Positions 1-64,000 of a stretch of 64,000 nucleotides of DNA are shown in pieces. This DNA is from Fimbriosthenelais zetlandica (taxonomy: Eukaryota): the NCBI GenBank assembly GCA_977030845.1, contig OZ365109.1:57350001-57414000 (forward strand). Reading direction: 5' to 3'. Made by a program: the position numbers and the translations under genes. The notes beneath the pieces are model-generated. The model ran no database searches, was not told the DNA's origin, and worked only from the letters and a program-made list of their open reading frames with translations. Each line of letters starts with the position of its first letter. Position 1 is the stretch's first letter.

Positions 1-459
1 GGACAGCCTTCTCATTTCATTAGAGCTGGCAGGTCTAAGGCCCTGATCCCTAGGTCAGACTAACAATCAGCCCTAGCAATCTTCAACACAATACATTGCC
101 TTTCACCTCCCCTCCCATCAGCTTCAGCTTATGTTACGCTTTATCCTCTCACAATCTCCGTCCCAGGACCCTTCTGCCTTGTGCTATACTCCATGCCAAT
201 ATCTCAGGAGTTACTGAAAACAAGGTTTCCAATACTGAGCCTAGGCTATGGAGGTAAGAACCAAAGACGAAGTGACACAGAGTATATCATCCCAATCTGA
301 TCCCTATCTCGAAATGGGATGAGAGACAGGATGGGCCCCATATAAAACATTCCGGTCATGAGGACTTGGTATCGATCCAATACCAATAAAAGCCATGTGC
401 AAACTTATGCAGCTTTAACAGGAACTTAGGTAGAATGCGTGACCAAGACCCTCAAGAAT

Positions 460-488
460 ACTGAAGGCATTCTGAAGGCATACTGAAG
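460..488. repeat. 11-bp tandem repeat, about 2.6 copies
   Basis: actgaaggcat tctgaaggcat actgaag. Confidence 0.85.
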
Positions 489-3400
489 AACGGACCACTA
501 TGCCAACCATTGCTTTTCTATGGCTATACTCATGTCATGTCCACTGCCCTTCGTGTCAAAGATCAGGCAATTGCTTTTGCCCATCGTCCACCCTTGGGCC
601 ATTACATTGGCCAATGGAATAGAGGACAAAATGCAATAACCAGTTGATATCCCGGTTCATATCAGAGATAAATCCAGTAGAGAGTATGTCCAGCACACAT
701 AATGTGTCTATATGAGCGAGTGATTGCCCTTTCCCTTCAACTCTGTATTGCTGGGCAAAGGCTTTGGTATATATAAGTTTCCATCCATCCATTCTGCCTT
801 CATTCCATCGATATTCAGTTATACAAACCAAAATACACAATCAGTTCCATCTCCAATTTGATCAGGCTTCTTTAAGATGGCAATATTTCGTGTTTGGCAA
901 TGCTGAGGCTAAGTGGAATGATGTGAAGGAATGAAAAATCCACATTGACAAAGGACATTCCCTCGAGGTTGTTTGTCCTTCACCCATCTCTGGTCAATGT
1001 CATATATCTATAATACTTAATCAAAGCACCCCCTCATTACTGTAGAGAGAAAGAGAGAGCGGCCAATTTAACAAGCTACCTACTCGTCCCCTGATGCTGA
1101 CTTATATTATTAACAGTCCCCATAGGGGAAGGACAAGGTCCGAGAAGGTCAAAGCTCCATTAAGTCTAGACTAGAACATCAATATGGGGCAAGAGAGTTA
1201 TCAACATGTGCCATTCACTGGTAGGACTGCATGAGACACGCGTATTAAGATCAGAGGGCCTTCCAGATTAAGTCAACAGGGCTGTCTCAACAAGAGGAAA
1301 TTGACTCTCACTACCCTAGCGGACCCAGAGGCACCCTTGTTAAATTTGGGTTTCCTGGGATGGCGGGGTCTCAAGTACAAGGACTTGTACGATAACGAAC
1401 TGAAGCGATGATCGAAAAGGAGGCTGACAGATGTACTTCACGACTTCTAATGGCTAGGGGTAGTACTAGTATAGAAATGTCGTATTTTAATTTTAATTTC
1501 AGAAGTTGTCAAATTGTATACTGTATAATATCCTTACCAGTGAATGGTACTTAATTTCAATGCATTAATGCAAATAGTGTCTATACATACTCAAAATGCA
1601 AGAACGAATCTTAAGTCTTTAAAGCATCAACTATGTTTCATTACACATTTGCTATTTCCCTGTCTCTTTTCCAATTAAAAATGCAATTCCAAGCACACAC
1701 AAATTTTTTGTTTCCTATCATTACTGCTGACTATGAATAGACCCCTGTAATGGTAAAACAATATGTCATCACAAAGAGAAAACCATTTACAGGACAACAT
1801 AATATTCTAATAAGACACACTCCATGCATATGCAATAGTTTATTTCAACCCAAGTATTCCATTACAACCACCTTACTCTAAGCAATGGCAATGTGAAATG
1901 ATATTTTCAGGGCAAAAAAGGGCAGATAGGAGATGTGAAGCTTTAACATACTGTCATTAGGAGGCGCACATAGAGCGAGTACGGGCGGTATATTAGGTGG
2001 ATTGGATGAAGTGATAGATGGGAGATAGCGCTGGGATCAGTGAGTACAGGTGATACATTCCCCTCTCTCCTCATCCACTTCTACATTATGAATATATCCT
2101 CTCTATATGGATTTATAAGCCTTAATGTCCTCCATGAAATGTTTATTCCCCAACACACCCCAGTGTATTATCTCCATTAAGACCATTGTTTAGAAAGCAA
2201 TTCATACCCGTACCTCTTGCAAATTTTATCCCTCCCACCATCGCTCATTTTTACATAACCATCTCCAAGTGAGATGGGGAACAAAGTTTGCTCTCCAACA
2301 AATTGGCATCTTCTCAATACAAAAGTTCCCTAATTACATTTAACCACGACTACCAAAGCCTTTTCCTTCCCGATGGACTCGGGAACAAGCTTTTCCGGGC
2401 ACTCAAGTGCCATACTGGTGCATAGGAAGGAGAGCATTTTGCTTAATTTAGTTGGGCACAGCCTGGCGTTAATTCCTAATTACTTACAGGCAATGAATAG
2501 CATGCCTATAATGGTAGAGTGGGCTGCAATGGGAGCACAAATGGCAATCTATCAAATGACTTAAGATATAAAAAAAGAGGGCTGCATGCAGATGGTCTGC
2601 TCCAGCGACACTAATAAGGAATCTTGTCAACAGGACCTGGGAGGCCAGCAGCTATCAATTCCTATATATTGTACACAGGGAAAGAACATGCAAATGGTGG
2701 AGTAGGCCTATAGATTGACCATGTCCTAACACAGATCCAATGTATTTCAGGCCTTCACAGTTAGGTACAGTTATCAGCTAAAAGGGGTGAACAGGAACAT
2801 GCAGTCTTTCATGAATAGACCATGAGCACATCATTGGATTTTTTCTTCTTTTCTTTTTAGGAAAGGGGGCGGGGGTCGGGATTAATCAATTGAAAGCAAC
2901 CAACTCTTTTTGTGAAGAGAAACAACACGCCTTGATCTTCATACAATTTATAAGAGTGCTCAGTAAATAATTAAAATAGGATATTATGGAGCAAGACACT
3001 AAAACAACATATGGACTAGCCTAACTTTGGAAGAACCAAAACATAATTCATATTATTATGAATCATGAATATGGAGCCAGTCGTTATCTCACGATGTGGC
3101 TAATTACAAACCTCGTATAGACTTAGTCAATCTTATCTTTATGTCGTATTCATATGTAAACGTACATACATTGATACATATATACTTATATATCAGTCAT
3201 GGAAGGGAAGCTGAAAGGCTTTTTCAGTGATATTGATGCTCCAAAAACCCTCAAAACTGATTACATATTTTCAGTTGATTGAGGCCAAATTCGGACATGT
3301 AGCACGCTCCTACAGCAAGGTGGACTGACAATTTCTCATCAGTTGATAGTCTCTGACCATACCTAACCCATTACTTTCTATTCCATTAATTATACAACCA

Positions 3401-5245
3401 AAAAGTCACTTTAATTTGCAAGTCAGTGGATTGTCTGTCAAAAGTAGCAGACACATTTAATCTTTAATTAAGAAACACTAATTTGCAGCAAATAAATACA
3501 AGACCTATAAAACTTCAAACGAAAGGTTCCTTTTCTCCTTCTCTCTGCTTTATAATTAATTAATATTAAGTCTGTGCACCCCTCTATAATGAGTATAAGG
3601 ATGCGGACTGACTAATATATACAATCCTCTTATATCCTTCTTGAAGCCATAGCGACTTTCATTTTCATTTTTGCTCATTTATCTCTGCGGTTTAAGACTT
3701 GGACATTCTGATATGTAGATTTATGCCGGGGGAGACAGACATAGTCATGATTTTTAATACAGGATGTACCTCAGAATGAACAGATTTTAATAGTATATCT
3801 TAATGTGGTACAAGATACAAGACTTATGGAACATCATCCAAATGAGAAGTAGGATCTGGTAAGTGTATGAAGATGTGTTCACAATGTGAACCGGGCTCAG
3901 AGAACGAAGTCATACCTCTTCTTGGAAGCAGTATATATCACTGTATCAATTCTCTATAGGGAAATGAGAGGGCATCATTTGCATCTGATAAGCCAAAGTT
4001 TCCTGCAAATCGTCCACATCAGGAATGGCAAGCCCATTAGATATCTATTGATAAGGGGCAGTCATAGGATTGCATTCTCGTTAGTGGGGCAGAGAAGGAG
4101 GCTCCTGCCATCCACTTGTTCTGGCCAGCGGACAAAGCAAAGTAGGAATCAGTGGAGGAGGGTGAGCTTTGAGAGGCCTGAGGGAGGCATTGCTTGAGTT
4201 ACATAGTGATTTGTAATGTTGATGGTGCTGGGGGACAGGGTGGGAATAGACGGGATAACATGTACAGGGGGAATGGGGAGTTTCAAGCAAGGGAGACGAT
4301 ATGGAAAGGGGATAATGAAAATGGAAGGGGAGATAACGGAAAAGTAAGCAGGGTGAAAGTGAAAATTAAAGAAAAAACTATATGTATACACACATACATA
4401 TAACATGAGTAACCGCATCAGAACTACAAAGCTGAAGAACACAAATATCATAATACTATGTGAGGAAGCTTTTATCTACAATGCGATAAAATATCATTGC
4501 TTAAATTGCAATTTCCTCATACTGTAAGTACATACAACTTGCAATTCATCGCCAATAAAAGACTCCAATGAATGCTTCAGGTTTGAGATTGATCGATAAA
4601 GTGACAAGATGGGGAGGTGGATGGATGGGTGGATGAATAAATGAAGGAAGTGGCAATGAGCTGAAAGCCTGGGGCTATTTATCATGAGAAAAGCAAGATA
4701 TGTGCCTATAGAGACTGGAAATGGTTATAAAGTAGATAAACAGAACTGATGTACCGTGGCAAACTTATGTTATAATATATTTTAATATTGAGCACGTGTT
4801 ATGCAGATGAAAATGGCCAATCCAAGACGCCAAATTTGCTTGCGGCAGGCACATGACATGATACCTCACCCAGTCACATTATGCTGACACCAGGCCGACT
4901 AGTCCTAGCACTGTCCTCTTATTGCTGACTGCCAAGCGAGGGAGCTCTTGTCCCATGATTTTTTTTTAGTTTCTGGTATGACCCGTAGTTACAGCGGTCT
5001 GGGTATCTGATGCTAGCACGAGTCATTTCCCAAAAAATAATTTTATTTGTTTTTGTGGTAGGCCTAATGTCACTTGTTCGCCGTAGCTCTTTGCTTAAAT
5101 TAATACAATAAATAATGAAAGACAGGAAATTATGCAAGCTACAATGAACTTATAACATAGCATATATCACGACTGGTGGAGGTCTACTTTTTCCACAACA
5201 GGTGCTAAAAAGTAACGATAAGACAAACGTGTCTGATAAATTGAC

Positions 5246-5380
5246 TTGGCGCCACATTTGCCGTGGGAGAGAAAGCAAAGCCGACGGTTAGTTGTAGCGC
5301 CTCTAGCATCCTCTCCCGCCATGTCTATCGATTGTGGCAGACGACATTTGTCCTCGCTTTGTTCTACTTCCGCTTCCGGT
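5246..5380 (-). promoter_or_regulatory. CpG-rich promoter-like element (tandem ETS/GABP, YY1/Kozak-like ATGGCG, E2F-like sites)
   Basis: The minus strand has ACCGGAAGCGGAAGT (5380-5366), then acATGGCGggag (ATG at 5322-5320). TTGGCGCC lies at 5246-5253. Local CpG density is clearly above the flanks. This is motif evidence only. Confidence 0.5.
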
Positions 5381-8300
5381 TATTTATTGATTTGCACTTT
5401 GTAGTCTTTAAATCATATTTGTCTGTCAGTGAAAGACTGGTCTTTGATTGCCGGGGTTTTTTCTAGCACCTTTCTTCATTAAAGTGAAGCTTTGAATCTT
5501 TGATCAGGAATAAATTTGCATTTGCTGGGGAAGATGAAACCATTTGGACAAGCTATAATACTGGGGATGGGAAGGATAAAGAGCTTCAAAATACACCAAT
5601 GATGGGGCAAGGCGACCAGGCACAAGTATAATAGATGCCCAACTGACTACAATCTAGAGAAAATCCATACTAGACATGGAAATCCATTTATAAGCGGAAA
5701 GGTTTGCATACCTTTACTATATAGGTCATACTGGATCATCACAGAATTCAACAGAATTATTCTACCTCTAGAGTCTAATGTATATTTCATAGGCAGTGAG
5801 ATTACTTATCTGGTCGTACTGAATACAATAAAAACTGCTGAGGGAATGGTTGGAAAACATCACCCTTTTGAACTTGTACAATAGTACCATTAAAATGACC
5901 GGACTAACAGAAAACTGGGTTGTTTCAGTTTTTGAGGACATAGCAATGGAACTTGACCCCCGAGGGATTTATCTTACCGTCTGTAGCTTGCGACTATTTC
6001 AATGGCACTGCATTCCAACGTGGGTCATTTAACAGGTTAGGTCCAAACTAAAGAGGTATAGTACATCAAGGCTACAGGCTCTAACCGCCCACCACCCAGG
6101 CACACACATCCATCAGTGCTGTCAGAGGCCAGAGCGCGCACTGAGGTCTATACCATGCCAGCATTTCCTTCATTTAAGAAAATCACCAAAACACGTTCTC
6201 TTTGATGTTTTTTTACAATAATAATTCATGAACGTTTTGAAAATAGTAAGCTGTTGAAAAACAAGTAAGAGAATTATGGTTGTTAATGTTTAATAAATTT
6301 TAAATAAGTATTAATAAGCTGTTCCCTTTCTGATTTCAAGCCTTCACTAAGCTGCATTAAATCACGAGGAGCCCTACTGCCACCTGTAAGAGCCTTGGGA
6401 TGAGGGGTGGCAATGTGGCAATGTGTCTGGAATAAGTTCCTAACATCAGCTCTTAAGAAATAACAGTTGTGGTGGGAATTGTATCACATTTGTATGCAGG
6501 GTGCAATACCTGAACAGACTACTGAAGTCGATCACGCACTTACGGAACTCTATATTGGTAGGAAAGGGAGGTTGGGGTGCATTCCTTACTATATTATTTT
6601 TTGATACATGAGTCTATAGTCGACATAAGTCCACCTACTGACACCAAGACCAAAAGAAGCCATTCATTTAGATGGCGGATCCATAAATCCTGTGGGAAAA
6701 TGAATGATGTGCATGCTTTCTGCCTACTCTCGCAATGCAGTACTTCCCATGAACTGTCTTATTTTATTTCAAGATGGCAGACTTGCAATTAAAGATGTGA
6801 TTTTTATGGTAGCGAGTATCAGAAATGTAGCTTGGGCACTTAACTAACGTTCGTTGGGAAGGCAGCAAGCAAATGTCGACGGAAAATGGCACCAGCTCTA
6901 CTGAAGGCTATGAATTTGGTAGACTAAAAATCCTATCACAAAGAAAATGAATTCAAAACTGTCATTTTAGAAGTTATTATGTATTTTTATGTATTGTATT
7001 ATTTCTATGGTAAATGGACTGAATGGAAGCTTCTCCATCGGTTTTCCCTGCATCTAACTGGTGCAATTAACCCCAGGACATATACCTATCAATGGAATGA
7101 AATATCAATCCCTGCAATTACATTCACAAAAGCCTAATTCTACTGCCACATTAGGACGAGCTTGACATTTAAAGTAAATAATAATTTCAGTACTGTAGGA
7201 CTCAGTATCAGGACATGATTGAAGTTTAGAGATATCATTTGTTCTGGTAGAAAGCACCTTGTTTAGCTCCTGCCCACCATCAGCTAGTGTCTAATTCACT
7301 TCTGAGAGCAGCTCCATTTATCACGGCCTGTCTACTCCCAGCCGGATGCCACTAGTTCCCTCCCTAAAAGTGCCATTTAAAGTCTAAAAGCTTCAAGATT
7401 GGATGGAATGGGGGGAAAGCTTCTTGCCATTTGACAACCCTCAAGGATTTGCCGCTCGTTCATGACTATATTATCGGACAGTGGACTGCAGTCACATCAG
7501 CAACCCAAGAGAAATATAGGGAATGAAAGGCATTTGGCATAATGATCAAACAGACAGGTCTGCAGTAGAAAATCCGATGAAGAAGTCTCGGTCAACATTT
7601 TTGAGAAATCTTTTTAGGGGAATTGAATACTCATGTCATGCTATTACAAAATATCGAGGAACCAAAAGCTGAAAAAACATACTTTGTTTTAAAGGAGTGG
7701 TAGGGCTAGCAGTTGAACAGGAGATGGTAAAGGCAGAGCCGAAAATGCATATAAGTAGATCAGCAGATCTTATCTTCAAAATAGTATCCCAGATATACCA
7801 ACAGATAATCCTCATCAGACATTGCTGGTAATACCCCATACTTCACCCACCCAAATACGCATCCCAACAGAATTTAAGGATGTAATCATCTTTCTCCCTG
7901 GCATCCTCTTTCCTCACTCATGGTGGGGATAGCTACATTTGTAACTTCCTGAATCGTTCTATGATCATGCGCACTGTCCATTTGAGACTTCCGGTGGGCA
8001 GGAATGACCTGTTGTTAGTGAACTTCAGCTAGTACTAGATGGTCATCCATCTCTTTAATTTTCCTGTAATATCGCCCGTGCTTTCCGGAGATACTACAGA
8101 GATTAGATTGATCAAGAATAAGGAAACATTACGAAGCCCAAGGAGGAAGAGATAAATCAACACTTTCCAAGACTTCATCAACATTTAGAACTTTCGGGAC
8201 TAGGTCTTCGATCAATATAAAGCTGAATATCACAGAAACTGCTGAATCAAATACATCATAATGGTTTTATGTGACCATGACTAAGAAAGAGGGTCAACCA

Positions 8301-11300
8301 TCTAAAGGGGGGACTGAAAATTAGAGTGCTGTTAAAAGGGTTGGATTTTTTTGCTAACTGTATCAATAACAGCGCATTTACTCAGAAATGATTAGCTAAA
8401 GGGGTTCAATGAAAATAAACTTTGAGATGAAAATACACGTATCAACGGACTGACTATTAAACAGACAAATTTATCAGAGATTATTACAATGCCATATGTT
8501 GCTTCATGCCCCTTTAATAAAACTAGGGCCTGTTAGACATGGCAAAACATGTTAACCTTGCTTGTGATTGCCAATAGAAGACATGTTAGAGCACGGCTCA
8601 GCTAATGGGGAGATTTTAAATGAGGTGATCTGTGGTCTACAGACTCTTAACGGGGTGTGAATGACCTGCCTCTCACAGCATTGCTATGAATAGAGAGGCG
8701 ATCTAGTCGTACTGCTATAAGATCATCTCAAATAAAATACCCCATAGGGAAAGGAGAGCACAGTTGACACTGGGAGTCAGCATTGATGCATTACTTTCAA
8801 GTCTTTTCTTTCATTTTCCCATCCCGAGTGTGGGAGACACGTGTCAACCATTAACAAGATTAATAAGAGCTGGTGGTAGGGCAGCATTATAGGAGCGGAG
8901 ATATAAAAATCAATAGACGGGGTGTGCTCATCATGTACTGATCAATGATAAAGAGGCAAGATGTGAGCTGCTCCAACCAGGAACCCTGCCCTCCTCCACT
9001 CCCTCACAGATTGATCCATTTAACCAAGTGTCTACTTTTATTGTCCGGGGCAAGTGCTCTTCACAAGGCTAGAGGTACTTGTAATAAAGAGACTATTATA
9101 TTCTTCAGTTTTTTCCACAAGGTGTGTCCTCTTTTGGGTATAGGAACTAAAAGAGAATACAAGATCTGAGCATAAAGGATACTTATACAGAGGACCTCTT
9201 AGAATGACCCTGAGCCATTGACAAGACATGTCTCTTTCCTCACCACCTGTTTCTCTATCTACCCAGGATCGTCTCTGGAGTTCTTTTCTTTTATAACCAT
9301 ACCCCGGGAACCAAAGTTCCATTTCCAATTGAATATTCTTTTTGCGTGAAAGAAGACTTTAAATTGGGACCCAAGGGAAAGGCAGGTGAATACATGCCCG
9401 AGAAAGACCTTAAGAAGAAAAAAGATTTTGCTGATATTCTTTCAGTAAAGCTGGCATTGAGGGTGTAAAGGATAAGTGTTTTGCAGAGAAAACATCAAGA
9501 TTTTGTCAAAGAAACACGAACAGAATAAGTTACAATAACAAAATATATTGCTCTGACAGAAAACATGCAGTCGACTGACAAAGTGCAGTTTGTTCTTGAA
9601 AAACATTTTTTCCTTGAAATATTTCACATTCAATATGAGTTCCATCCTATAAGGACTGCAAGTTATGAAACAGTAGGACTTTTTCTTTCCCTAAAGTGTC
9701 AATTTCCAATTTTCCCTGTTTCGACTGAAGATTGATGGCTACATATGGAAGTAATTTCCCCTTTTCAGGTCCCCAGTGCGGGTCCAATGTTCACTTGGGT
9801 CACGCAGTATACACTGAACTGGTGTGAACGATGGTCTGCTGATATTGAGCAATGCACTGAGCCATAGAGACTGAGGGAAATTGAACATGCATGGGATTCA
9901 TCACTATTGGACCAAGAGGCCGAGGGAAAACCCCCAGCCCAAAGCTATGTTTATCATCATGCCATCTGAAAATCGATGGATCCCGATCTTGCTCTCATGA
10001 AGGACACAGTAGCTGAGAGAAAGGCAAAGGCAAAGCTAGTATTTAACATTAAAGAGACTGTGAGGTCCTTGATTAAATGCTTGCTGTTTATCTTATGTCC
10101 AATTGATTCTGAGACTCAATGGCATCTGCACTTACTTAATGGAGTTATAACTTTAATTCTCCCGTAAGCAGAGATTTATCAGCGCCAGCATTTGATTACT
10201 GCTCAATTGTAATCAGCGTAAAAGGAACCTCGGCTCTCAATAGCACCTCCGAGGAAACAAGCATTGCTATTTTTCCTTTGCATTTCATCTTTATTGTACA
10301 CTTGAAACTCTGCCAATCGCAACTAGATTTATGGGTCTGGTAGCAGAGGCTGAATGTGATCATAGATTGCATGGCAGGGGTCATTGGCCTCCATGATAAA
10401 TGCATTCCTGGTAAGGTTGTAATTTGGTAAGTCCACCCAATAGCTCTCTATATGCTAGCTCTTCTGTTTAGTAAGGAAAGAGGTCCCACGTGATCTATGT
10501 AATCATGTGATATGATCCATCCCATAATACTCTTGTGGAGACACTTGGTAGTGACATTTATCTTCCCAGAGGGCCGCTTAGCCACGTGTAAAAACGGTCA
10601 TATATAAGGCACGTCAAGACTATGACAAAGAATCATGTCTCCTACAGATGACCCCTTCCATTTATACGTGTAAAGTGATAAATTGAGACAATGGCTTTAA
10701 ACAAATAATCCTTCTCAGTACCATCTTTATTGCTGAGCCTATTAAGCAGTGGGAGGTATTATAGTTTATGTTATGGGGTAATATCTTTCATGGTTAGTTA
10801 ATACTGAAGGAAAGCTTACACGCTTGTTTAGTCCACAGGCATAGAAAGACAATACCATATTTCATTTCCATCTAATCACTGCCGAGTATTCCTGTTCATT
10901 GCTTCCCATACAATAGCGTGTCATCGCATCACATCAGCGATTTTCAGTATTCTCATTTTGTCCAATCTTCACTGGCAGAAAACATTTATATTGGAAACAG
11001 GAAGACACTGAATACAGCTATATTCAAATTTGCAATTTCAGTGATGTATTTGACTGTGGCTTTACATATTTATAAGGTCATAAAATACTGCTCAAATTGA
11101 TTCATAAACGTATATTTTGAGTTGAAACATATAATCTATACTCTTTGCAATGATCCCATATCTGCAACACCTTGATGCAATTTGTCATAAGATCTGATAT
11201 GCATGATATAATTAGAAGACCATGTTCCCTTCTGTTTCAATATTGCAGACTAGTCTGAGCAGACTCTGTCTGAGCAGTTGCTCCCATTCCTGACTATAGT

Positions 11301-12714
11301 TCACAAACCACAATCCCTACCTTCATTAGGACCCTTACATTTTTGCCAGACTTTTCCTAATGATGTCTACGTCCACTTCCTGGTCCTCTCACTATGCCAG
11401 TCTCCCAATCCTACCTCGCCTCTAATATACTTATGGACTAGTCCCTGGGTACTCTTTCTCTCCTATTCGCTCACATTCTCTCCCTCTATTTGCTAGTGTA
11501 ACATCAGCTTCATTAGTTGAATATGAGGATAAAATCCAACAGCGGATTCAAGGTTCCAATACAGTATATATAGCTCATATTAGATTGACAAAACGTATTC
11601 AATTTCTCTGGCACTGAAATAAATTCAACTATACAGCTACAGGTTTCTAAGCCAGCCATATGAATGTATTTGAATATCCCAAAAATTCTCAAATCTGGGA
11701 CATGTTTTCTCTGATCTCACTGAAAATTGAGATAAAAATGTGGGACCTGAAATTAGGCAATGCCGAGAAGGGTAGCATCCTTGCCAACACATCTTTGTTA
11801 AGTATCATTACAATCCATCTACAAAAAAACAAAAAACAAAACCGGAGATAATCTATCTGCCGGTGAATTAACTTTCCTCACATTTCAGTTTTAATCTTAT
11901 CTCTCCATGGAGGCTGATTCACGCGCGCTTTTTCAGTCCTTTCAGCGGAAGCCAAACCATGCAATAGGATTAAAGCTGCATTGTGAGAAGCAAGCAAATT
12001 GGGTGTATATCACCGATAAGCACCTCTCCTTGAAAAATAAACTTTGTTTGGGTTAGGCTAAGCGTTTGTGGGCCTTTAATTGGTATTTGAGTCTTGACTA
12101 TTATGTTAGACATTAACTTCACAGCGTCTGGCCATTGGCTTCGTCCCTCGTTGGCACGGCTAACTGGTCATCCGGGAAACAAAATCACACACTTGACTGA
12201 AGCTCACACACCAAACGACATTTGGACTTCACTTTCCGCCAAAACACCTACAGTCCAACCGATAGTCAGAGTATAAGGACTTGTGATTGGGATAATAAAC
12301 AATCCTGAAGCGAAGGGTTTTCCAGTACGCCACAGTCACTACACATTAATGAATACTCTGCCTGGGGGTACGGCTATATATAGTTAGCAGAGGGAGAACG
12401 GGAAAACCTCTGAAGTATCGAGCGCCAACCCATTCGGAATGATATAAATTGCCTCCAGCGAGATAATTAGAATTTTCCATGTAATAGGACAGTCTTTGTG
12501 CTGGATGAACTCTAGTTCACGATAACAGGACCCAACTATAATTGCTATACCAAAGACCCTTTTTTGAAAAGTTCGGCTTTTGAGCACTATTTTATTGTCC
12601 AGTTGCCATGTTTAAATGTGACCACATGAAGCATCTGTGCCTGCTTTTACATACAGAGGAGGTATTTGACATGGAAAGCTGGTTTTAAAAGCCAGCAATT
12701 CATCCTGTTCTCAC

Positions 12715-12783
12715 CAAAATTGGCAGTTAATACAACATCGGCGAGTAATACAGGCAATACACACGTAGCCAATGTGTCGCTCC
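12715..12783 (-). other. Candidate cryptic/poison cassette exon (69 nt)
   Basis: Strong acceptor tttatttgtctttcttttatcctccttcag and donor TTG|GTGAGA. In phase 0 it reads GATHWLRVYCLYYSPMLY-stop. No expression evidence. Confidence 0.3.
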
Positions 12784-15668
12784 CTGAAGGAGGATAAAAG
12801 AAAGACAAATAAAGCTTGACACCCACGTCCTGGAGGGGAAGGTAGTTTTGGTGTTGTAGGCAGAAAGACAAACATGTTCTGCAGGAGTTCCTACCAATTC
12901 ATGGCACTCAACTGCTGCTGCCACTTGAGTTGTCAGCAATGACGAACGAGCACGTTCACGCAGCCCCATGGACAGCCCATGGTTCAGAAGCACTATTGGA
13001 ATCAATGTCAGGCTGTATAAAGGGCTTTGATAGCTCAATAATAGAAAATAAGGCCGTAAAGAGGAGGAATAGGTCTGCTTGGTCATACAGAGCAGCAGGC
13101 CCGACTCACAGTTGGCTGACTCTGGACCATCTAAGGGCATACAACTGGACAACCCAGGTTAACTGACTTGTCATCACTCACTCCTGATGTACGCCAATTC
13201 TTGACACCTCAGTCACGTCAGACTCCTAAAAACTCTGACCAGAATGGCAAAGTAGTCCCCGTACAAAGTTCTAAAGGCAACTCTTTTGGAACTCAATTTT
13301 TTTTTCTAAATGGCAACATATCACTCAAATAATGACTGATATAGAGCTTTTTAATGGAGTTAATGCGCCTATAAAGAATGTAGAATGACGCATTACGGTT
13401 GAAGAAAAGTAAAGTTTGCTTTTGCATCACTTGTATAAGAAGACTGTGTTAATATAAAGTCATCTATCAGAGCAGCCTGGGCTCAATACACGCCACATAT
13501 TGGCCGTCACTCTCCTAATGACACCCAATGAGATCCCAGGGAGACCGTTGATGCGGACCTGCTTTGCAGATCAAGGGGTCAATACACTATTTCTATTCGT
13601 GTCACAATGTACGCCCTACTGCGGCGGGCTTTGGAGTGCCGGATATTCAGTTTTTTCTATGGACACTGGCCAGGAACCACAGGGCAGCTAGGAGTGGCAA
13701 TATATGGTCACCAAGAGCAGCATGAAACTGCCTTTTTCCAGGTCTGCCACCGGACAAAGCGCCTTTATGGTACAACTTCTGTATTCTGCTCTGAAGCAGT
13801 TCAGGTCTGATTTGAGTTCAAGCTTCAAGATGAACTATCTCCTGATCTTCAAAGGAGCAGTTCCAAAGTGAATTTGTTAGCATCCAGAGGTGCCTTCCAT
13901 TGCCCAGATTCAAAGAATCAAAGCATGGAAACGCGATTCAATTGTATGTACTTCTGTTGTTGGAAATTCTTCATTTCTGAACGTCAGATGTGATCAAGGG
14001 TAAGGCGCAATAAACTGCCTAAAGTAACACTACCCAAACTCTTGTATTGAAAACACATGCAGAGTCAATCAATGTGCTAAAATATTAAGATCATGTAGTC
14101 TCTTTAAAGCCCAAATCATAAAAGATAATGAAAAGGCATTAAAGTGGGATTGGTAGGAGAAAACAGGCTTGGAGGCTGCCTTTAGAGAGGACCTAAAGCT
14201 GTCATCACCAATCCCTGCTGCCGCTAGCATTACCAACTCTATCACTAGGGTAACATGAACCACGAGGCCTAGGGATTTACCTAACATCTCTCCCACGAGC
14301 TGTTTTAATCAATTGGGTTCACCTGCCTTTATCCGTGTCAATTACCCAATTGCGTTTACACCCCCTTGGAGCAAGAAAACACCCCCACCAGGGTAAGCAG
14401 GGTTACAGGTTTTATTGCATTCAAACCGACCTGAATGGACCGGGAAAAAGACATTGCTTCCTATAGTGTTATAACATCATGATCTATATATGATAGAATG
14501 GGTAGGACTGTACAGTAGGGTGTGTGTGGCCTGCTGAATATAATGGATTTTGTCTGTCCCACAGTACTGGCTGGTTTCATTCAGCAGTTTGCAGGCATGG
14601 ATAGTATTACAAGTAATCCAGAGAAATCCCCAAAATAATCCACGTCAATCAGATCTCCAGCCATCATTAGGAAACATATCGGAGCAGTATTAGTGTCTAT
14701 CAGGCCCATGCTGTCTCGCAATCCATGGCTCTGACACGCAAATGATAATTCACACATATCAGTGTTCCAGGTGTGTATGGGTGCTCTTGGAAGTTGCTAG
14801 GTAGACAATTCATTTGTCATGAAATAAGGCAATATATCAATTCATGTAAAAATCTCTCAAATTAAAAGTTAAAATTCTTTTACCAGATTAAAATGGTGCT
14901 CGCAAAGTAGAACTGAGACATGAACAGCATTAGGCCTATTGGTTATGAAATAATGTATTTAGATTGTTAACATCCAGATCGGGATAGAGGGTGAAATAGA
15001 CATTCTGAATCAGTTAGTTAGTCCCATGCATATTTCACTTCAGGCATGATTAATTCCAAACTTGAAGAAGTCGTCACTGAATCATTTCGGGGTGACATGG
15101 ACTCGCTTTCAATGATGGATTTCAATGATGTTGGAACTGAATGTTATTTAGTCGCAACCTTTTAAAAGGCTTAGAGAGGGATTGTCCATGCTGCTACCCT
15201 CATTCACTATAGCAAAGTGGGATTTAAGTAATGTTCAGCTTGGGAAGACACTTCCCGAGTGACAAATACACATGGAGGGAATTTCCAAAGCTTCAATTTA
15301 GAAATTGCACAGGGAGGGCTTCACTGCTGAGCTCGACTATAGATCACTTCCCCTGCCTGTTACACCTGACACAAAAACCTGACTTCATCTTAGGAGACGC
15401 GTACAAATTGCTCTAAACCATCGTACTAATGACACTTTCTAGATGACTTCTACACGCGCAGGGGAAAGTTTCAGCTAATGAATGGGAGGCAACAGAGGAT
15501 ATGATAAAAAGTGAACAAAAAGAAAGCATGAGTTAAAACGAGATTACTACTAATACCTGAATAGGTCATTATACCCGAGTACACGTTAAAATATGCCATG
15601 TATATTATCTCGTATTTTATTTAGGCTTACAAGTTAGTCTGTAAAGAAAAGAAAAGAAAATAACTTAC

Positions 15669-15756
15669 CATTTCTGTTCTAAAGGAGAGCTCACGCTCTA
15701 ATGTGGACAGGTGGGAGAAGTGACGGTCACTCTCAAACATGTTAGAGATGTGTTGC
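15669..15756 (-). CDS. DPY19L1: Internal coding exon of a DPY19/DPY19L1-like protein C-mannosyltransferase (first lumenal loop)
   Basis: The minus strand reads acceptor ...atatctctttgcag | G CAA CAC ATC TCT AAC ATG TTT GAG AGT GAC CGT CAC TTC TCC CAC CTG TCC ACA TTA GAG CGT GAG CTC TCC TTT AGA ACA GAA ATG | gtaagtta donor. It is 88 nt, phase 2 to phase 0, translating [29 protein letters not shown]. From memory this closely matches the vertebrate DPY19L1 motif [34 protein letters not shown] and C. elegans DPY-19. It is too short for the ORF track. The paralog assignment (L1-like) is less certain than the family. Confidence 0.95.
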
Positions 15757-15830
15757 CTGCAAAGAGATATTTTCATTTATTTAGAGTATGATCAATATAC
15801 AAAATGATCTTATTAGTTGTACTATACAAT

Positions 15831-15998
15831 CTGAGAACCTTGAGTGCCATAGGTTATTGGGTACTGGCGTGCCACTCGCGTGCCAACATTGTGGGTGGCA
15901 CGGCTCTGCTGGCAGACCTGAGAGGCTTGAGTATAATATGTTGGGTACTGGCGTGCCACCTAACATTGTGGGTGGCACGGCTCTGCTCTCAGACCTGA
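15831..15998. repeat. Tandem duplication (87 + 77 bp units), each unit with a GTGCCAC...GTGGCAC hairpin
   Basis: The units share gggtactggcgtgccac...aacattgtgggtggcacggctctgct..cagacctga. Hairpin gtgccacc/ggtggcac at 15953-15978. Confidence 0.9.
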
Positions 15999-18900
15999 AT
16001 TGACATGGAATGATCCAACTTATCGAGAAGAAAGTTTTCCACCATAAGATGTTTCATATACTCAGTGCTCTACAGAATAGATCAAACTTAGTATAGCAAA
16101 GAGCAAGGCTCCTTTAAGAACTGTAGTGGATCAAGCTTATCCCTCTCTTGTTTCCATAGCGCGTTTACACAAACTTTTCACAAACACCCACCTTTCTTCA
16201 GCAGTTAATATATAGGTTGAAATACTCCAGTTCCCCATAAAAGTCTTTACTGTACCATCAGCTCTGGCGAGCAGAGCTCATAAGGGTGTCAACAACAATA
16301 CTATACACAGACTGGGTGCAGTCCCCAACATGCAGATTGGAAACACTCTGCATCCTTCATTTAACAGTTTGCATGAAAAATAACTTTTATGACGCCACCA
16401 GAAAAGAAATAATTCATACTGAATACACACTAAGACTGACACGAGAAGACAGTTTCTTCAGGGGGGAAAGAAAGTTAAAAGCCCAGAAGGTTTAATCTCT
16501 GGACTGAGAAAGAGCCCTAGAGCCAGTTGAATTAACATAAAACCACTAAGAACGGTCCTTTAGGACAATAGAAATAAGGCAATGAAGTGCATAAAACATG
16601 TGAAGCAATCAGAGTAAAGTTGACAATTGAGGGTCACATGAGACTCCCATTGGTAGAGTATTGACACCCTCCTTGAGACAATAACATTATCAGCTCACAT
16701 CTGGGGCCTCTACCTAAAACAGTCATCCTCCAGTGTCAGTTTACATGGCCGAGGCAGGCTTAGCATCTCTCATCGCCAACACTTGCCAGCTATAAGATTA
16801 CATAGACAACAAGAATTGTATGCAAGAGACCAATACAGGATGACAACAAGGTTGGCGATCGACTGGCCCGGCAGTGATTAGGATAAAAACCTTTTGTCCT
16901 TCAAATATTGCTTTTCCAAATGGAGAAATTTAAACATTGTTAAATTAGCAGTGATTACTTTAACATGGTTAGTAAATATATGCCATTATTTAAGCTCTAT
17001 TTCCATTGGCTACATTATGTTGTTCTTTTTTTTTGCTGGCAGAATTATATTAAGGATTTTCAATGGAATATAATATAATTATATAATGCTGCTCCTTATC
17101 ATTTGTTCCCCATCAAGTTAACAGACATGGACAGTTTGCAGCACCAAGTGATTCAAGCAATTCGCTTTCCAAGCAGAAAAAAAAACTTTCCAAACTTAAA
17201 TGTGTTTCATCCACAGGTTAAACCAACACGAGTGCCTGTTACAAGCTTTAGGCCACAACCTGTCGTTCACTCAATCCACATTCCAAGCAGGCTCCACTCA
17301 TCCATTTTTTTTTCTTATCCTGGCAACAAACTGAGAGAAGTTTGAAGACTGTCATTGCAAACTACATTAACCGAGCCACGAGCCATGATGGGATTCGATT
17401 CTGTTGAGCGGTGGGAATTCTCACGCTGAGCGCAGCATGTTTCCACTTCTTGTCATGCTGCCTGTGAGTTCCTCTCACAAGCCAGACCAGATTCACCCCA
17501 CGAAACTTGAGATAATTGCATGAAAACTCATCGGGCAGAGTGGCTTGATGATCCATTGAGTAAATATGAAGCGTTTGTCACAGTGGTACTGTTATCACTG
17601 TGGCAGAGTTGTCATTGAGCTTCATTAGTCTGCATCAGAAGTCTGAACAAATTAAATACTCCAACTCTTACAGCAGAAAGCATGTACTTTTCAAAGGCAA
17701 GTCACATTCTGGGATCAAAGGCAATAAGAAAGAAGAGAGCTTGGGAAGCATGATGTAGTGGTTCTATAAATGAAATGGGACAAGTGTGGAAATAAACCAG
17801 GCCCTACTTGAGGCTCATTTCTACAGAAGCCAGACTAATTAGTTGCACATCATACAAAGACAGGCTTCCCTAAGTGAGATATTTACTTCAGGTTCAGACA
17901 TTCTGCCATCCCACCTCGCTTATCAGGAATATAATCATTTTGCTAGAGGGACCACTTCAATGGGGATTCATTAGTTCCTATGACACCCACTTCATACTAT
18001 AAATTAATATCACAAGTAGGGACGGCGTTTTTTACCTCCACTACTCAATTGATCTTCATGGGAGTGACACACAATGGTGCAGGATGGGCAGATTGGCTTT
18101 CACATGCTGCATATATATGTGGTTTAATACATTTTATATCCTATATCCTGCTAAAATGTGCTGAGTTATCAGTATAGGGACAGAGTGATTCTAGATTTTA
18201 ATCACCTAAAATCGGAATATCCCAATTTTTTCTTAGACACCACATGGGAATTGGGTTATATTGCGGAATAAAAAATACATTATGGAAAAGATTTGTCATG
18301 TAAAAGAACATGTTCTGATGTAACTAGAAAAATTACGGTTTCTGTTAAAATATTTGAAATCTGTAGCGAAATCTCTAATTTAGAGATCAATATCTCACTA
18401 TATAGCTTGTTTCAAAACGACCCATCATTCCAAGTCCCTGGTCAGGTCAAACAAACAGACAGCGTGTACAAAACTGATGACGACAGCCCTGACCGCCCCG
18501 CCTTTTCACAGCACAAAACATATTACTTTTGGTCATCTGCCGAGCACCTAATCACATTACATCAGTAACTTATCAGAAGGCTTGAATCCCAGCCCCTGGT
18601 GACCTGAGACAAATCTAATAAGTACATTTCCTATCTGTTTGCCCAGGCCGTTGGCCCGCCGGGGGCTCAAGACGTTTCACAGCGGGCCAAGGAATGGGAT
18701 TTGATTGTGGCCAGATGGGGCCAGCACGGCTGCTTTCTTCACATCACTAAATGTTACCTCAAGCGACTGGTGACCGGAAAAAAACTGACCGCGATTAAAA
18801 TGTTGCTTTTCAACATCCTGTTCTTAACCAAAGGGCTCTAACTAAATTGTTATAAATAATTATCAGTTACAGAGGAAAAGGGGTGTATGATGCATTTCAA

Positions 18901-21900
18901 TTATTTGTATTGATTCATCCTGAATGTAGGCCTATAGTCTCCAGTTTCAGTTTAAGCCGTTCTGCACACTGTCTCAGAGCCCAGTCTGAACCATGCAGGG
19001 ACATCCAAGAATAACTCAGACAATTACATGCAATATTTCATATTTTCTCGTCCACCGTTCTGAATCACCGGGCCAGAGCCAATAGCCTAGAGCCGATAAA
19101 TCAGCGGCAAGACAAACATTCTAAGAGCAACTTTGCTGTGGGATCCAATCCATCGGTTAGATTCAGCTAATTCCAAGTGTACACAACATAAACAGCCTGT
19201 CCTGGGGGCGAGTCTGTGTAGTTTGTAGACAAATGGCCAATTGTTCTGCCTGGACCCCTTGGGGTTGAGGGTGAAATATTCTTCGCCCCAAGCAGTTGTG
19301 TTGGTATGTGAGTAGAGTACCAGCTAAAAGCATGGGGCAAAGTGGGTAGACTGACTGAGAGATGCTTCACTGTAATAAATTTTGAAACTGAATCATCAAT
19401 TTCAACAGAATCTTTTCAGTAACATTCTGCAGACTTTTGCAGGTATGTAGCATTCTTGCTCCGATTTCTGAGTTGAATAATGCCTTGACCAGAGCATAGG
19501 CGAGTTTTTATAAATATAGCCCATGACTGTTTCGGAGCTTTGATAGGCCTTCATTGAGCAACTCTTAGAGATAGTGAAAAGTATGTATATACGTTCTGTC
19601 TATTTTTGTGATAGGTGAAGCCTATGAGCACTTCAAACTCTGAAATAGTCTGAATGGACCCTGAGAATGAAAGGTGCAGTAGAGCTTGTGGGATATTCAC
19701 TATACAAGCAGAAAACTCCTACTATCAACTGGACAAAAAAGAGGCAAGTACGAGTGAAAGGAATAATATATTGGTATTTCTACCTCTTCACCAGCCCAAC
19801 TCATAACTTTGAATAAAACAACGTTATCGATTGTGGATGAAAGCTGGGATGTGCTGGGGGCATTCTATACAGCATGTGTGAATATTCCCATCCCTTGCAA
19901 CATCATGCACTGGAATGTGATATCAAAGTTCAATACGGGCATGACAATAAAAATGTCAAGGGATTTAATGCTTGTCAATATGTGCAGTTTTTTTCCAGGA
20001 GGCCAAACAGCAATGTAAGCCAGGGTGTACAATGGCTGAACAGAAATTAATCCACGACGAAAGAAAGTCTTTTGTGACGATCGATGAGCTATGGATCATA
20101 AAATGCAGAGCCATCGGAAGAGTACAATGTTGATTTACTCCCTGATTAAATCACTTTCTGAACTGTAATTATAAAGCTGACGGCAAACAATGGTGGAGAC
20201 TTCCAATTAGCATCTTGAAATTTTAATTTCGGTTTTCGAACCAATTTAGCAATAAAAACAATTAAAATCTTCAGGGTGTCTAATTTGACTGGGCAAAAAG
20301 TGTAACCTTCTAAAACTACTCACATGACAATATTGTATTCCGTGATCTCCATAGGATTTCACATAACAATATTCAAAAACTGGAAATTCAGCAAATTGTT
20401 ACCATTCTGTTGTCTTATCTGACCACACTCCCTATCCAGGTGAATAATGATTAAGTATGACATATATTCTATATGTTGGTTCAGCCTCAGTGGGTATCCT
20501 GCAGTGCTACATGGAAGGAAGTTCGACTTATAGAGTAGTGACTAGTGAAAGATAAAGGCCATGGCATGGCAGAGCCCCATGTTAGATATCCTGCCAAACT
20601 GCAATGATAATGTTTACTGAAAATATGAGAAATTCAGAATCTCAAATTGCCATCTCTCGGTGAATAATCACCACTCTTTTCAAAACTGATCGATGGCACA
20701 CTGGCAATAGGCAGGGCACTGGAAAAGGTAGAGTGAAAGGTAACTTTCTAATTGATGAACCTCGACGATATTATGAGACATCAGATATTATCTATAGATA
20801 CCAGATTGATTTAATCAATTTCAGAGTAAGTAAGAGGACCAGTCCTAGTATCAAGTACCAAGTTGCACCCTGACTGTTAAAAGCTTCATGAATTTAATCT
20901 TCAATGATAATGACTCATCGATTAAAATATTGACAGCTCTTAATAGGCTTTCCTTATTCAAAGCTCTAATTAATAGAATGCCTATACATCGGGGGATTTG
21001 GCTATGGCAAGATTAGTTCCACTTTGATTTAAAAAGTTCAATGAAAGTATGAAGCTATCACGATGGTCTATGTTTTACAGATAGTAATCAGAAGAATATA
21101 TGCAAACCATCATGCAAATTCAATGGACACAAGACCCTATCTCATAAACCCTGGAGAAGCTACTGAATCCTTGCGATAGTAGGCCTACACCCCAACAGAC
21201 TATGTTGAAAATGAGAATGCATTATCATCTGAAGCTTCCTCGTAATTTAAAGATCCAACTCGGTGGCTCCATATTTGGGAAGTTGCTAGGCTCTTGTGGC
21301 ACGAGTCACGCAGCCTAAACGCTGAAGTGGGATTGTTTCAAATGTCAACCAGCTATAGCGGATGGCAGAAGCTAGAGGCTGTGGATGGCCAGGGATGCCT
21401 TGATAAAACACGCCAGTCAGCAGGGTCGTAATTGGATCTCCCCAGATTTGTCGTGCAGGCCATCCCAGTGGGAAGGACACTCAGTTTCACAGGGAATTAT
21501 TTTCTCAACAGGCCCACCAGGCTTGGGCGGTAAGGCTGGGAGAGGAGTCAGACATAAAATGAGTCCGATGGGTGCCATAGTAGGCCGGATTATATCGTAT
21601 TTGAGTTCCTCTCATGGGAGCACATGACACGATAGGCTCTCTAAATCGTGACTTTAAGCTATCACATTTGTATGATACATATCTGCTTATTGCCTCTTTT
21701 GGTGAAGATAAGCTTACAACTGTCTGATAATGGTACGATTCATGCACAGAATGGAGGAGAGGCAATAACACTAAAGCGCTTTCATAAAGTAGTCATGTAT
21801 ACATGTATGGAAAAGAACTTGCATTAAAATGTAACATGAGCAGTACAGTGCACAAGGGATATGATACCACCAGTTTTAATTTAGACTTGTAGGTGATGTT

Positions 21901-24900
21901 AATAACTATACGGTTGCGAAGCGAATGAGTAAACCTGAATATGTGACCTGTTCATGATTTTTGATATCTTTGAGCAGATCCATGGAAGCAGTGATTTCTG
22001 CCCTAATTTTTCACAGATTAAATTGAATGCTCAATAATTGCAAGAAGGTGCAGTATAAAAGCTCATGTGAATGGACCAAAGAATTTCAGTTGCCTAACCC
22101 ATGCATCATCAGCTGCTCTCTAATATGGCCTTGCATGGTATTTGCATTCCATTAGTTTTTATCAAGAATGTGCTTTAAGAGTTTCTAAAGGAAATGCTAT
22201 TACCTCGCACAATAGCCTGAGAGAATTGAGAATAAAGTGGAGTAAAAATTCATACCAGGACTTCTATTCATACTGCTATTGTGCCTAGCATACGGTATTT
22301 GAGGCCACTTCTGACGATAATGAACGGCCTATATTCTTTCTAAACAGAACGAGCAGCATTCCAGTACTCTTTATTTAAATAATGATGGATATCTCGCATG
22401 AGAAAAATATTCATATAGTCATAGTTCTGAGAAGGGAGATGCACAAAAGCATCAGACTTCAATGAACATAGACAATATGTGAGTGCGCCCTTGCAATTAC
22501 CACTCCAGCATATGGGTAGGCAGCAGGGGCACAATAGCTGCCTTTCAATCTTATTTTCTTTTTCTCTATTTCTTCCCCATTCATGCTTCCTGTAATTGGA
22601 CCAGTGATAATATCTTGTCCCCGTCGATAGGTTCAGCAGAGATAAAAGACATACCTAATGATACGTGCGACATCTCCTCCAGACAAAGGCTCGCTACCAG
22701 GTTCCAGTTGGAGCCAATAGTAAGAGGGTCGGCAATTGCTCTCTTTAGAAGTCTTCTCTTTCCCAATACATACCCCTTGGTAAAGACCCCTCCCGTTTTC
22801 ACTTTTTGGGGGGACCAAATCAACACATTTTTATCATATGAAATGCAGGCTGAATACAATATACAATGCAATCTGCAAAGTGCTTATAATCCTGGATAAA
22901 AAAGTACAATCATGTATTATGACAATCATGACTATATCCGAAAAAGCGCAGTGAGCGCAGATTTTTAGTCAATAAAAGATTTTTTTTTAAAATGATTCAT
23001 GCAGCTATATATGTTGCACATGCATAAAAATATAACCTGTGACCTAGAACTGATATCATGTGACCGTTTTATCTGTACTAACAGTAAACATATCCCCCAT
23101 CAATAGACCTTAACCTATGTCTAATCTATAGTCCATATAGGACTCTTCTGGATTTATCATAGCAACATTATTCCTTTCAATTCCTGTCCTCAGTACGCCT
23201 GCCAGCATTCATGTCTTGGAGTGTTAAATGTTCCCCCAGATCTCCTCAAAAGTTCTCTTTATTAAAGGTCTCCACGGGGGCCTGGAGGACCAGAAGCCAT
23301 CTGAATGGGAATGATTGAAGCCATTCGCTTCCACAGAAGCCAGAACTTCTGAGGCTTGAAGCCACAAAGGACATAAAGACTGGTGGACATTTGTGAAGGG
23401 GTACACCCATCAGACAGGCTCAGTGTCAGAACATATTAGTTACTGCAGATCTGGTCGATATGTGTGAATGGTCCATCGAGTCCCCAGCGAACCACCATTT
23501 GTAAGGTCCTCAGTTGATGAGGGTTGGTATATAAAGGAAGCAAGCGGCAGATGTAAAGATGAGAGAAATATGGCAATGTGTTCCTCAGCTGTTACATGTA
23601 TGGCGGCAATAAAATGAGTATCGAGCGCCGAGCGAAACATCAATGGATTCCAATACAAGGGGTCTGGGCCATACCAATGCCATGTCAATTGGCAAGTGAG
23701 GACTGGCCGCCTAAAAGGCTGGCTTCAGACTAGAGGTGGCGACTCTGGCCTATACCTCAGGAGGAGGGAATCAATTTCCAGATTTGCACATTATAAGGAA
23801 GAGGAACAATATGTTCCAAAAGAAAGGCAGGATAACATGAAGATTCCTTCAAAGAATTAAATTAAAGATGAAGGATACGAGGTGCAGTACCTGTGGATTT
23901 CGTATATTATATAATTATTTAAATTATCCATGTTAATACTGCAGTCCACATTCAAATTTACTTATTGTCAGTGTCTGTTAATTCAGTGTCTGGGTTCTCA
24001 ACTCATACGTCTGCTTGTAATCTTTATTTTTAGCAGTCATTTGCCCAGTATTAATTATGTGGTTTCATTAATGGTTATTTATTGAACAGACTAATAAGAG
24101 ACCACTGTAATAAAGGGGTTCTGTTTTTCCCAGCAATGTTCCTGCTAATTGAATGAAATTTTCACCCAAGCTATGGCTTCATGCTGTGGATCTGGGTTAG
24201 CACTGAGCATGCCTGGTTTGAAATGGTTAAGCAGCATTTTTACAATAGACAGAAAATAATAGGGTCAGGACGAACGGAGGAGTGAAAAGGGGGATGGACT
24301 AGTCTAAAAATATATTTCAGTCTCTATGGATTATCCCTCATCTTGACAGATTTTCCCATGCAAAATCTGCAGCAATCATGTCTTCAAGGAACAAACTGGT
24401 TTCCTTTTCATGCCACCCGGCCAAGATCATCGAATCAAACTTGAAATAGAAGACACAATAATGGATCTCTGATTCTTTAGTAGCAGGGTGTGGCCTGGAT
24501 CCCCAGGGAAAGACATGGAGAAAGAGAGAGGCCAACACGTTTATTTTGGAGCAGGAAAATGCCAGCCATTTTCCCTCTCAGCTCAACATGCAGGGCTGGA
24601 TGGTTTGTGTCGAAATCCATGAATTGCATGTTGGAGGTGGGCACCTGGGCATCGGGTTACCTTTTCATTATCCCACTCTCTGTGGATCGGAGGTTAGAAT
24701 TTCATTTCACACTTCTGATCATTTCATGGAGTTTGAAGAACCCTGATTAAAATCGCTGCTCCAACAGCGTGTTAGTGATATTGATACTACCTGGCATTTC
24801 AAAATGGCAATACCGAATGTGGTCGTGTACACGCATGGGAAACAAAGAAAATCTGAATCAACATTTGTCGACAAAATTCACAATTGACATTCTGCAATCT

Positions 24901-26879
24901 ACATGAAACGAACTTAATTGTTGAAACCGAAAATAACATTTCGCAAGAAACACCACTTCAAGCTCAATAATAATCAGGCATTTGATTTAATTCATTGTCA
25001 TTCGATGGGAAGCAAGATTCTCTGAGAAAACCATTAGAGGTTGGTTTTGTTTCCAACTCTTCTCAAACACATTCTCCAGGAAACATACCATTCATCCTGT
25101 TCAGAGTTTCAGAAGTTCCTGAAGTTCTTAGCTAGAAGTGATGAACTTCCATGATCTTTAAAAGCTAGCTGTGGGGCTGTGGTTCGTAGTATCAATAAGA
25201 CTGGACATGTCATACACTACAAGTGTGATTCCCCCCAGTAAGGCAAGGGTCAGAGATGGGTGACCCCAGCCTACTCCCCAGAGTGACCACTAGAAGGTCA
25301 CTCCACTAGCCTCGGCTGACCTGCGGTCATCCTGATTGATGACCTTAGGTGTTGCTCTGATACGGAGTCAGGGCCGCCTCAAAGGAGGGCCATGCTCGGA
25401 CAGGGTCTAATGGGAAGGCGGTCCCTAAAAAGTCCCATCAACCAGACTTAACAACTTGAATGACATTAGATTTAAGGGGAGGAGTGGTGGAGAAAGCATG
25501 AAATAACATTGCTGACTTGCACCTCAATGAAAGGCCTATTCCAGAGCAGAGATCCTGAGAAGTAATACACTTTCTCCCCTGCTCAGTGCTGGGCGGGGGT
25601 GATTCCCGGCTAGAATGGTTCCTTTATGAGAGGAAGTGTCATCTTTCCTCACGCTTTCTGCTGATCCCCGGGGCTAAGGGCCTGGATTTATGGCATTATT
25701 ATATTTTATGGTGCACAATGTAACATGGTCTAAATGAACAAATCAAGCCATGTTATATGTGGTACCTGACTCAATAATCACCCATCATTATCCAGGAAAA
25801 GTTTCATTTTCAACCAATACCAAACTTCGATCTGAGTAAACTTTTTCAATATCCTTCCATCATTTTTATCACTGCATCATGGGACCAAAGTTGTCCGAAA
25901 CTTACAACTCTCAGAAAAGTCTTTCACAGTTTGCACTGTAAATTCCACTCTTGGTTCTGCAAATTCTGAGGAGTTGTTTTCATTATCGAGTGCCCCTCCA
26001 GAAGATGGTTTCTGCGGGTCTTGCTATATAGCAGTGCCAGCATGGTTAGACACGCCATCCGGTTATTACCCTTCTCCTGTATTAAGTGTGCATGTTCACA
26101 CCTTGACGCCAGGCCCCGAGAGATGGAGGAACATACCCCACTAGATGTCATCCTCTTGATTGGACTGCTGACCTCTCTGGCCAGCCTTGTTTGAGCTGCT
26201 CCTAGTCTTACACTTGCTCTCACACATTGCGTGTCAGGAAGTATGGGCCGAGGTCCCAGTACGCTACATGACAGCAGGCCATGGCAGCCTGACGCGTTCT
26301 GTAATAATTTACACACAGGAGAAGTATTTTTTCTGGTATTTGCCTCCAGCATATATCAAATATTCATTAAAACATATTTTCAGGGAGCTATAATACTAAG
26401 CTGAGTCCTTCATATACTTTAATAGTAAAAGCATTAAGAAAACGCTAGAATAAATTGACCAATCAATCGAAGATCTTCATATTAACATTTATACAGCCTA
26501 TTAATACAAGGCAATATACTGGAGGAGACGCAGCAGAAAACTTGTAATATTCTCATTCATAATCAGATTATCCACCATCTTTCTTTTTTGAAAGAGAAGA
26601 CGTAATATGCAGTTGCAACAATTCAACGGACAGTATAATTTCATTGGAAAGATTTTGGTTTCAAATTTGATGTGTTTGCTGAAGTGATTCAACAATTCAG
26701 ACAATAATAATCAGAACTCCAGCTAGACCTTAAAGGGCAGGAGCCATTTTTGTCGCCATTAGGGGCTCCCTATAAGCCAAATGGAAAAGAAAGAAGCCCG
26801 GGGATTATTGGCCACTTTTACTCTGTTAATGATCGTCCCTAGATTTTGACCCCCGTGATTTAACCCTGCACCAGTGGTT

Positions 26880-27705
26880 GTGGCTGACCAGTGGACAGTG
26901 GAGAAATCGGGGTTCGGGTCTGGGCTTAGCTTTACTCGCTGTGGACAGTGGAGGGTGGGGGGGGGGCGGGGGGTGAACTGAGTGAAGATTTCACACGGTG
27001 CATGATTGCTGAGGTACCACCGCTTGTGACTGACCAGTGGGCAGGGGTGAGGAAGGGGTATTTGGAAATGCGTTGTCCTATCTTTTAACCCCATGTGAAG
27101 CTTTCTACCTACTGAAGGGTTGGCTTGTAGCTTCCAACCAAACTACCCCCACCCCCTTCCCCACTCTGCTGTATGTGTGAAAGCTAAGGACCAGAGCTCT
27201 ACGATCAGTAACACATCCCCCCACCCACCCCCAAACTCCAGTCTACTTACCCAGTAACCCTAGTCCGGTGCCTCTTCACACCAACAGTCACCAAACCCGA
27301 CCCCCGCCCCCAATCTCTAAGCAATAGGCGAACGAGAGAGCGTGTCCTGTATGTGTGAAAGCTAAGGCCTGTCATGTACAGTGCCTCGAACCCACCACCA
27401 GCTACTCCCACCCCATCCGACTCTTAGCTTTTACTTGTGGCTTCACGCTTCACTGGTTTTCAGCCCCCCCCCCCCCCCCCCACCCCTGCCTGGTGACTCT
27501 TCCGTGTAGCCCCCACCTCCCCTGCTATAGACACACACACTGACAGCACTGCCGGAGGGGTGTAGTAGTGAGGGTAGCTGAGTGGCGGGTTCGAGGCACA
27601 GTCTGGGTCATAGCTTTTACCTTCACACTCCAGTGGTTTTATGTACTGCTTCAATATCTCAGTACCCCTACCCCGAGAGTCTGTTGCGTGTGTAAAAGCT
27701 GGAGC
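26880..27705. repeat. Modular GC-rich direct/inverted repeat cassette with G- and C-tracts
   Basis: Exact 21-bp direct repeat ctgtatgtgtgaaagctaagg at 27169 and 27347. Inverse tagcttt(t)ac copies near 26927, 27425 and 27611. About 30-bp inverted repeat at 27381-27410 vs 27570-27599. G-runs at 26953-26973 and C18 at 27464-27481. Confidence 0.8.
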
Positions 27706-27720
27706 CCTGGTACTAATTTA

Positions 27721-27894
27721 TACAGTCGACTCTCCTTATTATGGTCACCCAGCGTTCTGAGCAAAACCGACCATTTTTAAGGTCTAACCACTGAGGAATA
27801 GTAGGATAAGATACACCTCCGTTCTGAGAAAAATTGACCATAATCGGGGTGTGACCACTTACGGTCCGTGACCACTAAGGAGGAGTGGATTGAA
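27721..27894. mobile_element. Tc1/mariner-pogo(Tigger)-type MITE, degenerate, about 170 bp
   Basis: Left end TA|CAGTCGACTCTCCTTATTATGGTCAC is a typical pogo/Tigger-like start with a TA target duplication. The right end GTGACCACTAAGGAGGAGTGGATTG (27868-27892) is an imperfect reverse complement. There are internal GACCA subrepeats and no ORF. The right TA is mutated to AA. Confidence 0.6.
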
Positions 27895-30800
27895 TATACA
27901 AGAAAATGAAGCCATACAAATACAACTTTCATGAAGCCATACCAGAAATTTATGGTGCGCATCACTTATTAACAACTTACCAGCGCTTTATGCTTTCGGC
28001 TCGGCTGGGTATAAAAGACAGTCAGATCAGAAGTGGTGTATGTAAGCAGGACTAATAAAAGTTTGATGTATGTGCCTGGGGGAGGGACTATCTGCAGCAC
28101 ACATCACTATTATTAATGCAACATGGGAGGAACATACTGGTAAAGACATCGCCTTCAATGCATGACTAATATCCTGGTTAGCCAATCCCCAAAGCACACA
28201 TCACAAGTTGACAGTTTCATTTAGTAGCGGATGGTATTATCTGTTTCCTTGGTTAGGTCACTATGCTGTATTACACGGGCCAGACCTTATCATGACCGCG
28301 GGGCTCCTGCTCGCGGGGGCTGGCAAGTGTCGTGAGCCCATCTCATGGGAGGGCCTGTCACTGTGACACAATGCCGATAACAGAGATGGGCAGGAGGGCC
28401 AGGCTTTTTGAAATGTAGACTGGTTATTTTGCTTTGGGCATTTATGCTGTTTATAGCCTAGGGCAGAGTATAGATAAGTGGTCATAGGGTTACAGATACA
28501 TACTTTCAATTTCAGTCGAACAGAGTGCAAACCATCCTTTTGAACATAACTTAATAGTCTTGTATCAAAAGAGCTAATAATGTTCAATTAGGCTTCAACA
28601 CACGTTAGTTCCAATTGACTGAAATCAAGTGAAAAGAAAAGGAAGTTCCTCACAGACGACAGAAATACATTTGAACACACTTTGTGGAACAAAACCTGTT
28701 GCATCAAAGTTATGCAATAAGACAAAGGTTGGAAATTAAAAAGTAATAAGAGATAAAATGAGACACAATTCAACTTTGATTCTGACACAAAGCATGTGTC
28801 CTCTTTTGATTTGAACGCCATTGCATTTGAATCCAGCTGCCCATTTATTGATGTCCGATCATGAAAAGCTGTGGACCTTTCAGGGACCTGGGCTTGGATA
28901 AGAGAGCAATGATAAATGAAAGCTCTGAATTCCATTCCTGGCTTATTCTCCTCAGCAAAAGAACAAAGGTGGACGCCACTTTTATCTTCATCAGTCAGAC
29001 AAAACTGGAGAAGCAACATTACTTTTTCTTGTGAAGAAACTTTAAACTGAAACTAAGTTACAAATGGTCTGAAAAATGATGAAGTGCACGACAAGAGCTG
29101 TCGTTTTTGGTGTCATGTATTAGCTTCACAAAACATATCGGAAGCCACATACAACAAAAAAGCTAGTTCTTACAGAAAGCAATTAAGGGCTGCAATGACA
29201 GCTATATGTTTTCAGCATAAGCTCAGCTGCATTTTCTTTTTAAATGCAAGCATATGGTCTTGCATTGAAATGCAATATCAAAGCCAGCAGCCAAGGATAA
29301 GGAAGGCATGCAGACCAGGGACCCAGGATAATTGGCAAATAAAAAGAACAAACTTCATATCATTGTTCATTAAGACACTGACAGCACCGGATATTAACCT
29401 TTTGTTGCTGACGCTAAAGGAGAGCCAGTAACCTGTCGAAACCGACCAATAGAAATCCAGCAGAGAGTCAGCAAAACGACATTGAAAATGACGTCACGAG
29501 AACGAGCCTCTGCTTAAAAATGTCGAATCCAAAGTGGACGTAACAAGGCAATCCAGGAAAGGTGCCGCTTCCAGGGGGAAGCCCAAACTGCGTGGCTGAG
29601 AATATGGCTCATGAATTAGCAATCCTAACAAGCTAGTTGGCTGACAGCCCGAACATGTGCAAAGGAAGCCAATGACAAGCAAGAATGATGGTAAAGACCA
29701 GCAGGAGATGTTTGCCTGCTAGGAACTAAGGTGAACTTCAGAAAACAATTGCAAGGAAAGAGACTTGAGAAGTTACGAAGACACGCAATGAGCAAGATTC
29801 AGGAAGGGGGATAAATCAGACTTACTGAAGGCCAACCACTTCAATTTATCAAAACACGAAGCCATTTGTCAAATGAGCGTTTTTCAGGGGTAAATACAAG
29901 AGAGCAGGGTACTTCAATATTGTGGCATGTTGCTTGCTTGTTCAATCAATGATCTAGGCCAACTCCTTTTCCTGCCGGAAGCCCATCGCCCTTGTTCACA
30001 TAAGGGACAGGGGGTAAAAACCTCAAGGTGTATTTCTTACCAAACCAAATTGGATCTGTCATTCTAGCTGCCCTTCCTGCTGATCCAATGTGGACGAGCA
30101 CCTCGCTTCTAATCTTAACTTCATCATAAAATATAACAGAATCAATAGGAGGGAGCAAAAATCGATGTGGAAGGTAATTAGCTTTTTACACTCGTGATGG
30201 GAACTTCGATCTGGGTCTCTCCGGCTGTTATATGTTCCCCAAATCTCATTGGATGCAGCATAATGACGTCATCGATTCCAGTGGTAATCCCCAAGCAATC
30301 GATGGGTGAAAATTGCTCTGCTGATTGAATTTTGGAACTGTCTGCCACTTTGGGGCTGGGGATGGATTGAATTAGTTCTAAAGGAGGGAGAGTTTACCAC
30401 ACAGGTAGGCCTGGCTCGTTACTCAGGGCAGGGCACATTTTATGCGGTTACCGGAGAGATGCAAATATTGCCTTTCCCGGCTTTTCCACGCTTGGAGAAC
30501 ATGCATAATCTCACAAATAGTGTTAGGCGAGCAATAGCTGCAGGCATGCAATATTTGCAGAGATGGTGATTGGGTTATGGTCAATTAGATAAATCCCTGT
30601 GAAGCTTATAGATCTATGTATGGGATGGAATGACCAGTGCTGAGGCATATAGCTGGGCATATCATATGAAAGCACTGCTCTATATTATTATGATGATGGG
30701 CTGAACTGAGACATGGTAACATAGTTTAGAGACAAGGCTGCAACTTTTTGTAGCTATACATTATCTGACGAATTCACAATACATGTATGTATATAGGCCA

Positions 30801-33800
30801 TAAATCAATGAGAATATTCTAGTTACACATTGGTTGGTGGGGTGTACGGGGACAAAGACTTAATTTGGAAGTAAACCAGTGAAAATCTGCTTGCAATGTG
30901 GGCACAGAAGCCATGTCAGGGCCTTTTTGTCAGAAGGAGCTGGCGATCTCAGTGTTTGCGAAGTGCAACCGCGACTGAAGGCATAATCTGACAAAGCATA
31001 GATATTTTATACAAGATTACATAATCAACAAAATCTTGGCTTTATATTATGGAGATAAATAATAAGGTGAAAATAATAAATAATACTAATGTGAAAAGTT
31101 AACTAGCTATAGCTACGGGAAAGGAACTAAGCAAAGTTTCATAAAGAATACATGTATTCCCACAATTGGCTCAGTGATCATTTGAAAACAGCCACTTTTG
31201 TTGAAAAAAAAACAACTTTATTTTCCATGTATTTTTTCAGCCCTTTTCCGACGCCCACTTGAGCAGAACCCGGCCTCAGGAAGGAACTTCTTCCCCCTCT
31301 TGATTGCCAGGTAATCTATAATCACTTTCTCCACTCAAGGTAAAAAGCCCTACAAGAGGCGCGCGTGGAGGAGCCCCGGGCAAAAATCTCACCACAAAAT
31401 TACACTCTTTAGTTCCCCAAAACAGGCAAATTTCAACAAAGGCCCCACCTTTTGAAATCATGATTTGCCAGAACTGAAAAGATGAACAAGCCTGGGGACA
31501 AAAGCTTTCTGCATTCACTCTGTTAGTGGACTAACAAGTGAAAACATCCCTGATCCCTAAACCAATTTCTATTGTAATTGAAATCGTATAAACAAAATAT
31601 AAGCCTTACATGTAAGTTGAAATTACTGAAAGGAAGGCAATCCGAGATTTGGAGTATCTTTTAAAAGAAACAGCTAGGAGGAAACCGAAGAATCCATGTA
31701 ACATATGACGCAGAGAACAGATCAAATTTTTAATTCTTATTTTGATCCTTCCAAAAGTCCCTGTATATAAAATGCAAAACGTTATGCCCAACATATCAAA
31801 AAGACAGACTTGTTTAATTAAAAATGTTATTGAACAGATCTCATTAGATAGAAAGGGCTTATAAGAAACTTCTCCTTCGTCTTCACATTAGTATTGCCGC
31901 CAGAGACGAGTCAGAGATTCACATGAGGTAAATGGCAGATTTAGTGGCAGGTTTATATAGTGTATGAGAGAGGGGTGGTAATGGTAGTGAATATTTTCCC
32001 TGCACCATGATCAGACGCCTTAGGGGCCCATCACTGACAATCTATATAAGATCAACTCCCCTCCCACTACCCAAGCTCATTTTACAGTCACTCAATCCTA
32101 CGAATACTATATGGCTGCCTAACCCCCAAAACACAACTCTCATACGAATACGCATTCAGAGGTATCATATATATATGTCCTAAAATCAGCTTCGTACACT
32201 GTTACTCAATTTTCAAGAAAGTAGGTTTAATCAAAACAGATTAAATGTAGAATAAATCCTTATATATATATTTAGTGATCACAGATTTGCAGTCAAATAT
32301 GCGATCTATAACTAAACCAATGTATCAGCAGCAAAAAATTATCTGTTCCCTCTTGTTTCTCCCTATTAAAAACAAAAAAAGGTTATCCTGAACAGATGCT
32401 TTTGTATAGGATCTAGATTTAGATGCCAATAGGGCAGCTATTGGGAGAAGGCATCTGAGGGTCACACCATCAAATGTAGCGGTGGCGGGCGGACGAAGCG
32501 TGATGGCATTTTTTCTGTCTGGTGAGGTTTATGGTAATGAGACAGGGGAGGATCTATATAAGGTTTTTAACCCATTGATAGCCATCTGGATATACCTGGC
32601 CTAGTTCCTTCACCTCCTCCTGGCCCCGTGAAAATTTGTGGATACAACATCAGTAATCTTGGTGAAGCCTCTATCAGGGAATTAGTCAATGTTCGTCTAA
32701 ACGAGTATAATACATGGATATAGTTTTAATATTGAAGTACACATTAATATGTTTATTATGCATTTAAGAATTAAATAGTGTATAATTCCTCCATGCTTGT
32801 CCAACCTAGAACATAGCAATAACATGACCAACCTTAGCAAGATAAACACTGACGAGTGTAATAGGAATAAAAATTGTAACGAAAAGGCTAGTTTACACCC
32901 GGAAAGTGACCAGCACCCCTCGAGACTCAGACCTGCTTTGGCAAACAGGCCACGTAAGATCCCAAACTAAATTTACGACACAGGGGGCCACCAGCTCTGT
33001 CAATGTCATTGATTCAGTCATCAAGTTATAGCTAACGCTCGCTTACTTTCTTGGACCAGTGCTACACTCTGAGGATTTCCAGACGTGTCTTACAAGCTAG
33101 ACCAGAGGATGGAGTGACTTTCCTGTCATGCATTGCTTCCATGGGATTTGAATTAACGACCCAATTTGTAGCAATTAATCGAGGTGCACACTGAACAGGC
33201 AATCCCGCTGTGAACCATTTGGTATCATTGAATGATTTTTTCCCCTCGGTAAATGTCCCCAGGAGAGCCACTTGTTAAAAATGACTGGGGAAGTCAACTG
33301 TTAAGAGGTAGTAGAAAGAATTCTGGTTTTTCGTACAACTTTGATGAGCTGAAGTCTCCCCATCCACAACACTCCGATTACGGAACAAAAAGTACATAAA
33401 TATTCAGGTTCCTCTCAGATATAAGTGCTATATATATTGGAATGTCTTGTGCACGGTGTCTTGATACCAGTATGTGTGCCCTGCTCAATAATGTTAAATC
33501 GGAAATGGGAATCAATCAGTGTTACAACTAAATCATCATTTTCACAAGTGACCCAGGAACGCGTTGACCATTCATCAAATGGTCAGAAGTACAAACTGAC
33601 TTTTACAAATCCCTCTCTCAGTATCCTGACCACTTCTGTATATGTACGCCCACTGCACTAATACAAGCCAGTCAATGCCTTCTTTAAGTAACAACTTCAT
33701 GGGCCAATAACCGGACAGATCTCAAATGGACGCCGATCCGAGAAATCCTTTTGTTTGGAAGCCCGGACCAACCGAGTGGAGAAGGCGATGAAGGGAGAAG

Positions 33801-35072
33801 AGGAGAGGAGGTAGAGGGTTGACAGGTCTGAGAGAGGGACTGACGGATGGTTCAGGGGGAACATACCGGGGACGAAATGCTTGAGACAGCCTACTCTACA
33901 ACAGCTGAGAGCAGTCCCCGGGTGAAGAGAGGCCAGGGCGCCTTCATGAATACAGCTTTGACATTCTGGCAGAGGAATGGCAGGAGCAATATCCCTCAGC
34001 TTGACTGAACCACACTATAATGAATACACATCAGCAGATCTATCAGACTCATAAATATATAAGGCTACCAGGGTTAAAAGGCAAATGCTCCTTCTTCGTC
34101 TCTACAAGGGTCTGACCATGGATCTTCTTCAATGTTTTTCCATTGTATCAATACTATTTCCAAACACAGTAAATCTGCACAAAAATGTTATATACAACAT
34201 GGAAATCTATTATTGTTATCAGGTCAATAATCAATATAGATGAATCGTTCATCATTTGATTATCTGATATTGGGGATATAACTTTGGACAAAAGGTCATC
34301 AGGGAAGCACCATGCACCGAGAAGGAAACAATTTCCTTTAGCAAGACCTTATGTCTGGCTTATCAAAGGATATGATGCAGAAAAAAGCAAATTATATATA
34401 TGTTCATATATAAAGACCTCAAGGGAGATGTAAGCAAGTATAGAACTTTCCTTTCCTAAGAGTAAATGCCAGAGGTCATTTAGAATCAGTGTCCTTTGTG
34501 CATTTGGACAGGGCAAAACAGTTCTGAGGTCCAGTCATCAGTATCTGTTTCTAGAGTGGCTAGTAAATGAAGGCAAGAGCTCTCATTACTGCCAGACATT
34601 TGACCGATGTGTCCACTAGAATCAGACAAATTTCCTCTCCCGCATGCCGCTTTGCGTGACGCGGCCAGAAGGGACTTGAGCTCCTATTGCCTTTCTCGGT
34701 ATATAGACAAAGCAGAAGCTCCTAAAGGTATGGATCTGTATTCTTTCACATATGAAGTGGATCTTCATAAAGGAGCTTTAGTTAGATCCATTTCTATAAA
34801 CCCAATAAGTTGTTTTCGAAATTATTTACCAATCCAAATTGAAGTACTTCTTCATTTAAACTGAAATTATAGTATTATATTGTGTTTGTTTTGCAAATTA
34901 TAGTCATGTAAATAGGATATATAAATAAGTGTATACATGTGCCATAAAAATTGTATTTCGCAAGCTCAACAAGCCAAACAGGGTTTTATCTTTCCTATCA
35001 TTGTCATACATTGTAATGTTATTGTATACTTGCGTACTTAATCGTTTAACTCTCCAATAAAAGGATATACTT

Positions 35073-35600
35073 TATGGAGCCTTGACAAAATCAAGATTTT
35101 TATATACTACTTTAATACCTGGTCGAAGAGGGGGGGTGGGCAAGTTCACTTTAATAATATAAGTACATAAAGCCTACAATATATGGCTCTATGGAAAATA
35201 ATGCATCTAAATAAATGCTTAGATGGTCCAATAGGAATATTTGTCAAATTCATTCAATTTTGTTCCATAATATTATTGCCTAGTCCTGGAATTTTTTAGA
35301 GCTTGGATAAGATCAATATTTGATATACTACTTCAACCGTCTGAAGGAGCCAATTCACTATAATACTACTACATAAAGGATTATATAATATACACTCCAT
35401 GGAAAATTACGCATCTAAATCAATGCTCGGTGGCCCACTAAGAAGCTCATTCCACCAAGAAACTTGTTAATTCCCCCTCTACCCATGATATGGAGCCTGG
35501 ATAAAGTCAAGATTTATATATACTACTTCAATGCGTACCTGGGTCAAATAGGCAATTCACTATACTACTTACAGAAATATCTACGACTCTATGGAAAATC
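35073..35600. repeat. Degenerate tandem repeat of about 200 bp, about 2.6 copies
   Basis: Landmarks recur: atatactactt at 35102, 35323 and 35518; atggaaaat at 35191, 35399 and 35591; gcatctaaat at 35203 and 35411. Confidence 0.85.
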
Positions 35601-38600
35601 TTCGGCAAGAATAAAATGAAAACGGTGGGATTTGAATTGATAATGAATAATTATTTTGTGAATGTATGGCAGAAATAAGTTTGCAGATGAATAAAAAGAG
35701 TGCAGTTACATTCAGTTTCAGTGAAATCCCCAAAACGCTCATGTCCCTTTCAAGATTAGATTAAAACTTCATTTTAGAAAGGCACCATGAAGACAGATGA
35801 ATGCACCGTCTCTCATATGAATGAAATACAATGGAACAATACAAATGAAGACAATGTATTGCAGCCAACCATGTAAGAGACAATCAAACCGCAGAAAACG
35901 CTGGTTTATTCATAATCTCGGTAAGGCAAACAATCATCTGAACATCGGGATGAGAGATAATGAAATCAACAGTGGTTGAATGTACCACTGCATGAAGTAT
36001 GCATAGTCATCAGAATCCAACACATGGCCAAAGACCCTCAATTCAGGATTAATGTATTTGAAGGGGGGAATATGATATAGAGAAAGATACTGAATGATAT
36101 GGATAGGCAGGCCTAGTCCATACTTAACTCTGGCCACAATACAAACGCTTCCCGAGGGACCAGTTTCTGTTGTGTCCGAGCCGCTTTCATCCGTCTCCTC
36201 TGACTCCAGTCTCCAATAGCCTACCGCTGGGCTGTAACTATATTATCAGAATGTAATCAAATTACACACACAGTTAAGCTCGCTTCACTTTGGCTGCATG
36301 TGATAAATATTCCCGGCTGAAGCCAGCAGAGGCTCGGATTGAAGGCGGAGAGAGGGCTGGGTGCTTTGTTTTGATTACAGGAATCGGGTCTTGACCAATA
36401 GGTTGGTAATCCAAGAATACCAAAAGAATCAGTCCCTGTGTGATTAAATATACAGGAATGTATTGAGAAGGACGCCTTTATAATGTAGGATAAGCCGTTC
36501 ATGTCGGACATCTGTACAATAGGACACTGTAGCTGTTAAAGCAGTAGTCGAATGCATAAAGCCAAATCAAGGGATTCATTCAGCAACAAACTGCACTACA
36601 TTTCAATAGCACATTTTCTACATTCAAGTCATGATCCTGCACTTCTGATCATTCTCAGTGAACCAGCAATACGCACAGAAAAGATTCTAAAAAGTACAGA
36701 GAATATCTGGGTGAAAGACCAATTGCCTTTCCCCTAACTAGTAAGCCAGTAGTATCAAATGACTTTGTAAGCAATTCACTTCATACTGAATCCAGTGACA
36801 TGTACACTGCTATAGAGAGGTGTATAGAAGTAAAACGAGCTGGGGACTAAGAGGTTAAGCCCGAGGCCAATTCATAGGACTGTTAAAAACTCTAGCTAAA
36901 TCCAGATAGTTCACCTGAGGTAAACATATCTATTATTGATACTACAGACGATTATGACCTTTTAGGAAAGATAAAAGTCAGAATCTCGTATATGAAGGCC
37001 TTATTAATCATCGAACATAACTCAGACCGTCATTTGTATGTCTGGTTATTATCTTGTTAGTTATTCTAATTAGTCAATCATTAATCATTAATTCTCCTTT
37101 GGAATTGAAGTGCCTCTAAGGCACTCAGAATCACTGTCAGTCACTGAGAATTCATTTGCAAAATGATTACCAAATGTCTATAATGTTCTTGGGTGTAATT
37201 TATTTGTAATTTATTTGGGGGGAAAATATAAGATACCAATACGAAAATACAAAAAATACAAACAGATCAGGAATCGCAATATGTATGCCCCTACAGTGTG
37301 TCCCAAGAGGTCTTGGGGAAGTCCATATCCATCTACTTTGTCGGGACTTGCAGTCTCAGCACAAATCTTCATTCAATTTTCCATTAAAAGCGTCTCTTAA
37401 ATTCAGACAAATTCTTTCTTAATGATGATTTCTGCATCTTTTTCCCAGACTAAATGCGGCATTCTGTGGACTGGTGGAAAGATGAGCACAGACACCCAGA
37501 ACCCACCACAATCTGGTTTTTGACAGGTCCACGTGTTACCGAGCACTCTGCAAAAAGATCCCCTCTGATGGACGACCCCCAGCATGCTTTTGTGAAATGA
37601 TACAATGCCCCACGCCCTAAATGCAGGCAATATTAAATTCAGAGGAAGAATTAGGGCCAAGAAGTGGTTGGTATTGGGCGCCCAATTAGGCAGGAGGAGC
37701 ACGCTTGGCAGAGTAATGATGACTGAAGATCAACATAAGTGATTTATATTGCAGGAAAATTAAATATCAATGGTGCATTCAATTACGTAGGAGCATCGCT
37801 AAAAACTGAGCATTAAAATTAACTTGAAAGGGGTCCCTACTTGAAAGCTTTCAGACTAGGAACATAAATGTCCCAAGGAGACATGGATGGACCTGTTTCA
37901 GTTATTTCCCTTTTCTCAAATATTCCTGTGGAAAAATATTTTGAAATTATTTTCAATTTCCTTTAAAAAACAGATTATGAAAAAATGTAAACATTTTATT
38001 ATCCCGAGAATAAAAGTAGTCTTCCTTTGATCTCTGCTTATTATAAAATATTCGGGAGAATAAAATAATGATTGGGTGTTGTTCGGCGAGCAGTCAGCTA
38101 GGTCGGTTTAAGTGGGGAACACTTTATATATTTGATATTTTAGACAGCAATACTGGGCAAAGAATGACAATTGTCAATTTGGAGAATAAGAATGCTAGTA
38201 GACTTTCTACATTGAAGTCGAACACTTTACCTAAGACATAGTCTAACCCGAGTTCTAACGGCTCAATGTGACATGCACTGAATCAGCCTGGATATGAACT
38301 CTAGACGGTCATTAGCTCAAATGAGTGGCATCAGTTAAAACTGTCATGTTAAAGCAATCCCCTGACGTCCACCTGATCTCACCGAGGTAATTGGACAATT
38401 TCTTATGTAATAACCTTAAATGCCTCACTTAGCCCCCGGAAATAAAGGGTTAATCGAATTATGAATATTTGATTCGACCATCAAACTGGGCTGAAAGGAT
38501 CTTAAAAGCTTAAACGAGGGATTGTGTGAAGGGTACTGGGGCCAGACTATTAAGTTTGCATTCCAAGACGCAAATTGCGGTCAGATTTCTGGCTCGAAAC

Positions 38601-38730
38601 AGAAACTAATTTACCTTCTATTCCATAAATATATTCCATTTAAATAATCATACATATTTCTATCAGTTCATTGATCATTTGAGTGAAGTGAATTTACACT
38701 ACCTTAATTCGTACATGATGACATACTGGT

Positions 38731-38780
38731 GCTTACCTGAAAAGCAAACAGAGAGAATTAAAGAACAAGCATTGACTATT
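38731..38780 (-). other. Candidate recursive splice site (zero-length exon, AG|GT) on the DPY19 strand
   Basis: The minus strand reads aatagtcaatgcttgttctttaattctctctgtttgcttttcAG|GTAAGC. 22 of the 26 nt before the AG are pyrimidines, there is a TTAAT branch-like motif, and no other AG lies within about 40 nt upstream. Confidence 0.55.
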
Positions 38781-41700
38781 CATACCAAAACAACCACGCC
38801 TATAACCATAAATAATTACACTGAAGAAAACTTTAATCAGGTACTCTATTTCTGAATGGTGGACTGCCATGGGAAAACATTTAATCACATTTCCAAATTA
38901 CTTTATCAAGAAGGGGAATAAGAGAGGGACATTAGGAGGAGGTGGAGGGAGAGTAAAGGGGATTAGTGTTTGGTGGGTCATGCAATGCTAATTCATTTTG
39001 GTGGTAAAACTTTCCCCACACAACACACAACTACTCCACTTGGTCTGTTTTTTAACGGTTGATCCAATTTGCTTCATCGAATGATGGATCCACCAATAGA
39101 AAAAGTGGCACGTATCCAATCCCAGAAGAATTACAGAAAATAAATATGCTTACTCATCTGAATTTCATACATAGGCCCCGAGTCATGATAAATTCTGAAT
39201 TAATTAATTAGATTCTCATAAGTGTGAACATGGATCTTAGATATTGACAATTGACTATTTATTTAATACGTATCATCTAATGTAAGAATTTTACAATCTA
39301 AATTACATGGCAAAGTAGGTAAACAAAATGAATATTCCTAAGGTCTATCCAATATGAATAGTGATTTGACAAAAATAGTAGTGAGGATATATTTACTTTT
39401 TAAGCAAGCAATTTTCCCCTCTCAGATATCAATTAAAGTGTCACATTTTATCGTGCCCATCGATGCCACCCTACAAATATCAATGCCATACCAAGTACCA
39501 GAGGTGGCCGCTCGATAAATTCCTGCCTAAATACTCGCCAGATATGGAACAGAAGCCAAGATCGATCACACATGACTCGCAGTTGTTGCCAAGGACGCTG
39601 TTGTCTTGGCAACCAGGGGTTGACAAGGAGAAGGCTGGGAGAGGGGTGATTAAGGAGGTGGTGAAGATAATCAGAGTGGCGTGAGGATCGTTTTTCTCAC
39701 ACCTATAGGATTGATGGATCATGTATGGACACATCACAAAGTTTCTTATACTTGTACACACGAGCAAGGACAGACTGCCAGTTCTGTGTCTAGTGGCCAG
39801 CTGGAGATGATGGCATGCAATGTACCCATTTCACCCTCTCATATTCTACATTTACTTTGTCTAGGAGACCAAGGAACCCACAATGCTTAGAACTAATTTT
39901 AGTTGGAAACTAGTTCGCAGGGAAGCATACACAACATTACTTGCCATTGGCACATTAAAATTTCAAATTGCACATAATTCATTAATTGGCCTATGTATAC
40001 ATGGCCCCAAAATCTTGTTGCTGCAACACCCCATTCCCAAGATCTTCACAACAACCGGACTTGCTCTGGGATCTATAGATCTACTCAGATGTACCTCACT
40101 ACAAAAATTATTATTTCTATCTGACAACTATATATAATCAAATCCATATAGCCAGAAGAATCCGAATATATTTATTGTTTATACTATTATAATTCGGCAA
40201 GTTTTTCGGTTTTCACGGTATATACTAAATCGTTATTAAGATTACTCATTTCAACATACATATAGGCCTAATATTATTCTCTGATGAGGCAGGATATAAT
40301 TTCCAGAAAAGCTGTGGAGAAACTTGTGAGGAGTTCACACCTCTATGTATCGATAATAGATCTAGAGTGAGAGTAACAGATCCTATAGAGATAAAGAGAC
40401 GCGGACCTCACACCTTGCATGTTACAAGAGATCCACGTCCCTCATCAGAGTAATTACATACAAAGCACCAGCCAGGGTTTTGTATGACAAGAATAGAGCT
40501 CACAAACATGAATCCAGGATCATATTACCAGCTTTCTTCCAATCAAATCATGAAAGGTGCCAGCATCAAACGGGCGGCCGCGAGATTAGACACCAAACCT
40601 GTCCTCAGTGGGCAGGTCTAAGCACGCACCGCCGGCAGAACAAGTCTTGGTTGGACTCAGAAAAGAGAAAAGAAAAGATGTAGAAAGAAACCTAACCCAG
40701 GACTCTCACATCTCTTTTTGGACATGATTTCTTTGACAAGGCACGGCATGTGGACTTGTCAGGTTGAATATTTTCTTCTGTGTTTTCGCGAGGATTTTAA
40801 AAAATCTTTTCTTTGCCTTTTTATGAATCCCAGGAAAAAAAATGGGATGACACTTTGTTATCTTTGTCAAGCTGGCGACAACAAGCTTGTAACCAGTTGG
40901 TAATAAGCCGTGGGGAATCAATAAGATGACTGCAACAGAAAATGCGAAAATATTCATTTACACAACAGATACCCTTATTTATGTATGCATAAAAAATGGT
41001 AGGCCTATTTGATAAGTGAATATTTGAATTACAGAAATGAGATACAGAAACAATGGAAAATGTATAATCCATAAATAGTTGGAAGTGGAGAATATAATCA
41101 AGAGAAATTATAATTAAGAGTCCACATGAATCAGGGTGGTCTGACAGATTTTCCTTGTCACATCTGGAAAGGATTCTGACCCCACAGTCCCAACAGATTC
41201 ATAGAAGAAAATCCCAACACATTACCACAGATTTATGACACAACTTACTTAAAATCGCCTCAGGAAATTGAACCATTATTTCCATATTTCTTGCTACTTT
41301 GTGTCAATGCAACCTCATTTTGAAGGATGTTTCCCAATTTAATTCTCATCGCTCATGAATATTTGCCACAATGATTTTGCTGCTACTCGAGCGATGCTCG
41401 CAGTTTTCCTTACATTGTGTATTCTCCCCCATCCTGGGCTTTGATTGAGGGGAAAAAGCTGCCTCCAGATCTGGTCTACCCCGGCTCCCTTTGTCTCGCC
41501 TTTTCTCTTTAGCTTCAATATTGAAATTGGTGGAGATGTAAGGGAAGGCTATGATGATTGAAGTTTTGCTTGCCAGGCGAAGCATGTGGGAATATTCAAG
41601 CGACCGATGAATAACGGAAGCTGATTCAATTGTGCAAGGCTTGCACGCACCTAATCACCCCTTCTTCTATGGCAGGGAGACTGGCGTCCTCTTAAAGCTG

Positions 41701-42863
41701 AGGCCATACATGCTTCAGCTGAGCTTCCACTGGCATAGCCTGCCTTAAGGGTCTGATGCAACCATCTTATCCCAACAAGACCACAGGTGGTACGGACACC
41801 AAATGCTGCTATATTGTAAGTTCCATCAATACATTTTTGTTAGATGTATTCTTTCCTGAATTAGGATCGAGATTAATAGGGATAATTTAAGAAATAATTG
41901 GCTGAGTCAGTCACAGGATAAGAAGCTACGCTGGGGCCTTTGCTGTCTTTGACTTAGAAATAGTGACTTTTACCCATAAATGCTTAATACAGAATAAACA
42001 CTCTAAAATAAACATAATCTGTAAAATGTAATATCAGTTTCAAAGAAGTCATTTTTTAAAGAATCAAATGAAGTACATATAAGCAATACTGATATATATA
42101 TTTAATATTTTCTACAGCAGATAAATTACTAAATGGCTTATTTATATAGGTGAAAACCCGTTGTCAATCAGGAGGAGTCCATGACAGAGTCTCTGAAAAG
42201 CAGGATATATACTCCTGCTATTGCAAGCAGTGTTAGAGGGAGTAGACATACATAATGCTCACCTTGGGAATGGAGCCAGAAATAGAAGAGCAAGAAAAAA
42301 AAAGCAGGCTCATATATCAGTCAAGGTGATAGAAGAATTATCTAGAAGAGGAGGAGACAGGATCACTTCACAGTCAATCAATCATAGGACCAGTAAGAAG
42401 GCGCACAATCAAGGACAAGTGACAGAAAGGCAAGGCTCAGAAGACATGATCACCTCTCCCATTCACGTTTCTTCATCTTACAATATCTCAATACCATATA
42501 TGGCAGACGGCAAATGCCAAGGTCAGATATACATTCTAAAGGTAAAAGGTGCAGTTAAATCAGAAGTCAAAGACAGAACTGGTGGTGAATAAAACAGGTT
42601 CGGTAACTTGTAGTCTATCCATGCAGTGAGTAGACTGCAGTGGATCCTGAATAGGGAGATGGGGCTTTAGGTGGGATTTTCCCGATATTTTACTGTTCCT
42701 TCAAAACGAGCATCTATAGTTATGTTGATGGAGTACTTATATGGATGTGATTGTATCTATATAGATGAATGGATGCAGCGTTGGATGAATTAATGGATGA
42801 ATACATGACAAATTGGTTCTGGGAGATCCGACACACAGTGTTCCAACAAAAGTTTGATCGCGC

Positions 42864-42899
42864 ATCATGAATGCAATGGGAATCATGAATGCAATGGGA
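42864..42899. repeat. Perfect 18-bp tandem duplication within a decayed (TGGA)-rich tract
   Basis: atcatgaatgcaatggga x2. Confidence 0.95.
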
Positions 42900-44432
42900 A
42901 TGGATGGAGGTATTACTGAAGGCATTGGTCTTGCTATGCCCATGTCCCAATGCATGGGGTGGTATGTGCGTGGAGGTGGGTTAACTAGAAATATTGATCA
43001 TTTGAGGCATATGACGTGACGGGTATTGCATGTTGGTTGGTGTTAGGTATAGACCAGGAGACTGAAGTAATCCTGTCACCTCACACAACACCCGGTGTGG
43101 GTCACTACCTCCTCAACGGTCTCACCACTAACTCACCCGACCTACATTCACACATAGTCCGGGCCTCTTTACCCATTAGAGTATGACATTCTCTATAGAA
43201 ATCATCTCAGACAGTTCATTATTTTAAAATGTCCTATTCTTACTTTTGTACCTAATAAATAAGTCCAATAACGGGTTATGGTTCTAGACATATTTCAAGT
43301 ATTAATATGGTATAAATTTCAGGTTGGATAATGCAACAATTCAAAACTGGCAATTTGTATAGAGGAATGCAACTGTTAGTTTTCAATAAAAGAATATAAT
43401 TGATATGACAATTTAAGATAAGGTTTCAAATCAGTATCTTCAAGCTATAGATCTTAGACACATATATATGGGTATCTACCACATTGTTTATTATTGAAAA
43501 AACTGTTTGTTATTAAAGTGTATTGAGAAAAATACATGAGCAGTTTCTTTACATGGTGCCATAAATGCGAGTCCATGCCAACACATGCATGCATAACTAG
43601 CGTGTATACTTAAAGATGGGTGTTTCAGGCGCCAGGCCACATAATTATCAATCTGCATGACCAGCTCGAATAAGTGGTTCTATTGATCCAAAATACACTA
43701 ATAAAATTCTCCTCTATCACCGAGCAAACACTCGGTATGCTCAAAATTAATGAGAAAGGAAAGCTGGATTAAGGTTATTAATTGTTTATGAGACATGATA
43801 CATCAATGTATACTATATATGTTGTACACAAACTGCCGTTTGAATCCAATATTTTCACTTTCATGCAGATGGTTCCCTCATACAGGATGTAGCGTTTATA
43901 TCAGTAGGACAGATTTATCTATTCCAAACAAGGGTATATAGTTATTACAGAAGACATAAGCATACAATATATTCATTATAAAATCCTATTAAATGTAGCC
44001 ATTCCTTGTGGTGAACATAATTTTATCAAGAGACAAAGCCAATGGCTATGGTATGCATATATAATTTCTGTGAATGTAATTTTTGCAATTTGAACTCATA
44101 ATCTGAAAGGGTACTTCATAATTGGCAAATTCTTTGATGAAGAATCTTACTATACAAAGAAAGAATGTAAAACATTTAGACTAGAATTGGTCTCCAATTG
44201 CCCTCTCTAGTACAAAGTAGACAAACTGAATCTAAGCTAGAATTTAATGGGACAAGGGGGGCCACATAGTCAGGCATGGAGGGGGAAAACATCGTCTCCT
44301 ACGACGTGGAATTAATTTCCCATTTGTATTTAAACTTTAAAGGTCAGTTGATAGCTCATTTTTAGCCGGGCGGCGCCAGAGATCCAAGATGCCAGGGACC
44401 TATCTCTTTGGATGAAGCTCGCCTACTGGTTT

Positions 44433-44488
44433 CCATGGTGATGTAATTAACCCCTCCTTGGGCTGAGAGGGTGTTTAATTACCCATGG
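44433..44488. repeat. Imperfect inverted repeat (hairpin) with TAATTA in both arms
   Basis: ccatgg-tgat-gtaattaacccctc ... gagggtgtttaattac-ccatgg. Confidence 0.75.
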
Positions 44489-47400
44489 CATTGTTATGGA
44501 TAAGTGGAAGGCTCAGAGGGGGAGACTGGGGCTGACAATGATACAGACAATAGAGTAAGCTGGAGGCTTGCAGGGCCAGAACAAAGATGGGAGATGAGGC
44601 ATTCTGATACATGATATGCTTTAGTATTAAAGACTTGGCTTGGGATTCGAGCAGGGAAACTGTGAAGGCGTTAATGAATCGCCTCCAGCCTTGTCCCCCA
44701 ACGCGCTTAATCTCAGTTGTTCATTTCCATAGCGCCGACAATTGGAATATTCAACACTGGTATCAAAAGAGGACAACGGTGATTGAACAGAGAAAGGGCT
44801 CCCGGGGTACTGTAAATACTATGTTCAGACACTGATGAAAAACTTACTCAAACTGCTCAAATCCATGGCTACATCCTCTTAGGGGAAAGAGGCAAGATGG
44901 GGTCAGGGTGAACAAGTGGTTTATAAAATAACACTGCTGATGAATCAGATTAAGTCCCTATTAAAACTTTGAATGATGTCTGCATTGTTTAATTAATTTC
45001 AAGTCAATTCACATGAGGGAGTTATTTCCATTTGAGCTGATTATCCATCCTCCTTTTTGAATGGAAGTGGCAAGCTTATTGATGGTGGATTCCTTCTTTA
45101 TATGTGGTCTCCTCGGGGGATGAGCTCTTAAAGGCAATACAGTTCTCTACCTCCATGGTACAATGCGCCACCCCCAATGCCTAGTCAGGAATACTGGCTG
45201 TAGATTTGCTTCCTGTCATTTTTTGTCATCTTCTTCGTCTAAGTACATCAAGATTTATCAGGCAGGCATGCGATCTATCTCACCAGCAATGTCATGATAG
45301 CAAACTGGCTGGAATGGCTTATTACGGCAGGGGCACATAGAGCCGACCAAACAACGGAATCATTTCCATCAGTTGTTTTCCGAGATATACGCTATCACTA
45401 TCACCTACACTACACTTTTGAAGGAATCAATTTTGCTGGGGGAGAACGCAAATAAAAGAACAACCTTCGCTGTCCAAATCTACTAACTTGGATTTTTTCT
45501 AACACAGTGAGTTTTTTTTAATTGTTATGTTTCAGGAAGATATAAACATAGTTTTGGTGATATTAATGTTTCTAGCTTTTCTAGGGCTAATTTTGAAAAT
45601 CAGGTGATTAGATCCAAGATTGAGGTTTATGGATATATTTCTATAGATTTATAGACATTTTATGAGAATATTCTCACAATTTCTGCAGAAATAACCACTC
45701 ATTTGATCTCTCCTTTAATCAGCTCTGTGTGCCTCTTCCTTCCAGCACACAGTTCCTGCTACACAAAGCCATCTATCAGCATATCAATTGTGCATGCCTT
45801 GTAATGCAGCAAGAGCCATGTCCCTTACACAATTGCTTGTCTAATCATCAGTTGTATGTCCCAATTTGCTTCCTTCTGATGACAGCCTCCGAGCTGTTGT
45901 TCATTAGACTCATTCACTCAAGTAATCTCCCGCGACAGCGTCCCTCTCCTGATGAATGCTCCTGGAGGCAACTCTCGTTTTCTAACGTATCTCACGAGAT
46001 TAGGACGTCGCAACGGTTCTGACCTAATTAAGCTTTGTCACGTACCGTAAACGACCCCCTGCTCACAAGCAGACTAATCAAGTGATATTTTTTTTTACAG
46101 TGAAGAAGAGTGTTTTTGGTATTGGGAATCAAAATATTGAAGGGCAATCCATCATTGTCAGGGTGGTTGGTTAGGCCGGATAAGTGGCTGATTGGATCTG
46201 TCCAAGCATGGAGTTTTATATACATAAGAACTCTCTCTTTCTCCATGTTGTTTCCTCCATGGTACAAACATCTGCCAACAACCAACTGCACCCATTGCTA
46301 TTCCTACAGGAGATGGTTGGCATACTCAGACTGGAAATGCCAGGGTCAAGTCAGCCTCCAGTCTATCAGACTCCTAACGCAACAGACCGTTTAAAAACGT
46401 GTCTTTCTCTCAACCATGCTGTTCACTTCGTCATCAAGGCGAAAACATTTTTTGTGGGGACCTCTTCGAAATTTAAAGTCAGCTGACAATTATCATTCAG
46501 GCTCTATCAGGATCAAGTAGAATAAAAAGATCCAAAGGGAAAAAGTATCTAGAAGATCCTGCATGGGAGCACGAATAAGAGGGAACATGTATGTTAGAAA
46601 CTGCTGGAAAACATCTGCCTGGAATATGAATGAGAATTGCCTCTTGCATTGTGTCCAGAGATTACTGGGCAATATTCCCCGGGTGCATACCATGTACCAC
46701 TACGATAACGTATCAGTGCTATGTCTGTGCATGAGGCAGACAGTTCAATGTACGCAAGGCACAGTTGGCGAACCCCCTTTTCTTCCACCACATTTTAAGG
46801 ATAATGAGGAATTTCTTTTACTTATTGATATTAGCCAGTATATGTGCAAATGCATGAACTTTTATCACATGACATTACATTGAGGTCACTCACCTCAGTA
46901 AAACATAACACTTGATAACACCTGAGACGAAGGAATTGCTCCTTGCAGTTTAAAGGCTCTCACACACTGTTAAAATCTGATTCTCTATACCCGGCTTCAT
47001 CCGATATAGCTGTCCGACGCTATACATCTTTTCACACCCAATGCTTTTCATTTTAACAGTCCATTAAATCGAACAAGAGGACTACAGTACATCAATTCGA
47101 CCTGGCCCATAACATGTTGGGTCCAGACACTTGCACCGTGCTCAATCTTATGCACATTGCTATTGGGTTAAGGCTCCTTGCAGACTGTACTAAATACTGT
47201 GCAGAATGGGCCCAGTCCTGCAAACCGTGTAAACTTTTTGCACATTGGATCCGCTTTATTGCATATTGGCTCTTAGCGATCTCAAGAGACTGTCTGTTTG
47301 TTGCAAAAGGTAAAAATCCCTATATTATAATTGCTATGCACAGAAGTCACGAAAATATCTAGTTAATATCAACTTTATAAACATGATTTCGCAGTTGGCC

Positions 47401-50400
47401 ATGCGATACTTGGATTACTATATCTTTATTTAAATATTAATAACCTTCAAAGACAGCAAATCAAGGGGAATCTCACTCAATAGGCTCATTAAGTGGAAGT
47501 TTACCATTAATGAAATTTACAAATGATGAGCATTTTACGTGAACCATACATGTATGCGAAAAATGTCAAAAATTAAGCTTGGAATAAGATGAAATATTGT
47601 ATCATGTCTGGGTAAGAAACAATTATTAAATCAAATATAGATTCCTCTTGTGAGTATAAAGAGCCACTAAATATATATGAATACACGTGGCAACGTGGTA
47701 TCAGACCTCAAACAATACCTCATTCCCTATTCATTGTATCTATTATTCAAACAGTCCCAATTCCACTTGGTGCCAGGATATGTAAATGCAGCGCCATATT
47801 GGTCATGCAATCTGCTAGATACTTCCCTCCGAATTCAATTACTCTCACCGGCCTAGCCCCAAATCCTTAAGCAAATCCCCTCTCACCAACATAGTCTCTG
47901 ATATTAAAGCTGCCCAAGTGTATTTGCAAATATTGTTTATGCAAATAGAAACAAGATTTTAGTGGATTAAAAATAAAAGGGTGCTTTATACAGCCATGAG
48001 TTATGCTTTTCCATGTCGGAGATTGATCTAGGTCTCTTCCACTATGTATATCTGTCTTTATCTTTCAAGAATTCATCCCATAATAATCGAGAGAATGTAT
48101 GTACCGCGGGGACCGAAGCATGGAGTTCTACAGCCAAGCCAAGAACATTAATAGGTGTTAGGCCATTTAATTAAAGGCATTTATCACTGCTAGGTACAGG
48201 GTTAACCTGAGGATTGAAGCTAATGCAAGTTATTCACTCCTCACTGCATCTCACTGTATTAAAAGGATAGACTACATGGAGGTGAGCATTAAAAAGTGCC
48301 ATCTCACTACAGCACAAATTATGCTCCAGTCACATCAATCGAGGTTCCATCTCATCGAGCTATGCTTCCTCGTTCATCGACAGAATGGTGACGAGGCGAT
48401 CTTTCTTATTTTTAAGCTGGTGGTTTCATGGCAGGATCTATAGTCTGTGCCACCGTCTGATCAGTGCGGGCTCAATCTGGATAGCCTGAATTATGTCAGC
48501 AAGGATGCACGTTGACACAGAGTATAGAACTCGGCCACTTTGGGATTGAAGGAAAGAAGAGCCCACAGTTGGCAAAGGCAAGAGTAACAGCAATGCTCTG
48601 GAGCCTTGGTATTATTGCTATTACCAGCCACTCCTCACATCCAGTATAGAGAATTACTGATAATTGTGTCTGCTGGCTGGTAGAAAAGCTTGTTAAATCA
48701 TAGAAAAAGCAATCAATCAGAGAAATAGTTGAGTGGTGGAGGGAAATGGAGCCTATGAGGAAAGATGGTGTTGAGAGGTAGGAGGCTCTCAACGTGACAA
48801 TCCAGCTAAGCTGGGACTCGGGTGTTAAGTCATGAAAGTGCAATCACTAATGAGTGACTGTAAAAAGTACACTTTAACGAAGGCATTCAAGGATAATTAA
48901 TCCTTAAGTGTCATGGATTAACTTTGAAATGTGGTTCAGAATGAAACATTGCTTGTTATTATTATTCAGTATTGGAACCAATCTAATATCGCTGCAACAG
49001 ACCTTGGCTGCTGTCGATATCAAACCAAATATTTTATGTTCTTTGCATCAGAATTTAGTTCACATACTTAGTAATAACATTTGTTCAGGAATAATTATAT
49101 TGCATGGTGTTGCATATGGTGTTGACCCACATTTAGGTTACGTTCAGTAACATTAAACCAGTTAGTTCTTAACAAGTGAAAATTAACTTCTATTGAGGAG
49201 CTGAAAACATTGTTCTGGCATCAATAACTGACAACTGACTGTAACAGGCACCTGGCAAAAAAATAGATGGGAAAAATAACAGGGGCAGGAGGAAGATTAA
49301 AAGTCGCTGGGACAGGAGACCGGAGCATTTGGAAAAAGGAGCAGGAGTGTGGAAAAGGTGGAAATATGAGCAATGGAGTACGAGACGCAATAGGAACACC
49401 AGATTATAAGTAGGTGCAGCAACTGCATACAAAACTATACAATTATGCATTTTGCCCACGGGATAATACAGAAAACGATAAATAACAAGTACATGATGAA
49501 AATATAAACGGGCTATGCATTAGCCTTTATGAGGACGGCAGAAAGTGCCTAAAGTATTCCCACCATCCACTGCCACCCAAGCCCACATAAAAATCCATCA
49601 AGGGAAATAACCTCCCAGCCCATAGAGCAGTTAGCATGAGTTAGTAATGACTTTCCTACTACTATTCAAATTGCTCCTGGTTTCAGAGGGGCCTTTTACA
49701 TTGCTTAGCCTGAGGTTGCTATTAGGGAAGGCTGTTAGGGGCTGAGAGGGAAAAACTGGCAATGTTTGGCATAGGACAGGGGGACAACTCGGGAGGTGAT
49801 AGGTTTATCAGTACTGGGGTATAAACGGCCTATAGCCAAGTATTGGGATTCATTGCTTTGCCTGGCGGAGTCACACATGTTGAGAGATAGTGGGTGAAAT
49901 GCAGCCGTGAATGAACATGATGAGGGGTGAAGCTTTTCAGGCTGTGATAAGGGGAGGAGGATGGAATTGAGTGGGCAGGAGTGGAAATCAAGAGGAACAT
50001 ATACTGACTGCTCAAGTCTCAAAGGCTGAATGGCAATAGGTGTTAAGCTTTCTCCAGTATATATGGGTTCAACAGAGATTAAAGGTCAACATCCAATACT
50101 ATAATTGCGAGTCAAATTTCAAAAGTACAAATTGCAGCATTTAATGTATAGGAAATGAATAGAAAGTAATAATAATATGTAGACAGTGTTTGTTTTTTTT
50201 TGAAGTTGAAAAATAAAAAACAAAATGTAAAAATTAATTTGAAAAACATTTTTTCAATTATAATGGCCCTAGGCGACCATGTCCCATTGCATGATGTTTG
50301 CTTTGTCAATTTACAAGGTAAAAAAAACCCTTACTGAAACATCATCAAAGGAATTAGTCATAAAAACGTGGCTGATTCTCCCACTGTTGTTATTCAATTT

Positions 50401-50574
50401 GAAGCCAATTCTCCAAGGGTCTTGCATCCATCAATGAATATCCGAGTCTCCAGATAGGAAGACCCCAAGAAACAATGCTTTTTTGCAGGAACCACTCCAT
50501 GTGGACAACATTCTGCGTAACAAGGGACTACATGAGAGATTTGGCTGAAGCTAGCAATGGCTCAAATGCTACCA

Positions 50575-50725
50575 TTAGTCGATAAGCTACGTTTACTCAT
50601 TGGCGGATAAGGTACAAATGGATGATAAGCTACGTAGTCATTGGCGGATAAGTTATTAACGGCCGATAAGCTATGTACCATAGTCCATTAACTGGTTAAG
50701 CTACCAATGAGTGAAAAGCTATCAT
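50575..50725. repeat. Degenerate minisatellite of GATAAG(CTA) modules, dimeric period 41-48 bp
   Basis: GATAAG at 50581, 50606, 50624, 50647 and 50665, GTTAAG at 50695 and GAAAAG at 50713. Spacings are 25/18/23/18/30/18. Confidence 0.85.
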
Positions 50726-53700
50726 TGACAATTTACACCAGTTCATTAACTAATGTCTGATATTCCGTTATAATGTCTTGTAATATATTTAACCATGTTA
50801 TGGTGACCAACAGTTGTTTGTTGGACACGTGCATTTCATCAAACCTTAGGACTGGAGTGAGTGCAGGCTTGATGGAGTCAGTGGTAGACACATCTTGCTG
50901 GATAATCATCCATAGAGATTTATGGCAGCAGTGGGCGGTAGGTAAATGTTGGTTTGGCGCCCATGTTACTCTTATTATAGCGCCCATGTTTTATATTTCT
51001 GCCCTGTCCTTAATGGGCTGGTCAGATATTATCAACTGGGAGGTTGGATCCTTTGGCTTGGAGATCGGGGCATAACATGGGTGGTCCGTCATATTTATGC
51101 AAGTTTCAAGTGCAAGATTTATGGGGAGAAATATAAATTACATGTTATTAGCCTAATCAACAGTGATGTCAATTGATACATTGCTTTCCTGATGACATGG
51201 AAATTACTATGACAAAGTTAAGTATCCGAAGGCATCCCGAAGGCATGTTATGCCACCCTGAAATGCTTTCCATATAAAGTAATGAATGGTCCTAATAGTT
51301 CTAAAATGGGCGGGTTTTTTTTAACCTGTGGCGCCCATAAAGGCCCTGTGAAACAATGGGCACATTACACGGGTAAGGGCCTTTTTCGGCGGTAAAACAA
51401 AACGCTCTGTTTCAAATGCCTTTCATGAATCACTAAGCTTAAAAAGTCATGTCCTATCCATGTACACGCACAGTGCAGTCCATGTAACAATGCTGTGGGC
51501 TGGAAGGATTAAAATGTCAGCCATGGTAGGTAGACACTAAAAGGATAGGCAATTGAGAGATTGTTTATCACTGTAAAATAAACATGTATTATTGTACCCT
51601 TCCCCGGGCAATACGCGGGGATTTATTTCACACTTTGTGAGGCACTTTGTGTCAGGCTAATGGCCTACTCTTGTCTAATAACGGCAAGGGCAGGCAATTA
51701 TTTCCATCAATGATAAGGCTGGGAGGAAGGGGCATGGCAGTGTTTATAAAAATGAACACACCCCCTTACTCTACTGGCTTCACCTTGGTTTTATACACTT
51801 CTTAGACACTAAATGATTCAATAGACACTGCATCTAGTATACAAAGACTTTCGAAACATACTCTAGGGAAAAACTAAAGATGTATATTTAAATCTGTTTA
51901 AGTCAAAAGCATATCAAGCGAAGAATCAATAGTTTTATCTGTGGACAGTACTACTATATGTAGTACTATTATCTACTGAATTGGGATTGCAAATACTGGA
52001 GTAAGCATAGCAGGAAAAAGATATCCAACTCTCATACAAGTAAAACAGAGTGAACAATATATTTTCTCAAATCTAGTAAAAGAATATTATAATATTTTCA
52101 TAACAAACATAGTTTTGAATCGTAGCTGGGGCAAGTCTCGCACAGAAATGACCAAACTACCAAATAATTGCATTTGACAAAATAATAAAACCACATCGCC
52201 ACACGATCATATGCCTTTCTAATTTATGACAGCTGTACACAGTGGAAACATCGGTCAGGTCTGGAATAATTTATAATTTATCGGTAAGCCCCCAGAGGGG
52301 CAGGTTTACGCGGGGGATGCATTTATATCAATGATTCCTGTCGTGTTGTGAACTACGATGGATGATACAGAGGTTAGAGATGCTCCGGAACTCTGATAAG
52401 AAACCATACTGGCCTTGTATTCGAGCACAGTGAAAGTAAGCAGGAAAAAGTGTCTGAATTTGTTATACCATTAGTTTGAAATAAATATTACAAAACTGGT
52501 GCCACGGTAGTGTTCAAGCAATATTGAAAAACCGAATCCTTACTCTCAGGTAATAAGAAGCAATATTTTGCAGAAATGAATTTTTGAGGAAATGGAATGC
52601 ACTGTGCAGGTTATTGCAGCCAATATGAGATGGTCGTATCTAACCAGAGTGAGAGAGTGCATTGTTTAACATCCAGTCAGCAATTTTCCACATATTTCAG
52701 GTCGTAGATTTTAAGCAGCTCAGAATGGATGTTAAAGGTTTCTTTTGGTGGAGGACTTTAGAATCTCCTGGGAAAAGTACATCAAGTGAGTAGAGGACAT
52801 GGCGTTTTGAATCAACCCCTACTCACTGCTCCTGTACCTCAATTCATTAGCTTGTAATTGTCTGAACAACTACTACACGTCTCTAGCGTGCAGAGATGCA
52901 TTGGGGAAGACCCTCACGTGCGTCTAAAGCATTTATCATCTCCATTCCTGTTTTGTATAGGACAGCGCCAATGCAGCATGTATAGAGGCGGTCTGAAGCA
53001 AAGGCCGTAGATAGATACAACAGTTATTAATATTGAGAAATCTTGAAAATATGTTGATATGGCTTAATAATTTGGGGAGGCATTAAAACAACCAAATGAC
53101 AGTCAACACAATCTGAACAATCTACAAGGTAAATATTATGTGTTTAGGAACCTTAAAAGGGTATTTTCATATTGGATGGAATCTTCCCAACAGATTGTCA
53201 CGGGAATATTGCCTACCGGTGTTTCGAGGGATACAAAGTTAGAATAGGTTGCAGACCAGTATTTCAACATTTACGGTATAACAGAGAGTGAATAACAGCC
53301 AACACCTGCCCCAGGCTGGGTAGGATTGTAAGGATGGGAGGAAGTCTAGAGCCTTTGGTGTTGGAGGTGGGGAAAACGGCTGTCACTTGAGACAACACTG
53401 ACTAATTGGCCAGGGATCGTGGGACGTATAGGTGGATACCCACTTCGTCAGCCAAGCTTCGGTTTCTTTTTTTAAATGAAAAAAAAAATACTTCCATAGG
53501 AGTGATTTTAAAAACTGGCACAGCAGGAAAAAGGAGATTCTCATTCTCTTGTCTATTTAGTCAGTGGTGCCTGAGGGTTGGGAACAAAGGCAGTTGGAAT
53601 ATATTCATTGTGTATTTCATTTCTTCTCTTTGCCGACTCAATGAGTGCTTCCTCTATCTCTGTGGCCGATCAATATTGATATAATCGAGGATGTTTCTTT

Positions 53701-55204
53701 GTATGGTGATTGCCTGAGGGATATCTCCATGGTGGGAGGGCCCGAGGAAAACGGCAAGTCCTTGTTTGGAAAATTAAATAAGGCCTTTGAGAAATTACAA
53801 TTAAAGATCTTTTTATGATGATCTATGCATTTGATTCTAAAAAGAAGGACGATGAGCGAATGGGGGAGATGTGTGAAACGAAGGACAGGCAGAGGGACAC
53901 AGAGAGAGAGTGAAAGTGAGAAAGAAAATCAATAAAATTGAGAGTGCCTCATTGCCCATCCCAGCCATGCAGGGAGCAGGTAATTTCAAACCCACTTGAT
54001 ATTTTCCTTTATGTTTATGAGAAATGGCAATTTATCTTCTCACAAAATGAGAATTCTATTCCCATGAGGAGTGGGCAAAGAGAGATTTGATGGTTCATAA
54101 CCACAGTTGGGGTCATTCCCACCACAAATAGCTGGAAGTAATTGAGGAACGTGTTCCTTCCTGTTTTTTCTCCATGATTTAAAATGTTCAATCAAGCTAG
54201 GAGAACCGTGCCCAGTGAAACCAATCAGGGGGGTGGAATGTTATGCAGACTTTCTTTGATCTCCTAAATTAACCCAGGGCAATTTAACTACACAAACAAG
54301 ACTTAATCGATCACCAAACTTTTACATGTCAGTGCTCACATTTTTCCTTTTCTGGAAAATTCAGTATAAGAAACTGTTCCCAGCTGAAGATCGTGGCAAT
54401 GTCCGGGCGTTACTCCAATGCAAAGTAGAATCACCGTTTTAGAAATATTTCATTGGTTCAGACAAAGGTAACCGAGTTTTTACTAAAAGGAGCTTTTATA
54501 TTTACTTTTATCAGAGCAATACATTATATTACTTGCCAGGTTCATCGGAGTGAAAACAATGAAGAATATATATATCTTCATGGGTGTAAAGTCTTTGTTT
54601 CAACAGAACAATGACACCCATACGAATAGATGGGTAAGCCTACAAACTGCATTCTCAAGGAAGAGAGAACTGTCTCAATAGACTGAATGTATGGTAAGCT
54701 CAAATTTTAAAATGTTCAATCACTTGTTCTGGGTGATAAATAAACAGTGTTAGAGTAGTCGTTCAAGTGGGCAATAATCAAAAAGGGCCTCAGTAGTCTG
54801 GGCTCATTAATTAAACAAGAAGGTTTTGTTATTTTCATTTTCCGGGCCCTGGGTTCACAATCCATACCTTAGCAACCCACGAACTAAGAACTAGAACACA
54901 GAAAGCACACTAACGAAGCTCATTATATGCTTCCATTTCTGTCTAAAACGTAACCTGGTCAAACTGAGTCTGATGAACGCCCCCCTACACCAATCAATAT
55001 CAAACCTCACCTTCTTGGCCTAGATATAAAATATATTGTGAGGGGTGAGCAACTTGGGGTGAGGGGGAACGGAGAGAGACGAGGAGGTAGAAAGATTAAG
55101 GTATAGGGCAGGTATTTTGGTCATCAACCTGACATGTTCATTACCACCAAGCCAAGTGTGAACGTTAGCCCGCTACCCATACCAATGTTGTACCTCATCT
55201 ATTG

Positions 55205-55223
55205 TGACCACTAGATGGCGGCC
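55205..55223 (+). promoter_or_regulatory. CTCF-binding consensus (overlapping a YY1-like GCCGCCATCT on the minus strand)
   Basis: TGACCACTAGATGGCGGCC fits the CTCF core CCACYAGRKGGCRS. Motif match only. Confidence 0.65.
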
Positions 55224-55288
55224 TGGCTGCCTTCACCGCCCTCTATACCTGACGGCCAACAAGCTTTGAGTTCTTTTTGCCTGACCTA

Positions 55289-55300
55289 AGCCCCGCCCAC
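55289..55300 (+). promoter_or_regulatory. Sp/KLF GC box
   Basis: AGCCCCGCCCAC, about 65 bp from the CTCF motif. Confidence 0.45.
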
Positions 55301-56246
55301 TCTATCACCTCCTAGTGTCAAGTCACATTAGAGCTGCTCCAAATGGCAAAGATTTTCTCTCCCTACACTGCCTTGATGAGCTGCTCCATGGGGCTAATTG
55401 GCCAGTCATGTTGCGGCCATGTTGTCTCGCTTTCTCTATGGTTTCTCAGGAGCCCGCTCACCTGGCAGCTGGCAAGGCCTTACTGTCATATCTACATTGA
55501 CTCAATGACTAAGGAACACGGGGTTATTTATAATGATCTGCCCTGGTTTCCAACCATCAAAAGTCTTGATTAGCTCCCACTAAAACTAAATTTTCTCCCC
55601 TATCTAGAGCCAAAAAGAGGGAGGGAAATAAAGTTAGATCTATAGGAAAATCATCTTAAACTAAATACAATGTATAAAATAACAAGTTTTTTATCCATAC
55701 ATACGTATTGTATACCGATACAATACATACATATTTAGGCAGATCTATGGAAAATCCAAGCTGATATGTATGTCCACACACAAGCCAGTATAGGCCCACA
55801 AGGCAAACATCAAAGAGGTCGGTACCACATTGTAGCCCTAGACCAGCCTCGTGTGTTCAGGTTGTCAGGCCAGTGTAGGTCCCCTCATCACGTCAACTTG
55901 ATGAGGATCTAACACTCTAATTTGTGCCTCAACTCGGGCTTGAATGCCAGCTCTGGTGAAGGAGAAGGAGAGGGAGGGAATGGGGCCTCTTGCTATTGCT
56001 GACTACTACACCTGGCCATTTTTATTAGAATGCCAATATAAGGGCAGCAGCAGCCCTCATCGACCTACTGCAGGTAAAGGAAGGCTGGTACACGTAGATA
56101 AAACACTGCCCTCCTACATGTACTATAGTAATGACCTTATACATGTGTAACCTATATCTCAGAGCCAATACTATAACGATGAGTGAACCTCTATACAAGG
56201 GCAATCAATGGTTAGAATTCGTATAATATAAACATTGGACATGACC

Positions 56247-56264
56247 TTTTTTTTTTTTTTTTTT
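56247..56264. repeat. Poly(T)18 tract
   Basis: Run of 18 T; no recognisable retroposon body next to it. Confidence 0.95.
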
Positions 56265-59200
56265 AATTTCTGACTGCACTTTGTACAAACCATTCACACT
56301 ACAAAAAGTGCATTTTCAGGTGGCCGTAGCAGTTTTTGGTACATAAAACTATTTACATAAGAGATTTATAAAAATTAAGATAAAATTATCCCGTTTCTAT
56401 AACACGTAACATTATGAGCTTAATATAAAGTTGAACACAACTGGAACAACAGTTGCCTTAGAAGCTCGGAGATAGAGTACCAAAGCCACATTCAGACTTC
56501 ATTGTAATATACTGTAGTTTCCTTCTTAACTTTCACTTTATTCTATGAGTGTAGGCCTATTGAGCTAGTCTAAAAACACAAATTAAAGACCCATTTCCTA
56601 CGCTCCACTTGTGTAACTCTGACCCTGTTCCCCGGCTCTGAGCAGCTCACTTTTTACAGGTGAATCAATCTTACCACCACCAGCTCCTGTTGACCTCAAT
56701 AAGCAAAGAGCGTGTCGGAGCTGTGAGAGGGGAAGTGGACGTGTGTGTCTTTGTGTTGGGAGTGTGTAGTAGGCATCTAACACTGCTATCAATCTTACTG
56801 GAGCTGCTCCCTCACACAAGTCAGCTTTAAAGCCGCTCCACATGGCTCACATACAGGCGCCAAGAAACAGGCGTAGGTGGTAATTGACACTTATTTGGTG
56901 CTCTCTTCATCTGCTTTGACACCTTCTCAATCATAACATTAAGCGGGGATCAGTGATGTGAAAATATTACAGCAGTTGAATATAGTATCAATTATCACCT
57001 CTATCAGTTCTACTGATAACACTACAGCGCATACAGAAAGACATGTCAACTTTTTCTGCTGTTGACGAAGCGTTGGGAATTAGTTTAAGAACCAGTTGTA
57101 CGACATTTAAAATTAGTTAAGTTAGTTAAAATATTGAATCTTTATTTTAACTTGGATGACAACTAGTTATGAGTTACATGGAAGTCTAGTCTCCGCATGA
57201 AATCATTGTTGCAAGGCAAGGTTTTGTCTTGTCATTTTTTGGTCTCATCTGTTCAATAGAAGGAGAGAGAAAGGACCTCTGGTTTCATGATGTGGTGGAA
57301 AAGAAATGGATTAAGTGTCCAAACGATATCCGATAAAAGAGTAGGGGCAAGTGGAAGTATTGATTAGCTTTGTCTTGGCTGCGTCCTGCCCACTCTTCTA
57401 TGTAACAGACGAATCTTGGCAAGCCACATTGATTCTTTTTCATCGCCTCATCTTGGAAGATTCCTTTACATTTTATGGAAGCTCCAATTTTTACAAATTT
57501 TACAGCCCAATTAATACAAGATGTCAATTTATTTAAGGAACTCGAGGAAAAGAAGGATTCCCTTATTCAACTTAAAGAAAAATAATGTGAGAATAGATTC
57601 TCAATTAGGCTAATTCTCATTAACTCAAAAAGAAATATATTAATAAATTATTAGAAATATTATAAAGTAATATTTGCAGTAAAATTATTTATTTTGTTCC
57701 TTAAATATTCCTTATGCAACTAAGTGTCCTACCTACACCCTACATAAGGTTAACGCTACAAATGTTTAAAACTATCATTACTTCTCTTCCCTTTAACCTT
57801 TATCCACACATCCTCTCACAAAGATACACACCCATCTGGGCCTATAAAACATACCTAATACAGGGGAATAAAAAGCATCATGTATCCCTGTCAGGTGACA
57901 GCACACCTGAGCCTGGACAGATTTGACCTTTTCTCTTTCATGCAACGCATGTAAAGCTGGGCAAGAAAGCATTCTGAGACTTTGTGGGGAAGGCAGTCTT
58001 TATAGTCTTCAGGTTGGCTCAGACTTTGACTTTAAAGAAAAACAAAAAGACTAAAAGGCTTTTAACTGGGTGGATACAAGACGGCAGACAGTTAACAAAC
58101 ACTGGGAAGAACTGGAAGAGCAATGGAGGGCAATGAACACCAATAGAGATAGAATGTATACTAAAATATACACTGGAGAGTCCCAATGGTGCTCACATAC
58201 AAGGTCGGAACCCTCCCATAGATGTCTGGCTTGACATAAAACCTAATGCAATATTTCCATCGGGAAATTATTCAAAATGGCATTGCTAAATACACTATCA
58301 AATATGCGATATTTTATATATTACCCATAATTGGTCTTCAATTTATTTGCTTAGAATAATGGTATAGGAGGATATCAAACCATTTAAGAAACTGATTAAT
58401 ATATTTTAATACTTAGTCACAATAAGAGGGGATGTGGTGGGCTACCGAGGTAACTTTCTGTTCGGGGACTGGACATATATTTTCTTTTCCAAATTATTTT
58501 AACATCACACATGCATGTTAAAAGGTCAACCTTATGGTATTGAATCCAGAGAAATCTTAGTCAAATAGCCGCATTACACTGAAACATAGACAAAAAGTCC
58601 GTGTTGCATATTATCGGGATGAGGAAGTATCCATTCGTCATGTTTGTAGGCAGTGCCACTTTAAATGCAAAAGAGGGAGAGATTTAGAGATAGGCTGGTA
58701 GGCCCGGTACATCGATCCATCAGAGAAATACAAAGATATTTAAGTCTCAAGTCGAAGACAGGATGCGAAGAGGATTTACAGAGGGGCCATGGACATAACA
58801 CACTAATGGATGTTAGTCGTGGAGGGAAGTGGGGGGTTTACTATGGTAACGGATTGATTTCATATTCCTTTATCCATGTTTGTTTTGGCATGTTGACGTG
58901 GCAGACCCATAAAAGTAATGGACCACACATGAAGTTAAATTTATAAAAAATTCATTCAAATATAGTGATATAATTCCCATTCCAACCACATCCTGGGGCA
59001 GTCCCAATACGAGAAATATATTGATATGAAAAGGCAATTGAAAATTTAAGAAATCCACAGAAATGCATCAAGCCATGAATGCATAGTTTGGGAATTAAAA
59101 AAAGGTTGAATCAATGATGGACAAAATAAGAAGCGTGTATGGAACATGTTCTGAGCTGAACGTTTGAGATATTGGACTCCATTGTAGGAAGGGATTTGTA

Positions 59201-62200
59201 TATATTTACCAGACAAAGTGAGGGGCATGGTGGTAGGTACATTGTTCTCACTGTTTGGATCCCTATTTATTGATTCCGTCCCCCTGTAGGTACACAGGGA
59301 TGGAGCTATGTTTGCCTGAAAACTGGCAGTTCTTAACAAGAAGTAGGCTTAAATTAACAAGTACTTGTATGTATGTTACCAAAGATTCCAGAATTGATTA
59401 ACCTAGACAATTCCTCCATTTAAGATATAAACTGGAACTAAGCAAATTGCAATAAAGCAAGCCATGACAGTGGGGAAAAAAACTTTTAAAGTTTATATAT
59501 ATCCAAGGCAGTTTCCGTAGTTTGAACAACATAGATCTTAAGTTTATTTTATGTTGAATTGATTTCGGTATGGGTGAATGATGTAAATATTTAAAGGATG
59601 TCATGAAAGAGCTCAACGTTATCTTCTGGAGAACAAAAGAAGGCATGCATGTAGCTGGGTGTGTGTGAATCAGACACCTGGCGAATACAGCGATCAATAA
59701 AGCAAAGGTAAGTAGAAGGAGACTAAAGGCCATCAGAACAAGCTGCATCTGTACCAGCTGTAAAGGCTGAAGGGTTGAACCAGTAAACTGTTAGAACTGC
59801 TACCATATGAAATTGTTAAACACTCACACCAGGTGTTGGTAAAATGTGTTACCCTACAATAACTTGAATAAGAGAACAGGTCCACTAAAAGGCAAACAGA
59901 GTGCGGAACAATGCCTTTCATCTCATTCACATATGACAGGGTATACCTTTGCATCACATCAAACAAAAATAATCATCAAGGTTCAGATCAAACCAATATA
60001 TGCAAGGAACATAAAGAGACACAGAGAAGTAAGTTCAAGGATACATTCGGGGGAAATCAATGCACGGTTTCCTTTTGCAAACTGTGACAAGATACAGTCA
60101 GGGTATAAGATCCATAAAAGTACTATTCACATGGGATAAGAAAGGTGGACCCCTCTGCATTACTTATCAGGCAAGTGCCTGAAACAATACATCTCTGAAT
60201 TAATAATTTACACTAGGACAAATTTCTTATTCAATTTGGAGGGAAGTCATGTAAATTCCCAGCAGGATCCATGTAAATTTCAGCCATTTGTAAGAAATTG
60301 GTTTCCAAATGGGTCATCAGATCTGGAGGGAAAATTGAGATATTTCTCTTTTTTAGCTTAATCTGGAATGGTCTGGTTTCGTGTTTCACTAGACTAACGA
60401 TATCGGAGACGCTTACAAGTTCCTTATCGAAGCAAGCCAGCGTTCCATTTTATAGGACTTCTACATATTGCTCAATCTGAAAGTCCACTTTCATTTTAAT
60501 ACACTAGGTCTCCTTTGGTAGTGCTTATAAATATATGTGTGTAAAAAAAAAAATAACAGGATTATTTAAATGAATTCATCGATATAGGCATGAGTTCAAA
60601 TATACTATCAGTATGCTATCGAAAAGCCATTCATAAGCCCCTGCGTTGGTCCAATTCTTTTTAATTCCTATATATAGGCTACATATAACTTGTTTCAAAA
60701 AAAATTTCAGAAAAAGGAATGTCTAAATTCACCACGATTTGCAAAACTTTAAAGTATATCACATTAGAACATTTTGAACACTCATATCGGCTGATTTGAA
60801 AAGCATTACATGGTCATTCATCATTTTCACAAATGGGTTTCTGTCGATAAGAATGGAATAGAATAGATTCTATCTGGCAGTGAGCGGGTCATGAATTTTC
60901 AGTAGTATTTTTCCCCGTCATTCTCCTCAGTGGAATTGAAACTAGTGACACAGTTCACCCATTGGATCTCCTCCTTGGGACTTTTTTCCAGCGCCGATAA
61001 CCTCAAGAATGGATTAGATACGTCAGTGGTACGTGACACCAATTCATATAGGGAACAGCTCTCATTGGAGCACGTGACCAAGGCTAAGAAGGAGAACACA
61101 TGGGCAGAATATGAATGTGGGACATAGGGAAAGCAATGCCAAGACCACTGTTATTTAGGTCCCTTTAAAATAGATCGGTAAATCTTGGCATGAATCCGTC
61201 CACGGGACACACTGACAATTGTCTCCAAAGATCCCCGGATTTCCTCGCCTGCCGGTAAAGGAGTGACTCTATTTATAGGGTCATAGTAGCGAGGGCATGA
61301 CGTGTGGGGGTGCAGGGGTGGACAGAGGGGCTGGGAGGTTGTCACAAGGGTGGAGAAAAAACGAGGCTGGGTCAGCTGGTTTGAGTACGAAATGATAGCG
61401 CCTTGTGGGCTAGATAAATGCCCATGTGGCTATTGTGGGCGCAAATTTGAGAAAGGCGTGCTAAGCATGTAAGCTTGGTAGAATGAAAAACGTTCCTTTT
61501 TCGCATAAATTTGCTGAAGGTTGCAAATAAATCTTGACCAAGTGTAAAACGGAGTACCAGACCAAGGAAAGTTCTCAAATAAATACTATGCATTGATTGA
61601 AAAAAAGGGTACAATACACATAGTGGTCATTAATGGTATTTGTATCCATCTCGCCATGAAATACAAAATGTATGGTATAGCACTAGTATAATATCATGAC
61701 TAACTGATGGAAATCAAATGTAACATTTATATATAAGCCTAAAGGGTCATGTCCAATTGCCATCAACAGTGACAGTGTGCTAATTGCTCAGAAAATTACA
61801 TCCACAGTTGCCACATAATTGACCCAACTGTCAACGGATAACTCAATTATTGTCCGCATAACAGCTTAATTTAACTATCCATATGGTTACATGTTTGGAA
61901 TTTGGTTGCATAATTCGCAGAGGTTAAACCCTTGGGATGGCCGGAGGGGGAGGGGGAGACTAGCACTTATCGATCCCGGCTGGTCGAGCCTCGTGAGTTT
62001 TGCTGATCATGGCTTACAGCAGCAGGGCCGGGGTTTGTGCTTGTAACGGGCCCCCCTCTGGGGGCAGGCGGTGAGGATGGATGAGATCTGGGCGGCCTGA
62101 TGCCAATGGTCTGCTTCTCCTGCCCCGAGGCTATGATAGAGACATCTTGTCGGTGGATGGAGAATGAATGAGGGGGAAGTATACATGCATGGGCACAGAT

Positions 62201-64000
62201 GATGAGCACCCCTCTACAGGATCCAATGATCCGCAACGTCTGTGCTATCTTACTCCCATTTTCTATACTACAGCCCACTCTTCCTCCCCCACTCCTGGCT
62301 GCCCGATACTCCATCCCTTCCACTGAGGAACAAGGGGGAGTTAAGCTTAGATAGATGATCTCAGCCTTGAAGTTCAGACTATAAGTACTTCAGGAAGCAA
62401 ATACTTATGCTGTTTGACCGTTACATGGCAACGTGGTAGAGTACTGATAAATAATGAATTTTCCTCCAGTTACAACCACCAGAAGTTCAATTCGGGATCA
62501 CAATCCATATGGTACAAATAATATTGAACCAAATCAAATCCAAGCAAGACAATGGTATTCATGACAAAAAATGGCAGGCATATAAAATATCAGAGTATTT
62601 AAAATATATCCAGATTATCTGGAATAATAGAATATTATAGAGGTTTTTCCTCAGCTGTGGCGTGCTTTAACATTTTGGCTATTTCTTCCATGTGGTCGTA
62701 TAGTTCTCCTGCTGGTCAATCCAAGATGACCAGATGGGTCTGGTCAGTGGTCATAGTCAGGGGTCAACACCCAATTAACCCCCAAGAAGCTTGGCCACTA
62801 AGCTCTATCGTAGATTGTGATGCTGCTGTTTACGCTACGAGAGGCAGGATCATGGTAACTCTGTTAGTGAATATGTCCAATAAATCATTGGCAGTTTTTA
62901 ACAGAAACAATTTTTAAAAACATGGTTTCTGTTAGTCAATATGCACCATAAATCCTTGGGAAATATAAGGATATGGAATGTGTCGAAGCCTCATTATATA
63001 TCATATTTCATGTAACCATACAGTTCAATAGTTGATTCAACGACAATCATTTGAATCATTTTTAAACTGAACATCGTGAAAATTTGGACTAGGCCTATAA
63101 CAGTTACAAATATGCATGGAAATGTTGTGATATATCAAAGATGATACTAAAATAAATACAATGGCTAGGCCTATCTTGTTAGCTGATAAGTCCATGTTGG
63201 AAATTTAAAGGGCAAGTAAGGAGCTGTGTCCAGACAGGAGTATCAAATTAGCCTCCTGACTGGGAGGGAATCATGCCCTTTTGGACTTGAGCAATAAATC
63301 TCGAGATGTTGGACCAGGTGCAGTTGTCCGTGAATTTGACAGAGATCTATTCACAACTTCTCAATCCCATGCAATGCGAGCCGCGGCAAGTAAAAAATAC
63401 CCCAATTACTCTTCCTACAGTCAGATATATTACTAAGGAGTCCATCCAATACACAGTTGTTAAGGCTTCATGTACATAGGCCGACTTATTAATACAGCTG
63501 ATGGGATTACAGGAGGTAATCAGACATTTAAATATTATACACTGGTACAAATAGCAGGCAAGATAATTACTGGGTGTACACAGTCACTCAGTAGTTTAAC
63601 ATACGGTACCGTACTCATGAAACTGTTTTCCCATATATGGCCGACATTGGCCGATCAATAATAGGGGCAGTGATATTTGGAGTTTCAGGAATGACTGCTG
63701 ATTATCCAGGTCATAAATTGTGAATGATGTTTTGTCCCAACCATTAGGACCGACGCCTCGATTAATAAATAAGCCCTTGGTAAACACATCAAGCATATTA
63801 AATCAACTGTTTCAGTTGCTGGACTGCTCGAAGTATGGTCAGGTCTCAGGAGGGACGATAGTAACGGATAATATTATATATTATAATGTAAACAATATCA
63901 ATTTTATCATACTGATAAAGGGAATGTCAAATAGATCTTAAATTATGATAATTTATATCGTAAATTAAGATCAATCATGACATAACAAAATTTGACCATG

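Follow-up and report, generated by a model that had tools for sequence, protein, structure and literature searches.

A predicted zero-nucleotide recursive splice site near the middle of a 48-kb intron in a DPY19-like gene of Fimbriosthenelais zetlandica

Introduction

RNA data from the fruit fly, mouse and human demonstrate recursive splicing (10.1101/2024.12.11.627982). In Drosophila, zero-nucleotide ratchet points are known from Ubx, kuz, Bx and luna (Duff et al., 10.1101/006163; Joseph et al., PMC8605326), and 196 of 197 fly ratchet points contain TT at positions -5/-6 (10.1101/006163). The intron segments in flies measure 18.0 +/- 9.0 kb, with a range of 2.6-63.6 kb (10.1101/006163). The donor of the fly ratchet point is stronger than the donor of the cryptic exon, and the cryptic exons are short and tend to break the reading frame (PMC8605326). 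For the recursive splicing exons (RS-exons) of vertebrates, the account of Sibley et al. 2015 that is contained in PMC8605326 describes exon definition followed by a competition between the reconstituted donor and the donor of the RS-exon, and an inclusion of the RS-exon that would truncate the reading frame. The site described here would resemble the vertebrate RS-exons in both of these respects. However, according to the same account, the vertebrate examples comprise few intronic sites, found for the most part in neuronal genes and in introns of much greater length, while the intron considered here measures 48 kb.

The stretch of DNA analysed, here called the window, covers 64,000 nucleotides of the F. 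zetlandica genome (C1:57350001-57414000) and carries a DPY19-like gene on its minus strand. It is a DPY19L1-like C-mannosyltransferase gene, and the site is placed in its second intron. We propose that this site is probably a zero-nucleotide recursive splice site, or ratchet point, within the 48.3-kb intron. A near-consensus ratchet point had been suggested here in an initial annotation of the window, and its anatomy matches both the ratchet points of flies and a class of similar sites in the F. zetlandica genome. In the following, positions are those of the window, positions past its end are given as window-equivalents, and a slash marks a splice junction.

The DPY19-like gene and its second intron

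The gene model was built from homology and not from transcripts. The third coding exon of the model is located at 15669..15756 on the minus strand, where a 29-residue stretch was read. The next exon lies 23 kb downstream, beyond the window, and the remaining exons are packed within about 12.5 kb. The exon at 15756 requires two bases from the preceding exon, in which the last part of the first transmembrane helix must be encoded. Donors in the required phase were sought across 138 kb upstream, and one candidate agreed with the homologues. This is a microexon of 25 nt on the minus strand at window-equivalent 64062-64038 (C1:57414038-57414062; L014:38-62), which is flanked by ttgatatttcag on its upstream side and by gtatgt on its downstream side. 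The encoded residues, AVLAGLLH, correspond to ALLAGFLH in the homologue P0091 and form the end of the first transmembrane helix. Exon 1 is found on the same strand at window-equivalent 64655-64466 (C1:57414466-57414655; L014:466-655) and encodes a basic N-terminus that starts with MAAKRRHQ, after which comes AYVALTAAL. It is separated from the microexon by intron 1, which measures 403 nt.

The product obtained by joining exon 1, the microexon and exon 3 has an open frame. The joined model aligns with P0091 (ALLAGFLHWNHIS) without gaps and with 76% identity over 38 residues, spanning both junctions, and it aligns end to end with P0028 and P0138. Among the full-length representatives found, none exceeds 47% overall identity to the DPY19 protein. 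Another candidate for exon 1, at 59678 (MQLVLMAFSLLLLTFALLIAVFA), contains a good helix but has a poor donor and no match to a homologue, and the donor at 64038 was preferred.

In this model, intron 2 measures 48,281 nt, from the microexon donor at 64038 to the acceptor at 15756, and the site lies near its middle on the sense strand. The initial annotation had noted that a first exon located between 15757 and 38700 would put the site outside the transcript. Instead, exon 1 and the microexon are placed at window-equivalent 64655-64038. Since the upstream exons thus lie beyond the window end, the site would be situated inside intron 2 and divide it into two segments on the minus strand. The first covers 38737..64000 plus 37 nt past the window, up to the donor at window-equivalent 64037, with a total of 25,301 nt, and the second covers 15757..38736, which is 22,980 nt.

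The ratio of observed to expected CpG is 0.36-0.5 from the DPY19 gene body to about 66 kb, and 0.6-0.7 at 64-72 kb. This profile agrees with a DPY19 promoter located just past the window end. Over the neighbouring Delta/Serrate-like gene at 73-100 kb, the ratio is 0.26-0.38, and the depletion of CpG is mosaic across C1:57.32-57.50 Mb. Mosaic CpG depletion is typical of invertebrate gene-body methylation.

The Delta/Serrate-like gene is the upstream neighbour of the DPY19-like gene (L014-L017, window-equivalent 73-100 kb, minus strand) and contains DSL and EGF exons. It includes four tandem units placed about 2.85 kb apart, each of which has an MNNL-like exon (MFYVKFTSFENTNG..CCDD..), and the donors of these exons are at window-equivalent 81575, 84423, 87282 and 90130. 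Separately, an element of about 50 nt is present in two adjacent copies (..gagccgtgccacccacaatgtt..ggcacgccagtacccaa) at 15870-15995 on the minus strand, just upstream of the acceptor of the DPY19 exon.

Anatomy of the predicted ratchet point

On the minus strand, the sequence around the site reads ...gcttgttctttaattctctctgtttgcttttcag/GTAAGCACCAGTATGTCATCATGTACGAATTAAG/GTAGTG..., with the junction TTTTCAG/GTAAGC, and the sequence that starts at 38736 is GTAAGCACC. The predicted ratchet point is located at 38736..38737, where the AG ends at 38737 and the GT begins directly after it, at 38736. Upstream of the junction there is a pyrimidine tract at 38739..38764, in which 22 of the 26 positions are pyrimidines. 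At positions -21..-3 the count is 17 of 19, with a T at -4 to -7, and the tract is broken by two G. The branch-point-like motif TTAAT is placed at 38757..38761, which is 21-25 nt upstream of the AG (positions -25..-21), and the closest upstream AG is 39 nt away from that of the ratchet point.

The donor of the ratchet point, GTAAGC, occupies 38731..38736 and scores 7.8 bits. Further downstream, the weak donor AAG/GTAGTG (38697..38702; 0.54 bits) has its GT at 38702, corresponding to +34, and would close a predicted cryptic RS-exon of 34 nt at 38703..38736. An alternative downstream donor, AAG/GTAAAT (38609..38614; 3.4 bits), is located at +122. All of these features are on the minus strand. 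If either the 34-nt or the 122-nt piece were kept, the reading frame would run into AGG-TAA, a stop in the second codon past the junction.

Each of the motif elements listed in the initial annotation (22 of 26 pyrimidines, TTAAT, TTTCAG/GTAAGC, and AAG/GTAGTG giving 34 nt) was recovered on the minus strand, and the distance of 23.0 kb that it gave to the acceptor of the DPY19 exon was measured as 22,980 nt, with 15756 as the first base of the exon. The region 38400-39100 is single copy and matches only itself across the 447-Mb genome; an origin of the site from a repeat family was rejected for this reason.

The site has several features in common with the ratchet points of Drosophila. As in flies, a strong 3' splice site abuts a strong 5' splice site (YAG/GTRAGY) on the sense strand of a long intron and away from the exons, here 25.3 and 23.0 kb from the intron ends. 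A prominent pyrimidine tract with TT at -5/-6 is present, and the segments of 25 and 23 kb fall inside the fly range of 2.6-63.6 kb. The predicted cryptic exon is also short, its retention would introduce a frame break or stop, and the donors that would close it are weaker (0.54 and 3.4 bits) than the donor of the ratchet point (7.8 bits). Finally, a donor would be recreated after the first splicing step. The microexon ends with ...CACAG (TTACACAG), and joining it to 38736 produces TTACACAG/GTAAGC, in which a good donor, CAG/GTAAGC, can be reconstructed from the sequence.

There are also differences. The host is not a fly, the donor is GTAAGC in the DPY19 site but GTAAGT in flies, and the cryptic exon measures 34 nt compared to about 50 nt in flies. 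Furthermore, conservation and RNA intermediates have been shown for the fly sites, while the DPY19 site is predicted from its sequence.

Splice-site scores and chance expectation

We scored every AG/GT junction with a generic weight matrix that covers positions -20..+1 of the acceptor and -3..+6 of the donor. The frequencies in the matrix follow standard metazoan tables and are not trained on F. zetlandica, and the scores are approximate. The DPY19 site obtained 17.4 bits, of which the acceptor contributed 9.6 and the donor 7.8. The second-best AG/GT junction scored 10.8 bits in the window (392 junctions, both strands) and 12.8 bits in 184 kb of contiguous surroundings (1,278 junctions, both strands). 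The site had been described as the strongest AG/GT junction on either strand, and it does rank at the top of the 392 junctions in the window as well as of the 1,278 junctions in the 184 kb. The DPY19 gene's own splice sites are weaker, with -0.9 and 1.4 bits for the acceptors (n=2) and 4.8-5.8 bits for the donors (n=3).

For the null expectation we used the 184 kb of genomic sequence together with Markov simulations. Acceptors as good as that of the site were found at 37 of 21,377 AG dinucleotides (184 kb, both strands), and the donor hexamers that are as good as the GTAAGC type are six in number, with a combined frequency of 0.0011. The semi-empirical expectation is 0.041 coincidences per 368 kb of strand, and 0.0054 on the sense strand of the intron. 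In the Markov simulations (order 1, 3 and 5), a score of 17.4 bits was attained in 1.3-1.8% of 64-kb windows, on either strand, and the simulations and the semi-empirical count agree.

One explanation for the site is a chance juxtaposition, in which a pyrimidine tract and an AG happen to be placed before GTAAGC and the junction is either unused or a source of rare splicing noise. Several counts are in line with this explanation. The 14-nt core motif has one match in the window versus 0.22 expected, which is not significant alone, and its 576 matches genome-wide compare with 600 for the reversed control, so that there is no enrichment. A pattern tailored to the tract of the DPY19 site produced just 18 matches genome-wide versus 10 for the control. 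In addition, the downstream donor has a low score, and an equally good one is found at +30..+65 of 15% of random positions. Since the short core is not enriched, the signal would reside in the extended pyrimidine tract and its context and not in the core. When the semi-empirical rate is scaled to the 894 Mb of strand in the genome, chance would produce about 100 sites of equal strength, and it is therefore the context that decides the question.

A second pattern, Y8-N-CAGGTAAGT, had 168 matches versus 25. However, about 60% of the matches listed belong to one repeat family (CTTTCCTCACAGGTAAGT), and what remains after its removal could be ordinary splice sites, as estimated by hand. The excess for Y8-N-CAGGTAAGT was set aside as support. 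The repeat family, with about 100 copies (for example at C1:1147891 and C11:1546352-1991523), carries the ratchet-like sequence CTTTCCTCACAGGTAAGT and inflates naive motif counts. It is probably a transposon.

Similar sites elsewhere in the genome

The pattern 12Y+AGGTAAGY has 67 matches genome-wide versus 29 for the reversed control. This pattern excludes the DPY19 site, and the test is therefore independent of it. For the reality of a class of such sites, the placement of the matches is more telling than their count. Among the 67 matches there are nine pairs of same-strand neighbours that are 14.8-29.4 kb apart, while about 0.17 would be expected for random sites, and there are no pairs of opposite-strand neighbours. 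The same-strand groupings consist of four sites in a row on C10, groups of two and three on C21, three on C29 and two on C1.

The four sites on C10 (C10:24137700-24209078, minus strand; L023-L026) are 18.6-27.2 kb apart, with a GTRAG donor at +44 to +49 in every case. They are similar only over 23-43 nt at the junction, and no alignment was obtained between their 3-kb flanks. Since the flanks are unrelated, the chain is not a duplication, and we predict from its sequence that it is a recursive-splicing chain within a giant intron. Fly-like chains of sites, with a spacing of 15-29 kb, distinguish the F. zetlandica genome from the vertebrate RS-exons. The sites on C29 (C29:13733148, 13758006 and 13774033) have near-identical 27-mers, which recur at C15:1334417 and C35:317197, and these could represent a duplication or uncollapsed haplotigs instead of independent sites.

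The surroundings of the junctions were compared for 31 sampled class sites and random positions. A donor of at least 0 bits at +30..+65 is present at 87% of the sampled class sites versus 19% of random positions. For GTRAG at +40..+60 the corresponding values are 35% and 2.6%, and for yTrAy at -40..-18 they are 55% and 22%. There is good evidence, as judged from these sequence patterns, that a class of sites with a ratchet point and a cryptic RS-exon, an arrangement known from flies (PMC8605326), is real in the F. zetlandica genome.

The DPY19 site fits this class, with a pyrimidine tract and a downstream donor that are weaker than in most members. It has the same common core, a branch-like TAAT, a downstream donor and a similar segment spacing. 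Its score of 17.4 bits compares with a class median of 18.3 bits (range 10.8-21.2), the donor GTAAGC is found at 10 of the 31 sampled class sites, and the segments of 25.3 and 23.0 kb are within the class spacing of 15-29 kb. The site differs from most members in having two purines in its tract and in the weaker and closer downstream donor. The cryptic donor at +34 is closer than the usual 43-56 nt in the class, and eight class sites have theirs at 22-38 nt. A GTRAG is absent within 130 nt downstream of the DPY19 site and present at 20 of the 31 sampled class sites. With 0.54 bits, AAG/GTAGTG ranks low among the downstream donors of the class, and the same 9-mer closes the cryptic exon of the class site L050 at +45. 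Donors of 0-2 bits at +30..+65 occur in the class at about 2.7 times the frequency seen at random positions, and the weak donor of the DPY19 site is therefore mild support and not a defect. Another difference is that the DPY19 site is alone in its intron, whereas the C10 sites form a chain.

The context of the site argues against a chance juxtaposition. Only 0.0054 such coincidences are expected on the sense strand of the DPY19 intron; the site is on this strand and near the midpoint of the intron, with segments that match the 15-29 kb spacing of the same-strand chains; and it has a branch-like motif and a donor at the typical distance. We consider it unlikely that the junction arose by chance.

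Searches in relatives and literature

For the ORFs over the site, in sense and antisense, the protein collection contained no homologue. P0001, the nearest protein fragment, is encoded on a contig of 503 bp. The ORF of the orthologous exon matched nine fragments, of which the only long contig measures 97 kb. In all nine fragments, the intron-derived tails diverge from F. zetlandica right after the donor, and since they differ immediately, there is no close relative among them. Five contigs (L054-L058) contain compact DPY19 genes, the introns of which are not comparable, and they have no AG/GT junction above 10.3 bits. The initial annotation knew of no report of recursive splicing in a DPY19 gene, and a literature search on this subject likewise found nothing relevant.

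A model for stepwise removal of the intron

The arrangement of the signals suggests how the intron would be removed in steps, although the use of the site and the order of the steps are inferred. During transcription, once the polymerase reaches the intron midpoint and moves past it, a short cryptic exon would be defined by the strong acceptor (TTAAT, pyrimidine tract and CAG) together with the weak donor at +34. The 25-nt microexon would then be spliced to 38736, which would remove the first 25.3 kb and recreate the donor CAG/GTAAGC. The recreated donor, being much stronger than that of the cryptic exon, would be used to remove the cryptic exon along with the remaining 23.0 kb, and nothing from the ratchet site would reach the mRNA. 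Because retention of the cryptic exon gives an immediate stop, the skipping must be efficient, which fits the gap between the donor of the ratchet point (7.8 bits) and the downstream donors (0.5 and 3.4 bits).

A reading that differs little from recursive splicing is that the 34-nt or 122-nt piece is a regulated poison cassette exon, which is sometimes included and then leads to nonsense-mediated decay and less DPY19, in which case the GTAAGC would be incidental. Either piece would give AGG-TAA, the acceptor is very strong (9.6 bits), and expressed RS-exons and poison exons are known (PMC8605326). However, the donor of the ratchet point, with 7.8 bits, far outcompetes the donors of 0.5 and 3.4 bits downstream, and in flies such a balance between donors results in a cryptic exon that is fully skipped (PMC8605326). 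This makes a regulated poison exon improbable.

It is highly improbable that GTAAGC instead serves as the donor of an alternative first coding exon, the pyrimidine-rich end of which would encode a substitute first transmembrane helix. In favour of such an exon, a 44-codon ORF from an ATG (MAVHH...CLFFNSLCLLF, 38870-38739, minus strand) extends exactly to 38737 and shares the frame of the DPY19 exon, and its product can be aligned, with gaps, to the TM1 region of P0091. However, the N-terminus at 64655-64038 is much better, with a clean transmembrane helix and a sequence that is 76% identical to P0091 across the junction, and the hydrophobicity of the candidate helix is poor (Kyte-Doolittle mean 1.2). 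Moreover, the protein collection contained no homologue of the ORF, a CpG-rich promoter-like region was not found nearby, and the stop-free tract makes an open frame cheap (probability about 0.05, estimated by hand). Pyrimidine tracts cannot contain stop codons, and the 44-codon ORF is most likely a by-product of such a stop-free tract.

Implications for long-intron splicing

Recursive splicing thus remains our preferred reading of the site. It predicts that a mutation of the GTAAGC would trap the stop-carrying cryptic exon in the DPY19 mRNA; a switch to inclusion of this kind is known from the kuz and Bx sites in flies. The mechanism itself is already known, and the DPY19 site would probably add an instance to it.

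With regard to the genome as a whole, the balance tips slightly towards fly-style recursive splicing, with cryptic exons of about 45-55 nt and steps of 15-30 kb, being a systematic way of removing long introns in a non-arthropod invertebrate lineage, of which DPY19 would be one instance. If the site and its companions in the genome are used, an unrelated invertebrate would cut its long introns in steps of about 15-30 kb by means of the fly signal. If such splicing is systematic in a non-arthropod lineage, the mechanism would be much older or more widespread than the cases from fly, mouse and human. If true, this would bear on whether it represents an ancestral bilaterian mechanism or has evolved repeatedly wherever introns lengthen.
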